DNA from: Gaiellales bacterium
GTDB taxonomy: Bacteria > Actinomycetota > Thermoleophilia > Gaiellales > Gaiellaceae
Length of the DNA stretch: 64,000 bases
Direction of reading: 5' to 3'
Assembly (NCBI GenBank): GCA_038324115.1
Contig: JBBQHQ010000001.1
Span: 3,280-67,279, forward strand
In this document: in pieces, positions 1 through 64,000 of the stretch
How positions within the stretch are numbered: the first letter of the stretch is position 1
How the letters are laid out: each line of letters starts with the position of its first letter
Notes under the pieces: model-generated
Database searches by the model: none
Told to the model about the DNA's origin: nothing
What the model saw: the letters and a program-made list of their open reading frames with translations, nothing else
Position numbers and translations under genes: made by a program

Positions 1-1
1 G

Positions 2-466
2 GCGAACCCGAGGGTCAAGGTCGTGCACAACTACTCCCAGGACTTCGTCGACCAGGCGAAGTGCAAGGAGCAGGCACTGAACATGATCGCCAACGGCGCG
101 GGTGTCGTCTTCCAGGTCGCCGGTCAGTGCGGCCTCGGAGTCCTCTCCGCGGCGAAGGAAAAGAAGGTGTTCGGGATCGGCGTCGACGCCGACCAGGGCT
201 ACCTCGGCAACCACGTGCTCACGAGCGCGACGAAGAAGGTCGACGTCGCGGTCTACACCACGGTCGCAGCCGGCCAGAAGGCCGGTGCGAAGCTCCGCAT
301 GAACTTCAACGCCATCTTCAACGTGAAGAACGGCGGTGTCGGTTACGGCAAGGTCTCCAACCGTGTCCCCGGCAACCTCAAGAAGGGGATCGAGTCGGTC
401 CGCACGCAGATCGCCTCGGGCAAGATCAAGGTCCGGCAGCAGAGCCCGCCCGCAACGACGGGCTAG
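2..466 (+). CDS. BMP-family (basic membrane protein/PnrA-like) ABC substrate-binding protein, C-terminal fragment; 5' end lies upstream of the window
   Basis: Frame is open to the window edge. ANPRVKVVHNYSQDFVDQAKCKE..FQVAGQCGLG..GVDADQ is colinear with the C-terminal half of the next gene product (paralog). Confidence 0.8.
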   Translation, partial: ANPRVKVVHNYSQDFVDQAKCKEQALNMIANGAGVVFQVAGQCGLGVLSAAKEKKVFGIGVDADQGYLGNHVLTSATKKVDVAVYTTVAAGQKAGAKLRMNFNAIFNVKNGGVGYGKVSNRVPGNLKKGIESVRTQIASGKIKVRQQSPPATTG

Positions 467-480
467 GCAGCAGCAAGGCT

Positions 481-513
481 CGGGAGGGGCGGGTTTCGAA
501 TCCGCCCCTCCCG
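481..513 (+). terminator. GC-rich hairpin after the first BMP gene (putative intrinsic terminator or attenuator)
   Basis: Perfect 12-nt arms CGGGAGGGGCGG/CCGCCCCTCCCG with a 9-nt loop, 14 nt after the stop at 464-466. No clear U-tract. Confidence 0.55.
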
Positions 514-531
514 GTATCTCTCTTGGAGAAC

Positions 532-1599
532 ATGCGCCGAAGCTCTCTTCTCGTTCTGCCTGCGCTCCTCGCGCTGCTCGTCGTGAGCGGTTGCGGCGGC
601 AGCGACGGCGAGAGCTCGGGCACGACCGCGGCGCCGGCAGCCACCACGGAGGCGACCCCGCCTGCGGGGCGGGGGATCAAGGTCGGGCTCGTCACCGACA
701 TCGGCGGCCTGGACGATCGCTCGTTCAACTTCCTCGCCAACCAGGGCCTGGCCCGGGCGAAGGAGCAGCTGGGGATCCAGGGCCGCGTGGTTGTCTCCCG
801 CTCGAACGCCGACTACGTCCCGAACCTCGCCACGCTCGCGAAGCAGGGGTACGACCTCGTCGTCGGCGTCGGCTTCCTGATGGCCGACGCGGTCGAGACC
901 GTCGCCGGCGAGTTCCCCGACGTGCAGTTCGCGATCATCGACTACTCGCAGGCCGCGATGCCCTCGAAGCCGAAGAACGTCCGCGGCCTCCTTTTCAAGG
1001 AGCAGGAGGCGGGCTTCCTCGTCGGCTACCTCGCGGGTCTCGTCGTCGGCGAGGCAGGCGGCTCGAACCAGACGATCAGCTCGGTTGGCGGTCAGAAGAT
1101 CCCGCCGGTCGACCGGTACATCGCCGGCTACCAGGCGGGTGCGAAGGCTGCCAACCCGAAGGTGAAGACGCTGAACGGCTACTCCCAGGACTTCGTCGAC
1201 CAGGCGAAGTGCAAGGAGATCGCGCTGAACCAGATCGCGCGAGGGTCCTCCGTGGTCTTCCAGGTGGCCGGCCAGTGCGGCCTCGGCGCCCTCAATGCGG
1301 CGAAGGAGCAGAACGTGAGCGGGATCGGCGTCGACGCCGACCAGGCCTTCCTCGGCGACTACGTCCTCACGAGCGCCCTCAAGAAGGTCGACGTGGCGGT
1401 CTTCCAGACCGTCCAGACCGTTCAGGACGGCACCTTCACCGGGGGCAACGACACCGTCTTCGACGTCGCCTCGGGCGGCGTCGGGCTGGGCAAGATCGCC
1501 GCGAGCGTCCCCGGAGAGCTCGTCGCGAAGGTCAAGCAGCAGCAGGAGCGGATCGCCGCCGGAAACATCTCCATCCCGGAGACGATCGGCGGCTCGTAA
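532..1599 (+). CDS. BMP-family lipoprotein, ABC transporter substrate-binding protein (nucleoside/purine-type)
   Basis: ATG at 532 gives MRRSSLLVLPALLALLVVSGCGG (signal peptide plus lipobox Cys). The rest matches BMP/Med/PnrA-like binding proteins. The upstream part of ORF 61..1599 is Arg-rich shadow. Confidence 0.85.
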   Translation: MRRSSLLVLPALLALLVVSGCGGSDGESSGTTAAPAATTEATPPAGRGIKVGLVTDIGGLDDRSFNFLANQGLARAKEQLGIQGRVVVSRSNADYVPNLATLAKQGYDLVVGVGFLMADAVETVAGEFPDVQFAIIDYSQAAMPSKPKNVRGLLFKEQEAGFLVGYLAGLVVGEAGGSNQTISSVGGQKIPPVDRYIAGYQAGAKAANPKVKTLNGYSQDFVDQAKCKEIALNQIARGSSVVFQVAGQCGLGALNAAKEQNVSGIGVDADQAFLGDYVLTSALKKVDVAVFQTVQTVQDGTFTGGNDTVFDVASGGVGLGKIAASVPGELVAKVKQQQERIAAGNISIPETIGGS

Positions 1600-1646
1600 G
1601 CCGCTTCTCTGCATTGCGTCCGCTCTAGCACCGTAGACTCGCCGCG

Positions 1647-3169
<1,523 letters not shown>

Positions 3170-3173
<4 letters not shown>

Positions 3174-4501
3174 GCACGCCGGAGGACAACAAGCCCGGGA
3201 ACGGCGAGGAGGTCGAGAGCCCGAGCACCGACCCCGACTACGCGCCGAGCGTCGCGGCGAAGATCGACGTCTGGTCGAAGGCCGGCGGCCTCTTCGTGCC
3301 GCTGCTGACGACGCTCCTCGCGTTCTTCATCGGCGGGCTCGTCGTTCTCGTCACCACAGGCAAGAACCCGATCACGACCTATCAGGAGATCTTCAAGGGC
3401 GCCGGCCTGAACTGGTTCTTCCATGTCGGCAGCTACGAGGCGACCCTGCCGTTCAGCGACACGAAGGTCTGGTTCCCCTGGAACACCGGCAGCGTCCCGG
3501 ACGACCAGGTCTCGTTCCTCGCCGGGCTGAACCTGCAGCAGACGCTGATCATCTGGATCCCGCTCGTCCTGACCGGGCTCGCGGTCGCGTTCGCCTTCCG
3601 CTGCGGCATGTTCAACATCGGCGGCCAGGGCCAGTACCTCGTCGGCGCGATCATGGCCGTCTGGGTCGGCTCGTCGCTGCCGGGACTGCCGAGCGCGCTC
3701 CACATCATCGTCGCGGCGGCCGCAGGCGCGCTCGTCGGCGCCGCGTACGCCGGGATCGCGGGGCTGCTGAAAGCGCTCGTGGGGACGCACGAGGTGATCT
3801 CGACGATCATGTTGAACTGGATCGCGATCTGGACCGGGGTGTTCTTATTCGGCCTCGGCGGCCCCCTGCAGAACTCGAACCCCGGCGGCGAGTCGGTCCC
3901 CGTCTCGAACGACATCCTCGACGAGTCGAAGCTGAAGGTCTTCTGGGGGGAGCCGCTCCTGCAGGGGCTCCATCTCGGCTTCCTGATCGCGATCTCCGGA
4001 CTCGTCGTCTACTGGATCACGTTGAACCGGACGACGCTCGGCTACGAGGTGCGCGCCGTCGGCTTCAGCCCGGAGGCTGCCCGGTACGGAGGCATCTCGG
4101 TTGCGCGCAACTACTTCCTGGCGATGGCGATCTCGGGCACGTTCGCCGGCCTCGCGGGCGCCGTGGACATCCTCGGCTGGCAGTTCCGGATCAACACGAA
4201 CGACGTCCTGACGACGTCGATCGGGTTCGTCGGGATCGCGGTCGCGCTCCTAGGGCGTAACACGGCGATCGGCGTCGGCCTGGCGGGGCTGCTCTTCGCG
4301 GCGCTCGTCACGGGCACATCGACGCGGAATCTCGACCCCGAGATCTTCCGACCGGAGCTCGCGTCCAACCTGACGCTCCTGATTCAGGGGCTCGTCGTCC
4401 TCTTCGTCGGCGCGGACGTGATCATCCTCTCGCTCTTCAACCTCCGAAAGCGCAGGCGGCAGGCGCCGACCGTGCCCCGCGTGGAGAGCACCGATGTCTA
4501 G
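3170..4501 (+). CDS. ABC transporter permease
   Basis: Multi-TM protein. GTGA overlap with the ATPase stop. Follows BMP/ATPase as in nucleoside-type ABC operons. Confidence 0.85.
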
Positions 4502-5684
4502 CCTCGTCGGCAGGCTGCCACGCGGCCCTCGGGGCCTCGCCTGGCTCGGGATCCTGATCGGGCTCACGGCCTTCTGGGTCGCCCTGCCGCCGCTGAAGCT
4601 GCGCACGCCGCTCGTACCGGCCGTGATCGGTCTCGTCGCGCTCGCGCTCGGGATCTACGCGGTCTCGCAGGGCGTGCGGCGGCTCGGGTGGGGGGCGGTC
4701 ATCGCCGGGATCGGCGGGATCGGGCTCGGTTACCTGGCCACCCGCTCGAGCGTCGATCACCTCGACCAGGTGATCGTCTGGTCGGCGCTGATCGCCGCGA
4801 TGCTGCGCTTCGCCACGCCGCTCGCGTTCGCAGCGATGGGCGGGATCTTCTCCGAGCGGAGCGGCGTCGTGAACATCGGCCTCGAGGGGATGATGCTGAC
4901 CGGCGCGTTCTTCGGGATCCTCGCGGCCGACAAGCTCAACTCGTGGATCCTCGGCCTCGTCTGCGCGGCGCTCGCGGGGGGGCTGATGGCCCTCATCCAT
5001 GCCTTCTTCGCGATCCAGCTCCGGGCCGACCAGATCGTCGGCGGCACCGCGATCAACTTCCTCGCGCTCGGGATCACGGGATACCTGTTCATCGACGTCT
5101 ACGGCGGCCAGGGCACGCCCACGGACGTCTCCGAGATCCCCGACGTCCACCTGGCGTTCCTCTCCGACTGGTACTTCCTGGGGCCGATCTTCGGCCAGCT
5201 CAACCTGATGATCTGGCTCGCGTTCGTGACGGTACTGGTCTCGTGGATCGTCCTCTTCAAGACCCCGGTCGGGCTTCGGATCAGGGCGGTCGGCGAGCAT
5301 CCGCGCGCCGCCGAGACGGTCGGGATCCCGGTCTACGCGACCCGATATGCCGCCGTCGTTCTCTCGGGCGTCCTCGCGGCGCTCGGCGGCGCCTATCTCT
5401 CGATCGGGTTCGTCAACTCGTTCAACCAGAACATGACCGTCGGGAAGGGCTTCATCGCGCTCGCCGCCGTGATCTTCGGGAACTGGCGCCCCTGGGGTGC
5501 GGCCGCCGCGGCGCTGCTCTTCGGCTTCTCGAGCGCCCTCGCGCAGCGGCTGCCCGCCTACTCCGAGTCGGCCGCCGTCCTCTTTCAGGCGCTGCCCTAC
5601 GTGCTCACCCTGATCGCGGTCGCCGGTGTGATCGGCCGCTCGATTCCGCCTGCGGCGGTCGGCCGTCCCTACCGCAAGCAGTAA
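4494..5684 (+). CDS. ABC transporter permease (second subunit)
   Basis: Multi-TM protein, 8-nt overlap with the preceding permease, high GC3. Confidence 0.85.
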   Translation: MSSLVGRLPRGPRGLAWLGILIGLTAFWVALPPLKLRTPLVPAVIGLVALALGIYAVSQGVRRLGWGAVIAGIGGIGLGYLATRSSVDHLDQVIVWSALIAAMLRFATPLAFAAMGGIFSERSGVVNIGLEGMMLTGAFFGILAADKLNSWILGLVCAALAGGLMALIHAFFAIQLRADQIVGGTAINFLALGITGYLFIDVYGGQGTPTDVSEIPDVHLAFLSDWYFLGPIFGQLNLMIWLAFVTVLVSWIVLFKTPVGLRIRAVGEHPRAAETVGIPVYATRYAAVVLSGVLAALGGAYLSIGFVNSFNQNMTVGKGFIALAAVIFGNWRPWGAAAAALLFGFSSALAQRLPAYSESAAVLFQALPYVLTLIAVAGVIGRSIPPAAVGRPYRKQ

Positions 5685-5751
5685 CGGCGGCTCCCTGCGT
5701 CCCGGTGGGGCGAAGGGAGCCGTCCTCCTCGGCCTGCTCGCGGCGGCGGTC

Positions 5752-6021
5752 GTGCCCGCCGCGATCGTGGCGACGCGGTGGTCGGGCGCGTACGGCCTCC
5801 TCCATGCCGGGTTCGCGATCCCGGTCGCGATCGTGCTGGGGATCGCCGCCATGGGCCTCGCGCGGCGCGCGCGGGAGCGCTCCCGCCGGACGATCGCGGG
5901 AGCGGAAGCCCGGCCCAGCGTGACGATCGCGCGTACGCTCGGGCTGGCCGGGATCCTGATCGGGGTCACCGGGGCGATGGCGATCGGCGTCTATCTCGTG
6001 CTCAAGGCGGTCTCGGGCTAG
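5752..6021 (+). CDS. Hypothetical small membrane protein (two predicted TM helices)
   Basis: High GC3 frame. GTG at 5752 is the first canonical start, but the frame is open further upstream and encodes another hydrophobic stretch, so the true start is uncertain. Confidence 0.5.
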   Translation: MPAAIVATRWSGAYGLLHAGFAIPVAIVLGIAAMGLARRARERSRRTIAGAEARPSVTIARTLGLAGILIGVTGAMAIGVYLVLKAVSG

Positions 6022-6054
6022 GCCGGCACGGCCGAAGGCCGCTACGATCGTCAC

Positions 6055-6789
6055 GTGTTCGAGATCGGAAACAGCCTCCGCGAGGCTCGTCTCCGCCAGC
6101 ATCTTGACTTTCCGGATGCGGAGCACGGGACGAAGATTCGCGGCAAGTACCTGCGCGCGCTCGAAGAGGAGCGCTTCGAGGTGCTGCCGTCGCACACCTA
6201 CGTCAAGGGCTTCCTTCGCAGCTACGCGGACTTCCTCGGGCTTGACGGTCAGCTCTACGTGGACGAGTACAACTCCCGCTTCGTCAGCGGGGAGGACGAC
6301 ATGCCGATGCGCGCCCGCCGCGTCCCGGCTGCGCGCGGCCGCCGTCGCGAGCGCCGCGAGTCGAACATCGTCCTGCTCGCGCTGCTCGTGATCGCGCTCG
6401 TGACAGCGCTCGTGATCGCCGCGTGGAAGTACGGCGGCTCCGAGCCGCAAGCGGTTCCCGGTCTGAAGACGACACCCACCACGACGCAGAAGCCCGCGCC
6501 CGTGTCGCCGGCTCCGACGGGGACTGCGATCCTCGAGATCGCCGCCCGGACCGGCGGCTCGTTCGTGGTCGTCAGGCGCGGCGGGGCGGATGGGCTCGTC
6601 GAGTACAGCGGCACGATCGAGCAGGGACAGCGCCAGCGGTTCACGGGCACGCTGCTCTGGTTCCAGATTCGCCGGCCCAAGAACGTCCTCGTCAAGTTGA
6701 ACGGCAACCGGGCCAAGCTCCCGCTCGTCGTCAAGACGAACGGCCTCTTCGCGACCGCGAAGCGCATCTCCGTCAACGATCCTTCTTGA
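6055..6789 (+). CDS. RodZ-like helix-turn-helix membrane protein (HTH + TM + DUF4115-like C-terminus)
   Basis: N-terminal GNSLREARLRQHLDFPDAEHGTKIRGKYLRALEEERFEVLP..YVKGFLRSYADFLGLD resembles the RodZ HTH. A central TM segment is present. Confidence 0.7.
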   Translation: MFEIGNSLREARLRQHLDFPDAEHGTKIRGKYLRALEEERFEVLPSHTYVKGFLRSYADFLGLDGQLYVDEYNSRFVSGEDDMPMRARRVPAARGRRRERRESNIVLLALLVIALVTALVIAAWKYGGSEPQAVPGLKTTPTTTQKPAPVSPAPTGTAILEIAARTGGSFVVVRRGGADGLVEYSGTIEQGQRQRFTGTLLWFQIRRPKNVLVKLNGNRAKLPLVVKTNGLFATAKRISVNDPS

Positions 6790-6799
6790 GTCCCGCCCG

Positions 6800-8083
6800 G
6801 TGACGGAGAGCCGCCGCCCGAGGGCGGTGCTGGTCGTGACGGGCAGCGAGCTCGTCCGCGGCGAGCGCACCGACCTGAACGGGCCCTTCCTGGCGCGCTC
6901 CCTGCTGGCGCTCGGGGTCGAGCCGGCGCGGATCCAGATCGTGGGCGACGACGCGGCCGAGCTCGAGGCGGCGGTTCGCGAGGCCGTCGGGCACGCCGAT
7001 CTCGTCGCGATCTCAGGCGGGCTCGGGCCGACGCACGACGACCGCACGGTCGAAGTCGTCGCCCGCGTCGCCGGGCTCGAACTGGAACTGAGACCCGAGC
7101 TCGAGGCCGAGATCGAAGGGGTGTCGCGCGCCGTCGCCGAGCGGATGAAGCGGCCGTACGCGGACTTCTCCGAGGGCGTCCGCAAACAGGCGACGCTCCC
7201 TGCCGGCGCCACCTCACTCGGCCTGGCCGGGACCGCCCCGGGGATGGTCGTCGAGGTGAACGGGACGCCGGTGGTGATTCTGCCGGGACCGCCTCCCGAA
7301 CTGCAGCGGCTCTGGCCGAACGCGCTCACGACAGAACCGGTCCGGCGCGTGCTCGACGGAGGCGAGCCGCCGCTCCGGCGGACGCTGCGCCTCTTCGGGA
7401 CGGGCGAGTCGACTGTCGCGCGCGCCTTCGAGGAGGCGGGCGGCGACGGAGACGGAGTGGAGGTGACGATCTGCGCCCGCGACTTCGAGATCGTCGTCGA
7501 GGTGCTCGCGGAGCCGCGCGCCGAGCAACGCGCCGAGTCACTGACCGCCGGCCTGCGCGAGCGGCTCGGCCGCCATCTCTATTCGGAGGACGGTCGGGTC
7601 GTCGAGGAGGTCGTGCTCGACCTCTGCCGGGCGCGGGGGCTGACGCTCGGAACTGCCGAGTCGTGCACCGGCGGGCTCGTGGCCGCGCGGCTGACCGCCG
7701 TGCCGGGCTTCAGCGACACCACACTCGGCGGGATCGTCTCCTATTCGAACGCGATCAAGGTGCGCGAGCTGGACGTTCCGGAGGCGCTGATCGAGGAGCA
7801 CGGCGCCGTCTCGGCCGAAGTGGCGGAGGCAATGGCACGCGGTGCCCGCGAGCGCCTCGGCGTGGACGTCGCGGTCGCCGTCACGGGTGTCGCGGGCCCC
7901 GGCGGCGGCACGGAGGAGAAGCCGGTCGGGCTCGTCTACTTCCACGCGATCACCCCGGATGCAAGCAGGGGCGCCTTCTTCAGCTTCCCCGGCGACCGCG
8001 ACTCGATCCGGCGGCGCTCCGTCGTCGGCGCGCTCCATCTCGTCCGGCGCCTTTTGGAACGAAAGCTGCACGAAGACGTATGA
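6800..8083 (+). CDS. cinA: CinA-family competence/damage-inducible protein (MoCF-binding + nicotinamide-nucleotide amidohydrolase domains)
   Basis: AVLVVTGSELVRGERTDLNGPFLA at the N-terminus, AESCTGGLVAARLT in the C-terminal domain, and the classic position upstream of recA. Confidence 0.85.
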   Translation: MTESRRPRAVLVVTGSELVRGERTDLNGPFLARSLLALGVEPARIQIVGDDAAELEAAVREAVGHADLVAISGGLGPTHDDRTVEVVARVAGLELELRPELEAEIEGVSRAVAERMKRPYADFSEGVRKQATLPAGATSLGLAGTAPGMVVEVNGTPVVILPGPPPELQRLWPNALTTEPVRRVLDGGEPPLRRTLRLFGTGESTVARAFEEAGGDGDGVEVTICARDFEIVVEVLAEPRAEQRAESLTAGLRERLGRHLYSEDGRVVEEVVLDLCRARGLTLGTAESCTGGLVAARLTAVPGFSDTTLGGIVSYSNAIKVRELDVPEALIEEHGAVSAEVAEAMARGARERLGVDVAVAVTGVAGPGGGTEEKPVGLVYFHAITPDASRGAFFSFPGDRDSIRRRSVVGALHLVRRLLERKLHEDV

Positions 8084-8169
8084 CCTCGCGGGCTACGTTG
8101 CCCTCATGCCGTCCGACCGCCCTGCTTTCCTTATCTGTCCCAATCGTTGTGCGTTAGGAGGATGAGCGG

Positions 8170-9252
8170 ATGAACCGCGAGGAAGCTCTCGACGTCGCCC
8201 TCGGGCAGATCGAGCGTCAGTTCGGAAAGGGCTCGGTCATGAAGATGAGCGACTCGGCCCAGGTGTCGATCGGAGCCGTCTCGACGGGCTCGCTCTCGCT
8301 CGACCTCGCGCTCGGGATCGGTGGCCTGCCCCGCGGACGGGTCGTGGAGGTCTTCGGCCCGGAGAGCTCCGGGAAGACGACCCTCGTCTACCACGTGATC
8401 GCCGAGGCCCAGCGCCGCGGCGGGATCTGCGCCTTCATCGACGCCGAGCACTCGATGGACCCGTCCTACGCCAAGGCGATCGGCGTCAACGTGGACGAGC
8501 TCCTCGTCTCGCAGCCCGACACGGGCGAGCAGGCGCTCGAGATCACGGAGCTGCTCGTCCGCTCCGGGGCGCTCGACGTCGTCGCGGTCGACTCCGTCGC
8601 CGCCCTGACGCCGAAGGCCGAGATCGAAGGCGAGATGGGGGATACCCATGTCGGCCTCCAGGCCCGCCTGATGAGCCAGGCGCTGCGCAAGCTCGCCGGC
8701 ACGCTCAACCGCACCGACACGATCTGCCTCTTCACGAACCAGCTCCGGGAGAAGATTGGGGTCATGTTCGGCAGCCCGGAGACGACTCCCGGCGGCCGGG
8801 CGCTCAAGTTCTACTCGTCGGTCCGGCTGGACATCCGGCGGATCGAGACCCTCAAGGACGGCGCCGAGGCCTACGGCAACCGGGCCCGCGTCAAGGTGGT
8901 CAAGAACAAGGTCGCGCCGCCCTTCAAGCAGGCCGAGTTCGACATCATCTACGGCCAGGGGATCTCCTGGGAGGGCACCGTCCTCGAGGTGGGGATCGAG
9001 CGGAAGATCGTCCAGAAGTCCGGCTCGTACTTCAGCTTCGGCGACGAGCGGCTGGGCCAGGGGCGCCAGAACGCCTCCGCGTTCCTCAAGGAGCATCCGG
9101 ACGTCGTCCAGCAGATCCTTGCCCGGATCCAGGCCGAGGCGCCTGCCGACCAGATCGTCTCCGCGCGGCTCCTGCCGAGCATCGCGGCCGAGCAGGCCGC
9201 CGCGGCTGTGGACGAGCAGATCGTCGGGGACGCCAAGGCGTCCGCGGCCTAG
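8170..9252 (+). CDS. recA: Recombinase RecA
   Basis: [30 protein letters not shown] and the full-length RecA pattern. AGGAGGA lies 8 nt upstream of the ATG. Confidence 0.97.
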
Positions 9253-9843
9253 ATGAAGACGGTGACCGCGCTCCGGGCCGCGAGCCCGGGGCGCGTCGCC
9301 GTCGAACTCGACGGCGAACGCTGGCGGACGCTGCCCCTCGAGGCCGTCGTCCGCGCCCGGCTCTCACCGGGCCGGCCGCTGGAGCGCGGCACGGCCCGCA
9401 CGCTCGCGCGGGAGGTCAGGCGACTGCGGGCGCTCGACGTGGCCGGCCGCGCGTTGCGCTCACGCGACCGCTCCGTCGCCGAGGTCGAGCAGCGTCTGCA
9501 GGCTCGTGGGATCGCACCCGGTGAGCGAGGGCGCGCGCTCGACACGCTCTCCTCCGCCGGCCTGCTCGACGATCGCCGCGTCGCCCTGACCAGAGCGCGT
9601 GGGCTCGCCGAGCGCGGCTCGGGCGACGCCCTGATCCGCTTCGATCTCGAGCAGCGGGGGATCGACGCGGAGACGATCGAGGCGGCGGTCGCGGCGCTCG
9701 AGCCGGAACCGGCCCGAGCCCGCCGGATCGTCGAGCGGCGCGGGGTGGGGGCGAAGACCGTCCGGTACCTCGTGTCGAAGGGATTCGGCGAGGACGCCGT
9801 CGAGAGCGCCGTTGCGGCAGACCTCGGCGACGCGGTAGGATGA
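9253..9843 (+). CDS. recX: Recombination regulator RecX
   Basis: ATG immediately follows the recA stop. The three-repeat helical RecX-like sequence is in the canonical position. Confidence 0.8.
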   Translation: MKTVTALRAASPGRVAVELDGERWRTLPLEAVVRARLSPGRPLERGTARTLAREVRRLRALDVAGRALRSRDRSVAEVEQRLQARGIAPGERGRALDTLSSAGLLDDRRVALTRARGLAERGSGDALIRFDLEQRGIDAETIEAAVAALEPEPARARRIVERRGVGAKTVRYLVSKGFGEDAVESAVAADLGDAVG

Positions 9844-10084
9844 GCGGGCTTCCATCTGACGTTTTTGCTGCATAGCTGCGTTTTTCCGAAACCTTGCAAA
9901 ACCTGAATCCTCGCGATCCCACCTCGATCCCTTCCGGTGCCCTGAAGGAGACGCTGGAGCTCGCGTAGCGACGCGACGAGACCGGAGCGCGGCCGCGCAG
10001 GCCGAGCGCCGGATGTGAGCACGCGGCACTCAGCGGACAGCGCTGGGACCGCACCAAACGACCTTCACCAGGAGGTGCGGCGGG

Positions 10085-11584
10085 ATGCTCACGCTCATTG
10101 CGGCTCTCAGCGGGATCGGAGTCGGGGTCGCCCTTGCGTCGGCGCTGCTGCTCCTCCGCAGCCGCTCGCGCGTCCACGTCGCCGAGCGGGAGGCCGAGGC
10201 GATCCGGCGCGAGGCGCTGATCGAGGCCCGCGAGCAGGCCGTCTGGCACCGCGCCGAGATCGAGGACGAGGTCCGGGCCCGGCGCGAGCAGGTCGCGACG
10301 GTCGAGGAGCGCGCCCAAGTCCAGGAGCTCGAGGCCGAGCGCCGGCTGCTCGACGTGGAGCGGCGCGAGCAAGGCCTGAGCGACCGTGAGGTGCACGTCC
10401 GCACCCTCCAGGAGGAATCCAAGGCGGCGCGGGACGAGGCGACGCAGGTGCTCGAGCGTGCCGCGGGCCTCACCGTGGCCGAGGCGAAGCACCACCTGCT
10501 CGAGCGCTCCGAGGACCTGATCCGCCACGAGCTCGCCCGCACCGTCCGCCAGCTCGACGAGGAGGCACGGACCGAAGCCCGGCGCCGCGCCAGGAACCTC
10601 GTCGCCGACGCCTTGCAGCGTGTCGCCGCGAGCCATACCGCAGAGACGACAGTCAGCGTGGTCGAGCTGCCCTCCGACGACATGAAGGGGCGGATCATCG
10701 GCCGGGAGGGCCGCAACATCCGTGCGCTCGAGCACCTCACCGGCGTCGACTTCATCATCGACGACACCCCGCAGGCGGTCGTCCTGTCCTCTTTCGACGG
10801 CATCCGCCGCGAGATCGCGAAGATGACCCTGGAGAAGCTCGTCGAGGACGGCCGGATCCATCCCGCCCGGATCGAGGAGATGTATTACGGCGCCAAGGCG
10901 GAGCTGGAGGAGCACATTCGGCTCGCGGGCGAGCAGGCGGTGTTCGAGGCGAACTGCGGCGACGTCCACGAGGAGCTCGCCAGGGTCCTCGGACGGCTCC
11001 GCTACCGCACGAGCTACGGCCAGAACGTGCTCAAGCACACGCTCGAGGTCGTCCATCTCGCCGGTGTGATGGCGAGCGAGTTGGGCGCGAGCGTGAAGAC
11101 GGCGAAGCGGGCCGCCCTTCTGCACGACCTCGGCAAGGCGATGACCCACGAGGTCGAGGGCTCGCACGCCGCCATCTCAGCCCAGTGGGCGAAGCGCCAC
11201 GGCGAGAGTCAGGGCGTCGTCCACGCGATCGAGGCTCACCACCACGAGATCGAGCCGCAGACCGTCGAGGCGGTGCTCCTGATCGCCGCCGACGCGATCT
11301 CTGCCTCGCGGCCGGGTGCCCGGGGCGAGAGTCTCGAGCACTACATCAAGCGTCTCGGCGCGCTCGAGGAGATCGCCACCCGGAAGCGCGGCGTCGCGAA
11401 GGCCTACGCGCTCCAGGCAGGGCGCGAGATCCGCGTCATGGTCGAGCCGACCGAGATCGACGACGAGGCTGCGATCCTGCTCTCCCACGAGATCGCCCGA
11501 GAGATCGAAGACCAGCTCGAGTACCCGGGCCAGGTGAAGGTGATCGTGATCCGCGAGAGCCGCGCGATCGAAGTCGCGAAGTAA
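10085..11584 (+). CDS. rny: Ribonuclease Y
   Basis: N-terminal TM, long coiled coil, KH (GRIIGREGRNIRALE) and HD (LLHDLGKA) domains. AGGAGG lies upstream. Confidence 0.9.
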   Translation: MLTLIAALSGIGVGVALASALLLLRSRSRVHVAEREAEAIRREALIEAREQAVWHRAEIEDEVRARREQVATVEERAQVQELEAERRLLDVERREQGLSDREVHVRTLQEESKAARDEATQVLERAAGLTVAEAKHHLLERSEDLIRHELARTVRQLDEEARTEARRRARNLVADALQRVAASHTAETTVSVVELPSDDMKGRIIGREGRNIRALEHLTGVDFIIDDTPQAVVLSSFDGIRREIAKMTLEKLVEDGRIHPARIEEMYYGAKAELEEHIRLAGEQAVFEANCGDVHEELARVLGRLRYRTSYGQNVLKHTLEVVHLAGVMASELGASVKTAKRAALLHDLGKAMTHEVEGSHAAISAQWAKRHGESQGVVHAIEAHHHEIEPQTVEAVLLIAADAISASRPGARGESLEHYIKRLGALEEIATRKRGVAKAYALQAGREIRVMVEPTEIDDEAAILLSHEIAREIEDQLEYPGQVKVIVIRESRAIEVAK

Positions 11585-11653
11585 ACGACCGTCCTCTTCT
11601 GCCGGCAGCCGCGACCGTGACGGCGCTCTGGCCGGGGCTAGACTGACGCCGCG

Positions 11654-12973
11654 ATGAAGCGCTACTTCGTCACGACCTTCGGGTGCCAGATGAACGCTCA
11701 CGACTCGGAGCGGATCAAGGGCATGCTCGAGTCGCTCGGCCTCGGCGAGGCGACCGCGCAGGACGAGGCCGACGTCCTCGTCTTCAATACCTGCACGATC
11801 CGGGAGAAGCCGGACACGAAGCTCGCGGCCTACCTCGGCGACGCGGGCGCCCGCAAGAGGCAGAACCCCGACCTCGTCGTCGCGGTTGGCGGCTGCTACG
11901 CCGAAGCGCAGCAGAACCGGATCTTCGAGCTCTATCCCCAGGTGGACGTCGCCTTCGGCCCCGGCTCGATCCCGCACCTCGGCGAGTGGCTCGGCGCGGG
12001 TGGGAACGCACCGCCGGGCCGTTTCGGCACCCACGAGCACTTCGCCGGCCACCTGCCCGCGCACCGGGAGCGCCCCTTCCAGGCCTGGGTCCAGATCTCG
12101 ATGGGCTGCAACTCCAAGTGCGCCTACTGCATCGTCCCGGCAGTGCGTGGGCGTGAGCAGAGCCGCCGCCCGGGCGACGTGCTCGCAGAGGTGACGCAGC
12201 TTGCCTCCGACGGGGTCAAGGAGGTCACGCTGCTCGGCCAGAACGTCAACTCGTGGGGCCGCGACCTGCGCCCCGAGCTGGAGATCGAGTTCGGGGAGCT
12301 GCTCCGGGCCTGCGACGCGGTCGACGGGATCGAGCGGATCCGCTTCACCAGCCCACACCCGAAGGACTTCCGCGAGCCTGTGATCGCCGCGATGGCCGAC
12401 TGTGCCGCCGTCTGCGAGCAGATCCACCTGCCGCTCCAGTCGGGCTCGTCTCGGCTGCTCAAGGCGATGCGGCGCACGTACGACCAGGGCCGGTATCTCG
12501 AGCTCGTCGCCCGGCTCCGGGACGCGATCCCCGACCTTGCGCTCGGCACGGACGTGATCGTCGGCTTCCCCGGCGAGACCGAGGAGGACTTCGTGCAGAC
12601 GCTCGAGGTGGTCGAGGCGGTGCGCTTCGACAGCGCCTTCACGTTCATCTATTCCCCGCGGCACGGGACCGAGGCGGCCGCGCTGCCCGACCAGGTTCCG
12701 GAGCCGGTCAAGCACGAGCGGCTGGAGCGGCTCGTCGAGGTCGTGCAGCGAATCGCCTCCGAGCGGAACGCGGAACGCGTGGGCCGGACGGAGGAGGTGC
12801 TCGTCGAGGGCGCGAGCCGCACCGACAAGCGCTCGCTGCGCGGACGGACGCGGCGGAACACGACCGTCGTCTTCACCGGCGACGCGCTGCCGGGCGAGCT
12901 CGTCGACGTGGTGATCGACGGGGCCACCTCGACGACCCTGCGCGGGGCCCAGCGGACGGCGGTCGCGGCGTGA
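11654..12973 (+). CDS. miaB: tRNA-i6A37 methylthiotransferase MiaB (radical SAM)
   Basis: FGCQMNAHDSE at the N-terminus, radical-SAM CNSKCAYC, and a TRAM C-terminus. Confidence 0.9.
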   Translation: MKRYFVTTFGCQMNAHDSERIKGMLESLGLGEATAQDEADVLVFNTCTIREKPDTKLAAYLGDAGARKRQNPDLVVAVGGCYAEAQQNRIFELYPQVDVAFGPGSIPHLGEWLGAGGNAPPGRFGTHEHFAGHLPAHRERPFQAWVQISMGCNSKCAYCIVPAVRGREQSRRPGDVLAEVTQLASDGVKEVTLLGQNVNSWGRDLRPELEIEFGELLRACDAVDGIERIRFTSPHPKDFREPVIAAMADCAAVCEQIHLPLQSGSSRLLKAMRRTYDQGRYLELVARLRDAIPDLALGTDVIVGFPGETEEDFVQTLEVVEAVRFDSAFTFIYSPRHGTEAAALPDQVPEPVKHERLERLVEVVQRIASERNAERVGRTEEVLVEGASRTDKRSLRGRTRRNTTVVFTGDALPGELVDVVIDGATSTTLRGAQRTAVAA

Positions 12974-13995
12974 GGATCCTTGTCACCGGCTCATCGGGCC
13001 AGATCGGGACAAATCTCGCCCTCCGGCTCCAGGTGGAGGGGCATCACGTCTTCGGGATCGACAAGCGCCAGAACGCCTGGCTCGACGGGGACGAGTTCCG
13101 CTACCTGCTCCAGGATCTCTCGGGGCACTACCCGGCGTTCCCCGGCGGGATCGGCGGCGTCGAGTACCCCGAGGTCGACCTCGTGGTCCACCTGGCGGCG
13201 CACGCCAAGGTGCACCAGCTCGTCGCCGAGCCGCACCGGGCGCTGGAGAACCTGATGATGACGTTCAACGTCCTCGAGTTCTGCCGGCAGCAGGGCCTTC
13301 CGATCGTCTTCTCCTCGACGCGGGAGGTCTACGGCGACGTCCATCGCTTCGAGGGCTACGCCGAGGCGACCGCTGACTTCGCTTTTACGGAAAGCCCGTA
13401 CTCGGCCTCGAAGATCGCGAGCGAGGCGTTCATCTACGCCTACGCACGCTGCTACGACCTGCGCTACCTCGCCTTCCGCTTCTCGAACGTCTATGGGCGC
13501 TACGACAACGATCTACACCGGATGACCCGCGTCCTGCCACTCTTCATCCACCGGACGCTGCGCGGCGAGTCCGTGACCGTCTACGGGCCGGACAAGGTGC
13601 TCGACTTCACCTACGTGGACGACTGCGTGGACGGGATCGTCCGCGGAATCGAGGCGCTTGCGGCCGGGTCGGTCTCGAACGAGACGATCAACCTCGCCTA
13701 CGGGGAGGGGAACACGCTCGTCCGCGCTGCGGAGCTGATCGCGGCCGCCGTCGGCGTCGAGCCCCAGATCGAGACGGCGCCCGCGCGGCTCGGCGAGGTG
13801 ACCCGGTACGTCGCGGACATCAGCAAGGCGCACGACCTGCTCGGCTGGCAGCCCCGGACCCCGCTCGACCTCGGCATCCCCGCGTCGGTCGAGTGGTTCC
13901 GCTCCCATCGCCAGGCGCACCCGGACGAGGAGCGCGTCGTCGAGAGCGAGGGCGCCGGCGCGGGCTGGAAGACGCTCGCCACCGACCCGGCCTGA
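12970..13995 (+). CDS. NAD-dependent epimerase/dehydratase (extended SDR family)
   Basis: GTG at 12970 overlaps the miaB stop (GTGA). VRILVTGSSGQIG Rossmann motif and YSASK catalytic motif. The upstream part of ORF 12253..13995 is shadow. Confidence 0.8.
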   Translation: MRILVTGSSGQIGTNLALRLQVEGHHVFGIDKRQNAWLDGDEFRYLLQDLSGHYPAFPGGIGGVEYPEVDLVVHLAAHAKVHQLVAEPHRALENLMMTFNVLEFCRQQGLPIVFSSTREVYGDVHRFEGYAEATADFAFTESPYSASKIASEAFIYAYARCYDLRYLAFRFSNVYGRYDNDLHRMTRVLPLFIHRTLRGESVTVYGPDKVLDFTYVDDCVDGIVRGIEALAAGSVSNETINLAYGEGNTLVRAAELIAAAVGVEPQIETAPARLGEVTRYVADISKAHDLLGWQPRTPLDLGIPASVEWFRSHRQAHPDEERVVESEGAGAGWKTLATDPA

Positions 13996-14873
13996 TGACC
14001 CGGGGCCTCGCGCCCCCGCGCGTCCTCGCGCTCTTCGGCCCGACGGCGTCCGGGAAGACGGCGGTCGCCGAGGAGCTCGCACGCCGGATCCCCGCCGAAC
14101 TCGTCTCGGCCGACTCGATGCAGCTCTATCGCGGCCTGCCGATCCTCACGAACCAGGGAGCGGGCCGGCTCGTGGGGATCTGGCCGCTCGACCGGCAGGG
14201 CTCGGTGGCCGAATACGGCCGGCTCGCGCATGCGGAGATCGACGCGGCGCTCGCCGCCGGCCGCACGCCGATCGTCGTCGGCGGCTCCGGGCTCTACCTC
14301 CGTGCGGCGCTGAGCGACGTCGAGATCCCGCCTGCCGTCGACGCGACCGACCGCGCCGAGTGGGAGCGGGCCTACACCGAGCTGGGGGCCGAGCACGTCC
14401 ACGGGCTCCTGCGTGAGCGCGACGCGCGGGCGGCCGCCCAGGTGCATCCGAACGACCGCAAGCGGGTGATCCGGGCGCTCGAGCTCCACGCCGCCGGGGC
14501 TACGCTCGTCCCGGAGGTGTCGCGCCTCTGGACCGACGAGACCCGTCACCCGACCGTCATCTTCGGCCTCGAGGTGCCCGCAGACGTGCTCGAGCGCCGG
14601 ATCCGGGCCCGCACCGCCGAGATGTTCGAGCGCGGCGTGGTCGAGGAGGCCGCGGCGGCGGGCGAGGTGGTACCCGAGGTGCTCGGGCTGGAGGCGGTCC
14701 AGACGCTGTCGCGGCCGGAGGCGGAGGAGGCGATCGCGGTCGCCACGCGCCGGCTCGCCGCCTACCAGCGGAAGTGGCTGCGCCGGATCCCGGGAATCGT
14801 CAGGATCGAAGGCGACCGGCCGGCGGAGGAGGTGGCAGATGCGATTCTCGAAGTGGCACGCGCACGGCAATAG
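13995..14873 (+). CDS. miaA: tRNA dimethylallyltransferase MiaA
   Basis: ATG at 13995 overlaps the epimerase stop (ATGA). P-loop GPTASGKT and SADSMQLYRGLPILTN. Confidence 0.85.
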   Translation: MTRGLAPPRVLALFGPTASGKTAVAEELARRIPAELVSADSMQLYRGLPILTNQGAGRLVGIWPLDRQGSVAEYGRLAHAEIDAALAAGRTPIVVGGSGLYLRAALSDVEIPPAVDATDRAEWERAYTELGAEHVHGLLRERDARAAAQVHPNDRKRVIRALELHAAGATLVPEVSRLWTDETRHPTVIFGLEVPADVLERRIRARTAEMFERGVVEEAAAAGEVVPEVLGLEAVQTLSRPEAEEAIAVATRRLAAYQRKWLRRIPGIVRIEGDRPAEEVADAILEVARARQ

Positions 14874-15606
14874 CTATCTCCTCGTCGAGCGGGAGGAGCT
14901 CGGCCGCCCGCTCACCGACGCCCAGGCCCGACGCCTCTGCGATCCGCGGACGGGAGTCGGCTCCGACGGCGTGCTCGAGGTGGTCTCGGCGGACCGGCAG
15001 CGGATCGAGATCGTGATCTGGAACCCGGACGGCACCGTCGCCGAGTTCTCCGGCAACGGCACCCGCATCGCCGCCGCCTGGGCGCTGCGCGACGGCGGAG
15101 AGCACGTGACGGTCGAAACCGCGGGCCGCTCCTACGTCGCGACCGTCCGCGGCAACCTGATCGAGATGGAGGTGGGGCCCGTCGCCGTCCGCGAGACCGA
15201 GACGATCGAGCTCCAGACCGAGCGGCTCGAGGTGACGCGGGTCTCCGTCGGCAACCCGCACGCCGTTCTCCGGACGGACGGCGGCCGGAAGGAGCTGCTC
15301 CGGCTGGGGCCGATCGTCGAGACGCACGAGCGCTTCACCGAGCGCACGAACGTTCAGTTCGTCCGCGTCACCGGCGCGAGCGAGCTCGACGTGCTCGTCT
15401 GGGAACGGGGCGCGGGGGAGACGAGCGCCTCGGGGTCGAGCGCGGTCGCCGCAGCCGCGGTCGCGATCGTGGCGGGTTGGGCGGAGAGCCCGGTGACCGT
15501 CCGGATGCCCGGGGGTGAGCTGCTCGTCGCGCTGGACGAGGAGAACCGCGCCACCCTCACGGGTCCGGCGGAGCAGATCTGCGTGGGCGAGACTTTGTGT
15601 TTCTGA
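14839..15606 (+). CDS. dapF: Diaminopimelate epimerase
   Basis: MRFSKWHAHGNSYLL, NPDGTVAEFSGNG, GNPHAV, ERGAGETSASGS (the two catalytic-Cys-region equivalents look substituted and need checking). Confidence 0.75.
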   Translation: MRFSKWHAHGNSYLLVEREELGRPLTDAQARRLCDPRTGVGSDGVLEVVSADRQRIEIVIWNPDGTVAEFSGNGTRIAAAWALRDGGEHVTVETAGRSYVATVRGNLIEMEVGPVAVRETETIELQTERLEVTRVSVGNPHAVLRTDGGRKELLRLGPIVETHERFTERTNVQFVRVTGASELDVLVWERGAGETSASGSSAVAAAAVAIVAGWAESPVTVRMPGGELLVALDEENRATLTGPAEQICVGETLCF

Positions 15607-15617
15607 AACACAAAGTC
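15591..15617. terminator. Perfect 11-bp hairpin spanning the dapF stop codon, between convergent dapF and dapD (candidate bidirectional terminator)
   Basis: GACTTTGTGTT-TCTGA-AACACAAAGTC. Unusually AT-rich for this genome. The dapF TGA (15604-15606) sits in the loop. Confidence 0.55.
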
Positions 15618-15625
15618 GCTTCGGC

Positions 15626-16378
15626 CTAGACCGCGATCTCGAACTCCCGGAGCACGGCGTTCAGGCTCGTCTTCAGGTCGGTCGAGGCGCTCCGCTGGCC
15701 GACGATCAGCGCGCACGGAAGGCCGTAGGTGCCCGCGGGGTACTCCTTCTGGCGCACGCCGGGGAGCACGACCGCTCCGGGCGGGACGACGCCGCGGTGC
15801 TCGACCGGCTCAGCGCCGGTGACGTCGATGATCGGCACGCTGGCGGAGAGGACGACGTTGGGCGCGATCACCGCGCCCGCGCCGACGCGCACACCCTCGA
15901 CGACGATCGCGCGTGAGCCGATGAAGGCGCCGTCCTCGATCACGACCGGGCTCGCCTGCGGCGGCTCGAGCACCCCGCCGATCCCGACGCCGCCCGAGAG
16001 GTGAACGTCTGCGCCGATCTGGGCGCAGGACCCGAACGTGGCCCACGTGTCGACCATCGTGCGCGGGCCGACCCAGGCGCCGATGTTCACGTAGCCCGGC
16101 ATCAGGACGACGCCCTCCGAAAGGAAGGAGCCGTAGCGCGCCACCCCCGGCGGAACGACCCGGACGCCGCGCTCGGCGTAGTCGGTCTTGACCGGGATCT
16201 TGTCCAGGAACTGGAGGCCGCCGACCTGCATCGGCTCCACCTTCCGGAGCTTGAAGAACTCGAGGATCGCCAGCTTCGCCTCGACGTCGACGACCCACTC
16301 GCCGTCCCGCTGCTCCGCGACGCGACGCTCCCCGCGGTCGAGCGCCGCCACGATCTCGATTGCCTCGTCCGGTGTCAC
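15626..16378 (-). CDS. dapD: 2,3,4,5-tetrahydropyridine-2,6-dicarboxylate N-succinyltransferase
   Basis: MVDTWATFGSCAQIGADVHLSGGVGIGGVLEPPQASPVVIEDGAFIGSR closely parallels E. coli DapD as I remember it. GTG at 16378 overlaps the upstream stop (GTGA). Confidence 0.85.
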   Translation of the reverse strand: MTPDEAIEIVAALDRGERRVAEQRDGEWVVDVEAKLAILEFFKLRKVEPMQVGGLQFLDKIPVKTDYAERGVRVVPPGVARYGSFLSEGVVLMPGYVNIGAWVGPRTMVDTWATFGSCAQIGADVHLSGGVGIGGVLEPPQASPVVIEDGAFIGSRAIVVEGVRVGAGAVIAPNVVLSASVPIIDVTGAEPVEHRGVVPPGAVVLPGVRQKEYPAGTYGLPCALIVGQRSASTDLKTSLNAVLREFEIAV

Positions 16379-17523
16379 AGGGCCTCCTCCAGGATCGCGA
16401 CGGCGGCAGCGCACTCGTCCTCCGAGGGGACGAGCGCAAGTCTGACGTAGCCCTCGCCGGCCGCGCCGAGATATGAGCCGGGGGCGACGAGGACCCCGTG
16501 CTCGAGCAGCCGGTCGGCGAACGCCTCCGAGGTCTCGCCCGCGGGGCACTCGACCCAGACGTACATGGTCGCCTCGCTGCCGGCGACGCGGATCCCCTTG
16601 CGAGCGAAGAGCTCGAGGAAGAGCGCCCGCTTGCGGGCGTAGCGCTCGCGCGTCCGCTCGACGTGCGCCTCGTCGCCCCAGGCGGCCACGGAAGCGCGCT
16701 GGACGAACTCCTGCGGCGCGGTGCCCACAGTCGGCCGAAACAGCTTCAGCGCTGCGATCAGCGCAGGGTCACCCGCGACGAAGCCGCTGCGGTAACCGGT
16801 CATCGAGCTGCGCTTCGAGAGCGTGTTGAACACGGCTACGTTCGTCCGGTCGTCGAGCTGGAGCGCGGAGACGGGCGGCTCTTCGAACCACAGCTCTGTG
16901 TACGCCTCGTCGGAGGCGAGGACGAAGCCGTGTTCCCGCGCGAGCGCGGAGGCGCGCTCGTAGAACTCCAGTGGGGCGCAGGCGGCGGTCGGGTTGTTCG
17001 GGTAGTTGACCCAGAGCAGCGCGAGCCGGCCCCACGTCTCCTCGTCGACGGCGTCGAGGTCGGGCAGGAAGCCGTGGTCCTCGCGGAGCGGCAGGGCGAG
17101 CGGCCGCGCGCCCGCGAAGAGGGCGCCGCGCTCGTAGACCGGATAGCCGGGCTCGGTGTAGGCGACGGTGTCCTTGCCGCGCTCAGCCGCGAGCACGACC
17201 TGCGCGAAGCTGAAGATCGCCTCCTTGCTCCCCAGCGTCGGCACGACCTCGGTGTCCGGGTCGAGGACGATCCCGAAGCGCCGCCCCGCCCAGGCCGAGA
17301 TCGCCTCGCGCAGCTCGGGAAGCCCGACGGCCGCGGGGTAGCCCATCCTGTCGCGGAGACCGTCGACGAGAGCCTGCCGGATCAATGGGTCGGTCGGCTC
17401 GCGCGGGTCGCCGGTGCCGAAGTCGATCACGGTGATCCCGGCCGCCTCGACGCGACGAGCGGCCTCGCCCAGGCGTACGAACGGGTAGACGGTCTGGCGC
17501 TCGAGGACGGGGGAGAGGGGCAC
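16375..17523 (-). CDS. dapC: Class I/II aminotransferase, probable N-succinyldiaminopimelate aminotransferase
   Basis: PLP aminotransferase pattern (NYPNNPT, TLSKRSSMTGYRSG). Sits between dapD and dapE. Start GTG at 17523 was chosen just after the dapE stop. Confidence 0.65.
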   Translation of the reverse strand: MPLSPVLERQTVYPFVRLGEAARRVEAAGITVIDFGTGDPREPTDPLIRQALVDGLRDRMGYPAAVGLPELREAISAWAGRRFGIVLDPDTEVVPTLGSKEAIFSFAQVVLAAERGKDTVAYTEPGYPVYERGALFAGARPLALPLREDHGFLPDLDAVDEETWGRLALLWVNYPNNPTAACAPLEFYERASALAREHGFVLASDEAYTELWFEEPPVSALQLDDRTNVAVFNTLSKRSSMTGYRSGFVAGDPALIAALKLFRPTVGTAPQEFVQRASVAAWGDEAHVERTRERYARKRALFLELFARKGIRVAGSEATMYVWVECPAGETSEAFADRLLEHGVLVAPGSYLGAAGEGYVRLALVPSEDECAAAVAILEEAL

Positions 17524-17525
17524 GC

Positions 17526-18602
17526 TCAGACCGTACCGGTGAGGAATGCCCAGAGCGACGTGAAGCACCGCTCCAGCGCGGCGATCTCCACCTGCTCGTC
17601 GCGCCGGTGCGCGAACGCGGGGGCGCCAGGCCCGAAGTTGACCGCGTCGATCCCGCGCATCGTGAAGTCGGCGACGTTCGTCCACGCCTGCTTCGGCTCC
17701 AGCGCAAGGTCGCCGACACCCCTGAGCCGCTGGACGAGCGGCGAATCGGTCACGACCCGGGCGGGCGGCGAGTCGCCCGCGTCGACGTACTCGGCGTCGG
17801 CGGGCACCAGGCTGCGCAGGTAGGCCTCGGCGCTCTCCGGCGTCCGGTCGGGGGCGTAGCGGAAGTTCACGTGCGCCTCGGCCCGATCGGGAATGACGTT
17901 GTCCGCGATCCCGCCGGAGATCCGGGTCAGGCTGACGACCTCGGTGAACGTGAGCCCCCCGACCTCCACGGGCCGGGGCTCAATCGCGGCGATCTCCCCG
18001 AGGCCGGCCAGCGCCCGCTCGATCGCGTTCTCGGCGAGCCACGGGCGGGCCGAGTGGCCGCTGACGCCGTGGAAGACGAAGCGCGCGTTCAGGTTGCCAA
18101 GGCAGCCCGCCTGGATCGCATTGGAGGTGGGCTCGAGCAGGATCGCGAGCCCGGCCTCGTGCACGAGCTGCGAGTGCTCGAAGAGGTGGGGGAGGGGGCT
18201 GTGCTCAGCCGGCAGCTCCTCCTTCCCGAAGGCGAGGAGCGCGATGTCCACCTCGGGCTCGACGGCACGCTCCTCCAGCTCGCGCGCCAGCTCGAGGAGC
18301 ACTGCGAGGCCGGACTTCATGTCGGCGGCTCCGAGCCCGTGCACCGCGCCGCCCTCGATTCGGCCGGGGATGTTCGCCTGGGCGGGGACGGTGTCATAAT
18401 GCCCGGCCAGGACGACGAGCGGCCTGCCCTCACGCCGGGGTCGGGCGGCGACGAACGCGTCCTCGGCCTCGTACTCGAACGCGAACGAGGCAGGGACGAG
18501 CGAACGGACGTGCGCGGCGATCTCCGCCTCGTTCCGGCTCTCGGAGGGAATGTCCACCAGCTCAAGCGTGCGAGCGGCGAGGCGGTCGGCGAGGGGTGCC
18601 AT
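17526..18602 (-). CDS. dapE: Succinyl-diaminopimelate desuccinylase (M20 peptidase)
   Basis: ATG at 18602 gives MAPLADRLAARTLELVDIPSES. GHYDTVP and HGLGAADMKSG motifs. The upstream 327 codons of ORF 17526..19583 are shadow of hflX. Confidence 0.8.
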   Translation of the reverse strand: MAPLADRLAARTLELVDIPSESRNEAEIAAHVRSLVPASFAFEYEAEDAFVAARPRREGRPLVVLAGHYDTVPAQANIPGRIEGGAVHGLGAADMKSGLAVLLELARELEERAVEPEVDIALLAFGKEELPAEHSPLPHLFEHSQLVHEAGLAILLEPTSNAIQAGCLGNLNARFVFHGVSGHSARPWLAENAIERALAGLGEIAAIEPRPVEVGGLTFTEVVSLTRISGGIADNVIPDRAEAHVNFRYAPDRTPESAEAYLRSLVPADAEYVDAGDSPPARVVTDSPLVQRLRGVGDLALEPKQAWTNVADFTMRGIDAVNFGPGAPAFAHRRDEQVEIAALERCFTSLWAFLTGTV

Positions 18603-18614
18603 GCGGCCGAAGCG

Positions 18615-18623
18615 TGGCACAAT
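18615..18623 (+). promoter_or_regulatory. Extended -10-like element TGGCACAAT positioned for a leaderless hflX mRNA
   Basis: CACAAT at 18618-18623 ends 7 nt before the G of the hflX GTG (18630). TGG sits immediately 5'. There is no room for a Shine-Dalgarno in the 27-nt divergent gap. Confidence 0.3.
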
Positions 18624-18629
18624 CGCCGG

Positions 18630-19979
18630 GTGGGGGAGGACACGACCGACAACATCACCGCGGGGCTCGAGCCCGAGCGGGGCTTCGTGCTCGCGGTGCT
18701 CGCGCGTGGCGCCGACGCCGAGGACGAGCTGGGCGAGCTTCGCGAGCTCGCGCGGACGGCGCTCGTCGAGCCCGTGGCCGAGCTCGTCCAGCAGCGCCAG
18801 CGCGCCGACGCGCGCAGCTTCGTGGGGAAGGGGAAGCTGGAGGAGCTGAAGCTGGCGTACGCGGAGGCGAAGGCCGACGTCCTGATCGTGGACGGCGAGC
18901 TCGACCCGACCCAGCAGCGGACGCTCGAGAACGCGCTGGACGCCCGCGTCGTCGACCGGACGCAACTGATCCTCGACATCTTCGCCCAGCACGCCGTCAG
19001 CGCCGAGGGGAAGCTCCAGGTCGAGCTGGCGCAGCTCGAGTACAACCTGCCGCGGATGCGCGGGATGTGGAAGCACCTCGAGCGCCTTGGCGGTGGCACC
19101 GGGGCGGTCGGCGCCGGCGTCGGCACCCGCGGCCCCGGCGAGTCGCAGCTCGAGACCGATCGCCGGCTCGCGAACCGCCGGATCACCGTCCTCCGTCGCC
19201 GCCTGAAGGAAATCGGGAAGCAGCGCGACCTGAGACGGAAGGAGCGCCGCCGGACGCAGGTGCCGACGGTCGCCCTCGCCGGGTACACGAACGTCGGCAA
19301 GTCGACCCTCCTGAACGCGCTCACGCACGCCGAGGTCTCCGTGGACGACCGCCTCTTCGAGACGCTCGACCCGACGACCAGGGGCTTCGAGCTGGACGGC
19401 AAGCGCTACCTCGTCACGGACACGGTCGGGTTCATCCGGCGCCTGCCGACGCAGCTCGTCGAGGGCTTTGCATCGACGCTCGAGGAGACACTCGTCGCCG
19501 ACCTGATCCTCCACGTCGTCGACGCGTCGGCGCCCGAGGAGCGGATGCAGGAGATGATCCGCTCGGTGGACGACGTCCTGCACGAGATTGGCGCCGACAA
19601 CGTGCCGACGGAGCTCGTCCTCAACAAGGTCGACCGCGTCGACCCGCTCGGCCGCCGGCGGCTCGCGAACCGGTATCCGGACTCGCTCCAGATCTCGGCG
19701 GCCCGCGGGGAGAACGTGCAGGAGCTGCGGGAGCGGCTCGCCGCGCGCTTCGCCGACCGCTTCGAGGACGTGCGCCTGCTTCTCCCGTACGAGGACGGGG
19801 GCAAGCTTGCCGAGCTGTACGCGCTCGGGGCGCCGATCGAGGAGCGGGAGGACAGCGAGGACGGCGTGCTCGTGCGGGCGCGGCTTCCCCAGCGGGAGGT
19901 ACGGCGGTTCGCGGAGTACCTCGTCGCCGATTCGGTCGAGGACGCGGCGGACGGCCCGCCCGCCGCCGAGCGCCGGTGA
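18630..19979 (+). CDS. hflX: GTPase HflX
   Basis: ERGFVLAVL N-domain, GKGKLEELK, G-domain VALAGYTNVGKSTLLNAL and DTVGFI. GTG at 18630 is the first in-frame start. Confidence 0.9.
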   Translation: MGEDTTDNITAGLEPERGFVLAVLARGADAEDELGELRELARTALVEPVAELVQQRQRADARSFVGKGKLEELKLAYAEAKADVLIVDGELDPTQQRTLENALDARVVDRTQLILDIFAQHAVSAEGKLQVELAQLEYNLPRMRGMWKHLERLGGGTGAVGAGVGTRGPGESQLETDRRLANRRITVLRRRLKEIGKQRDLRRKERRRTQVPTVALAGYTNVGKSTLLNALTHAEVSVDDRLFETLDPTTRGFELDGKRYLVTDTVGFIRRLPTQLVEGFASTLEETLVADLILHVVDASAPEERMQEMIRSVDDVLHEIGADNVPTELVLNKVDRVDPLGRRRLANRYPDSLQISAARGENVQELRERLAARFADRFEDVRLLLPYEDGGKLAELYALGAPIEEREDSEDGVLVRARLPQREVRRFAEYLVADSVEDAADGPPAAERR

Positions 19980-20410
19980 TCGAGCTCCCGATCACCCGGC
20001 TGCGGCCGGAGGCGACGATCCCCGAACGTGCCTACGCGGGCGACGCGGGCCTCGACCTGGCCTCGTGCGAGCAGGTCGTGCTCCGGCCGGGCGAGCGGGC
20101 GCTCGTCGGCACGGGCCTCGCGGTCGCCATCCCCGAGGGGCACGCAGGCTTCGTCCAGCCGCGCTCGGGCCTCGCGGCGAAGCACGGGATCACGATCGTC
20201 AACTCGCCCGGCCTCGTCGACGCGGGCTACCGCGGCGAGCTGCGCGTCATCCTCCAGAACACGGACGCCCGCGTGAGCTTCACGGTCGAGCCCGGGATGC
20301 GGATCGCCCAGCTCGTGCTCGTCGAGCTACCGGCGGTGGAGCTCGTCGTCGTCGACGAGCTGCCCGAGAGCGAGCGCGGCGCCCGCGGCTTCGGATCGTC
20401 CCGCGCCTGA
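19976..20410 (+). CDS. dut: dUTP diphosphatase
   Basis: AGDAGLDL, PRSGLAAKHGI, GLVDAGYRGEL and a GFGSS C-terminal motif. GTGA overlap with hflX. Confidence 0.9.
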   Translation: MIELPITRLRPEATIPERAYAGDAGLDLASCEQVVLRPGERALVGTGLAVAIPEGHAGFVQPRSGLAAKHGITIVNSPGLVDAGYRGELRVILQNTDARVSFTVEPGMRIAQLVLVELPAVELVVVDELPESERGARGFGSSRA

Positions 20411-20862
20411 TGCGGACCGAGCCGCGGATCCGCGTCTCCGCGATGCTGCGCTGGCACGACCGGCTGCTGCTCTGCCGGCACGAGAAGCGCGGCAAGGACG
20501 TCTGGCTGCTCCCGGGCGGCGGGGTCAGGTCCGGCGAGAGTCTGCACCAGGCGCTCGGGCGCGAGCTGACCGAGGAGGTCGGGATCGACGCGCCGCCCGT
20601 CGAGGGCCCCGTCGCCCTCGTCGACTCGATCGCCCCGGTGCGGAGCCTCTCGACGAAGCACGTCGTCCACATCATCTTCGCCGGCGACCTCGACGGCTCG
20701 CTGGAGGACGTCGCCTCGACCGACGAGGCGGTCAGCGGGCATCGTCTCTTCGCTCTCGACGAGCTTGACGGGATCGTGCTCCATCCGCCGATCCAGCGCT
20801 TCCTCCAGCGCTGGCAGTCGGGCGACCCAGCCGTCTACCTCGGTGCACTGTGGATCCCGTAG
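20410..20862 (+). CDS. NUDIX hydrolase
   Basis: Nudix box LPGGGVRSGESLHQALGRELTEEVG. ATGA overlap with dut. Confidence 0.8.
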   Translation: MRTEPRIRVSAMLRWHDRLLLCRHEKRGKDVWLLPGGGVRSGESLHQALGRELTEEVGIDAPPVEGPVALVDSIAPVRSLSTKHVVHIIFAGDLDGSLEDVASTDEAVSGHRLFALDELDGIVLHPPIQRFLQRWQSGDPAVYLGALWIP

Positions 20863-22214
20863 GCGACCTCTTCCGTCTCACCGCCGACGCGGCAGCGCGC
20901 TTCCACGCCACGCTCGACGAGCGACCGGTTCGCGCCATGGCAGGCTTCGCCGAGCTCGTGGACGCCCTCGGCGGCGCGCTCCCCGAGGAGGGAGCGGACG
21001 ACGCGACGGTCGTGGCCGAGCTCGTCGCGGCGGCGGAGCCGGGCGTCGTCGGGTCCCAGACGGGCCGCTACTTCGGCTTCGTGATCGGGAGTGCTCTGCC
21101 GTCGTCCGTCGCCGCCGACTGGCTCGCGACCGCGTGGGACCAGAACGGCTTCTCGGTGGTCACGTCGCCGGCTGCAGCGGCGGTCGAGCAGGTTGCCGCC
21201 AGCTGGCTCGCTGAGCTGCTCCGCCTCCCGGCCGGGATCGCGAGCGGCTTTGTCACGGGCGCACAGGGCGCGAACACGACCGCGCTCGCCGCCGCGCGAC
21301 ACCACGTGCTCGCCGCGGCGGGCTGGGACGTCGCGCGGGACGGCCTCAACGGGGCACCGCGTCTCCGGGTCCTCGCCGGCGCGGAGCGGCACGTGACGAT
21401 CGACCGCTCCCTGCGCCTCCTCGGGCTCGGCACCGCGGCGCTCGAGCTCGTTCCGGCGGACGGCCAGGGGAGGATGAGGTCTGATGCGCTGCGAGACGCG
21501 CTCGCGGGCGGGGACGGGCCGACGATCGTCTGCGCGCAGGCCGGCAACGTCAACACGGGCGCCTTCGACCCGCTGCCGGCGATTGCGGACGCGTGCGAGC
21601 AGGCGTCGGCGTGGCTCCACGTGGACGGGGCGTTCGGGCTCTGGGCGGCGGCGAGCCCGCGCTTCGAGTCGCTGACCGCCGGGTGCGAGCGCGCGGACTC
21701 CTGGGCGACGGACGCGCACAAGTGGCTGAACGTCCCCTACGACTCGGGCATCGTCTTCTGCCGGCACCAGCAGTCGCACGGCGAGGCGATGGCCGTCGCG
21801 GCCAGCTACCTCCAGCGGGCGGACGGGCGCAGCCCCTCCGACTGGGTGCCGGAGTCGTCGCGCCGGGCGCGGGGCTTCGCGGTCTGGGCGGCGCTGCGGG
21901 CGCTCGGCCGGCGCGGTGTCGCCGACCTCGTCGAGCGCTGCTGTGACCACGCGTCTGCGTTCGCCGAGATCCTCGGCGCGGAGGATGGGATCGAGATCCT
22001 GAACGAGGTCGTTCTGAATCAGGTGCTCGTCCGCTTCGGGGACGACGACGAGACGACCCGTGAGGTGGTTCGCCGTGTCCAGGCGGACGGGACGTGCTGG
22101 CTCGGCGCGACCGAATGGCAGGGCCGCGCCGCGATGCGGATCTCGGTCTCGAGCTTCCGCACGACCCGAGCGGACGTCGAGCGCAGCGCAGCCGCGATCC
22201 TGGCCGCGCGTTAG
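20850..22214 (+). CDS. Pyridoxal-dependent (group II) amino-acid decarboxylase family protein
   Basis: PLP-lysine motif DAHKWLNVPYDSG. Fold-type I layout. 13-nt overlap with the NUDIX gene. Confidence 0.75.
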   Translation: MDPVGDLFRLTADAAARFHATLDERPVRAMAGFAELVDALGGALPEEGADDATVVAELVAAAEPGVVGSQTGRYFGFVIGSALPSSVAADWLATAWDQNGFSVVTSPAAAAVEQVAASWLAELLRLPAGIASGFVTGAQGANTTALAAARHHVLAAAGWDVARDGLNGAPRLRVLAGAERHVTIDRSLRLLGLGTAALELVPADGQGRMRSDALRDALAGGDGPTIVCAQAGNVNTGAFDPLPAIADACEQASAWLHVDGAFGLWAAASPRFESLTAGCERADSWATDAHKWLNVPYDSGIVFCRHQQSHGEAMAVAASYLQRADGRSPSDWVPESSRRARGFAVWAALRALGRRGVADLVERCCDHASAFAEILGAEDGIEILNEVVLNQVLVRFGDDDETTREVVRRVQADGTCWLGATEWQGRAAMRISVSSFRTTRADVERSAAAILAAR

Positions 22215-22966
22215 CGCCGGCCGCCGCCGCGGGAGCGCGCCCGGGCGGATGAGACCCGGTGGGCCTCAGCCTCGAGGCGGTCCGGAAGCGGCTCGAGCGT
22301 GGGGGGCTCCCCACCGGTTGCGTGGGCGAGGGCCTGGGCGAGCAGCCAGTCGGCGAGCCACGGGTTTCGGGGAAGCAGCGGGCCGTGGAGGTACGTCCCG
22401 AGCGCCCGGCCCAGGCGGCAGCCCTCGAAGCCCGACTCGCCGTCGTTGCCGAAGCCCGCGACGACCTTGCCGAGCGGAACGGCGCCAGGATCGAGGCGCG
22501 TTCTCCCGGCGTGGTTCTCGAAGCCGGCGATCGTCCGCGGCTCGCCGGGCTCGAGCTCGCACTCGAGGAGGACGTCGCCGATCATCCGGCGCTCGCCTGC
22601 CACGGTGTCGTGCGGGAAGAGCCCGACCCCGGGCATGTCGGCGCCGTCGAGGCCCCGGTAGCCCCGGCCGAGGAGCTGGTAGCCGCCGCAGACCGCCAGC
22701 ACGGCCGCGCCGCCGGCGACCGCAGTCTCGAGCGCAGACCCCTTGGCAGCCAGGTCGGGTGCGATCAGCGCCTGCTCGCGGTCCTGGCCACCGCCGATAT
22801 ACAGCAGGTCGTGCTCGCCGGCGCCGAGGTCGTCGCCGACGCTGACGGGCATGACCTCGAGCTCGTGCCCTCGCAGGTGGGCCCGCCGGTCGAGGACGGC
22901 GATGTTGCCGCGGTCCGCGTAGATGTTCAGGTACTCGGGATAGAGGTGCGCGACCCGGATCCTCAT
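22211..22966 (-). CDS. gatD: Lipid II isoglutaminyl synthase, glutaminase subunit GatD (CobQ/CobB-type GATase)
   Basis: MRIRVAHLYPEYLNIYADRGN and AVCGGYQLLG nucleophile motif. Directly downstream of, and overlapping, murT. Confidence 0.8.
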   Translation of the reverse strand: MRIRVAHLYPEYLNIYADRGNIAVLDRRAHLRGHELEVMPVSVGDDLGAGEHDLLYIGGGQDREQALIAPDLAAKGSALETAVAGGAAVLAVCGGYQLLGRGYRGLDGADMPGVGLFPHDTVAGERRMIGDVLLECELEPGEPRTIAGFENHAGRTRLDPGAVPLGKVVAGFGNDGESGFEGCRLGRALGTYLHGPLLPRNPWLADWLLAQALAHATGGEPPTLEPLPDRLEAEAHRVSSARARSRGGGRR

Positions 22967-24330
22967 GCCGTCTCCCAGTAGGGCCGCGTCAACCCGCGCT
23001 CGGTCACGATCCGCTGCAGGGCCAGCATGGCCGTGTAGGTGAGGAGGACGACGAGCTCGCCGCCGGCCGGCGTCAGCTCGAGACCGCGGTCGAGCGCCCG
23101 TTCGAGCTCGGGCAGCACCTCGAGCGCGGCCTCGTCGAGCCCGCCGTAGGTGCAGCGGAGCGCGAGCTCGGCGGCGCGATCGCCCGACGCGATCACCGTG
23201 TCGACGCGGGCGAGGAGCGGCTCGAAGTCGACGTCCCAGATCCAGGACACGTCCTTCCCGTCCGCGATCGCGTCGTTCAGCGCCACGAGGAGGAGGGAGG
23301 GGGCGCCGCCGTCCTCGAGTGTCCGAATGACCTCGTTCGCGCCCGCCGGGTTCTTGATCAGGAGCACCAGGATCGTCTTCTCGCCGCTCGTGATCCGCTC
23401 AAACCGCCCGAATGCTGCTCCGAAGCGGTTCAGGCCCGCCGCGATCTCCTCAAGGCTCGCGCCGAGCGCTTGGGCGAGCGCGGCCGCACCGACCGCGTTG
23501 TAGACGTTGTAGAGCCCCGGAAGGCGCAGGGAGACCCGGGTCGACCCAGTCGGCGTCTCCAGCAGAAACGACGCGCTCGAGAGCCCGTGCAGCTCGATCT
23601 CGCGGGCCACGACGTCGAGCGGCGGCCGCCGGTGCCCGCACGCGGGGCAGTGGTAATCACCGAGATGCCCCACGTAGGCCGCCGCGAACTCGTAGGGACG
23701 GCCGCAGCGGACGCAGTAGCGCGAGTCGGCGGCGTGCTGAAGCGTGGGCCGCGCATGCTGGGGGTCGTCGAGCCCGAAAACGACGGTGCCGGGGCGGTCG
23801 CGGGCGAGATCGCCGACCTGCGGGTCGTCGCCGTTCACGACGAGCACCGTCTCCTCGGGCAATTCCGCGGCCATCTCCCGCCAACCCTCCGCGACGTGCT
23901 CGAGCTCGCCGTAGCGGTCGAGCTGGTCACGGAAGAGGTTGCCGAGCAGGAGGGCGCGGGGCCGGACGCGCCGGGCGATCTCCGGCAGCGCTGCCTCGTC
24001 CGCCTCCAGGAGGCCGAGTTCGGCATCCCGCTCCGCGAGCAAGGTGGAGGCGATCCCGGAGACGAGGTTGGCGCCGGAGCGGTTCCACGCAAGCGTCGTC
24101 GCGTCGCCGAGGATCTCGGCCACCATCGCGGTCGTCGTCGTCTTCCCATTCGTGGCCGAAACGACCGCCGCTCCCTGAGGCAGGCGGGCCGCCAGCGCGT
24201 CGATCGCACCGGGATCGAGCTTCCAGAGCAGCTTCCCGGGCAAGGTCGTCCCTCCGCCGGCCCCGGCGAGGCGGGACAGACGGGCCGCTGCGCGGGCGGC
24301 GAGCGTTTCGACGGCAAGACGGGTGCTCAT
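22963..24330 (-). CDS. murT: Mur-ligase family protein MurT (lipid II isoglutaminyl synthase subunit)
   Basis: ATG at 24330 gives MSTRLAVE. VSATNGKTTT P-loop, Cys4 ribbon CVRCGRPYEF..YHCPACGH, DUF1727-like C-terminus. Confidence 0.85.
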   Translation of the reverse strand: MSTRLAVETLAARAAARLSRLAGAGGGTTLPGKLLWKLDPGAIDALAARLPQGAAVVSATNGKTTTTAMVAEILGDATTLAWNRSGANLVSGIASTLLAERDAELGLLEADEAALPEIARRVRPRALLLGNLFRDQLDRYGELEHVAEGWREMAAELPEETVLVVNGDDPQVGDLARDRPGTVVFGLDDPQHARPTLQHAADSRYCVRCGRPYEFAAAYVGHLGDYHCPACGHRRPPLDVVAREIELHGLSSASFLLETPTGSTRVSLRLPGLYNVYNAVGAAALAQALGASLEEIAAGLNRFGAAFGRFERITSGEKTILVLLIKNPAGANEVIRTLEDGGAPSLLLVALNDAIADGKDVSWIWDVDFEPLLARVDTVIASGDRAAELALRCTYGGLDEAALEVLPELERALDRGLELTPAGGELVVLLTYTAMLALQRIVTERGLTRPYWETA

Positions 24331-24536
24331 GCGGGTTCGAGCGTAGTTGACCGCCGCGCTCTCCGGTCCCTCCCTCGATCGAGGGAACTTGGCCGGTCCT
24401 GACCCGAAAGGGGGACGTGATCCCCCAGTTCCGCGCATAGGTTCCGCTCGGTTCCACGACTACCGGGAGTCCAGCTGTGGCGTTCGGACTCCGGCATGCA
24501 ATGCGGCTCGCGTCTCGGCGCGAATAGAGGAGAACG

Positions 24537-26312
24537 ATGGGAAGAAAGTCAAGCGGCAACTGCGGGGATGTACGCCAGAGCGCCCTTTGGGGCTCCGGTA
24601 ACCGCGGTGGCGAGCTCCGGTCCAGTGCCCTGTGGGGCAAGGGTGGCCGCGGGCTCCTGACGACCGCTCTCGCTCTCGCACTGGCGATGCCGCTTGCGGC
24701 CTCGGCGGGCGGCGGCAAGAACGGCGGCAAAGGAAACGGCTACGACGGCGCTTCCGCCACCGGTTCGTACGTCTCCGACGGCCTGAAGCTCAAGGCCCAG
24801 AAGGATCCGAAGGCAATCGTCAGCGTCATCATCACGTCCGACGCGGGCACGGCCCAGGCGGACAAGGCGGCGAAGCTCTTCGGCAAGCTCTCGAAGAAGC
24901 TCGACCTCGTCGACGGCGTTGTCGCCGACGTCCCGGTCAAGTACCTGGAGAAGCTGCAGGCGATCCCCGGCCTGACGATCACCGAGAACGCTTCGGTGCG
25001 CGCCCTCGGGTTCACGTCCAATCAGCTCTGGACGCACGAGGCCGGCGTCAGCAAGCTCTGGAGCAACTCGGCGAAGGCGGCGACGATCGCAATCGTCGAC
25101 TCCGGCGTTGACGCCTCGACGCCTGACCTTCTCGGTCGGGTCAAGGAGCAGGTCAACCTCGTCTCGACGGGCAAGCCGAACGCGCCCGGCGACGGACGGG
25201 GCCATGGCACGTTCGTGGCCAGCATCGCGGCCGGCTCGGCTCCGCTCACCGCGGGTGCCGCTCCGACTGCGGACATCGTCTCGGTTGACGTCCTCGACGA
25301 CTCGGGCTCTGGCACGACGGCGGACGTGATCGCCGGCGCGCAGTGGGTCCTGGCCAACAAGGACCGGCTCGGGATCAAGGTCGCGAACTTCTCGCTCCAC
25401 GCGAGCAACGTGACCCACTTCTACAACGACCCGCTCAACCGGGCCGTCGAGAAGCTGTGGTTCGCGGGCGTGACCGTCGTGGCTGCCTCGGGCAACTACG
25501 GCACGGGTGACGTCGCAAGCGGCGTCCGGTATGCGCCGGGCAGCGACCCGTTCGTGATCACGGTCGGTGCGAACGACATCGGCGGCTCCATGTCGACCAA
25601 GGACGACTCGATCGCTCCGTGGTCGGCGTGGGGCAACACTCCGGACGGCTTCCGCAAGCCGGAGATGTGCGCTCCGGGCCGGTACATGATCGGTGCCATT
25701 CCGATGGCGTCGACCCTGGCGGTCCAGCGGGCGGACAAGCTGATCAAGAACCGCCCGGGCTACATCGAGCTCTCCGGGACGTCGTTCTCGTCCCCGGTGG
25801 TTGCCGGTGTGGCGGCTCAGCTCCTCGCGAAGAACCCGTCCTGGACGCCGGATCAGGTGAAGGGCGCGCTCATGCGGGGCGTCAAGCCGGTTCCGAACGC
25901 ACCCAAGACGTCGTGCGGTGTCGGGCAGATCAATGCGGCCAAGTCGGCCTCGACGGTCACCCCGCCCAATCCGAACGCGGGCCTGAACCGGTTCGTCAGC
26001 TCGTTGAGCGGAAGCGGCAAGGCGTTCGACGCGATCGCCTGGACGGATGCCTCGAAGGCGAGCATCGCCTGGGACGACATCGCTTGGAGCGACATCGCCT
26101 GGAGCGACATCGCCTGGAGCGATTCGGCCCAGGAGGATGCGGTCGAGGCTGAGCTCGGTGTCGGCGGCTACGCCGCGACGGATGCCGAGATCGCACTGGC
26201 CGAGCAGACCGGCGACCCCGACGCGGTTCTCGCGCCGACGGCCACGGTCAGCACGACCACGACGACGTCGGTAACAACGGTGAGCACCAGCACGTCGCTC
26301 ACGCTCCCGTAA
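24537..26312 (+). CDS. Secreted S8 (subtilisin-like) serine peptidase with N- and C-terminal Trp-containing short repeats
   Basis: Catalytic motifs AIVDSGVD, GHGTFVAS and SGTSFSSPVVAG. GAGGAG lies 5 nt upstream of the ATG. A hydrophobic signal-like segment at aa 40-57 is preceded by a 39-aa extension. Confidence 0.9.
   Translation: MGRKSSGNCGDVRQSALWGSGNRGGELRSSALWGKGGRGLLTTALALALAMPLAASAGGGKNGGKGNGYDGASATGSYVSDGLKLKAQKDPKAIVSVIITSDAGTAQADKAAKLFGKLSKKLDLVDGVVADVPVKYLEKLQAIPGLTITENASVRALGFTSNQLWTHEAGVSKLWSNSAKAATIAIVDSGVDASTPDLLGRVKEQVNLVSTGKPNAPGDGRGHGTFVASIAAGSAPLTAGAAPTADIVSVDVLDDSGSGTTADVIAGAQWVLANKDRLGIKVANFSLHASNVTHFYNDPLNRAVEKLWFAGVTVVAASGNYGTGDVASGVRYAPGSDPFVITVGANDIGGSMSTKDDSIAPWSAWGNTPDGFRKPEMCAPGRYMIGAIPMASTLAVQRADKLIKNRPGYIELSGTSFSSPVVAGVAAQLLAKNPSWTPDQVKGALMRGVKPVPNAPKTSCGVGQINAAKSASTVTPPNPNAGLNRFVSSLSGSGKAFDAIAWTDASKASIAWDDIAWSDIAWSDIAWSDSAQEDAVEAELGVGGYAATDAEIALAEQTGDPDAVLAPTATVSTTTTTSVTTVSTSTSLTLP
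26061..26120 (+). repeat. 4 x 15-bp in-frame tandem repeat inside the S8 peptidase gene (encodes [SD]IAW[DS] x4)
   Basis: agcatcgcctgggac / gacatcgcttggagc / gacatcgcctggagc / gacatcgcctggagc. The frame was checked against the ORF coordinates. Confidence 0.9.
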
Positions 26313-26327
26313 GGCAGAGACGAGGTG

Positions 26328-26359
26328 CGAGGGGTCGGCCGGCGGCGGCCGACCCCTCG
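26328..26359 (+). terminator. Intrinsic-terminator-like hairpin after the S8 peptidase gene
   Basis: Perfect 14-nt arms CGAGGGGTCGGCCG/CGGCCGACCCCTCG with a 4-nt loop, followed by TTCGTCTCTC, 15 nt after the stop. Confidence 0.65.
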
Positions 26360-26537
26360 TTCGTCTCTCCATTCGGCGTCCGCGCCCTCACGCATCCCGG
26401 GGGGCGGGGTACCGCAAACGGGGGATGACCGGCTGAACGTGCCGATCTACCCTGCATGCGGCCCCCTGGGCCAGAAGAGCTTTCGATCCTGCGGCATCGA
26501 AGGAGTGCGCGGCGACGATGGACAGAGGTAACGCGGC

Positions 26538-29273
26538 ATGGTGAACGGAATCCCGCTCGAGGAGTCCTTCGAGCACGAGGCGCCGAAGCCGGCGAAGAAG
26601 CTGCCTGCGGTCGCGCTCGTCTACTTCGGGCTCATCGCCTGCGTCGCCCTGGCGGCCAGCGTTCCGTTCCTGATGAGGTTGAACGGGGACACGAAGGGCT
26701 GGGTGACGTTCGCGATCCTCGGGGCGAGCTCCGCGCTGGCGCAGTTCTTCGTCGTCCGGACGCCGAGCAACAAGAGCTACCACGCAACCGCCGTCTTCCT
26801 GATCGCGGCTGTCCTGCTTCTGCCGCCCGAGCTCCTGGCGCCCCTCGCGGTCATCCAACACGTTCCCGAGTGGCTCCGCAGCCGCGGCAGCTGGTACACG
26901 CAGTCCTTCAACATCCTCGACTTCACGATCGCCGTCATGGCCTCGTGGGCGGTCGCCCACCAGATTTTGGGGGCGGACGGCCTGATCGGGAACGGCGACA
27001 TCCGCTTCGCGCTCGCAGGGGCCGCTGCGGCGCTCGTGCTCGTCGGCGTCAACTACGCCGTGATCGCACCGATGATCCGCTGGGTCAACGGGCATCCGAT
27101 CCGCCAGGTCTTCTCCTTCCAGACCCTCTCGACGGAGTTCGTCTTCGCCGCGCTCGGGGTCGTCCTCGCGGCGTTCTGGAACGCGAACCCCTGGCTCGTC
27201 CCGTTCGCGATCGCGCCGCTCCTGCTGATCCACCGGGCCCTCTCCGTGCCGCAGCTCCAGGCGGAGGCTCGTGTCGATCCGAAGACCGGCCTCTTCAACG
27301 CCCGTCACTTCGCCGCTGCGCTGACCGAGGAGCTCGGCCGCTCCCAGCGGTTCGACCGGCCGATGTCGCTGATCATGGCCGACCTCGACCTGCTCCGGGA
27401 GATCAACAACACCTACGGCCACCTCGCGGGCGACGCAGTCCTGAAGGGGATCGCCGAGGTCTTCCGCAGCGAGCTGCGCCACTACGACGTCCCCGCCCGT
27501 TTCGGCGGGGAGGAGTTCTCGATTCTCCTGCCCGAGACCTCTGCCGAGAAGGCACTCGAGATCGCCGAGCGGATCCGGCGAGCTGTGGCCGAGAAGGAGT
27601 ACGACGTCGAGACCTCGAGCGAGCCCATCCGCGCAACCGTCTCGATCGGCGTCGCCGCGTACCCACGCGACGCCGAAGACCCGAACGGGCTGATCCATCA
27701 GGCCGACCTCGCGGTCTATCGCGCGAAGCTCCAGGGCCGAAACCGCGTCCTCGGTGCGAGCTCCGAGCCGCTGCTCATGCCGGAGGACCGCACCCAGCGC
27801 CTCGTCTCGGTCCCTGAGGACGGCGACCACCGTGTCCCGCTGGCGCGCGTCCCCGAGTCAGTCCCGCAGGAGGAGCGGCGCCATACCCAGCACACCGTCA
27901 ACGGCCCGCGCTTCCTCCAGCTCTCGGCGCGCCTGGGGATCCTCGTCGGGCTCGTCAGCACTCTCGGCGTCGCGGCCGGCGTCCTCGGCCTCGTGTTCGG
28001 GTCGAGCACCGACGTAATCGGCCTCCTCGCCGTGATCGCGCTCGTCGGTGTGGGGCAGGCCCTCGCGCTCGAGGTCGACGACGGCACCATCTCCGTCAGC
28101 GCCGTCGGCGCGCTCGCCGGCGCCGCACTGTTCGGCACCAGAGCCGCGCTCGCGCTTGCCGTGGCGATCTCCGTGGTCGAGTGGAGCGCGCGGCGCACGC
28201 AGATCCACACCGTGCTCTTCAACGTGGGTGCCCTCTCGCTCGCCTCGCTCGGCGCCGCAGCGGTCTTCACCGCCGGCTACGGCGGCAGCATCGGCGAGCT
28301 CGTGACCGTGATCGCCGGTCTCGTCGCCGGCACGCTCTACTTCGCCGTCAACACAGGCCTGCTCGCACTCGCCCTCGCGGCCGAGGGACGCGAGCGCTGG
28401 TGGAGGATCTGGCACGAGCGCTTCCTCTGGCTCGCACCGCATTACATCGTGTACGGCTTCGTCGGCAGCGTGATCGCGATCGGCTACCACGCAGCGAACC
28501 TCTACGCCCTCGCGGTCTTCGCCGTGCCGCTGCTCCTGATGCGCAAGACCCAGGAGGCCTACCTCTCGCACACCCGCAAGAGCGCCCAGAAGCTCCGCGC
28601 CGCGGCCGAGACCATCCACACCCAGAACGTCTCGCTCGAGCAGGCCAACCGGCTGCTTAAGGAGCGCTCGACCGCCGCGATGGAGAGCCTCTCGGCCACG
28701 GTCGACGCGCGGGACGCCTACACCGCCGGGCACTCGCGCCGGGTGCAGCAGCTCGCCCTCGCGATCGGACGGGAGCTCAACCTCTCGCAGGCCGAGCTCG
28801 ACCTGCTCGGCCATGCGGCGCTCTTCCACGACATCGGCAAGCTGGCGATCCCGGACTCGATCCTGCTCAAGCCCGCGAGCCTGACCGAGGAGGAGTGGGC
28901 GCTCATGCAGCGGCACGCCGACGAGGGGGCACGGATCATCGACCGCCTTGGCTTCCTCAACGACGCCGTTCCCTCGATCCGGCACCACCACGAGCGCTTC
29001 GACGGCGCGGGCTACCCGGACCGGCTCCGCGGGGAGGAGATCCCGCTCGGCGCCCGGATCATTCACGTCGCGGACGCGCTCGACTCGATGCTGACCACCC
29101 GGATCTACCGGGCTGCGCGCCCGCTCGACGAAGCTCTCAGCGAGCTTCGGAATGCCGCCGGGAGCCAGTTCTGCCCCCGCTGCGTGACGGCTCTGGAGCG
29201 GATCCTGCCGCTCGAGACCGTCGGCGACGTCCTGCACCAGCCCGAGCGCACCGCGCTCGTCGCCGTCTCCTAG
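26538..29273 (+). CDS. Integral-membrane bifunctional c-di-GMP protein: TM block 1 - GGDEF - TM block 2 - HD-GYP
   Basis: GGDEF domain with RHYD I-site and GGEEF. HD-GYP domain with HDIGK and HHERFDGAGYP. Two multi-TM blocks precede the respective catalytic domains. Confidence 0.85.
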   Translation: MVNGIPLEESFEHEAPKPAKKLPAVALVYFGLIACVALAASVPFLMRLNGDTKGWVTFAILGASSALAQFFVVRTPSNKSYHATAVFLIAAVLLLPPELLAPLAVIQHVPEWLRSRGSWYTQSFNILDFTIAVMASWAVAHQILGADGLIGNGDIRFALAGAAAALVLVGVNYAVIAPMIRWVNGHPIRQVFSFQTLSTEFVFAALGVVLAAFWNANPWLVPFAIAPLLLIHRALSVPQLQAEARVDPKTGLFNARHFAAALTEELGRSQRFDRPMSLIMADLDLLREINNTYGHLAGDAVLKGIAEVFRSELRHYDVPARFGGEEFSILLPETSAEKALEIAERIRRAVAEKEYDVETSSEPIRATVSIGVAAYPRDAEDPNGLIHQADLAVYRAKLQGRNRVLGASSEPLLMPEDRTQRLVSVPEDGDHRVPLARVPESVPQEERRHTQHTVNGPRFLQLSARLGILVGLVSTLGVAAGVLGLVFGSSTDVIGLLAVIALVGVGQALALEVDDGTISVSAVGALAGAALFGTRAALALAVAISVVEWSARRTQIHTVLFNVGALSLASLGAAAVFTAGYGGSIGELVTVIAGLVAGTLYFAVNTGLLALALAAEGRERWWRIWHERFLWLAPHYIVYGFVGSVIAIGYHAANLYALAVFAVPLLLMRKTQEAYLSHTRKSAQKLRAAAETIHTQNVSLEQANRLLKERSTAAMESLSATVDARDAYTAGHSRRVQQLALAIGRELNLSQAELDLLGHAALFHDIGKLAIPDSILLKPASLTEEEWALMQRHADEGARIIDRLGFLNDAVPSIRHHHERFDGAGYPDRLRGEEIPLGARIIHVADALDSMLTTRIYRAARPLDEALSELRNAAGSQFCPRCVTALERILPLETVGDVLHQPERTALVAVS

Positions 29274-29337
29274 ACGACTCTCGCGCCCCCGGGCCGGCAC
29301 GCAGATTCAGGCCGTGGGCAGCCGCGCTCGCCCGCCC

Positions 29338-29365
29338 TTGCAACTTGCCCAAGATGCTCTACACT
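29338..29365 (+). promoter_or_regulatory. Sigma-70-like promoter TTGCAA-16 nt-TACACT positioned for a leaderless transcript
   Basis: -35 TTGCAA at 29338-29343 and -10 TACACT at 29360-29365. The A of ATG 29372 is exactly 7 nt after the -10. No Shine-Dalgarno. Confidence 0.35.
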
Positions 29366-29371
29366 ACTTGC

Positions 29372-30052
29372 ATGGCAAAGGCCCGCCGCCACCCAGCAGT
29401 GGCAGGCATCGATCCGCAGGCGCTGGCCGCGTTCCAGGCCGGTATCCGCAAGCGGTACACGGACGAGGAGATCCTGACCCAGCTCGGAGAGTGTGCCGAG
29501 CGGCTCGGACGGTCTCCGACGATGCGCGAGTTCGCGGCCGACACCCAGACGACGGTGCACCCGCAGACCGTGATCGAGCACTTCGGCAGTTGGAACGCAG
29601 CGAAGCGGCAGGCGGGGCTGGTGCCCCGGCGCTTCGCGACCCGTGAGGAGCTGCTGGGCCGCCTCCGCGACCTCGGCGAGGAGCTGGGGAGGACCCCGAC
29701 CGCCAAGGACCTGGACGAGCGGAAGGGCTCGATGCCGTCGAAGTCGCTGATCTGGCACACCTTCGGCTCGCTCGCCCAGGCGCTCCGCGAGGCAGGCTTC
29801 GACGTGCCGATCGGCGAGGAGCGGCTCGAGCGCGCCGTCGAGCAGGGCGTGATCGTCGCGCGCGGGCTCGGGCGGCTCCCGAAGATGGACGACTGGAAGA
29901 GCGCGCGCAAGGCGAATGCCGGCCTCCTGACCGAGTGGCAGATCTACCGGATGATCGACGTGCAGCCGGCCTGGGCCGCGTTCCAGTTCCTCGTGGCGCA
30001 GCGCCTGCGCGAGGAAGGCGCGCGGGTCTCGCCCGACGGCACCCTGACCTGA
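29372..30052 (+). CDS. Protein made of three 'homing endonuclease-associated (HNH_repeat-like)' repeats, with no nuclease domain
   Basis: Repeat 1 LGRSPTMREF..VIEHFGSWNAAKRQAGL, repeat 2 LGRTPTAKDL..LIWHTFGSLAQALREAGF, and a more divergent repeat 3. An alternative ATG lies at 29354. Confidence 0.6.
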   Translation: MAKARRHPAVAGIDPQALAAFQAGIRKRYTDEEILTQLGECAERLGRSPTMREFAADTQTTVHPQTVIEHFGSWNAAKRQAGLVPRRFATREELLGRLRDLGEELGRTPTAKDLDERKGSMPSKSLIWHTFGSLAQALREAGFDVPIGEERLERAVEQGVIVARGLGRLPKMDDWKSARKANAGLLTEWQIYRMIDVQPAWAAFQFLVAQRLREEGARVSPDGTLT

Positions 30053-30058
30053 GCGGCG

Positions 30059-30859
30059 CTACGCGGCCGCGGCGACGACGATCGCGGCCAGCCGCTGCAG
30101 GCTGCTTGCGCCCTCGTGGGGCGAGCGGATCGAGGGGAGGATCGTCTCCTCGACGTAGGAGCGATCGGCCACGAAGCGCTCGCTCGACGCGATCCGGCCG
30201 TCCTCGACGCGGAGGAAGACACCCTCGTCAACCTCGCGCTTGCGGAGGGTAAGCCGGAGCGTGCCCTCGAGCACCTCGAGCGCCGCGCGCGTGGAGGCGA
30301 AGAAGAGCTCGTCGCGCGCGGTTCCGATCCAGAGCGGGCGGCCCACGGCGCGGGCGAGGAAGAGGGTGGCGGGGAAGCGCTCGTCGAGCCAGCTCGTGGC
30401 CATCGCGCCGTGCAGCTCCTCGAGCACCTCGACGCGGCTCTCGGCGTGCTCGGAGAGCGCGAAGATCGCCTCGGAGTCGACGGTCATGTCGGGATGCGCC
30501 CGGGTGAACCCGTAGCGCTCGAAGATCTCCTCATCGTTGACGATGATCCCGTTGTGGATCCCGACCACGGCGCCGTGGCGGATCGGGTGGTTGTTCGCCT
30601 CGATCGTGGGGTGTCCCTTGGTGTAGTCGCGAACGTGCACGAGCACCTGCGTCGCCTCGGCTGGGACGCAGACCTCGTCGAGGAGCGCGGAGGCGCCAGA
30701 GCGGCGCTTGTGGACGGTCACGCCCGAGCCGAGGCTGCAATGCGCGTACCCGACGGCGTCTGCGCCTCGCTCTGCGATCCCGGCCAGGAGCGCCTGCGCC
30801 GCCAGGGTCCTGTCGACGCTGGAGGCGGGGCTGAGGCTGTATCCGGCGATTCCACACAT
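30059..30859 (-). CDS. Stand-alone class II (Ntn) glutamine amidotransferase domain protein
   Basis: MCGIAGY N-terminal nucleophile Cys. HVRDYTKGHPTIEANNHPI and IHNGII patterns. Confidence 0.8.
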   Translation of the reverse strand: MCGIAGYSLSPASSVDRTLAAQALLAGIAERGADAVGYAHCSLGSGVTVHKRRSGASALLDEVCVPAEATQVLVHVRDYTKGHPTIEANNHPIRHGAVVGIHNGIIVNDEEIFERYGFTRAHPDMTVDSEAIFALSEHAESRVEVLEELHGAMATSWLDERFPATLFLARAVGRPLWIGTARDELFFASTRAALEVLEGTLRLTLRKREVDEGVFLRVEDGRIASSERFVADRSYVEETILPSIRSPHEGASSLQRLAAIVVAAAA

Positions 30860-31014
30860 GTCGAAATCCTAGGAACGAAGTCGGCTGAGGGGCAGTTTCT
30901 CTCTTACAACGTAGACGACAGGTGTTTCGACGAAGTTAGGACAGATTCGGCCGAAAGCTCGTTCCTCCTTCTGCATCCTCAAGCCCATGCCCGTGGAGGC
31001 CGATACAGCGCGCA

Positions 31015-31977
31015 ATGGAGCACAACGCCGTCGAACCGCTCTCCGAACCCCCGTCCGAGCCACACCTGGAGCTGCTGCCTGCGCTCGACGAGCAGGAGGA
31101 CGTCGCAGCCGACACGGAGGACGAGGACGACGCCGTCTCCGCGCCCGCCTTCGAGGCGACGCAGGACCCGCTCAAGCTCTACGTCCGCGCGATCGGCGAC
31201 GGCCGCCTCCTGACCACGGGCGAGGAGCGCGAGCTCGCCCGGCTCAAGGACCTCGGCGACGAGGCCGCCAAGCGGAAGCTGATCGAGTCGAACCTCAGGC
31301 TCGTGATGTCGATCACGCGCAACTACACGAAGGCGGGCGTCCCGCTGCTCGACCTGATCCAGGAGGGCAATCTCGGCCTGATCCGCGCCGTCGAGAAGTT
31401 CGACTACACGATGGGCTTCAAGCTCTCCACCTACGCCACCTGGTGGATCCGGCAAGCGGTCAGCCGCGCGCTCGCCGAGCAGGGTCGGACGATCAGGCTG
31501 CCCGTCCACGTCGCCGACCAGGTGCGCCGCGTCACCCGCTCCCGGCGGGAGCTGGCGCAGAAGCTGAACCGCGACCCGACGCTCGACGAGATCGCGGAGG
31601 AAAGCGGCTTCGGCGCCAACCGGGTGCGCGAGCTGCTCGAGCTCGTGGAGGACTCCGTCAGCCTCGAGACCCCCGTCGGCGACGGCGAGAGCCTCTACGG
31701 AGACCTGATCCAGGACACGAAGTCGGCCGAGCCCGACGTGGAGACCGCCGACCGGCTCCGTTCGGAGGAGATCACGGCCGCGCTGAACCGGCTCAATCCG
31801 CGGATGCGCCACGTCCTCGCGCAACGCTTCGGGCTCGAAGGGGCGACGCCGCAGACCCTCGAGGAGGTCGGCGCCGGCCTGGGGGTGACGCGCGAGCGCG
31901 TCCGCCAGCTCGAGTCGCGGGCCCTCAGGGAGCTCCGCACGGTCGCTCCTGGGCTCGAGTTCTACCTCCAGAGCTGA
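31015..31977 (+). CDS. RNA polymerase sigma-70 family factor, RpoD-like (group 1/2)
   Basis: [11 protein letters not shown] (1.2), [47 protein letters not shown] (RpoD box), and region 4 [20 protein letters not shown]. Confidence 0.9.
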
Positions 31978-31993
31978 CGCTACGCTGGACGGG

Positions 31994-32707
31994 ATGACCC
32001 GTCCTGCCTTCGTCGACTGCCATTCTCACGTCTGCCCCTCGGGTGACGACGGGGCTCAGTCGCTCGAGGAGGCCGTCGTCCTCTGCCGGGACGCCGCCCG
32101 GTCCGGGACGGGGCTGCTCTTCGCGACGCCGCACGTGTGGCCGCACCTCGGCCTCTCGTCGGAGCGCGAGGCTGCGGTCCGGGAGACTTTCGTGCGGCTG
32201 AGGCGGTACGTCGAGCTGGAGCTCCGGCTCGGCTTCGAGCTGACCCCGCATGCGCGCCTGCTCGACGAGGATCCGCACCGCTACGCGCTCGAAGGCACCG
32301 ACCGGATCCTGATCGAGGTGCCGTTCGTCGGCGGCTGGGAGACGCTGCTCGCGGTCGCCGGCCACGCGGAGGCCGCAGGCCTGACGCCCGTGATCGCTCA
32401 CCCGGAGCGGGCCGAGGAGGTTCTGACCCGGCCGGAGCTCGCGGACGAGCTCGCGGAGCGAGGCTGGCTCCTGCAGGTGAACGGCTCATCGCTCCTCGGA
32501 CGGCACGGCCTGGGCTCGCAGGAGCTCGGCTGGGCGCTGCTGGAGCACGGCACGGCGTCCCTGGTCGCCTCGGACGGTCATCGTCAGGCGCGGCCGGTCA
32601 CGCTCGACGCCGCGTACGACGTCGCGTTCAAGCGCTTCGGCGTCGACGCGAACGGGTTCTTCGACGGCTCGGCGCTCGGCGTCGCTGCCGCGCGCGCCGC
32701 AGCCTGA
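31994..32707 (+). CDS. PHP-domain phosphoesterase, CpsB/YwqE-like protein-tyrosine phosphatase family
   Basis: FVDCHSHVCPSGDDGA N-terminal metal motif, IAHPER, SDGH near the C-terminus. Confidence 0.65.
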   Translation: MTRPAFVDCHSHVCPSGDDGAQSLEEAVVLCRDAARSGTGLLFATPHVWPHLGLSSEREAAVRETFVRLRRYVELELRLGFELTPHARLLDEDPHRYALEGTDRILIEVPFVGGWETLLAVAGHAEAAGLTPVIAHPERAEEVLTRPELADELAERGWLLQVNGSSLLGRHGLGSQELGWALLEHGTASLVASDGHRQARPVTLDAAYDVAFKRFGVDANGFFDGSALGVAAARAAA

Positions 32708-32708
32708 G

Positions 32709-33779
32709 CTAGCGGCCGATCGACTCCATCTCGCGGAGCGTCGAGAGACGCTTGAGCGAGTCGATCTCGATCTGGCGGACGCGCTCCCGGGTCAGGCCGA
32801 GGCGGCGGCCGATCTCCTCGAGCGTCTTCGGCTCCGCGTCAGTGAGGCCGTAGCGGAGGACGACGACCTGGCGCTCGCGCTCCGAGAGCGCCTCGAGCGC
32901 GCCCCGGAGTGCCTGGCTGCGGAGGGAGATCTCCACCTCTTCCTCGGGTAGGGGCCCGTCCCCCGCCACGAAGTCGCCGAAGACGGCGTCCTCAGTCTCG
33001 CCGACGGGCTGGTCGAGGCTCGTGGAGGCGCGCGCCGCAGACCTCACCTCGATCGCCTGCTGGAGTGGGAGGGAGGCCTCCTCGGCGATCTCCTCGAGCG
33101 TGGGCTCGCGCCCGAGCTGCGTCCAGAGCGTGCGCTCGGCGCGATTCATCTTCTGCAGCCGCTCGACGATGTGGACGGGCCTCCGAATCGTGCGCGCCTT
33201 GTCGGCGAGCGCGCGGGCGACGGCCTGCCGGATCCACCAGGTGGCGTAGGTGGAGAACTTGAAGCCCCGGCGCCAGTCGAACTTCTCGACGGCACGGATC
33301 AGGCCGAGCGTGCCTTCCTGGATCAGGTCGAGGAAGGGGAGGCCCTGGTTGCGGTAGTTATTGGCGATCGAGACGACGAGGCGCAGGTTGGACTGGATCA
33401 TCCGCTGCTTCGCGAGCGCGTCGCCGGCCTCGATCTTCTTGGCGAGCTCGACCTCCTGGGCGGCTGTGAGGAGCTGGTGGCGACCGGCTTCGCGGAGGAA
33501 GAGCTGGAGCGAGTCGGTCGTCATCTCCTGAACGGCGGCGACGGCCGGCGGGGGCGCGGGCTCCTCGGCCTTGGCCTCCGGCGCGCCTTCGGCGACGACG
33601 TCGATCCCGCGCTGTTCGAGCTCGCGGATGAACGCGTCCTGCTCGAGCTCGTTCAGCTCATGCTGCTCGACGATCTCCGCGACCTCGGTCGCCTTCAGCG
33701 ATCCGGCCTGCTCGGAGGTCTCGAGCAGCTGCCGAATCTCCTCGTGCGACAGGAGATGTTCGATGTCGACGGTCGTCAT
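32709..33779 (-). CDS. RNA polymerase sigma-70 family factor, RpoD-like (possibly the principal sigma)
   Basis: ATG at 33779 gives MTTVDIEH. Acidic region-1-like N-terminus, [58 protein letters not shown], region 4 [20 protein letters not shown]. Confidence 0.9.
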
Positions 33780-33941
33780 AGGGAAGGAGGCGTCAAGCGT
33801 GCCCAGCACCTTGTACCTGCACCCTCTGCCCTTCAAACGCCGATGTCCAGGCTCGCGCACGATAACCGGTGTTATGTCAAGTAGAAGGAGATGATCTCGG
33901 CGATCGCCTCTACCCCGCAATGTGAGCCGCCGTGAGCGAGC

Positions 33942-34012
33942 GGGCTCCGGAGGAGCCCCTTTAGGGGTCTTCGCGAACGAACAGGAGCCCCGCGAGGGGC
34001 TCCTGTTCGTTC
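33942..34012. repeat. Copy A of the hairpin-core-hairpin element (core CCCTTTAGGGGTCTTCGCG at 33957-33975)
   Basis: GGGCTCC-GGA-GGAGCCC (33942-33958), then the core, then a perfect 17-bp stem GAACGAACAGGAGCCCC-GCGA-GGGGCTCCTGTTCGTTC (33975-34012). The core recurs at 49383 and 61259. Confidence 0.7.
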
Positions 34013-34256
34013 TGCAAAAAATTCAGGAAGCCGGTGGCGCTTTTGTCCACCGTGCCCGCTGACTTTCCGCTTTCGCGTACGGCCCTCGAGCTCGGCTTCG
34101 ACCTACTCGCGCTCCGTGCTCCCTGCACCCCCGAAGCTAGTCGGGCCGGCGGCGTCGTACAAGGCCTCCGACGGGCGAAGTGCGCAAATTGCGCGAAGTT
34201 CTTCGTGGGGTCGGTTCTGGCCTCCCCGCACCGTCTTCCGGGGTACGATCCGCGCC

Positions 34257-34460
34257 GTGCACCTTCGCGCCCCCAGCATCGACCAGGGCGTCCAGGCAGG
34301 CCTCTGGGCGGTCTTCTTCTTCCTGTTCCTCTGGGTGGGGATGCTCGCGATCGGGATCTCCGGCGCGACGGCCTTCATCCTGGCCTTGGTGGCCGCGGGA
34401 GCGATCTTTCTCTTCGTGCGCGTGCGCGGGGACGATCGTCCCCGCGACGAGAGCTCCTAG
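34257..34460 (+). CDS. Hypothetical small membrane protein (67 aa, two TM helices)
   Basis: GTG at 34257. Very high GC3. LWAVFFFLFLWVGMLAIGISGATAFILALVAAGAIFLFV. The part of ORF 34116.. upstream of it looks non-coding. Confidence 0.5.
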   Translation: MHLRAPSIDQGVQAGLWAVFFFLFLWVGMLAIGISGATAFILALVAAGAIFLFVRVRGDDRPRDESS

Positions 34461-34648
34461 ACCGGCGCCCGGTTCGAGCAGAGCGCGAGCAGGAGCTTGC
34501 GGGCGAGCTCGCTGCCGACGAGCGCTTCGAGCCGCAGCTTGGCTGCGGGCCGATCACGGTCGACGTCGAGCGCGGAGCAATGCGCAAGAAGGAGATCGGA
34601 AGCTCCCGGCTTCCGGCTGTTGACGGCGGCGGCATCCATCTCGATCAC
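34457..34648 (-). CDS. Possible small hypothetical protein (63 aa)
   Basis: By hand count 52 of 63 codons end in G/C. GGAG lies about 9 nt upstream of the GTG. Its stop overlaps the convergent gene stop in a CTAG. No recognisable motif. Confidence 0.3.
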   Translation of the reverse strand: MIEMDAAAVNSRKPGASDLLLAHCSALDVDRDRPAAKLRLEALVGSELARKLLLALCSNRAPV

Positions 34649-34697
34649 TATCGCCGCTCCGGCCTCGCCGAAAGATCCCTGGCGCGAGGGAATAAGT

Positions 34698-35306
34698 TCA
34701 GCGCGGGTCGCGTTCGCTCTCGGCCGGCGGGTTCGGCTCGTCGTCGCCCCACTCGTCGACCGGCTCGGCCGGCTCGACGGGCTCGGCCGGCGCGATCGGC
34801 TCGACGACCGGCGGTGGGTCGGCGGCGACCGGGACGGCGACCGGCTCGGGGACGTCGCGCTCCACCGGCGGCGTCGCCGCGACCGTCTGCCGGCGCGGGC
34901 CGGCGGTGTCGAAGGTGAGGCCGAGGATCAGCCCGATCCCGAAGGCGAGCGCGCCGAGCACCTCCCCCAGGTCGCCGACGGCGCCGTCGATTCCGAGGTC
35001 GCGCGACCAGTTGGAGGTGTTGAAGAACTGCGCAGGCTGGCGCGCGAGCAGCACCCAGCCGCCCGTGAGGAGCGCCGGGAGGAACGCGAGGACGAAGACG
35101 CCGGTCGTCAGACGGGGCCACCCCCACTTCGTCCAGCCGCCGAGGATCTGCGAAAGCGCCATCGTCACGCCGGCGGCCGCGATCAGCCCGTAGGTCGCCC
35201 AGTAGCCGCCCGCGGTGTCGGAGCCCATCTGGGTCGCGAGCCAGATCAGGAAGCCGGCGATGCCTGCGCCGATCAGTGTGGAGATTCCTCGAGTGATGCC
35301 GATCAT
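34698..35306 (-). CDS. Hypothetical membrane protein with a Pro/Glu-rich C-terminal tail
   Basis: Four or five hydrophobic segments followed by PVAVPVAADPPPVVEPIAPAEPVEPAEPV. High GC3. Confidence 0.65.
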   Translation of the reverse strand: MIGITRGISTLIGAGIAGFLIWLATQMGSDTAGGYWATYGLIAAAGVTMALSQILGGWTKWGWPRLTTGVFVLAFLPALLTGGWVLLARQPAQFFNTSNWSRDLGIDGAVGDLGEVLGALAFGIGLILGLTFDTAGPRRQTVAATPPVERDVPEPVAVPVAADPPPVVEPIAPAEPVEPAEPVDEWGDDEPNPPAESERDPR

Positions 35307-35329
35307 GGTCGAGCCTCCGTTCGCGGGGG

Positions 35330-35863
35330 TCAGTAGGAGATCAGCGAGTCGACCGCGTAGCCGTCGAGCTTCTCACGGCCGTTCAGGAACGCCAGCTCGA
35401 TCACGAAGAGGAGCCCGACGACGGTGCCCCCCATTTGCTCGACGAGATCGATCTTCGCCTTCGCGGTCCCGCCGGTCGCGAGCAGGTCGTCGTGCACGAT
35501 CACCCGCGCGCCCGGCCGGATCGCGTCGGAGTGCACCTGCAGGCTGTCGGTGCCGTATTCGAGGTCGTAGGTCGCCTCCACCGTCTCCCAGGGGAGCTTG
35601 CCCGGCTTGCGGGCGGTGACGAAGCCGCAGCCGAGCTCATAGGCGAGCGCGCTGCCGAAGATGAATCCGCGCGCCTCCGCGCCCAGGATCAGGTCCGGCT
35701 CGAGCGGGCGGGCCTTCTCGACGAGCTGGTCGATCGCGGCGCGGAAGTAGACCGGGTCGGCGACGAGCGGCATGATGTCCTTGAAGACGATCCCCTCCTT
35801 GGGGAAGTCGGGGACGTCGCGGATGCGGTCGCGCAGGTCGAGAGTGGCGGGGTTCGAGCTCAT
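35330..35863 (-). CDS. apt: Adenine phosphoribosyltransferase
   Basis: ATG at 35863. DFPKEGIVFKDI, GAEARGFIFG and the PRPP motif VIVHDDLLATGGTA. Confidence 0.9.
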   Translation of the reverse strand: MSSNPATLDLRDRIRDVPDFPKEGIVFKDIMPLVADPVYFRAAIDQLVEKARPLEPDLILGAEARGFIFGSALAYELGCGFVTARKPGKLPWETVEATYDLEYGTDSLQVHSDAIRPGARVIVHDDLLATGGTAKAKIDLVEQMGGTVVGLLFVIELAFLNGREKLDGYAVDSLISY

Positions 35864-35876
35864 GGCGTCTCGCACC

Positions 35877-36584
35877 TTACCGCTCGGCGAAGGCACGCAG
35901 CTCACGCCAGAACAGGAGCCGCGAGAGCTCCTGGGAGGCGCCCGCGAGCGCCTCGAGGTCGTCGAGCCCGCTCTTGCGCCGCTCGGGGTTGCGTGAGCGG
36001 AGGGCCGGCGCGACGAGCTGCTCGAGCAGGCCCGCCTCCCGGCCGGCGGAGTTCCGGAAGGTGCGGAGGTGCCGGGCGTCGATCCCGTAGTGGGCGAGGC
36101 GGCCGCAGGCGGCGGCGATCTCGGCGTCGCTCTCCCGGTAGAGCCGCTCCCCGGCCTCGACGCGCGGTTGGAGCAGGCCGAACTCCTCGAGCGCGCGCGC
36201 GAGCTCGGCGTCGATCCCGGCCCGGTCGCAGAGCTCGGCGAGATCGAGCTCGCCCTCCCGCTCGCCGAGGGCGGCGGGGCGCCGCCGCTTGCGATCGGCG
36301 CCGGAGCAGCCGGCCGCGAGCTCCTGGCGGATCACGCGGAGCGGCAGGAACTCGTCGCGCTGCAGGCGCAGGATCGTCTCCAGGCGCTCGACGTCCTCCT
36401 CGCTGAAGAGGCGATAGCCGCCGCGCGTGCGCTTCGGGGTCAGCAGGCCCTGGTCCTCGAGGTAGCGGATCTTGGAGATCGAGATGTCCTCGAACTCGGG
36501 CTGGAGGCGCGCGCAGACGGCGCCGATCGTGTGCAGCCGTTCGCTCGAGACCGCTTCCGGACGGTCGGGCGCGGTCGTGCTCAC
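35877..36584 (-). CDS. MerR-family transcriptional regulator (FtsR/Rv1828-like position next to the FHA gene)
   Basis: HTH IGAVCARLQPEFEDISISKIRYLEDQGLLTPKRTRGGYRLFSEEDVERL. GTGA overlap with the FHA gene. Confidence 0.8.
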   Translation of the reverse strand: MSTTAPDRPEAVSSERLHTIGAVCARLQPEFEDISISKIRYLEDQGLLTPKRTRGGYRLFSEEDVERLETILRLQRDEFLPLRVIRQELAAGCSGADRKRRRPAALGEREGELDLAELCDRAGIDAELARALEEFGLLQPRVEAGERLYRESDAEIAAACGRLAHYGIDARHLRTFRNSAGREAGLLEQLVAPALRSRNPERRKSGLDDLEALAGASQELSRLLFWRELRAFAER

Positions 36585-37057
36585 GAGCGCCCCCGCAGGA
36601 ATGTCAGCCGGTACTTCCCGATCTGGACCTCGTCGTCGTCCTGCAGCTCGACCGAATCGCCCTCGATCCGCTGCTTGTTCACGAAGGTGCCGTTGAGGCT
36701 GCCGAGGTCGTGGATCCGGTAGCGCTCGCCGTCACGGGTCAGCTCTGCGTGCGTGCGCGAGACGGTGACGTCGTCGAGGAAGACGTCGCAGTCGGGCGAG
36801 CGTCCGATCAGCGTCTTCTCGCCGTCAGGGAAGAAGCTCTCCCCCGCCCTGCCGCCGCCGGAGCGGACGACGAGCGCCGGCCCCTTGACCGCGGGGTCGC
36901 TCAGGACGGCGGAAGCGTCCTCCGCGACCTCCTCGGGCGTGAAGGTCATCGTCTGCTCGCCGCTCTCCTCCTTGTTCAGGGTGGCGCCGCACTTCGAGCA
37001 GAAATTGGAGGCGACGGGATTCTGGAAGCCGCACTCCGGGCAATAGACGTGGCTCAC
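36581..37057 (-). CDS. FHA-domain protein with an N-terminal zinc-ribbon
   Basis: CPECGFQNPVASNFCSKCG, then FHA motifs LIGRSPDCDVFLDDVTVSRTHAEL..DLGSLNGTFVN. Confidence 0.85.
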   Translation of the reverse strand: MSHVYCPECGFQNPVASNFCSKCGATLNKEESGEQTMTFTPEEVAEDASAVLSDPAVKGPALVVRSGGGRAGESFFPDGEKTLIGRSPDCDVFLDDVTVSRTHAELTRDGERYRIHDLGSLNGTFVNKQRIEGDSVELQDDDEVQIGKYRLTFLRGRS

Positions 37058-37061
37058 AGGC

Positions 37062-37337
37062 CTAGGAGTCCTCGTCCTGCGAGGGCGGCGTGGCGCGGGC
37101 GGCGAGGATGTCGGTGAGCCTGTCCACGTCCACGTCGCCGCCCCCTCCCGAGCCCTTCAGCCGCGCGGTCCGCTCGGCCCGGAGGATGTCGATCCGGCCC
37201 TGGAGCAGGCGGCGGCGATACGAGACCTCGTTCTCCTCCCCCTCGAGCCGCTCGATCAGGCCCTTCAGGTCGTCGTCCGAGAGCGATCCCAGGTCGGGCA
37301 GTGGTTCGAGCGAGCCTTCGAGCGGGCGGTGGGACAC
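37062..37337 (-). CDS. Small helical protein carrying one exact RsiG-type c-di-GMP-binding motif (candidate single-motif RsiG-like anti-sigma)
   Basis: GTG at 37337 with AAAGG upstream. Residues E35-x3-S39-x2-R42-x3-Q46-x3-D50 (EENEVSYRRRLLQGRID) fit E(X)3S(X)2R(X)3Q(X)3D. The functional call is inferred. Confidence 0.55.
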   Translation of the reverse strand: MSHRPLEGSLEPLPDLGSLSDDDLKGLIERLEGEENEVSYRRRLLQGRIDILRAERTARLKGSGGGGDVDVDRLTDILAARATPPSQDEDS

Positions 37338-37395
37338 GGTCTGCCTTTCTTCCGAGGGATCTCAGTAAAGCAGCCTGCGGGCCGAGGGGTCAACC

Positions 37396-39921
37396 TCAGC
37401 TTGAGGCTTCCTCCGAGGTTCGCCCTCCATCTCCGTCTCCCTGCATGATCTCCTCGACGAGGTGGCGGATCTCGCCCTCGAGCTCCGCAGACTCGGCCGT
37501 GGAGGCGCCCTCGGCGTAGATGTGGAGCAGCGGCTCGTCGGGATCGGGCAGCACCTGGGTCCAGCCGCGCTCGGAGCTGAGCTTGATCCCGTCGGTCAGG
37601 TCGAGGTCGCGCCCCGCGAGCTGCTCGTTCAGCAGGCGCATCACGAGGCCCTTCTTCGCCCACGGGCAGGCGAGCTGGCGGTGGATCAGCGTCGAGGCAG
37701 GCAGTTCCGCGACGAGCTCGGAGAGCGGCCGGCCGGCAGGCGCGAGGAGCTCGAGCAGCTTGACGAGGGAGGCGACCGCATCGTAGGCCGGGAGGAACTG
37801 CGGGAAGACGTACCCGCCGCCGACCGCGCCCGCGAAGACGACGCCGTCGCCGGACGCCGCGCGGGTGAGGTCGGCGAGCGAATGCGGCGTCCGCACGACC
37901 TCGAGCGAGCCGTTCACGAGCGCATCGACCTGGCTCGTGACGGTGACGGGGAAGGCGACCTTCCCCGTGGCGCCGCGGTCGCCGAGCAGCTTGAGGAAGA
38001 GGAGCAGCGTCTGCTCGACGGGCACCGCCTTGCCCTGGTCGTCCACGAGGAACAGTCGTTCGGCCGCCGTGTCGAAGACGGCGCCCAGGTCGGCGCCCAC
38101 CGCGGTGACGAGGCGCTTCGTGTTTCCGATCGCCTGCGTCAGGGTCTGCCGGCTCGCCGACTCCTCCGCGAAGAAGCCATGGGCGGAAATCGCCTCGACG
38201 CCGAGCGGCCCGACGACGAGCGGGAGCACGAACGAGGCCGCGGAATAGCCGTAGTCGACGACGAGCCGGAAGTTCCGCTCACGGACCGCGTCCCGGTCGA
38301 GCTGGTCGAGCAGGTCCTGGGCGTAGCTCTCGCGCACCCGGGCCGGGTAGGAGACCGTGCCGACGCTGTCCGAGGCGACGCGCCGGATCTCCTGGCGGGT
38401 GAAGTTCTTCTCGATCTCCTTCTGGAGCGAGGCGGTGAGCAGGATCCCCGGCGGCTCGTAGATCCGGATGAAGACGGCCTCGGGATCGAGATGGCTGGTG
38501 CCGACGTGGATCGCAGCGTCGAACGCCTGCGTCTTCAGGACGTGCCGGCTGACCGCGGGCGACGAGACCCTGAGGTCGGCGACGTTGACGCCCGTCGCGT
38601 TCAGGCCCGAGATCAGGCAGCGCTTGATCATCCGGCAGGCGCCGCCGGAGTCGCGGCTGGCGACCACGCGACCGCCGCGCTTCAACGCCGTGCCGAGCGC
38701 CGCCGCGAGCCGGACGGCCGTCTCCGGGGTCAGGTCGACGTTGACAAGCCCCTCCACCCCGTCCTTGCCGAACAGGCGCGAGGAGGCTCGCGACTCCCAG
38801 ATCAGGTTCTCGTACACCTGGGAGCCCGTCTCCACCTCCTTGTAGGGGTAGATCCGGACGTGCGGCATGATGCTGGACTCGGAGCCGATCGTGACCTCGT
38901 CGCCGATCGCGACGCCCTCCTGGATCCGGACGTGGTCACGGATGTCGCAGGAGCGGCCGATGATCGCGCCGTCGATCACGGTGCTGCGGCCGATGTGGGT
39001 GGACGAGTCGATCACCGTCCGGGTCGTCCGGGCCCGTTCGCGCAGGGTGACGCCGCTGGAGAGGATGGTGTAGGGCGCGACGGTGGCGTCGCGGGCGATC
39101 CGGGCGTTCGTGCCGATGTACGCCGGGCCCTCGACCCCCTCGACATCGTCGATCTCCGCGCCCTCGCCGATCCAGACGTTGCCGCGGAGCCGGATCCCGC
39201 CGATCTCGAGGTGCACCTTCTCGTCGAGAGCGTCGAAGTTCGCCTCGCGGTACTGGTCGAGGTTCCCGATGTCCTGCCAGTAGCCGTCCATGACGAAGCC
39301 GTACAGCGGGCGGCCCATCTCGAGCAGGAGCGGGAAGAGCTCCTTGGAGAAGTCGTAGGGCCCTTCCGTCGGGATGTGCTTGAGCACCTCCGGCTCGACG
39401 ACGTAGATCCCGGTGTTGATCGTGTCGGAAAACACCTGTCCCCACGACGGCTTCTCCAGGAACCGCTCGATCTTGCCGTCCTCGTCGGTGACGACGATCC
39501 CGAACTCGAGCGGGTTGTCCACCGACTTGAGCCCGATCGTGACCGAGGCGCCCTTCTCCTTGTGGAAGGCGACGAGCGCGCCGAGGTCGACGTCGCAGAG
39601 CGCGTCGCCGGAGATGACGAGGAAGGTCTCGTCGAGTGCGTCGCTCGCGAGCCGGACCGAGCCGGCCGTCCCGAGCGGCAGCTCCTCGACCGAGTACTGG
39701 ATGTTCAGGCCGAGAGCCTCGCCGGTCCCGAAATAGCTCCGGATCGCCTGCGGCAGGAACGCCAGCGTCACGACGACGTCCTCGAAGCCGTGTCGTTTGA
39801 GCAGGTCGAGGATGTGCTCCATGCAGGGCTTGCCCACGATCGGGACCATCGGCTTCGGCTGGTTCGACGTCAGCGGGCGCAGGCGGGTGCCCTCGCCGCC
39901 GGCCTTCACGACGGCCTTCAC
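37396..39921 (-). CDS. Bifunctional sugar-phosphate nucleotidyltransferase (mannose-1-phosphate guanylyltransferase-like) + phosphomannomutase/phosphoglucomutase-family protein, 841 aa
   Basis: N-terminal [23 protein letters not shown] and a left-handed beta-helix region. C-terminal half is PGM/PMM-like. GTGA overlap with the pgsA-like gene. Confidence 0.8.
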
Positions 39922-40481
39922 AGCGTTGCTCCCTGCGCGTACGTGCGCCGGGCCTCGGCGACGTAGAGCACGGCCGCGGCGAGGGCGAGCCCGAGTGCAA
40001 CCCAGAAGAGCCAGAGCGGCCAGCGGGTCGCGTGGCCGGTGACGGTGAGGATCCCGACCGCGAGGTACAGGAGCCAGGTGGCTGCCTTGCCAAGGGTGCT
40101 GACGGAGAGCTCGACGCCGCGGGGCATGAGTAACCGATACCCACCGACGAGGATCACGTCACGCAGGAGGATCGGCACCGCCCCGTACCAGGGGAGCTTC
40201 CCCTCGGTCCAGAGCAGGATCACGGCGGCGTCGATCATCAGCCGGTCGGCGAGCGGGTCCGCGAGCTTGCCGAAGCGCGACTCGACGCGCCAGCGCCGGG
40301 CGAGGAAGCCGTCCACCTGGTCGGTGACGCCCGCGACGAGGAAGATCCACCCGGCCGCCCAGCTGGAACCGTCGCCCGCAGCGATGTAGACGAGGACGAA
40401 GACCGGGATCAGCGCGAGCCGGAGGATCGTCAGCGCATTCGGAAGCAGCGCGAGCGGAGCGGAGACTGCGCGTGCTGCCAT
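39918..40481 (-). CDS. pgsA: CDP-alcohol phosphatidyltransferase family protein
   Basis: ATG at 40481. Motif [27 protein letters not shown] (D-x2-DG-x2-AR..G-x3-D-x3-D). The upstream part of ORF 39918..40895 is shadow. Confidence 0.8.
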
Positions 40482-40546
40482 GCCCGAAGGATACGGCGAT
40501 TCGCTGCGCTGCTTTCCGCATGGTCGTCCGGCGGCCCCGCGCCGGC

Positions 40547-41563
40547 TTAGGGGGCCAGGGCGCGCGAGCGGGCGAAGCGTCCGGTCCAGTAGGCCGTGCG
40601 GTCGAGATAGGACGTCTCGGCAGCGGTGCCTCGCTTCCCCCACGCCCCGTCGTAGCTCGCGTACCCGCGCTGCCTGGGCCGCGCCGGCTCGATCTGGGTG
40701 CCCTCGTGCCACTCGTTGTAGCTCGTGATCGTGACGAGGTCGGGCTTCGACTCGATCGCCCCCTGCCACATCCCGTCGTAGGTGGCGCCGTTGCGGCGCG
40801 ACTTCAGGCGCCCGTCTCCCGTGGCTCGCCTGGCGTCGTAGCCAGGCCCGACGGACGGCGCGCAGAGCAGGCCGAGCCTGTGGGCCTGGTCGCACAGCCG
40901 CGCGAAGAGGTTGCCGTCGAAGAGCAGGACGTCGTAGGTGTAGATGCCGTCGAACCCCCCCGCGGCCGCCGTTCCGGCGAGGTTCCAGTTAGCGAACACG
41001 CGGACGTCCTTGTCGAGCGAGGCGTTCAGTGCGGCCCAGTCGGTGTCGGGGACGAGCGACGAGGCCCAGAGGTAGAAGTCCCGGAGCCCGAGCGAGCGCA
41101 GCGCCGCGATGTCGAGGGCGACGCTCTCGGCGGTCCGGCCGCCGTAGGGCTCGATGTGGGCGGCGACGGTGAGCCCGTTCCGACTCGCAGCCGCGATCAC
41201 CTTGGGCAGCCGCTGGTCCTCGATCGTCCCCCGCCCCCACCAGGAGACGATCACACTCGTGACCCCGGACGCGGCGATCTCCCGCATCTGGGCGGAGACC
41301 ACGAGCTCGTCGGCCGAGGAGTACGGTCCGCGGGCCGGGTAGTACCCGGACGAGATCGCCGCCGGCGGTCGCGCCCCGCCCTGCTGCCAGTGGGCGTACT
41401 CCCCGTCCCGCTGCTCGGTCGAGAACCAGGGGTAGTAGAAGATCCCCGTCTCCGCGGCGAGCGCCTCGTGCGGACCGCCGAACCGGTCGGCCTGCGCCGC
41501 CGCACCGCCCGAGAAGCTCAGGCAGGCGAGCGCGAAGAGGGGGAGGAGCGCCGCAGGTCTCAC
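40547..41563 (-). CDS. Secreted glycoside hydrolase, GH99-like (endo-alpha-mannosidase family)
   Basis: Signal peptide MRPAALLPLFALACLSFSGGAAAQA. FYYPWF..HW at the N-terminus. ITSYNEWHEGTQIEP resembles the GH99/MANEA signature as I recall it. Confidence 0.6.
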   Translation of the reverse strand: MRPAALLPLFALACLSFSGGAAAQADRFGGPHEALAAETGIFYYPWFSTEQRDGEYAHWQQGGARPPAAISSGYYPARGPYSSADELVVSAQMREIAASGVTSVIVSWWGRGTIEDQRLPKVIAAASRNGLTVAAHIEPYGGRTAESVALDIAALRSLGLRDFYLWASSLVPDTDWAALNASLDKDVRVFANWNLAGTAAAGGFDGIYTYDVLLFDGNLFARLCDQAHRLGLLCAPSVGPGYDARRATGDGRLKSRRNGATYDGMWQGAIESKPDLVTITSYNEWHEGTQIEPARPRQRGYASYDGAWGKRGTAAETSYLDRTAYWTGRFARSRALAP

Positions 41564-41810
41564 CGACGCCCGAGGCTACACCGCCCGTCGGCCGGTTTCT
41601 ACCCCTTTACGGAGGTTCGGGCAGGACCATGTGCCTGAAGAGACGAAAACCCCGCCTGAGCAGGGTCTTCGAAGGTCGGGCCGCGGAGCCATGCGGGCTT
41701 GAGGTGCGTCGGCAGGGCCGGCGATGGCTTGGCTCAGGGAAGGCGGTTTCCGGTCGTTTGGGCCAAGAGTGGGCCACGCTCAGAGGCGGGCGCGGCACTC
41801 GCAGCGGAGG

Positions 41811-42338
41811 CTAGAGACCGGTCTGGTTCACGCCGTACACCGCCTGCTGCTCGGTGTAGCCCTCGTACATCAGCTGCGCGATGAGTCCGGAGCGGGAGAA
41901 CGCGCTGGTGTCAAGGTAGGCCTTGGCAGCCTTGGCAGCCTGCTCGTTCCAGTTGGGGCTGACGGCGTCCACGGCGTAGGTGGCGTCCACGGTGGAGTAG
42001 CCCTCGTACTCCAGCTGTTTGATCAGGCCTTTCTGGGAGAACGCGCTGGTGTCGAGGTAGGACTCGGCGCTGCGCCGGGCATTTCTCTGACCGGCGGTCT
42101 CGTCCGGAGCCTCCTCATCCAGGGCGGCCTCTGCCGCCGCCGCCGCCTCTGCCGCCGCCGCCTCTGCCGCCGCCGCCTCTGCCTCTGCCTTCACGGCCTC
42201 GTCCTCGGATTTGGCGGTCTCCTCGATCTGGACGTTCTCGTTCGCCGCGTCGTCGCCCGATGCACATCCCGTCGCGCCCATACTGATCAACGCCGACACG
42301 ACGCACGCTGCCAGCACCCACTTGAACACCTTCTTCAC
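41811..42338 (-). CDS. Ltp-family lipoprotein (two 'host cell surface-exposed lipoprotein' repeats)
   Basis: GTG at 42338 with GAAGGAGGGG upstream. Lipobox MGATGC. An Ala/Glu linker. Two repeats: A[EK]xYLDTSAFS[QR]xGLIxQL.YEGY. Confidence 0.8.
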   Translation of the reverse strand: MKKVFKWVLAACVVSALISMGATGCASGDDAANENVQIEETAKSEDEAVKAEAEAAAAEAAAAEAAAAAEAALDEEAPDETAGQRNARRSAESYLDTSAFSQKGLIKQLEYEGYSTVDATYAVDAVSPNWNEQAAKAAKAYLDTSAFSRSGLIAQLMYEGYTEQQAVYGVNQTGL

Positions 42339-42388
42339 TTCACCCCTCCTTCGTTCCGGGTTGCCGTGCCTGGTGACTCGGAAGCCGG

Positions 42389-42943
42389 TTAGCCACGCGC
42401 CGAGCTTTCGCCGGCGACCCGTCGAATGATGCGTCCAGTTTCCTCGTCAACCCATTCCTCACTCACGCCGTCATCCCAAACTTCAGGCACGTCGCGCTTG
42501 TTTTGTGCGGCCCGCTCGAAGAGGTAGTAGCCGACAACGTTCCCCTGGACAGCAACGTTCTGTCCCGACGACATGAACTTGTCGCGGCTCTGCGATCCGA
42601 GCTCTTGGAAGACGAAGCTCCCATTCAGGAGTCTCCACCCTTCGCGGCACACAGAGTTGAGGATCTCCGTCGGGTCCGCGGTCTTCGTCGTCGTGTTTGA
42701 GCCAATCATCGCCACGATGATCGCGTCCTGATGAGCGACGTTGAACGAGTACTGGAAGACGTCGTCTCCGCGCTCGTAAGCTAGGCGCGCCTGACCTGCT
42801 GGCGTGCTGAAGAACTCCGCACGTAGACGCTCCTTCTGCTTCGCCCGCTTGTCGACCTCGGCTCGTGCGGCAGCGATCCCATGCTGCCGCGCTTTCTCAG
42901 CTTGTCGCTCTTCGCGCTCCTCCGGTGAACCTCGCTTGAACAC
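42389..42943 (-). CDS. Hypothetical protein (184 aa; basic coiled-coil N-terminus, globular C-terminal domain)
   Basis: Single long frame in a lower-GC region. GTG start without an obvious Shine-Dalgarno. No family recognised. Confidence 0.55.
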   Translation of the reverse strand: MFKRGSPEEREERQAEKARQHGIAAARAEVDKRAKQKERLRAEFFSTPAGQARLAYERGDDVFQYSFNVAHQDAIIVAMIGSNTTTKTADPTEILNSVCREGWRLLNGSFVFQELGSQSRDKFMSSGQNVAVQGNVVGYYLFERAAQNKRDVPEVWDDGVSEEWVDEETGRIIRRVAGESSARG

Positions 42944-43086
42944 TTGAGCAACAACTTATTCCGATTGCTGACAAGCGGCAACTGGATCCCCAAGTCCGAC
43001 GAACAGACGAAGGGCTCCGCGCCGCCCAGCGTCGTCTTCCGCGACAAGGCGGACGCGCTCGAGCGAAGGCTGCTCGGAGTTACCGC

Positions 43087-43425
43087 CTAGTCGAGCTTCG
43101 CCAGAGCCGCCCGGGCCTCGGCTAGGGCTCGGGCGGCCAAGTCTCGAGTTGGCTCGTCGGCCCGTAGCTCGGCCGCGACGAGCGCCCGAACGTTGGCCAG
43201 ATCGTCAAGGCCGACGAGCTTCGCTTCGAGTACCCGCTGTGCTACGTCACGACGATACGTCTTCGCTTCGCCCCATTCGATCGCCGCCTTGATCTCGGCT
43301 ACGGCTTCCACGACGGCGGCGAGCCGCGCTCTGTCTCCGTCCTTGCGCTGGCGCCACGCGAACCACGCGGCGGCCGATCCAGCCACCGCGGCGACGATCG
43401 AGAAGATGAGGTTCGCCATGGTCAT
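43087..43425 (-). CDS. Hypothetical single-pass membrane protein (112 aa)
   Basis: N-terminal TM LIFSIVAAVAGSAAAWFAW followed by an Ala/Glu/Arg-rich helical region. Confidence 0.55.
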   Translation of the reverse strand: MTMANLIFSIVAAVAGSAAAWFAWRQRKDGDRARLAAVVEAVAEIKAAIEWGEAKTYRRDVAQRVLEAKLVGLDDLANVRALVAAELRADEPTRDLAARALAEARAALAKLD

Positions 43426-43427
43426 TC

Positions 43428-43445
43428 CGGTAGAAAGTTCTACCG
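43428..43445. promoter_or_regulatory. 8-bp-arm palindrome CGGTAGAA-AG-TTCTACCG abutting the start codon of the 112-aa gene (operator or translational hairpin candidate)
   Basis: Ends 2 nt upstream of ATG 43425 on the coding strand. A further AGTTCTAC half-site lies at 43561-43568. Confidence 0.3.
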
Positions 43446-43602
43446 ATCTCCGCTTGCGGTCATTCGGTGCCGCTGCTGGAGCATGAGCGGCCCGCCGATC
43501 CGCCGCGCGGGGAGCAGCCGCGTAGATCCACCCGCCGATTCGCTCCAGTTCACCCCAGTGAGTTCTACTGCGTCGCCACGCGCCCCATCTCTACGGGTGA
43601 AG

Positions 43603-44661
43603 CTACCGCTTCTTCTTTCTCCGCTGGGCGCGATTCTGCCCACCCCCCGCCGCCTGCGCGGCCTGACGTGGGAACTGTGTAGGCGGCTGCGGAGGGGCAG
43701 CTTGCACCACCATCGTCGTGGCCGCTTGGATGAATGCTCTGCCCTTTTGATTCTCGATCAGCTTGAACGCGTTCGTGCCGCTTAGCGTGTGGCTCACCGC
43801 ATGGTGAACACTCAACACCAGGTCTTGGAGGGCGTCGTCCGCCTCAAGGTCTGTCACCTTTACGTTCTGGGCGCGAGCGTCGTCGCGGCTGACCCGCCGG
43901 CCGTGTGAGCCGAAATCAGCGAACTCTGCGAACCAATGCGCGGTCGCTGCAGATTTCGTTGGAGCGTCGGCCTCTCCAGCGAACATGTAGCGTTCCAGCC
44001 ACCGCGCCACGAGGTTTTCGGCCAAGGCCCGCTGGTAATCACACTGAGCGAGCAAGCCCGGACCGTATGCGCGCAGGATCGGAAGCCAGGCAGTAACGTT
44101 GGCAGGGTTCGCGGCGCACTGCGCCTTTGCCATCTCGAACTGGTCTTTGATCGCCTGGGCGGGGGCTGACCGTGGGCCTTCGGGAGTGAAAATCGTGAAC
44201 TGAGGGTCGATCGGTCCGAGTTGAGAGTGTGAACCCATCAGGATCTCGTCGGCCCCAAGCGCAACCATAGTCGCCGCGGACATGGCAGCTATCGGAACGA
44301 TCACGCGGATGTGGTCGAAGCGGCTCCGTAGGTACTCGACGATTGACTCCGCCGCCTCAGCACTACCGCCGGGCGAGTGGATAATGAGATCGAGGTCGCG
44401 CTCGTCGACGTTGGAGACGGCTTCCATAAAGCCTTGGACATCGGACAGGTTGATGGTGACCTGATCGCCGGTGAGCTGCTTGTGCTCCATCCAGGCTGTC
44501 GCGTAGACGATCGTCGCTCGACCCGTGTGCTTCGAAAGGTCCCGGAGGTAACGACGTCGCATAACGTCGTGCGGCGACATGCCCCCGAACTCGTCAGGGT
44601 TGGCCTCAGCCCGCTTCTGTAGCTCGCTGAGCTCCTTGAGGAGCTCACCCCAGGTGGGCAA
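43603..44661 (-). CDS. SDH-family Clp-fold serine protease (S49/ClpP-like) with a poly-basic C-terminal tail
   Basis: IIHSPGGSAEAAE and IAAMSAATMVALGADEILM resemble the oxyanion and nucleophile motifs of ClpP/SppA-fold peptidases. GPIDPQ. The tail is NRAQRRKKKR. TTG start lies 6 nt after the upstream stop. Confidence 0.7.
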   Translation of the reverse strand: MPTWGELLKELSELQKRAEANPDEFGGMSPHDVMRRRYLRDLSKHTGRATIVYATAWMEHKQLTGDQVTINLSDVQGFMEAVSNVDERDLDLIIHSPGGSAEAAESIVEYLRSRFDHIRVIVPIAAMSAATMVALGADEILMGSHSQLGPIDPQFTIFTPEGPRSAPAQAIKDQFEMAKAQCAANPANVTAWLPILRAYGPGLLAQCDYQRALAENLVARWLERYMFAGEADAPTKSAATAHWFAEFADFGSHGRRVSRDDARAQNVKVTDLEADDALQDLVLSVHHAVSHTLSGTNAFKLIENQKGRAFIQAATTMVVQAAPPQPPTQFPRQAAQAAGGGQNRAQRRKKKR

Positions 44662-44667
44662 CGATGC

Positions 44668-44853
44668 CTAGGTGTGAGTCGCGTATTCGACGGACGGCTG
44701 GGGAACCGTCGCGGCCGAGACTGCCGCGAAGTAGCGCTGCTCGATCTGCTCGTACACGGCCACAAGATCGCCGACGCCCGCCTCAGCCTGCTCGACTATT
44801 TCACGGATGTCATCATCCGTGACGGTGATCTCCCTCGTCTCGTGCTCGCTCAT
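44668..44853 (-). CDS. Hypothetical small acidic protein (61 aa), first gene of the island pair
   Basis: ATG with GAGGATGG 7 nt upstream. 13 Asp/Glu versus 3 Arg and no Lys. No family recognised. Confidence 0.6.
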   Translation of the reverse strand: MSEHETREITVTDDDIREIVEQAEAGVGDLVAVYEQIEQRYFAAVSAATVPQPSVEYATHT

Positions 44854-45052
44854 GCGATTCCATCCTCAGCAGTCGGTGACCAGACTTTAGCGGCGTTTCT
44901 CGGATTCCCTGGAATCATCGGCGATTCACGAGCCGGTGACAACCCCTCTGTCCAGACGAGAAGGGTTTGCTTGCCATCAGCGAACCCGCCAAGACCTGGC
45001 CGATGCTCGGCCGGCGAATGAGCCCGCCTCCGAGGATTGCCCCACGCAGAAA

Positions 45053-45069
45053 CCCCCAACTAGTGGGGG
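45053..45069 (-). terminator. Short hairpin plus U-run just after the tRNA-Pro 3' end
   Basis: On the minus strand: CCCCCA-CTAGT-TGGGGG followed by TTTC. Confidence 0.45.
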
Positions 45070-45079
45070 CTTCCGCTCA

Positions 45080-45154
45080 TCGGGGCGCCGAGATTTGAAC
45101 TCGGGACCTCTAGTCCCCCAGACTAGCGCGCTAACCAGGCTGCGCCACGCCCCG
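45080..45154 (-). tRNA. tRNA-Pro (anticodon GGG)
   Basis: 75-nt cloverleaf folded by hand: acceptor CGGGGCG/CGCCCCG, D stem GCGC/GCGC, anticodon stem CTAGT/ACTAG with loop CTGGGGG, T arm CCGAG-TTCAAAT-CTCGG, discriminator A. CCA is not encoded. Confidence 0.95.
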
Positions 45155-45199
45155 CGACGCCCCGCACGGTAGCAAGCGGGATCGCGCCCCGTGCCCGAC

Positions 45200-46582
45200 T
45201 CAGCCCGGCTCGATGTTCTGGTTCAGCCGGAAGAGGTTCTCGGGGTCGAACTGCCGCTTCAGCGCCCGCAGCCGCTCGTACTTCGCGGCACCGTAGGCGT
45301 CCCGGACGCGATCGGCTCCCTCGTCGCCGAGGAAGTTGACATAGACGCCCTGATGCCACGGCTCGAGCGCCGACCAGAAGCCACGCACCCACTCCACCTC
45401 GGCGTCGAACCCCTCGGCGGTCTCCGTGCAGGCACCGATGTTGTAGGTGAAGCCCGCCCCGCGGCCGCTGAACGCGGTCTCGTCCTCGCCGACCCGGGCG
45501 ACCGCGCCCCCCATCTGCCAGATCGGAAACGAGGTCAGCGGAGAGTCGATCGCAAGCGAGCGCTCGACGGTGACGTCGATGATCTCGTCGGTCAGCTCGG
45601 GAATGTCGCAGCTCTTGAAGTAGTAGAAGCGGCCCGCGGGGAAGCTCGGGTCGAGCATCGCCTGGTGCGCGACGAAGGGCTTCTGGACGCATCCGTCGAA
45701 GACGGGCGAGCCGAACTCGCGCAAGGGCTTCAGGAACCGCTCCCCCTCCCCGGCGTCGCCGATCCAGCAGGGGATCACCATCACGACCGGCTGCCCGTGC
45801 AGTTCGGCAGGGATGAAGGGCAGCGGCGGCGCCTTGCGGTGGACGACGATCGTCATCAGCTCGTCGGGCGCGTCCGCGACCCAGTCGCGGTAGAAGCGGA
45901 GGACGTCGCCGGACTGGGTCATCGGCCAGATCAACGGGCCGGCGAGCACCTGCGGCCCGAGCGGCACGCACTCGAACTCGAACTCGGTCACGATCCCGAA
46001 GTTGCCCCCGCCGCCGCGGAGGCCCCAGAAGAGCTCGGCGTTCTCCTCGGCGCTCGCGTGGACGAGCTCGCCGTCCGCCGTGACGAGGTCGACGGAGCGG
46101 AGGCGGTCGACCGAGAGCCCGTGTTTGCGCATGATCCAGCCGATCCCGCCGCCGAGCGTCAGCCCTGCCACGCCGGTGTGGGTGACGATTCCGGACGGGA
46201 CCGCGAGCGAGAACGCCTGCGTCTCGCGGTCGAGCTCGCCGAGGAGCACGCCGGCCTGGACGCGGGCCGTCCGCCGGATCGGATCAACGCGGATCCCTTT
46301 CAGGGGCGAAAGGTCGATCATGAGCGCGTCGTCGGCGACCGAGTGTCCCGGGAACGAGTGCCCCCCACTCCGGACGGCGATCGGCAGGCCGGAGGTGCGC
46401 CCGAGCTTGACGGCGGCGATCACGTCGGCGACGCCGGCACAGCGGACGATCACGGCGGGGCGCCGGTCGATCGAGCCGTTCCAGATCCGGCGCAGACTGT
46501 CGTAGTCCGGGTCCGCCGCGCCCACGATCGCGCCGCGGAACTGGGTCTCGTCGAGCTCGATGGAGCTGAGAACCGAAGCCAT
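45200..46582 (-). CDS. FAD-binding oxidoreductase (FAD_binding_4/PCMH type) with a BBE-like C-terminus
   Basis: PAVIVRCAGVADVIAAVKLGRTSGLPIAVRSGGHS. C-terminal YVNF..YGAAKYERLRALKRQFDPENLFRLNQNI. Confidence 0.85.
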   Translation of the reverse strand: MASVLSSIELDETQFRGAIVGAADPDYDSLRRIWNGSIDRRPAVIVRCAGVADVIAAVKLGRTSGLPIAVRSGGHSFPGHSVADDALMIDLSPLKGIRVDPIRRTARVQAGVLLGELDRETQAFSLAVPSGIVTHTGVAGLTLGGGIGWIMRKHGLSVDRLRSVDLVTADGELVHASAEENAELFWGLRGGGGNFGIVTEFEFECVPLGPQVLAGPLIWPMTQSGDVLRFYRDWVADAPDELMTIVVHRKAPPLPFIPAELHGQPVVMVIPCWIGDAGEGERFLKPLREFGSPVFDGCVQKPFVAHQAMLDPSFPAGRFYYFKSCDIPELTDEIIDVTVERSLAIDSPLTSFPIWQMGGAVARVGEDETAFSGRGAGFTYNIGACTETAEGFDAEVEWVRGFWSALEPWHQGVYVNFLGDEGADRVRDAYGAAKYERLRALKRQFDPENLFRLNQNIEPG

Positions 46583-46644
46583 CAGTCTCAGAGCTTGCCA
46601 CAGGCGGCCCGGTCAGGGAAGGCCGGGTCTGACAGGATCGCGGC

Positions 46645-47367
46645 GTGTTCGACCACGTGACGATCCGGGTCGCCGACCGGGACGCCTCAGCGGCGTTCTA
46701 CGTGACCGTGCTGGCGGAGCTCGGGATCGAGCAGACGTACTCCGATCCCGAGCTGGCGGAATGGGACGAGTTCTCGCTCTCGCCGGCGAGCGCGGAGAAG
46801 CCCGCCACCCGCGGCCTCCACCTCGGCTTCTCGGCGCCCTCGCGCGAGCATGTCGACCGCTTCTGGCGCACAGGCGTGGACGCGGGCTACCGCAGCGACG
46901 GCGAGCCCGGCGTCAGGACGCTCTACCTTGAGGACTACTACGGCGCCTTCCTGCTGGATACCGACGGGAACAGCGCGGAGGCGGTTCACCACGGCGCCGT
47001 TCGCCGGGGAACGCTCGACCACCTCTGGATCCGGGTTGCGGACGTGGCCGCGTCACGGCGCTTCTACGAGGCCGCGGCTCCGTACGGCGGCTACCGGATT
47101 GGCGAGCCGCTGCCCGAGTACGCCTGGTTCGCCTGGGCGCCCGGCTCCTTCTCGGTCACGCTCGGGGAGCCGACCCGGAACGTGCACCTCGCGTTCGCCG
47201 TCGACACGAACGCCGAGGTGGACGACTTCTATCGGCAGCTGACGGAGGCCGGCTACCGCGACAACGGGCCTCCCGGCGAGCGGACCGAATATCACCCGGG
47301 CTACTACGGCGCCTTCGTGCTCGACCCCGACGGGAACAACGTCGAGGCGGTCTGCCACAACCGCTAG
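46645..47367 (+). CDS. Two-domain VOC (glyoxalase/bleomycin-resistance/dioxygenase) family protein
   Basis: Duplicated HV.IRV.D...S..FY modules, each ending DPDGN..E. Confidence 0.8.
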   Translation: MFDHVTIRVADRDASAAFYVTVLAELGIEQTYSDPELAEWDEFSLSPASAEKPATRGLHLGFSAPSREHVDRFWRTGVDAGYRSDGEPGVRTLYLEDYYGAFLLDTDGNSAEAVHHGAVRRGTLDHLWIRVADVAASRRFYEAAAPYGGYRIGEPLPEYAWFAWAPGSFSVTLGEPTRNVHLAFAVDTNAEVDDFYRQLTEAGYRDNGPPGERTEYHPGYYGAFVLDPDGNNVEAVCHNR

Positions 47368-47663
47368 GCGCTGAGCCGCTTGTAGAGCCGGTCGACGAGG
47401 TGCGGCATCGACTCCAGCCTGTCCGTGATCACGCGCAGCCGATACTCGCGGAAGTGCTCGGGCTCGACGGAGAGGGCCTCCGCGAGCCGCTCGACCACGT
47501 CCATCGAAGGGACGGGGCGGTTGCCGTGCACGAGGTGGTTCAGGTAGCCGGCCGAGAGCTGGGTCTTCGCCGCCAACCCCCGGTAGGTGAGCCCGGTGTC
47601 GGCCATCAGGCGCTCGATCGTGGGCCCGAACGGGTCGTCGCTGTAGCGCTTCCGTCGTGTCAT
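47364..47663 (-). CDS. XRE-family helix-turn-helix protein (99 aa)
   Basis: TYRGLAAKTQLSAGYLNHLVHGNRPVPSMDVVERLAEAL. ATGA overlap with the proS stop. Its stop overlaps the VOC stop in a CTAG. Confidence 0.75.
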   Translation of the reverse strand: MTRRKRYSDDPFGPTIERLMADTGLTYRGLAAKTQLSAGYLNHLVHGNRPVPSMDVVERLAEALSVEPEHFREYRLRVITDRLESMPHLVDRLYKRLSA

Positions 47664-49345
47664 CGATCTGCGACTACCCGTTTTTCCACCTCCAAACGCG
47701 CGACGCGCTCCTCGGCGCCGGTCTCGCGGAAGCGGAGGTCGACGGCCCCGTCCTCGAGCGTCTTCTTGCCCACCGTGATCCGGATCGGGCAGCCGATCAG
47801 ATCGGCGTCGGCGAACTTCTCGCCGGGCCGAAGCTCTCGATCGTCGAGAAGCACCTCGACGCCTGCGCCGGAGAGCGCTGCCGCAAGCTCGTCCCCGATC
47901 GCGACGAGCTCCGGGTTGTCCCAGCCGAGCACGACGAGGTGGACGTGGTAGGGCGCGATCGCTGCCGGCCAGACCATCCCGTCCTCTCCCCCGCGCTGCT
48001 CGACCGCGGCGGCGAGGACACGCCCCGGCCCGATCCCATAGGAGCCCATGACGATGGTCTTCTCGGTCCCGTCCTCGTCCAGGTACCTGGCGCCGAAGGC
48101 CTCCGAGTAGCGGGTGCCGAGCTTGAAGATGTGCCCGACCTCGATCGCCGTCTGGAAGCCGAGCCGCCCCCCGCAGACAGGGCAGGTGTCGCCCTCCTTG
48201 GGCTGGCGGATGTCGGCGAACTCGGCCTGGTAGTCGCGTCCGGCCTCAACGCCGCGTAGGTGCCAGCCGGTCCGGTTCGCGCCCGAGACGAACTGCCCCG
48301 AGCGCAGCGCTTCGTCCGCGAGCACCGGGCCGGCGAAGCCGACGGGTCCGAGCGAGCCGCCCTCGGCGCCGAAACCCGCCCGAATCTCTTCGTCAGTTGC
48401 CGGCCGGTAGTCGGAGCCGAGCACCGCTTGCAGCTTGGCCTCTTCGAGCCGGTCGTCCCCGCGGAGGAGTGCGAGCACGAGCGTCCCGTCGTCCTTCACC
48501 ACAGGCATCGCCTTCGTGGTCGTGGCGACGTCGATCGAGAGCAACTGCGCGAGCGCCTCGCAGGTGCGCGTCTCCGGCGTCTCGATCTCCTCGGGCGCGT
48601 CGAGTTCCGGCGGAACCTCGGACGGCCGCGGGATCCCCTGGGCGATCTCCAGGTCAGCCGCGTAGTCGCCGTTCTCGCAGGTCACGAGCGTGTTCTCGCC
48701 CGAGCCGGAAGGCGCCAGGTAGTCGAGCGACTCGCTCCCGCCCATCATCCCGCTCTCGGCCTGGACGCCGAACGTCTCGATCCCGCAGCGCTCGAAGATC
48801 CGCTCGTAGGCGCCCTTGTGCGCCTGGAAGCTGACGTCGAGCCCCGCCTCGTCGCGGTCGAACGAATACGAGTCCTTCATCACGAACTCGCGCACCCGGA
48901 GGAGCCCACCGCGCGGCCGGGGCTCGTCGCGATTCTTGGTCTGGAAGTGGTACCAGGACTGCGGCAGTTGCCGGTAGCTCTGAAGCTCGAGGGCGTGAAA
49001 GGTGAACGTCTCCTCGTGGGTGAGCGGCAGGACGAAGTCGCGCCCGTTGCGGTCTTCCAGCTTGAAGAGCTCGGGGATGCCGTAGCGGCCCGTCTTGATC
49101 CAGAACTCGGCGGGCGTGAGCACCGGCGCGGCCATCTCCTGCGCGCCGATCGCGTCCAGCTCCTCACGGACGATCTGCTCGACCTTGCGGTGGACGCGCC
49201 AGCCGAGCGGCAGGTACGTCCAGAGGCCTGCGCCAACCTGGCGGATGAAGCCGCCGCGGACGAGCAGCTTGTGCGAGAGCGCCTCGGCGTCGGCCGGCGC
49301 GTCGCGCAGGGTCGGAAGATGCAGCTGGGACGCGCGGTGGATCAT
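47660..49345 (-). CDS. proS: Proline--tRNA ligase (bacterial type with INS editing domain)
   Basis: MIHRASQLHLPTLRD..EALSHKLLVRGGFIRQ. Class II motifs. 561 aa. Confidence 0.95.
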   Translation of the reverse strand: MIHRASQLHLPTLRDAPADAEALSHKLLVRGGFIRQVGAGLWTYLPLGWRVHRKVEQIVREELDAIGAQEMAAPVLTPAEFWIKTGRYGIPELFKLEDRNGRDFVLPLTHEETFTFHALELQSYRQLPQSWYHFQTKNRDEPRPRGGLLRVREFVMKDSYSFDRDEAGLDVSFQAHKGAYERIFERCGIETFGVQAESGMMGGSESLDYLAPSGSGENTLVTCENGDYAADLEIAQGIPRPSEVPPELDAPEEIETPETRTCEALAQLLSIDVATTTKAMPVVKDDGTLVLALLRGDDRLEEAKLQAVLGSDYRPATDEEIRAGFGAEGGSLGPVGFAGPVLADEALRSGQFVSGANRTGWHLRGVEAGRDYQAEFADIRQPKEGDTCPVCGGRLGFQTAIEVGHIFKLGTRYSEAFGARYLDEDGTEKTIVMGSYGIGPGRVLAAAVEQRGGEDGMVWPAAIAPYHVHLVVLGWDNPELVAIGDELAAALSGAGVEVLLDDRELRPGEKFADADLIGCPIRITVGKKTLEDGAVDLRFRETGAEERVARLEVEKRVVADR

Positions 49346-49367
49346 CGCGAGAGACTAGTCGAGCGAC

Positions 49368-49434
49368 GGCCGCCGGAGGCGGCCCTTTAGGGGTCTTGGC
49401 GCGGATCGGGGTCTGCTCCTGCAGATCCCGATCC
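49368..49434. repeat. Copy B of the hairpin-core-hairpin element (core CCCTTTAGGGGTCTTGGCG at 49383-49401)
   Basis: GGCCGCC-GGA-GGCGGCC (49368-49384), then the core, then a 14-bp stem GGATCGGGGTCTGC-TCCT-GCAGATCCCGATCC (49403-49434, one G-T pair on the plus strand). Confidence 0.7.
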
Positions 49435-50574
49435 TGCTTGCGCCCCGAGAGGGATGAGCGAGGCTTCGGCCATCGCGAGCGCGGCGGGCTTCGCCATCTT
49501 GAGGCGCTTGGGCCGCTTCATCCCCGCCTCGAGCCAGCGGTCGATCTCGAAGAAGAGCTCGTCGATCAGGATGTCGGAGCTGACTTTCTTGAGGACGCGG
49601 CCGTGGGCGTAGATGAAGCCGACGTCGCGACCGCCGGCGATCCCGAAATCGGCGTCGCCCGCCTCCCCCGGTCCGTTCACCGCGCAGCCCATCACCGCAA
49701 CCTCGAAGGCCTGCGGGTACGCCTTAAGGCGCTCCTCGACGACGATGGCGAGCTTCTCGACGCCGACGTTGTCGCGGCCGCACGAGGGGCAGGAGATCAT
49801 CACCGGGCCGCGCTCGCGGAGGCCGAGAGCCTTGAGGATCTCGAAGGCGGTCTCGATCTCCTTGACGGGGTCCGCGGTCAGCGAGACGCGGATGGTGTCG
49901 CCGATCCCGTCCGCGAGCAGCGCCCCCATCCCGACGGCGCTCTTGATCGAGCCTGAGAAGGGTGTCCCCGCCTCGGTGACGCCGAGGTGGAGCGGGTACG
50001 GAACCTTCGCGGCGAGCATCCGGTAGGCCCGGATCATCGTCGGGACGTGGCTCGACTTGACCGAGATCTTGAAGTCGCGAAAGTCGAGCTTCTCGAGCAG
50101 CTCCACCTCCTCGATCGCGGCGGCGACGAGTGCCTCCGCCTGGTCGGCCTGAGCGAGCTCGTCGAGGTGCTTGGGCAGCGAGCCGGAGTTGGCGCCGATC
50201 CGCATCGGGATCCCGGCCTTCTTCGCCGCCTCGACGACGAGCGCGACCTTGTCGGGGCCGCCGATGTTGCCGGGATTGATCCGGACGGCGGCGACGCCGG
50301 CGTCGATCGCCTTGAGCGCGAGGGAGGCGTTGAAGTGGATGTCGGCGATCACCGGGATCGGCGAAAACCGGACGATGCGCTTCAGGGCCTCAGCGTCCTC
50401 GAGCTTCGGGACCGCACAGCGAACGACCTCGCAGCCGGCTGAGGCGAGCGCGGCGATCTGCGCGGTCGTCGCCTCGACGTCGCGCGTGGGAGTCAGGGTC
50501 ATCGACTGGACGACGACGGGTGCGCCGCCGCCGATTGCGACTCCTCCGACCTTGATCTGCACCTCCGACGCCAT
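49387..50574 (-). CDS. ispG: 4-hydroxy-3-methylbut-2-en-1-yl diphosphate synthase
   Basis: ATG at 50574 gives MASEVQIKVGG. VVQSMT, ADIHF, RINPGNIG, CPSCGR, VMGCAVNGPGE. The last ~17 codons run through repeat copy B. Confidence 0.9.
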   Translation of the reverse strand: MASEVQIKVGGVAIGGGAPVVVQSMTLTPTRDVEATTAQIAALASAGCEVVRCAVPKLEDAEALKRIVRFSPIPVIADIHFNASLALKAIDAGVAAVRINPGNIGGPDKVALVVEAAKKAGIPMRIGANSGSLPKHLDELAQADQAEALVAAAIEEVELLEKLDFRDFKISVKSSHVPTMIRAYRMLAAKVPYPLHLGVTEAGTPFSGSIKSAVGMGALLADGIGDTIRVSLTADPVKEIETAFEILKALGLRERGPVMISCPSCGRDNVGVEKLAIVVEERLKAYPQAFEVAVMGCAVNGPGEAGDADFGIAGGRDVGFIYAHGRVLKKVSSDILIDELFFEIDRWLEAGMKRPKRLKMAKPAALAMAEASLIPLGAQAGSGSAGADPDPRQDP

Positions 50575-50597
50575 CCCCGACAGGGTACCCGGGCGGA

Positions 50598-51812
50598 CTA
50601 GCCGCCCAGGCGGCCGATGTCGTTCGTCAAGCCGATCATGAAGAGCAGGAGGACGAGCGCGATCCCGACGACCGAGACCCGCTCGTAGACCTCCCGGGCG
50701 ACCGCCTTGCCGCGGATCCCCTCGATCAGCGAGAACGTGATGTGACCGCCGTCGAGCGGCAGGAGCGGGAGCAGGTTCAGGAGCGCGAGCGAGAGGCTGA
50801 TCAGGCCGAGCACCCAGAGGTAGTCCTCCGCACCCCGGTCGACCGCCTGCGAGGAGCCCTGGACGATCCCGACCGGGCTGGAGATCTCGCTCCGGCCCGA
50901 GCCCGTGACGAGCCGGCCGAGCGACTTGCCGATCTCCTTCGTCACGATCCCGGTGACCCGGACGGCCTGCCACGACGACTCGACGGCGCCGAGCGGCTCG
51001 CCGCGGAGGGCGAAGCCGAGCCGGTAGACGTCCTCGCGCAGCTCGGGCCGAACGGGCCCGAGGGTGACGCGGCGGCCGTCGCGGACGACCTCGACGGTGA
51101 GCGGGCTGCCCTTCGAGCCGGAGATCTGCGCCGGGATGTCGGCGGGCTCGGTCACGGTCGCGCTGCCGATACCGACGATCCGGTCGCCGGGCTGGAGCCC
51201 CGCCTGGAGCGCGGGCGAGTCGGGCAGGACGCTGCCGACGACCTGAGTCGCGCGTCCCCCGCCCGCCATGAACAGTCCTGCGAAGAGCGCGATCGCGAGG
51301 AGCAGGTTGGCGCCCGGGCCGGCGACGATCACGGCGACTCGCTTCCATGTACGTGCCCGCCAATAGGCATCCGGGGCGAGCGCGTCCGCCACCTCGACGC
51401 CGCCGCGTTCGGCCGCCTTCCGCGCGACGGGGCTGAGATCCGCGATCTCGAGGCGGTGCCGGAGCGACGCGATCGTCGGCCGCGCCGCGTCGTAGTCCTC
51501 GGCCTCGAGCTCGCGGCGCAGCTCCTCGACGGGCGCGCGCAGGTCACGCTCCTCCGCGACCGCCCGCCCGAAGTGCGCGTCGAGGTCACCCGCGGCCGGA
51601 CGGTGCATCCCCGGGATCTTCACGTAGCCGCCGAGCGGGATCGCCCCGATCCCGTACTCGATCCCGTTCCGCTGGGTCTTCGCGAGCGCGGGCGGGAAGC
51701 CGATGTAGAACTTGCGCGGGTTCATCCCGACGGCGCGGGCGACGAGGAAATGGCCCCCTTCGTGGATCAGGATCAGGAGGCCGAGCCCGACGATCGAGAT
51801 CAAGATGCTCAT
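50598..51812 (-). CDS. rseP: M50 site-2 zinc metalloprotease (RseP/Rip1-like) with a PDZ domain
   Basis: HEGGHFLVAR (HExxH), a PDZ-like central region and C-terminal NLLPLLPLDGGH. Confidence 0.85.
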   Translation of the reverse strand: MSILISIVGLGLLILIHEGGHFLVARAVGMNPRKFYIGFPPALAKTQRNGIEYGIGAIPLGGYVKIPGMHRPAAGDLDAHFGRAVAEERDLRAPVEELRRELEAEDYDAARPTIASLRHRLEIADLSPVARKAAERGGVEVADALAPDAYWRARTWKRVAVIVAGPGANLLLAIALFAGLFMAGGGRATQVVGSVLPDSPALQAGLQPGDRIVGIGSATVTEPADIPAQISGSKGSPLTVEVVRDGRRVTLGPVRPELREDVYRLGFALRGEPLGAVESSWQAVRVTGIVTKEIGKSLGRLVTGSGRSEISSPVGIVQGSSQAVDRGAEDYLWVLGLISLSLALLNLLPLLPLDGGHITFSLIEGIRGKAVAREVYERVSVVGIALVLLLFMIGLTNDIGRLGG

Positions 51813-51876
51813 GCCCGCTCCAGCGCCGGCAGAGCCAACGCTTCCGCTCCTGACAGCTCCGTCGAGCCTACGCTGT

Positions 51877-52953
51877 TCATGCGACGCTCCGGCTCGCGGA
51901 GGCGGCGCGGCGAGCCCGGGCGTCGGCCTCGATCAGCTCGTCGAGGTCGCGGGCGGGGGCTCCGTCCACGGCGGCGAGCGCGTCGGCGACGATCTCGGCG
52001 ATCTCCAGAAAGCCGACCCGACCCTCCAGGAACGCGGCGACCGCGACCTCGTTGGCGGCGTTGAAGGCACATGGCAGCGTCCCGCCCGCCTCCCCCGCCG
52101 TGCGCGCAAGCGCAAGGAGCGGGAACGTCTCCAGGTCGGGCGCCGAGAACTCGAGCGTCAACCCCGACGCGAGATCGAGCGCCGGCACAGGGGTCGCCGG
52201 GCGATCGGGATAGCCGAGCGCAAAGGAGATCGGGACGCGCATGTCGGGCAGGCCGAGATGCGCGAGCGCGGCCCCGTCCCGGAAACGCACGAGGGAGTGG
52301 ACGACAGACGTCGGATGGACGACGACCTCGATCCGGTCGTACGGGATGGCGAAGAGGTAGTGGGCCTCGATCAGCTCGAGCCCCTTGTTCGCGAGCGTCG
52401 CCGAGTCGACGGTGATCTTCGGGCCCATGCTCCACGTCGGGTGGGCCAGAGCGTCCTCGACGCTCACCTCCGCCAGTTCGTCGCGCGTGCGGCCTCGGAA
52501 CGGCCCGCCGGATGCGGTCAGGACGAGCGAATCGACGGAATCGGCGTCACGGCCCTCGAGGCACTGGAAGAGCGCGGAGTGCTCGGAGTCGACCGGGAGC
52601 AGCAGGCCGCCGCCGCGCCGCTGTGCGGCCAGGGCAAGCTCCCCTGCGGCGACGAGGCTCTCCTTGTTCGCGAGCGCCAGCGTGAGGCCGCGCTCCAGCG
52701 TCCAGAGCGTCGCGCCGATCCCCGCGAAGCCGACGACGGCGTTGAGGACGACGTCGGGCTCGGCCCGCTCGAGCAGCTCGGTCAGATCTCCCCCGGTCTG
52801 CACGTGCTCGACACCGTGGGCCGCGGCGAGTTGCGTCAGGTCGCTCGAGCCGGACGCGATCGCACAGAGCTCGAGCTCGGACGACGCCTCGACGACTTCG
52901 ATCGCCTGTCGGCCGATCGAGCCGGTTGCACCCAGAAGAGCGATCCGCCGCAT
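51877..52953 (-). CDS. dxr: 1-deoxy-D-xylulose 5-phosphate reductoisomerase
   Basis: IALLGATGSIG, LANKESLV, PVDSEHSA, HPTWSMG. Confidence 0.9.
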   Translation of the reverse strand: MRRIALLGATGSIGRQAIEVVEASSELELCAIASGSSDLTQLAAAHGVEHVQTGGDLTELLERAEPDVVLNAVVGFAGIGATLWTLERGLTLALANKESLVAAGELALAAQRRGGGLLLPVDSEHSALFQCLEGRDADSVDSLVLTASGGPFRGRTRDELAEVSVEDALAHPTWSMGPKITVDSATLANKGLELIEAHYLFAIPYDRIEVVVHPTSVVHSLVRFRDGAALAHLGLPDMRVPISFALGYPDRPATPVPALDLASGLTLEFSAPDLETFPLLALARTAGEAGGTLPCAFNAANEVAVAAFLEGRVGFLEIAEIVADALAAVDGAPARDLDELIEADARARRAASASRSVA

Positions 52954-53003
52954 CGGAACAGTCTAGGGAGGGTCGGTGGGGTGTCGCGCCGCCCGGCGCC
53001 GCC

Positions 53004-53330
53004 TCAGGGCGCCTGGTTTCCCGGGCCGCGCGCGTTCCGGGCCGCGATCGCCGCCAGACAGCCGCGGCGGGCGTTCGCGGCGCTCTCCTTCGAGGTGCTT
53101 CCCACCGCCGAGGCCGTCGCGTTCGCGACCGCTTCGGACGTCGCGTCCTTGACGCCGTAGCGCTCCGCCACGTACTCGACCGAGCCGATCGAGCAGATCG
53201 CGTAGGCGCCGCGGTACGCGACCGGCTGCTCGTTCAACGGCACGATCGGCGTGGCGTCGTCCCCGCCGCAGCCACCGAGCACGAGCAGGGCCAGCGCCAG
53301 CGCGAGAAGCGCCAGGGCGAGCGCACGCAT
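53004..53330 (-). CDS. Hypothetical lipoprotein (108 aa)
   Basis: MRALALALLALALALLVLGGCGG signal/lipobox. High GC3. Confidence 0.6.
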   Translation of the reverse strand: MRALALALLALALALLVLGGCGGDDATPIVPLNEQPVAYRGAYAICSIGSVEYVAERYGVKDATSEAVANATASAVGSTSKESAANARRGCLAAIAARNARGPGNQAP

Positions 53331-53334
53331 CGGG

Positions 53335-54132
53335 CTAGGCCTGACCGAAGGCCAGCACGACGTAGAACGCCGCCACGACGGCGAAAAGGTGGGCGTCGAT
53401 CCGGTCGAGCATCCCGCCGTGGCCGCCGAGCAGCCGGCCGGAGTCCTTGACGTCGAGGTCGCGCTTGAGCGCCGACTCGAACAGGTCGCCCGCCGCGCCG
53501 GCGAGCGCGATCGTGCCGCCGAGGATCACCGAGCGCCAGCCCTCCATGAAGCCGGTGTCGTAGAGGGCGAAGAAGGCGACGGCGATCGCGACCGCGGTCC
53601 CGGCCAGGAAGCCCTCCCACGTCTTCGCCGGCGAGAGTGCCGGCGCCAGCTTGTGCCGGCCGAGCAGGCGCCCGGCGCCGTAGGCGGCCGTGTCGTCCGC
53701 GAAGACCGCGAGCAGGACGGTGAACGCCGCGAGCTCGCCGTTCTCGGGGATCCCTCGCAGGAGCGCCAGGTGACCGAGCCCGAGCGCGATCCAGGCGACC
53801 GGCATCACGGTCGCGCTGATCGTCACCGTCGCCGTCTGCCGCGTCTCCGCGATCCCGTAGAGCACGAACGCCAGAAAGAACGTGAGCATGAAGCCACCGA
53901 GCATCCAGTCGATCCCGCCCTGCTCCGCGCCGACGAGCGTCGTCATCGCGCCGGCATACCCGGCCAGGACGAGCGGGCGCAGCGAGCGCGCCATCGCGTA
54001 GAGCTCGTGCAGCGCGATCAGCGCGGCGACGAGGAGCAGGCCGAGCAGCCACCAGCCGCCGAGATGCACGAGGACGAGCAGGATCGGCAGCCCGACGACC
54101 GTGACGAGCACCCGCGAGAGGAGCTGGTTCAT
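53335..54132 (-). CDS. cdsA: Phosphatidate cytidylyltransferase
   Basis: Multi-TM. C-terminal signature SALKRDLDVKDSGRLLGGHGGMLDRID. Confidence 0.85.
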   Translation of the reverse strand: MNQLLSRVLVTVVGLPILLVLVHLGGWWLLGLLLVAALIALHELYAMARSLRPLVLAGYAGAMTTLVGAEQGGIDWMLGGFMLTFFLAFVLYGIAETRQTATVTISATVMPVAWIALGLGHLALLRGIPENGELAAFTVLLAVFADDTAAYGAGRLLGRHKLAPALSPAKTWEGFLAGTAVAIAVAFFALYDTGFMEGWRSVILGGTIALAGAAGDLFESALKRDLDVKDSGRLLGGHGGMLDRIDAHLFAVVAAFYVVLAFGQA

Positions 54133-54839
54133 CTCCCTCCGAAACGCCGCTGCCGGCTCGCGTACTGGCCGAGCGCCTCGCGCAGCTCCGCCTCGCCGAA
54201 GTCGGGCCAGAGCGTGTCCACGAAGACGAGCTCGGCGTAGGCGAGCTGCCAGAGGAGGAAGTTGGAGAGGCGCAGCTCGCCGGAGGTGCGGATGAGCAGG
54301 TCGGGGTCCGGCAGGCCCGGAGCCGAGAGCCGCGAGGCGACCGCGTTCTCGTCGATCTCGCCTGCCGGGACACCGTCCTCCACGAGTCGCCGGGCCGCCT
54401 CCACGAGCTCGTCCCGGCCGCCGTAGTCGAAGGCGATCCAGAGGTCGAGGGTGTCGTTCGCGGCCGTGTGAGCCTCCAGGCCCTCCATCTGCGCCCGCAG
54501 CGACTCCGGGGCGCGGTCGCGGCGCCCGAAGAAGCGCGTGCGCACGCCCTGCTCGGCGAGATCGGGGAGCTCACGCTCGATCGTCTCCGCGAAGATCTCC
54601 ATCAGGTCGTCCACCTCGCCGACGGGGCGCGACCAGTTCTCGGTCGAGAAGGCGTAGACGGCGAGCGAGCGGACGCCGAGGTCGATCGCCGCCTCGACGG
54701 TGCGCCGGAGCGCACGCGTCCCGGCCCGGTGGCCGTCGGCGACGGGCCGCCCGTGCGCCTCCGCCCAGCGGCCGTTCCCGTCCATGATGATCGCGACGCT
54801 TCGGGCCTCGCCCGTCGCGCTCAGCTGTCCGGCCTCCAC
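54129..54839 (-). CDS. uppS: Isoprenyl transferase (undecaprenyl/decaprenyl diphosphate synthase family)
   Basis: IIMDGNGRWA, FSTENWSRP, RTSGELRLSNFLLWQ. Confidence 0.9.
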   Translation of the reverse strand: MEAGQLSATGEARSVAIIMDGNGRWAEAHGRPVADGHRAGTRALRRTVEAAIDLGVRSLAVYAFSTENWSRPVGEVDDLMEIFAETIERELPDLAEQGVRTRFFGRRDRAPESLRAQMEGLEAHTAANDTLDLWIAFDYGGRDELVEAARRLVEDGVPAGEIDENAVASRLSAPGLPDPDLLIRTSGELRLSNFLLWQLAYAELVFVDTLWPDFGEAELREALGQYASRQRRFGGR

Positions 54840-54867
54840 GACGTCAGAGGTTCGATCCCGAGGGATC

Positions 54868-55430
54868 TCAGACCTCCATGATCTCTTGCTCTTTGTGCTT
54901 CATCAGGTCGTCGATCGTGCCCGTGTGCTCGTCGGTCAGCTTCTGCACCTGGGCTTCGGCGCGGCGCTCCTCGTCGTCGCCCACCTCGCCGTTCTTGACC
55001 AGGTCCTCGAGGTGCTTCATCACGTCCCGCCGGATGTTCCGGATCGCGATCTTCCCGTCCTCGCCGGACTTGCGGACGAGCTTGACGAGCTCCTTGCGGC
55101 GCTCCTCGGTCAGCTGCGGGATCGGGAGGCGGATCATCTTGCCGTCGTTCGACGGGCTCAGGCCAAGATCCGACTCCTGGATCGCCTTCTCGATCGCCTT
55201 GATCTGGGTGGGGTCGAACGGCTGGACGGTCAGGAGCCGCGGCTCGGGCGCGCCGATCGTGGCCATGTTCTTCAGCGGCGTCGGCGTGCCGTAGTAGTCG
55301 ATCGTGATCCGGTCGAGGAGGGCGGCCGAGGCGCGCCCGGTACGCACGCCGTTGAACTCGCTGCGGGTCGAGTCGATCGACTTGTCCATCCTCAGGCCCG
55401 CGTCCTGGAGGAACTCCTCGATGGTCGCCA

Positions 55431-55431
<1 letters not shown>
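54868..55431 (-). CDS. frr: Ribosome recycling factor
   Basis: Full-length Frr pattern (GRASAALLDRITIDYYG..IRNIRRD). Confidence 0.95.
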
Positions 55432-57011
<1,580 letters not shown>

Positions 57012-57015
<4 letters not shown>

Positions 57016-58016
57016 TGCGTCACTTCCCCATCGGTCTCGGTGGTGGTCTCGGCGGCCTCGGCCGTCACCGCCGGCTCGGGCGTCTCCTCGACGATCACAT
57101 TCGGCTCAGCCGCGGCGGCCTCGCCCGTGACCTCGCTCGGGCTGGTCGGCTCGACGGTCGACTCACCCTGCGAGAGGACCTCGTGCTCGGCCGGCGTCTC
57201 GTCGGCGGCCGGCGCGGCCTCAGCGGTCCTTGTGACCTCAGCGGTCTCCGTGGCCTCTGCGGTCTCAGCTGCCTCAGCGAACTCTGCGACGGCGCCGTTC
57301 CCGTTCCCGTTCGCGGTCAGCTCGGCCTCGGTGACCTTGTTCTGGCCCGCGGCGACGCCCTCGGCGATCGCGCGGACGATCAGGCTGCACGAGCGGATCG
57401 CGTCGTCGTTCCCGGGGACGATGAAGTCGGCCTCGTCCGGGTCGCAGTTCGTGTCCACGAGAGCGATGATCGGCAGCCCGAGCCGGCGCGCCTCGCGCAC
57501 GGCGAGCTGCTCCTTCTTCAGGTCGACGATGAAGACCGCGTCCGGCTGACGGCGCAGGTCGGCGACGCCGCCGAGGTTCGCCTCGAGCTTCTCGAGCTCG
57601 GAGAGCATGGTGATCCGCTCCTTGGCAGGGAGCAGCTCGAGCTGGCCCTCGTTCTTCAGGCGGCGCAGCTCGTGCAGGTGCGCGATCCGGTCGGTGATGG
57701 TCTTCCAGTTGGTCAGGAGGCCACCGAGCCAGCGGTTGTTCACGTACGGCATGCCGACGCGCGCCGCCTCGGAGGCGATCGAGTCTTGGGCCTGCTTCTT
57801 GGTGCCGACGAAGAGGATCGTGCCGCCCCGGTTCGCGATGTTCTTCGCGAAGTCGTAGGCCTCCTGAAGCAGGTCGGACGTCTGCTGCAGGTCGATGATG
57901 TAGATACCGCCGCGCTCGGTGAAGATGAACCGCTTCATCTTCGGGTTCCACCGGCGGGTCTGGTGACCGAAGTGGACTCCGGCCTCCAACAGCTCACGCA
58001 TGGAGACGACTGGCAA
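57012..58016 (-). CDS. rpsB: 30S ribosomal protein S2 with a ~109-aa acidic Thr/Ala/Glu-rich C-terminal extension
   Basis: TTG at 58016 gives (M)[26 protein letters not shown], with AAAGGGG upstream. An ATG alternative lies at 58001. The rest of ORF 57012..58913 is shadow. Confidence 0.9.
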
Positions 58017-58187
58017 GGGCTCTGCCCCTTTCTTGGATTGGTTGGGCGCTGCTGCCGGCAAGTGACGAGCGGAACCGGGCTCAGGGCCTGGCATCCCCCA
58101 CTCGCCTTCGCCCCGCCGGGGAGAAGGAACTGGACAGGAAAAGTGTAGCGGCAGCGGCCAGAACCCGTCCTCTTCGGACATGACCTC

Positions 58188-58235
58188 GTGTCTGGCACCG
58201 TGTCTGGCACCGAGCCTGGCACCGTGTCTGGCACC
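58188..58235. repeat. 4 x 12-nt tandem repeat (GTGTCTGGCACC; third unit GAGCCTGGCACC) in the rluD-rpsB intergenic region
   Basis: Units at 58188, 58200, 58212 and 58224. Indexing was checked against ORF 58188..58409. Confidence 0.9.
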
Positions 58236-58255
58236 GGGACAGGGAAACGGCTTGC

Positions 58256-59149
58256 TCAGGCGGTTCTGGCCTGCTCCAGGGCGGCGGCGAGGTCGGCCGG
58301 AAGGGCGGAGTCCGTCTCGACCCGCTCGCCGGTGAAGGGATGCGTGAACGAGAGCCGCGCCGCGTGGAGGAACTGGCGCTCGAGCCCGACGTCGCCGCGG
58401 GCCCCGTAGACGGGGTCGCCCGCGATCGGGAGGTCGATCGCCTCCAGGTGGACGCGGATCTGGTGCGTCCGCCCGGTCTCGAGCCGGACGTCCAGGAGCG
58501 TGTGCCGGGGCAGGTGCTCGACGACCTCGAACCAGGTGACCGCGTCGCGCGGCGTCGCCGTGTCCAGCGAGTGCCGCGTCTTGTCGGTGCGGTCCCGCCC
58601 GATCGCGGCCTCGATCCGGCCGGTCCGCGACTTCGGCCGGCCCCGGACGAGGGCGAGATACCGGCGCTCGACCTCCCGCCGCCGGATCAGGTCCTGCAGC
58701 AGCTCGTACGCCTCGTCGGAGCGGGCGACGACGAGCAGGCCGGACGTGTCGCGATCGAGCCGGTGCACGATCCCGGGCCGGTCCTCGTCTCCACCGGCAG
58801 CGTCGAGCGCCAACAGGCCGTGGACGAGCGTGCCGCCCTCGCGATGCCCCGTGCCGGGATGGACGACGACGCCGGCGGGCTTGTCCACGACGAGGAGGTG
58901 CTCGTCCTCCCACACGACCGGGATGTCCATCTCCTCGGCCTCGAGCGGCGGCGCCTCCGGCGGCAGCTCGGCGACGATCTCCTCTCCCCCCTCGAGCCGG
59001 TGGCTCTTCGGCCGCGCGGCACCGTCGACGAGGACGGCGCCCGCCGCGATCAGCCGTTCCGCGAGCGCGCGGGAGCCCACCTCCGGCCGCGCCGCGAGGG
59101 CCCGGTCGAGCCGGCCCGCCTCAGGGGCGGGAAATCGGAGAGTGGCCAA
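58256..59149 (-). CDS. rluD: RluA-family 23S rRNA pseudouridine synthase (RluD-like, with an S4 domain)
   Basis: [14 protein letters not shown] catalytic motif. S4-like N-terminus. Apparent TTG start at 59149. Confidence 0.8.
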
Positions 59150-59696
59150 GGGGACGGGGCCGGTGCGGCCGCCGGTCGGCGCCGGCGAGCGCCGCGAAGA
59201 GGATCGCGACCCCGATGACGATGAAGGAGTCGGCGAGGTTGAACGCCGGCCAGTAGCGCAGGTCGAGGAAGTCGGTCACGTGCCCGAGCCGGACGCGGTC
59301 GACGAGGTTCGAGACGCTGCCGCCCAGCACGAAGCCGAGCGCGACCGGCAGGATCGGGTGTCGTTGGCCGGAGCGCGCGAAGAAGACGAGCATCCACGCC
59401 ACGGCGATCGCGGTCAGCGCGATCACGACCGAGGTCGCCCGGGAGAAGAGCCCGAAGGCGATCCCGGAGTTCTGGACGTGGTGGAGCGAGAACGGGCCGG
59501 CCACGTGCACCGACTGCCCCAGCTCGAGCGCCCTGGCCACTACCTGCTTCGTGACCTGGTCGGCGCCCACGGCAGCGAGCGCGACGACCCCGAGCCCGAC
59601 CCACTGGCGCACTCCGGCGCCGAGCGGCCGCTCCGCCGCCGAGATCGGCCTGAGGGCGTTCGTGGACGACCCGACGCGGACGTCGGGGCCGCGCAC
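59121..59696 (-). CDS. lspA: Signal peptidase II (lipoprotein signal peptidase)
   Basis: NSGIAFG, GGSVSNLVDR and FNLADSFI motifs. The start is uncertain (GTG at 59696 or 59612). ATG 59765 would overlap the dksA-like gene by 46 nt. Confidence 0.75.
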   Translation of the reverse strand: MRGPDVRVGSSTNALRPISAAERPLGAGVRQWVGLGVVALAAVGADQVTKQVVARALELGQSVHVAGPFSLHHVQNSGIAFGLFSRATSVVIALTAIAVAWMLVFFARSGQRHPILPVALGFVLGGSVSNLVDRVRLGHVTDFLDLRYWPAFNLADSFIVIGVAILFAALAGADRRPHRPRPLGHSPISRP

Positions 59697-59719
59697 GCCC
59701 TGCCGGGGCGCGGGCTCGC

Positions 59720-60085
59720 TCAACGGCCGAGCTTGCGCGCGTCGTCGATGCAGAGCTTCGTCCACGGCACGGCCTCGAGCCGCGGCTCGGGAATCTCCTT
59801 GCCGCAGACCTCGCAGGTCCCGTAGCTGCCTGCCTTGATCCGCTCGAGCGCGTCCTCGACCTCACGCAGCTTCGCCTGGGTGTCCTCCTCGAGGCCCTCC
59901 TCGAGCTCGCGCTCGTACGTCTCGCTCGCCGCGTCCGCGAGGTGGTTGTCGTTGGCGGACGACGTCAGCTCTCCCGTCTCCTCGGTCTGCGAGGCAGCGC
60001 CGATGTCGTGGTGCTCGAGCGTGGACTGCAGGTGCTCGCGCTCCTTCAGCAGCGCTCCGCGGAAGCGGTCGGTGTCGACGATCAT
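59720..60085 (-). CDS. TraR/DksA-family C4 zinc-finger protein
   Basis: Coiled-coil N-terminus and CEVCGKEIPEPRLEAVPWTKLC finger. Confidence 0.8.
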   Translation of the reverse strand: MIVDTDRFRGALLKEREHLQSTLEHHDIGAASQTEETGELTSSANDNHLADAASETYERELEEGLEEDTQAKLREVEDALERIKAGSYGTCEVCGKEIPEPRLEAVPWTKLCIDDARKLGR

Positions 60086-60375
60086 CGTCTCTCCAATCCC
60101 CCCGCCGAAGCGAGGCGTCGGTCGATCTCGTCCGGCGCCAGGCCGGCCAGCTCGACGATCTTGTCGCGGGAGGCGCCGCCGGAGACGAGCGCGACGCTCG
60201 AGCGCGGCAGGGTCAGCGTCTCGGCGAGCAGCTTCAGAACCGCCTCGTTCGCCTTGCCGTGCTCGGGTGGGGCGGCGACCCGGACCTTCCAGGCGTCACC
60301 GTGCCGTCCGACGACGGTGGAGCGGGCGGCTCCGGGCGAGACCCTGAGCCGCAGGCGTGTCGAAGAGCCGGTCAC
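60082..60375 (-). CDS. DUF167 (YggU-like) protein
   Basis: LRVRVSPGAARSTVVG..WKVRVAAPPEHGKANEAV..L. Confidence 0.8.
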   Translation of the reverse strand: MTGSSTRLRLRVSPGAARSTVVGRHGDAWKVRVAAPPEHGKANEAVLKLLAETLTLPRSSVALVSGGASRDKIVELAGLAPDEIDRRLASAGGLERR

Positions 60376-60394
60376 CCGGCCAAGGATAGTGACG

Positions 60395-60865
60395 CTACGA
60401 AATCAACCGGCGGATCTCGCCGGTCGACTCCCCCACCGACTCCCGGCGGTCGTTCTCCGTCTCCGCCACCGTCTCGAGTGCGGAGGAGAGGAGCGCCTTG
60501 ATCCGGCGGATCTCCGCTTCCAGCCGCTCGCGCTCGGCGGAGGCGCGCCGCGCGATCGCCCGGGCCTCGGCGTGCGCCTCGGAGACGATCCCGGCTGCCT
60601 CCTTGCGGGCGGACTCGCGCATCTCCTGGGCCGCGCTCTCGGCGGAGACGAGGGTCGTGCGCAGCAGCCCCTCCAGCTCCTTGTGCCGCTGCAGCTCGCC
60701 CTCGAGGTGCTCGACGCGGTCGGCGAGATCGGCACGCTGACGCCAGACCTCCTCGAAGTCCTCGGCGATCTCCTCGAGAAGGCTCTCCACCGTCGCGCGC
60801 TTGTACCCGCGCAGGAAACGCTTCTTGAGTCGGATGTGGCGGATCTCGACGGGTGTGAGAGCCAT
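60395..60865 (-). CDS. divIVA: DivIVA-domain protein
   Basis: MALTPVEIRHIRLKKRFLRGYKRATVESLLEEI plus a coiled coil. Confidence 0.85.
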   Translation of the reverse strand: MALTPVEIRHIRLKKRFLRGYKRATVESLLEEIAEDFEEVWRQRADLADRVEHLEGELQRHKELEGLLRTTLVSAESAAQEMRESARKEAAGIVSEAHAEARAIARRASAERERLEAEIRRIKALLSSALETVAETENDRRESVGESTGEIRRLIS

Positions 60866-60877
60866 CGGAGCTCCTTC

Positions 60878-61189
60878 CTAGAGGACTGCGTCGATCAGGG
60901 CGAAGAGGATCCCGCGCAGGAGGATCAGGCTGATCACCGCGACCATCGGCGAGAGGTCGAGTGGGCCGAGGGGCGGGAGCACGCGCCGAAAGAGCCGCAG
61001 GTAGGGGTCGCAGACGTCGTAGAGGAAGCGCTGGACCCGGTTCAGCCATGGGCTGTAGGGCAGCCGGACCAGCGACGTGATGATGTACGCGATGATCAGG
61101 AGCACGTAGACGTAGATGAACGTGCCGACGAAGGCCTTCACGGACGTGGCCGCGTCGGCGAGCAAGGTGAGAGTGGCGAGATCGCCCAT
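60878..61189 (-). CDS. YggT-family membrane protein
   Basis: About 100 aa, two to three TM segments, P..G.LDLSPMVA motif, in the canonical sepF-yggT-divIVA order. Confidence 0.8.
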   Translation of the reverse strand: MGDLATLTLLADAATSVKAFVGTFIYVYVLLIIAYIITSLVRLPYSPWLNRVQRFLYDVCDPYLRLFRRVLPPLGPLDLSPMVAVISLILLRGILFALIDAVL

Positions 61190-61221
61190 CAGCGGCTCCT
61201 TCGCTCAGTCCAGGCGGATTC

Positions 61222-61307
61222 CTGCCCCTCCACCCGGCCGGTGGGCAGTGCTCTTCAACCCTTCAGGGGTCTTCGCGCTCCGGTGTCCGCGAGAGCGGAT
61301 ACCGGAG
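61222..61307. repeat. Copy C of the hairpin-core-hairpin element (core CCCTTCAGGGGTCTTCGCG at 61259-61277)
   Basis: Hairpin CTGCCCCTCCACC-CGGCC-GGTGGGCAG (61222-61248, with a bulge), a 10-nt spacer, the core, then a 13-bp stem CTCCGGTGTCCGC-GAGA-GCGGATACCGGAG (61278-61307, one G-T pair on the plus strand). Confidence 0.7.
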
Positions 61308-61314
61308 CTTGCGG

Positions 61315-61860
61315 TCAGGCTTGGTTGAAGAAGCCGCCGCGCTCGAGCATGCGGGCGCGCTCCTCGGCGCTGACCTCGACGTTGCGCGGGGTCAGGAGGA
61401 AGACCTTGTCGGCGACGCGCTGCATCCCGCCGTCGAGCGCATAGGTGAGCCCGCTCGCGAAGTCGATCAGCCGCTTCGAGAGCTCCTGGTCGGCGCTCTG
61501 CAGGTTGAGGATCACCGGGACGTTGTCCTTGAACCGGTCGGCGATCTGCTGGGCATCGTTGAAGCTGCGCGGCAGGATCAGGTGCACCTTCACGTTCGCC
61601 GGGTTCGGGACGGCCTCGACGCCGCGCAGCCGGGCGGGCGGGCGGATCACAGCGGTGCTCGCGCCGGCAGGCTCTGGGTCGCTCCAGTCGTCGAAGTCGC
61701 GGCCGCGGCGCGGCTGGAGTCGGCGCACGTTCGCGCGCTCGCGGGCGCCGTAGCTGCGCTCGAGCTCCTCGTTCGTGACGTACCCGTCCTCGTCCCAGTC
61801 GTCCTCCTCGGCGATGCCGAAGTAGACGAGCGTGCGGTTCCAGACGTCGGAAAAGCCCAT
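61315..61860 (-). CDS. sepF: Cell division protein SepF
   Basis: ATG at 61860 gives MGFSDVWNRTLVYFG. C-terminal PRSFNDAQQIADRFKDNVPVILNL. Confidence 0.85.
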   Translation of the reverse strand: MGFSDVWNRTLVYFGIAEEDDWDEDGYVTNEELERSYGARERANVRRLQPRRGRDFDDWSDPEPAGASTAVIRPPARLRGVEAVPNPANVKVHLILPRSFNDAQQIADRFKDNVPVILNLQSADQELSKRLIDFASGLTYALDGGMQRVADKVFLLTPRNVEVSAEERARMLERGGFFNQA

Positions 61861-61873
61861 GTGCGGCGGAATG

Positions 61874-62464
61874 TTACCCCTCGAACACGATTGAACCCAC
61901 CCGCACGAGCGTGGCCCCTTCCTCGGCCGCGACGCGGTAGTCCTGCGAGGTCCCCATCGAGACGTCCGCCAGGCCGTGCTCATCGGCGAGCGCCTTCAGC
62001 CGGCGGAAGTACGGACGCGACTCTTCGGGATCGTCGGTGGCCGGCGGCATCGTCATCAGGCCGCGCACCGGGTAAGCCGAAAGCAGCTCGCCGAGACGCT
62101 CCGGCGGCATGCCGGCCTTGCTCTCCTCCCCGGAGAGGTTGATCTCGACGAGGAACGGGACGGAGAGCCGCCGGGCCGAACTGTCGGAGTCGACGGAGTG
62201 GACGAGCTCGCAGATCCCGTCGACGAGCTTCGCCTTGTTCGACTGGAGGTGGCCGATGAAGTGCCAGCGGAAGGCGTCGCCGTAGACGGCGTGCTTGCGC
62301 TCGAGGTCCTGGGCGCGGTTCTCCCCCGCCACCTCGACTCCGGCCTCCGCGAGGATCGCCATGTTCTCCAGGGAGACGTACTTCGTGGCGACGACGACGG
62401 TGACGCCGGGCCCAACCTCGGCCCGGATCCGCTCGTAAGCCGCCCGCACAGCCTCAGGCGACAC
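61874..62464 (-). CDS. yggS: YggS-family pyridoxal-phosphate homeostasis protein
   Basis: VVATKYV (PLP Lys), GENRAQD, HFIGHLQSNK, MGTSQDY. Confidence 0.8.
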   Translation of the reverse strand: MSPEAVRAAYERIRAEVGPGVTVVVATKYVSLENMAILAEAGVEVAGENRAQDLERKHAVYGDAFRWHFIGHLQSNKAKLVDGICELVHSVDSDSSARRLSVPFLVEINLSGEESKAGMPPERLGELLSAYPVRGLMTMPPATDDPEESRPYFRRLKALADEHGLADVSMGTSQDYRVAAEEGATLVRVGSIVFEG

Positions 62465-63152
62465 GTGCGATCACCCCCTGGACGCCCCGCGGCTTGCCGG
62501 TGCGGCGGTGGGAGAAGAAGAGCTCGGGATGGCACGCCGTGCAGAGGTCGACCCGCTCCACGTGTTCGACCCCGGCCGCGCGGAGCGCGCGCTCGGCCGA
62601 CGTCCAGAGATCGAGGTTCCGGCCGCGGAGGACGTCGGCGCCGAAGGCGAGCGCGAAGGGCTCCGCCACCTCCGGGCCGACCTCGTAGCAGCAGGGGCCG
62701 ATCGCCGGGCCGACGCAGGCAGCTGCGACTCCGCCGAGCGCCTCGACGCCCGCGCCCACGACGCCGCCGAGCAGCCCGCGCCAGCCGGCGTGCACGACCG
62801 CGACCGCCGGAGGCTCACCTTCCGGCCGCGCGAGGGCGATCGGGAGGCAGTCGGCGGCGAGCGCGAGGATGGGCAGGTCGGGGATGTCGGTCCAGAGCCC
62901 GTCGCCCGGCGTCCCCCGAACCCCTGCCTCGGCCCGGTGGACGTCTGCCGAGTGAATCTGCCGGTTCAGGGCGAGCCGGTCGGGGGTCGTCCCGATCTCG
63001 GCGCAGAGCAGGCGGCGGTTCTCGTCCACCCGCTCGACCTCGTCGCCCGTCATCCGGCCGAGGTTGAGCGATTCGTACGGCCCCTCGCTGACGCCGCCGG
63101 CCCTCGTCGAGAAGACGACGTCGTAGCGGGGTCCCGCGTCCCAGCGGATCAC
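62454..63152 (-). CDS. pgeF: Peptidoglycan editing factor PgeF / YfiH (laccase-domain, DUF152) family
   Basis: GTG at 63152 (GTGA overlap). FSTRAGGVS, ADCLPI, HAGWRG, CCYEVG, CT..FFSHRR. Confidence 0.8.
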   Translation of the reverse strand: MIRWDAGPRYDVVFSTRAGGVSEGPYESLNLGRMTGDEVERVDENRRLLCAEIGTTPDRLALNRQIHSADVHRAEAGVRGTPGDGLWTDIPDLPILALAADCLPIALARPEGEPPAVAVVHAGWRGLLGGVVGAGVEALGGVAAACVGPAIGPCCYEVGPEVAEPFALAFGADVLRGRNLDLWTSAERALRAAGVEHVERVDLCTACHPELFFSHRRTGKPRGVQGVIARVA

Positions 63153-64000
63153 GACCGCGCCGCCAGCAGCCGGCGGCTCTCGGCGAGCAGCCACTCGCGC
63201 GTGTTCAGCGCCGGGTCGACGAGGACCTGCTCCAGCAGCGCCTGCAGGGCCTCGCCGAGGGCGGGCGACGGCGCCCAGCCCAGCTCGATCAGGTCGGCGC
63301 CATCGACGGAGAGGTCCCCGAGCCGGTAGGGGCTCGCGAGCTCCTGCTCGAGGGTCGCCTCGAACCCCGCGAGCCGGTCCAGCTCGGCCCGGCAGGTGTC
63401 GTCCATCCCGTCCCGCTTGCCGCGCGTGTCGGCGTCCTTGTGGGCGACCAGGTCGAACGCCCCCTCGCGGCCGTGGCGGGCGAGGAAGCGGCGGGCGCGG
63501 ATCCCGTCGCCCGGCTCGGGCACGTGGAACATGTGCTCGCGGACGAGCCTGCGGACGGCGTCGCGCAGCCGCGTCGGGTAGCGGAGCCGCAGGAGTGCCG
63601 CGCCGGCGAGCTCGGCCCCGATCTCCTCGTGCGAGCGCTTCTGCCACCGCCCGCTGGCATAGAAGTGGAGCCGTCCGTCGGTGCCGCGCCAGGCCGACTC
63701 GGGCTTGCCTGCGTCGTGGAGCAGCGCCGCGAGCCGCACCCGCAGCGGCGCGCCGGCGTCGGCGGCCGCCTGGACGACCCGGAAGAGGTGCTCGTCCAGC
63801 GTCAGCTCGTGGAAGCGGCTCTCCTGCTCGAAGCCGAGCGCCGGCCCCAGCTCGGGCAGGATCCGGACGAGGACGCCGGTGTCGCGGGCGAGCCGGAGCG
63901 CCTTCGCCGGCTCGGCCCCGAGCAGCAGCTTCGAGAACTCCCCCAGGCCGTCGCTCGCGAGGCCGCCGCCGATCCGCTCGGCGGAGACGTGCTCGATCCG
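63149..64000 (-). CDS. CCA-adding enzyme / tRNA nucleotidyltransferase family protein with an HD domain, C-terminal part (5' end beyond the window)
   Basis: The frame is open to the window edge (852 nt, in frame). LAALLHDAGKP HD motif. The upstream translation RIEHVSAERIGGGL..ELGPALGFEQ is typical of the family. Confidence 0.7.
   Translation of the reverse strand, partial: RIEHVSAERIGGGLASDGLGEFSKLLLGAEPAKALRLARDTGVLVRILPELGPALGFEQESRFHELTLDEHLFRVVQAAADAGAPLRVRLAALLHDAGKPESAWRGTDGRLHFYASGRWQKRSHEEIGAELAGAALLRLRYPTRLRDAVRRLVREHMFHVPEPGDGIRARRFLARHGREGAFDLVAHKDADTRGKRDGMDDTCRAELDRLAGFEATLEQELASPYRLGDLSVDGADLIELGWAPSPALGEALQALLEQVLVDPALNTREWLLAESRRLLAARS

Follow-up and report, generated by a model that had tools for sequence, protein, structure and literature searches.

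Between a GH99 gene and the gene for tRNA-Pro(GGG), the window, as we call the whole 64,000-nucleotide stretch of Gaiellales DNA analysed here, contains five genes whose composition departs from that of their surroundings. Do these genes form a single phage-exclusion module, as the earlier note on this DNA had proposed, or do they have separate histories, and what might their conserved part do?

A low-GC islet adjoining tRNA-Pro(GGG)

At 63.5% GC, positions 41811–45079 form the lowest-GC stretch within the 64-kb window, compared with a mean of 70.6% (sd 1.3, minimum 67.8) for non-overlapping 3.27-kb windows elsewhere. The GC3 of the five genes is 0.72–0.87, against 0.91–0.96 in seven flanking genes. 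These values confirm the drop in composition and the relaxed codon usage described in the earlier note; its figure of 75–80% GC for the flanks was an overestimate, the actual contrast being about 7 percentage points. All five genes lie on the minus strand, separated by gaps of 6, 177, 143 and 50 nt, and the islet abuts the 3' end of tRNA-Pro(GGG) (Table 1). Pfam agrees with the identities previously given to two of the products, SDH_protease and Lipoprotein_Ltp, and returned no match for the remaining three. None of the five ORFs encodes an integrase or transposase, so the reported lack of a recombinase also holds.

Table 1. Coordinates of the islet, its genes and its borders in the window.
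Feature	Position	Strand	Basis
tRNA-Pro(GGG), putative integration target	45080..45154	-	ARAGORN; Rfam tRNA 62.4 bits
attL-like core, tRNA-end copy of 13-nt repeat, CTCGGCGCCCCGA	45080..45092	-	L086 blastn, junction alignment
Islet-borne terminator-like hairpin CCCCCACTAGTTGGGGG + TTTCT, directly after tRNA	45048..45069	-	read from sequence
Sigma-70-like promoter match, TTGTCA-17-GATGAT	44914..44942	-	consensus match only
Mobile two-gene cassette, DNA-level extent	43602..44879	-	86% identity to L004 and L005
Small acidic partner protein, 61 aa	44668..44853	-	homologue upstream of protease in 78/85 loci
SDH-type protease, predicted ClpP fold, 352 aa, TTG start	43603..44661	-	PF01972, PHROG, AF2
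TM112, single-pass membrane protein, 112 aa, orphan, independent module	43087..43425	-	ORF
orf184, 184 aa, phage-associated, independent module	42389..42943	-	homologue and DNA comparison
Ltp-type lipoprotein, 175 aa	41811..42338	-	PF07553, PHROG
attR-like core, distal repeat copy, CTCCGCGGCCCGA	41676..41688	-	L086 blastn, junction alignment
Hairpin CCCTGCTCAGGCGGGG + TTTT	41646..41665	-	attB/attL/attR junction alignment
Inserted islet, 3,404 bp including one repeat copy	41676..45079	-	missing from GCA_046598095.1

An empty site in a close relative

The earlier note had proposed comparing the locus with close relatives for presence or absence and exact borders, and this comparison revealed an empty site. 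In the relative GCA_046598095.1 (L086), at 96% DNA identity, the islet is missing and the 3' end of tRNA-Pro(GGG) is joined straight to the GH99 upstream region, which fixes the insert at 41676–45079. By blastn, L086 positions 1–11511 correspond to window positions 56560–45080, and L086 11499–12369 to 41688–40818; the 13-nt overlap, L086 11499–11511, aligns twice, to 45092–45080 and to 41688–41676. These two sites carry a direct repeat, CTCGGCGCCCCGA and CTCCGCGGCCCGA, which matches at 11 of 13 positions. The attB, attL and attR sequences align with this 13-nt core, and 36 nt of the tRNA-Pro 3' end are identical in the relative. The repeat and the L086 alignment move the distal border from 41811 to 41676, and they supply the direct repeat of the tRNA 3' end that the earlier note could not find; the imperfect copy had not been picked up by 21-nt, 3-mismatch searches. 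With one close relative compared, the islet is a mobile unit under either direction, be it insertion in the window or precise excision in L086. Its foreign GC and its absence from a 96%-identical relative bear out the view of horizontally acquired, tRNA-adjacent, recombinase-less DNA, which may fairly be called a "defence islet or prophage remnant".

On one side the L086 breakpoint coincides precisely with the final tRNA base, on the other precisely with the repeat, the overlap aligned to both window sites, and the absent stretch is a compositional island; moreover, repeat-flanked islets with far longer repeats occur at other tRNAs (~36 nt in L004, 27 nt in L026). It is thus very improbable that an assembly artefact, or a deletion that only mimics insertion, combined with a chance repeat, produced this picture, even though the window and L086 genomes both appear to be metagenome assemblies, the L086 contig stops 870 bp past the junction, and the repeat match is short and imperfect.

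The junctions differ in their hairpins. CCCTGCTCAGGCGGGG comes directly after the tRNA in the relative and is therefore the probable native terminator of this tRNA, moved 3.4 kb away by the islet. In the window, CCCCCACTAGTTGGGGG would take over from this native terminator, which now lies beyond attR.

A mosaic with a two-gene conserved unit

The genes of the islet do not belong to a single module. TM112, orf184 and the Ltp-type gene occur in none of the 85 other protease loci, and all-against-all clustering of neighbouring ORFs found only the protease and the small acidic protein conserved, with no third gene family kept near them. Similarity to other genomes at the DNA level halts at the borders of single modules, making the islet a mosaic: 86% identity to L004 and L005 is limited to 44879–43602 and ends at the protease stop codon, while 94% identity to L094 is limited to 42991–42364, which covers orf184 only. 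The conserved unit is a two-gene cassette of small acidic protein and protease, which the earlier note had not singled out; the co-occurrence across genomes that it had suggested checking is found for this pair, in 78 of 85 loci, and fails for the other three genes.

The five genes share one strand and a similar composition, they arrived or were lost jointly relative to L086, and a membrane protein and a lipoprotein beside a protease could suggest an envelope-associated system. The reading that all five act together as a single uncharacterised phage-exclusion system is nevertheless largely refuted by the lack of co-occurrence, and we give it very little credence; the gaps of 50–177 nt fit separate units, and orf184 is found elsewhere without the other islet genes.

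No family was found for TM112, which has only weak, holin-like PHROG matches (E 0.02–0.04). For orf184, 237 homologues were found, one of which sits in an element with TerL, a resolvase and an excisionase-type HTH; its AF2 model (pLDDT 85) has no PDB fold match. The Ltp-type protein matches PF07553 Lipoprotein_Ltp (5e-27, in two stretches) and superinfection-exclusion PHROGs (1e-31), and its homologues turn up in 133 phage records, of which 100 belong to Gordonia phages. Its signal peptide with lipobox Cys25, Ala/Glu-rich linker and two Ltp repeats reproduce the lipobox Cys signal, flexible linker and two repeats of Ltp from Streptococcus thermophilus phage TP-J34, the type to which the earlier note had assigned it. 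Identity to the phage homologues is only ~33% over the full length and, unlike the TP-J34 setting, the host here is a high-GC actinobacterium, in which the exclusion function is putative. The kind of surface lipoprotein represented by Ltp prevents phages from injecting their DNA; many PF07553 proteins have, to our knowledge, no demonstrated role.

The protease and its small acidic partner

The protease matches PF01972 SDH_protease (4e-19) and phrog_11747 (1e-78), a family of unknown function. It has more than 4000 homologues, and the cassette keeps 45–60% identity across phyla and into Archaea. The AF2 model (pLDDT 89) shows a predicted ClpP fold, with Foldseek matches to NfeD 1510-N, SppA and ClpP, in line with the fold assigned earlier. 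A helical C-terminal domain is followed by a Pro-rich, basic tail, and a signal peptide and transmembrane segments are lacking. Ser128, the predicted nucleophile, is invariant and occupies the same alignment position as the catalytic Ser in NfeD 1510-N. None of the five islet proteins has a PADLOC match, and the protease corresponds to no named defence system, as had been supposed.

In 78 of 85 loci, spanning many bacterial phyla and archaea, the protease is directly preceded by a homologue of the 61-aa protein, the two genes overlapping or lying up to ~28 nt apart (6 nt in the islet). Of the seven remaining loci, six carry a small ORF upstream that ends in a Ser/Thr-rich tail (weakly so in L002), and L077 lacks one. 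The pair is also found in IMG/VR viral contigs, and the pairwise identities of the two proteins correlate (Mantel r 0.81, p 0.001). Across Bacteria, Archaea and phages, small protein and protease are passed on together and diverge jointly, and this undescribed gene pair is the conserved and new part of the islet. A fusion of the two proteins, which would prove physical interaction, was not found.

Alignments of the 61-aa protein show an EAGVxDL..Y..E..Y motif and a Ser/Thr-rich C-terminal tail (…YATHT). It matches no Pfam, PHROG, NCBIfam or PADLOC family and is without the DNA-binding domain typical of type II antitoxins. It lacks the hydrophobic segment expected of a pore-forming effector and, being acidic, helical and without membrane-active features, is unlikely to form pores. 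The promoter match lies ~60 nt upstream of its gene and is the sole hit in the region, where chance would give 0.3.

Genomic contexts of the cassette

Of 81 genome loci, 13 have a tRNA within 1.5 kb of the cassette, and eight of these 13 show the order seen in the window (tRNA 3' end, small gene, protease). An integrase directly follows the cassette in L049, L060 and L064, and integrase-less, repeat-flanked islets occur at tRNA-Trp (L004, 2.8 kb) and at tRNA-Ala (L026, 2.0 kb), the latter holding the cassette only. The cassette occupies moron-like positions in Gordonia phage BeeGee, a Shewanella Mu-like phage and Porphyromonas phages. Among 10 proviral contigs of more than 30 kb, four have it within ~1 kb of a contig end. 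ORFs within 2 kb of it match 173 and 190 PADLOC families, compared with 79 families, none more than once, for ORFs 5–8 kb away, an association inflated by related genomes such as four Nitrospirales loci. The nearby matches include mad2 (9 ORFs), type I and IIG restriction-modification, AriA, PbeA, DarG, PDC-S05, PDC-S14 and SspH. Many cassette neighbours are ordinary housekeeping genes, so the association with defence is only moderate. The defence or phage setting envisaged earlier is in keeping with the integrases, restriction and defence genes and proviral ends, less so with the many housekeeping neighbours, and the context evidence for a phage-exclusion activity of the protease cassette is no more than suggestive.

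Could the cassette instead serve the phage or element itself, as a lysogeny or regulatory protease or in counter-defence, with the small protein as its regulator and the islet as a neutral remnant? Cleavage of a repressor by the protease would be one example of such a role. The cassette does lie inside complete phage genomes, between late regulator C and lysis genes in the Mu-like phage and between tail genes and the integrase region in BeeGee. Related phage ClpP-fold proteases are head-maturation proteases, and the islet protease resembles the phage-carried ClpP-like/S49 prohead type (lambda gpC) in its catalytic core (PHROG 3e-10, NCBIfam 1e-10). Its best PHROG, 11747, is however a family distinct from these, capsid, portal and scaffold genes are not adjacent in the genome loci, and the cassette stands alone in cellular islets, persisting without an integrase or any phage gene in L026, L004 and the window. 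Its high identity across phyla and Archaea is also hard to square with a phage-specific repressor or capsid target, which makes this reading fairly improbable.

It is unlikely, too, that the protease does ordinary cellular work alongside a chaperone-like or pro-peptide-like partner and that the pair sits in an island by accident. Such a reading would account for the housekeeping neighbours, and the SDH and S49 families do include cellular signal-peptide peptidases (Pfam description; Foldseek SppA match). It is at odds with the absence of the cassette from the 96%-identical relative, with its patchy, domain-crossing distribution at high identity, and with its repeated links to tRNA att sites, integrases, restriction-modification genes and proviral ends. 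The lack of membrane-targeting features sets the protease apart from SppA and NfeD, and its NCBIfam Clp_like_SDH score, 79.9 bits, falls below the equivalog cut-off of 250.

Proposed origin and function

We favour, with a probability of roughly 0.55, an islet that entered the tRNA-Pro(GGG) 3' end by site-specific recombination, and that would be what survives, at the att-proximal cargo end, of a temperate phage or integrative element after its integrase and body were deleted or, alternatively, a CIME-like element moved in trans by an integrase. It would be assembled from independently circulating moron-type modules, namely the cassette, the membrane protein, orf184 and the Ltp-type lipoprotein. 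The small protein may be the cognate substrate or gatekeeper of the protease, engaging its active site through the conserved C-terminal tail, hydrophobic and then Ser/Thr-rich. Together they could form a self-contained toxin–antitoxin-like or proteolysis-gated module that benefits the mobile element by excluding competing phages or through addiction. We infer the proteolytic relationship by analogy with the systems below, and the defence or addiction phenotype is likewise putative.

Like CIMEs and the decayed ends of prophages, the islet combines insertion at the 3' end of a tRNA with direct repeats, lack of an integrase, accessory cargo and absence from a close relative. Unlike usual CIMEs, the islet is very small (3.4 kb), its repeat is short and imperfect, and mobilisation in trans is putative; the same cargo cassette in similar mini-islets at three tRNAs (Pro, Trp, Ala) is also unusual.

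The best structural matches of the protease core are NfeD 1510-N, of the NfeD/stomatin pairs, and SppA (MEROPS S49 / ClpP clan; Foldseek 7e-5 to 1e-3); the nucleophile Ser of 1510-N aligns, although sequence similarity is marginal (E 0.4). Judging by the titles of PDB entries 3viv and 4kwb, NfeD targets the C-terminal region of stomatin, its partner in the operon, and SppA binds to the C-terminus of SppA itself; the islet protease likewise has an operon partner with a conserved C-terminal tail. In contrast to NfeD and SppA, it has no transmembrane segments, signal peptide or OB-fold NfeD C-domain and carries an extra ~150-aa helical domain and a basic tail. Its partner is a 55–80-aa acidic protein rather than an SPFH/stomatin protein, and the cassette is mobile and accessory where theirs are housekeeping.

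Defence modules are known that pair a protease with a small upstream propeptide (Pepco/Trypco, EACC1; bioRxiv 10.1101/2025.11.14.688446). The cassette shares with them a small protein immediately upstream of a serine protease, a hydrophobic residue followed by a C-terminal tail, wide horizontal spread and defence contexts. In those modules the protease is of trypsin-like or caspase-like type and carries a fused sensor such as STAND, whereas the islet protease has a predicted ClpP fold and no recognisable sensor, and the small protein differs in the acidic, helical character noted above.

IetAS, as cited in PMC13069673, is both a stabilisation toxin–antitoxin and an anti-phage system with a serine protease as toxin. 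It differs from the cassette in that IetS is of the subtilisin type and has an AAA ATPase as partner. Both are two-gene mobile modules with a serine protease and, as addiction modules do, the cassette appears to have persisted after the rest of its element decayed.

An islet inserted at the 3′ end of tRNA-Pro(GGG)

The islet comprises five minus-strand genes adjoining tRNA-Pro(GGG), with the arrangement and the gaps that an earlier note on this DNA had described. The drop in GC content reported there is real: segment 41811-45079 has 63.5% GC and is the compositional minimum of the 64-kb window, about 5 sd away from the mean of the other 3.27-kb windows (70.6%, sd 1.3), although this mean is below the 75–80% that the note had given for the flanks. 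GC3 is 0.72–0.87 in the five islet genes and 0.91–0.96 in the flanking genes. An Rfam scan of 40500-46000 returned the tRNA as its sole match. Pfam gave no match for the 61-aa, 112-aa and 184-aa proteins, and NCBIfam gave nothing for the islet proteins except sub-threshold Clp-like matches. In a search against PADLOC-DB 2.0.0, proposed in the earlier note, none of the five proteins matched a system model or family at E up to 0.1, and the note was correct in flagging the protease as unassigned.

Coordinates of the islets, their genes and individual features (window positions unless a locus is named)
Feature	Coordinates	Description
tRNA-Pro(GGG)	45080-45154	
Islet of the window	41676-45079	five minus-strand genes
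Small acidic protein	44668-44853	61 aa, minus strand
Protease	43603-44661	352 aa, minus strand
TM112	43087-43425	112 aa, minus strand
orf184	42389-42943	184 aa, minus strand
Ltp	41811-42338	minus strand
XRE-type HTH gene	47364-47663	99 aa
L004 islet	L004:3849-6760	at tRNA-Trp; ~36-nt 3′-end repeat; 2.8 kb; no integrase; three genes: 211-aa protein (noise-level family matches) and the cassette (92% protein identity to the window's)
L026 islet	L026:7018-9121	at tRNA-Ala; 27-nt imperfect repeat; 2.0 kb; cassette alone; no integrase
Small ORF of Gordonia phage BeeGee	L001:5825-6001 (MW601219 26498-26674)	58 aa, unannotated
L050 stretches	L050:9303-15870	Acidimicrobiaceae MAG

The borders of the islet were defined by comparison with L086, a relative (GCA_046598095.1) found via the neighboring BBE-type oxidase, whose 96%-identical homolog lies on an NCBI contig. 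At the DNA level, L086 1-11511 aligns to window 56560-45080 and L086 11499-12369 to window 41688-40818. L086 has the upstream region of the GH99 gene immediately after the final base of the tRNA and lacks 41676-45079 (3,404 bp), so that the presence/absence comparison recommended in the earlier note yielded exact borders. The 13 nt that align to both sides form an imperfect direct repeat, with the copy CTCGGCGCCCCGA at the tRNA end and CTCCGCGGCCCGA at the distal end; the att core of the islet is CTCSGCGSCCCGA. The earlier note, which had found no direct repeat of the tRNA 3′ end, missed this repeat; searches with two 21-nt patterns (up to 3 mismatches) and with a generic repeat finder also returned nothing, and it emerged only from the comparison with the empty site. 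Together, the empty site and the 13-nt imperfect direct repeat are characteristic of site-specific integration into the 3′ end of a tRNA. Two further relatives of the BBE gene, L088 and L089 (82% identity), are not syntenic here and were left out of the presence/absence comparison. The exact sequence of the window's protease has no record in the assembly index. Among named organisms, the closest relatives of the two contigs carry the annotation Gaiellaceae.

None of the five ORFs is a recombinase, in agreement with the absence of an integrase or transposase noted earlier, and the islet is therefore a remnant or was moved in trans. Its insertion at a tRNA 3′ end, its flanking direct repeats and its absence from a close relative are those of a known kind of element, a tRNA-integrated, CIME-like remnant. 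The islet carries a terminator-like hairpin directly after the tRNA, which may provide termination; the hairpin that follows the tRNA in L086 lies beyond the distal repeat in the window and is a putative terminator as well. Elsewhere in the window, the ProRS gene is overlapped at its 3′ end (stop codon, 4 nt) by a gene for an XRE-type HTH protein. This gene pair is kept in L086, and it is unusual for an HTH gene to share an apparent operon with a gene for an aminoacyl-tRNA synthetase.

A mosaic of modules with a two-gene core

The five genes had been regarded as one module. We searched 85 loci encoding relatives of the protease with all five proteins (tblastn) and found the 61-aa protein there, whereas TM112, orf184 and Ltp gave no match at any locus; a five-gene system is therefore rejected, and only the 61-aa protein and the protease co-occur. 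All-against-all clustering of ~1,150 neighboring ORFs recovered the protease and the small upstream protein as the only conserved families, with no third conserved gene. At the DNA level, window 44879-43602 is 86% identical to two loci from other genomes, L004 and L005, the similarity beginning 26 nt before the small gene and stopping at the protease stop codon, while window 42991-42364 is 94% identical to a third locus, L094, and covers orf184 only. DNA similarity bounded by single modules, together with the lack of co-occurrence, shows that each module circulates on its own, as phage morons do.

The islet is thus mobile DNA inserted at the att site of a tRNA and assembled from separate modules, with a co-inherited pair of protease and small protein, found on integrative elements and phages, as its core. 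This two-gene cassette is the feature worth following up, and we consider the description of islet and cassette very likely to be right.

The protease is a distinct ClpP-fold subfamily

The protease scores 69.1 bits with PF01972 (SDH_protease; cut-off 31.3, E 4.3e-19), confirming the family named in the earlier note; of the 286 profile positions, the match spans only 37-160, which make up the catalytic core. From 36 sequences, AlphaFold2 gave a confident model (pLDDT 89.4, pTM 0.84) with a ClpP/crotonase-type core (~48-167), a helical domain (~168-313) and a disordered Pro-rich tail ending in basic residues. The best Foldseek match among solved structures is the NfeD 1510-N stomatin-specific protease (7e-5), followed by SppA and ClpP, and the best matches among viral models are giant-virus "serine dehydrogenase proteinases". 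The predicted nucleophile Ser128 (AAMSAATM) aligns with the catalytic serine of 1510-N and is invariant in the 36 sequences, as is the block MGxHSQLGPIDPQ. The modeled ClpP/crotonase-like fold with its conserved nucleophile serine identifies the protein as a predicted protease.

The score against the NCBIfam equivalog NF047768 (Clp_like_SDH, "SDH family Clp fold serine proteinase") is 79.9 bits, below the 250-bit cut-off, which points to a separate subfamily. The protein also has its own PHROG, 11747 (1e-78, no function annotated), distinct from the head-maturation protease PHROGs. Judged by these profile scores, the enzyme represents a distinct subfamily within the SDH/S49-like ClpP-fold enzymes, and the family is large, with more than 4000 homologs at E ≤ 1e-5. 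No sensor domain was recognized by Pfam or NCBIfam. In one homolog, P0118 (372 aa), the usual basic tail is replaced by a terminal metal-binding motif of the SEC-C type (…CPCGSGRKYKLCHG, Pfam PF02810).

The small acidic partner is an undescribed family

Almost every one of the 85 loci has an ORF of 55–80 aa upstream of the protease, ending anywhere from 29 nt inside to ~28 nt before the protease start. Iterated profile searches united 78 of these 85 small ORFs into one family. Six of the seven remaining loci have a small upstream ORF that ends in a Ser/Thr-rich tail, weakly so in L002; in the seventh, L077, the sole upstream ORF is 190 nt away and has no such tail. Its members are acidic, with a median net charge of −5 and a median length of 68 aa, and share the core motif (E/Q)(A/P)G(V/I)x(D/E)L..Y..E..Y..A, after which come a hydrophobic patch and a C-terminal tail, for example TSNSTN, TTNSSS or YATHT. 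Searches of Pfam, PHROGs, NCBIfam and PDB sequences returned no family for the small protein, only noise, and it constitutes an undescribed family.

Pairwise identities of the small protein and the protease are correlated (Mantel r 0.81, p 0.001), and the small protein diverges much faster, with a mean identity of 23% versus 53% for the protease. No fusion of the two occurs among 45 representative clusters; the 455-aa protease P0028 has a C-terminal extension only. In the window, the two genes are in frame and separated at 44661-44670 by TAG and two codons (GCA TCG) before the TTG start. Stop-codon read-through fusing both ORFs was considered and dropped, as the spacing is mostly out of frame in other loci. 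In Gordonia phage BeeGee, a small ORF ending in …VRYSTSATR overlaps the start of gp31 by 1 nt, and by sequence it looks like a small-partner gene missing from the GenBank annotation.

Distribution and genomic context of the cassette

A taxon scan with one genome per species found protease relatives of 45–64% identity in Actinomycetota, Chloroflexota, Nitrospirota, Acidobacteriota, Myxococcota, Bacteroidota, Planctomycetota and Pseudomonadota; the archaeal relatives include Methanomassiliicoccales, Nitrososphaeria, Halobellus and one Asgard archaeon. Identity of the pair is 45–60% between phyla, Archaea included.

Of the 81 genome loci, 13 have a tRNA within 1.5 kb, and 8 of these 13 have the order seen in the window, running from the tRNA 3′ end to the small gene and then the protease, an order that a rough estimate would predict for ~1% of loci. 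A tyrosine integrase directly follows the protease in three loci (L049, L060 and L064) and lies 2.5 kb downstream of it in L009. The L026 islet has a GC content of 62.6%, compared with 69.2% in its flanks. With the islets at tRNA-Trp and tRNA-Ala, the window's islet at tRNA-Pro makes three parallel mini-islets, which provide a clean case for cargo survival after element decay, or for movement in trans. The distal repeat of L026 is a diverged tRNA 3′ half in which the T-stem is changed on both strands, from CCGG/CCGG to GGGG/CCCC. In L050, the cassette sits just 5′ of a tRNA-Pro(GGG), with an integrase upstream of the cassette, and a separate 6.5-kb stretch 3′ of the tRNA terminates with 31 nt that repeat the tRNA end exactly; these stretches may represent islands in tandem, at a tRNA of the species that the window's islet occupies.

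The cassette also occupies moron-like places in complete phage genomes. In BeeGee, the protease is gp31, with a minor tail gene on one side and the integrase region on the other; in a Mu-like phage of Shewanella, the cassette is flanked by the late regulator C and the lysis genes, and in Porphyromonas phages it lies beside HicAB. Eighteen IMG/VR viral contigs carry a clear protease relative (E ≤ 2e-36), and the small gene is also present there; among the ten contigs longer than 30 kb, the protease is within ~1 kb of a contig end in four and within 7 kb in eight. A direct role of the cassette in phage biology is an alternative reading of the pair. At the same time, the high identity across domains argues against a host- or phage-specific target and for the closed circuit proposed below, and we regard such a direct role as unlikely.

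ORFs within 2 kb of the cassette matched 173 and 190 PADLOC families (1e-8), several of them repeatedly, compared with 79 families, each matched once, for ORFs 5–8 kb away, a comparison of near with distal ORFs rather than with a genome background, in which some loci come from related genomes. The near matches include mad2 (9 ORFs), type I and IIG restriction-modification, AriA, PbeA, DarG, PDC-S05, PDC-S14, SspH and DrmMI. Pfam likewise identified DNA methylases, AAA_15/21 ATPases, integrases, ORF6N and RAMA in the neighborhood, among many housekeeping genes. On this near-versus-distal comparison, with some related loci, the cassette appears to be moderately associated with defense and mobile genes. 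Four Nitrospirales loci (L016, L017, L019 and L021) carry large Eco57I-like methylase genes (PADLOC mad2, of the MADS system) ~3–6 kb upstream, and in these loci the small gene overlaps the protease start by 29 nt.

Comparison with known systems and proposed mechanism

The cassette resembles type II TA systems in its bicistronic layout, in which a small gene lies upstream of a larger one and is tightly coupled to it, and in being mobile and patchy: the genes overlap or are at most ~28 nt apart in nearly all 85 loci, and the distribution crosses phyla and excludes L086. Type II antitoxins, however, typically have a DNA-binding domain (HTH, RHH or AbrB), whereas Pfam finds no domain beyond noise in 55 sequences of the small protein. 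The Trypco and EACC1 models are included in Pfam, and the noise-only result for these 55 members places the small partner outside Pepco (Trypco)/EACC1. The proteases of those modules, moreover, are trypsin-like or caspase-like and sensor-fused, in contrast to a ClpP-fold enzyme with no recognized sensor. NfeD–stomatin systems combine an SPFH/stomatin partner with a membrane-bound protease that has an OB-fold C-domain, none of which applies to the cassette: its partner is a 61-aa acidic protein without a Pfam match, and the NfeD1b_N match of the protease is below cut-off (28.6 versus 40 bits). Full-text literature searches on SDH, DUF114, S49 and ClpP-like proteases in phage defense returned no description of the cassette. 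At the sequence level, it stands outside every named defense system or TA family compared here, as a protease and small-partner module on mobile elements.

We hypothesized that the pair is a new self-contained mobile system of Bacteria, Archaea and phages, in which the tail of the partner would gate the protease or the protease would activate the partner, serving phage exclusion or element addiction, and which would remain when tRNA-integrated elements decay. We assign this reading a probability of roughly 35%. The small protein and the protease would form a closed proteolytic circuit, the conserved tail of the small protein engaging the active site as a substrate, an inhibitor or a licensed effector. 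The stand-alone Clp-fold protease would thereby be gated by its operon partner, or activate it, through the Ser/Thr-rich C-terminal tail, with phage exclusion or element addiction as the outcome.

Such a tail-in-active-site arrangement is suggested by analogy with NfeD, which acts on the C-terminal segment of stomatin, and SppA, which acts on its own. An established defense logic places a small propeptide gene upstream of a serine protease gene, the propeptide being activated when its C-terminal tail is cleaved (bioRxiv 10.1101/2025.11.14.688446), and the stabilization and defense system IetAS has a serine-protease toxin (PMC13069673); both are analogies consistent with a closed circuit. The cassette alone survives in L026 without the rest of the element, as addiction or beneficial defense modules do, and we propose that the pair recurs as integrase-less mini-islets after the decay of tRNA-integrated elements because it is beneficial or addictive. 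Against a closed circuit stand the lack of DNA-binding or membrane-active features in the small protein and the many cassette neighbors that are ordinary genes. That the cassette is a defense or addiction module is a tentative assignment, to which we give somewhat less than even odds.

Small tRNA-linked islets are routine, and the outcome here is a sharply defined, uncharacterized two-gene module, carried by temperate phages and proviruses and missing from PADLOC-DB 2.0.0. If it is a defense or addiction system, a ClpP-fold protease would join the growing class of proteolysis-gated immune modules, and the pair would offer a simple two-protein model testable in E. coli, Mycobacterium or Streptomyces.

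The remaining islet genes: Ltp, orf184 and TM112

The family call for Ltp in the earlier note also holds: PF07553 is matched at 5.1e-27 in two stretches, corresponding to two Ltp repeats, and an internal 75-nt repeat (D2) is 79% identical. By inspection of the sequence, Ltp has a signal peptide with lipobox Cys25 (MKKVFKWVLAACVVSALISMGATG|C). In its Ala/Glu-rich linker (window 42104-42184), tandem copies of a 15-nt unit (GCCGCCGCCGCCTCT) encode (EAAAA)n, which could act as a length-variable spacer. Homologs of this gene of the inserted islet are present in 133 phage records, of which Gordonia phages account for 100, where they are annotated as lipoprotein or superinfection exclusion. With its two repeats, its lipobox and its place on a mobile insert, Ltp resembles the superinfection-exclusion lipoprotein of phage TP-J34, and it adds a putative new member to that known family. 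TM112, an orphan predicted to span the membrane once, has only weak, holin-like PHROG matches.

The orf184 family comprises at least 237 proteins without annotation. For orf184 itself, no match was found among PDB sequences, phage GenBank records or Pfam/NCBIfam families, and its confident AlphaFold2 model (pLDDT 85) resembles no solved structure, the best PDB match having an E of 0.16. One homolog shares its element with TerL, a resolvase, an excisionase-type HTH gene and a DNA methylase. In three metagenome contigs (L090–L092), an orf184 homolog is part of a conserved phage-like block that contains an HTH_36 replication protein, a 127-aa gene, the orf184 homolog, 231-aa and 173-aa genes, DUF7689, a resolvase, an excisionase-type HTH gene and TerL. 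This block is a possible source of the window's orf184 module.
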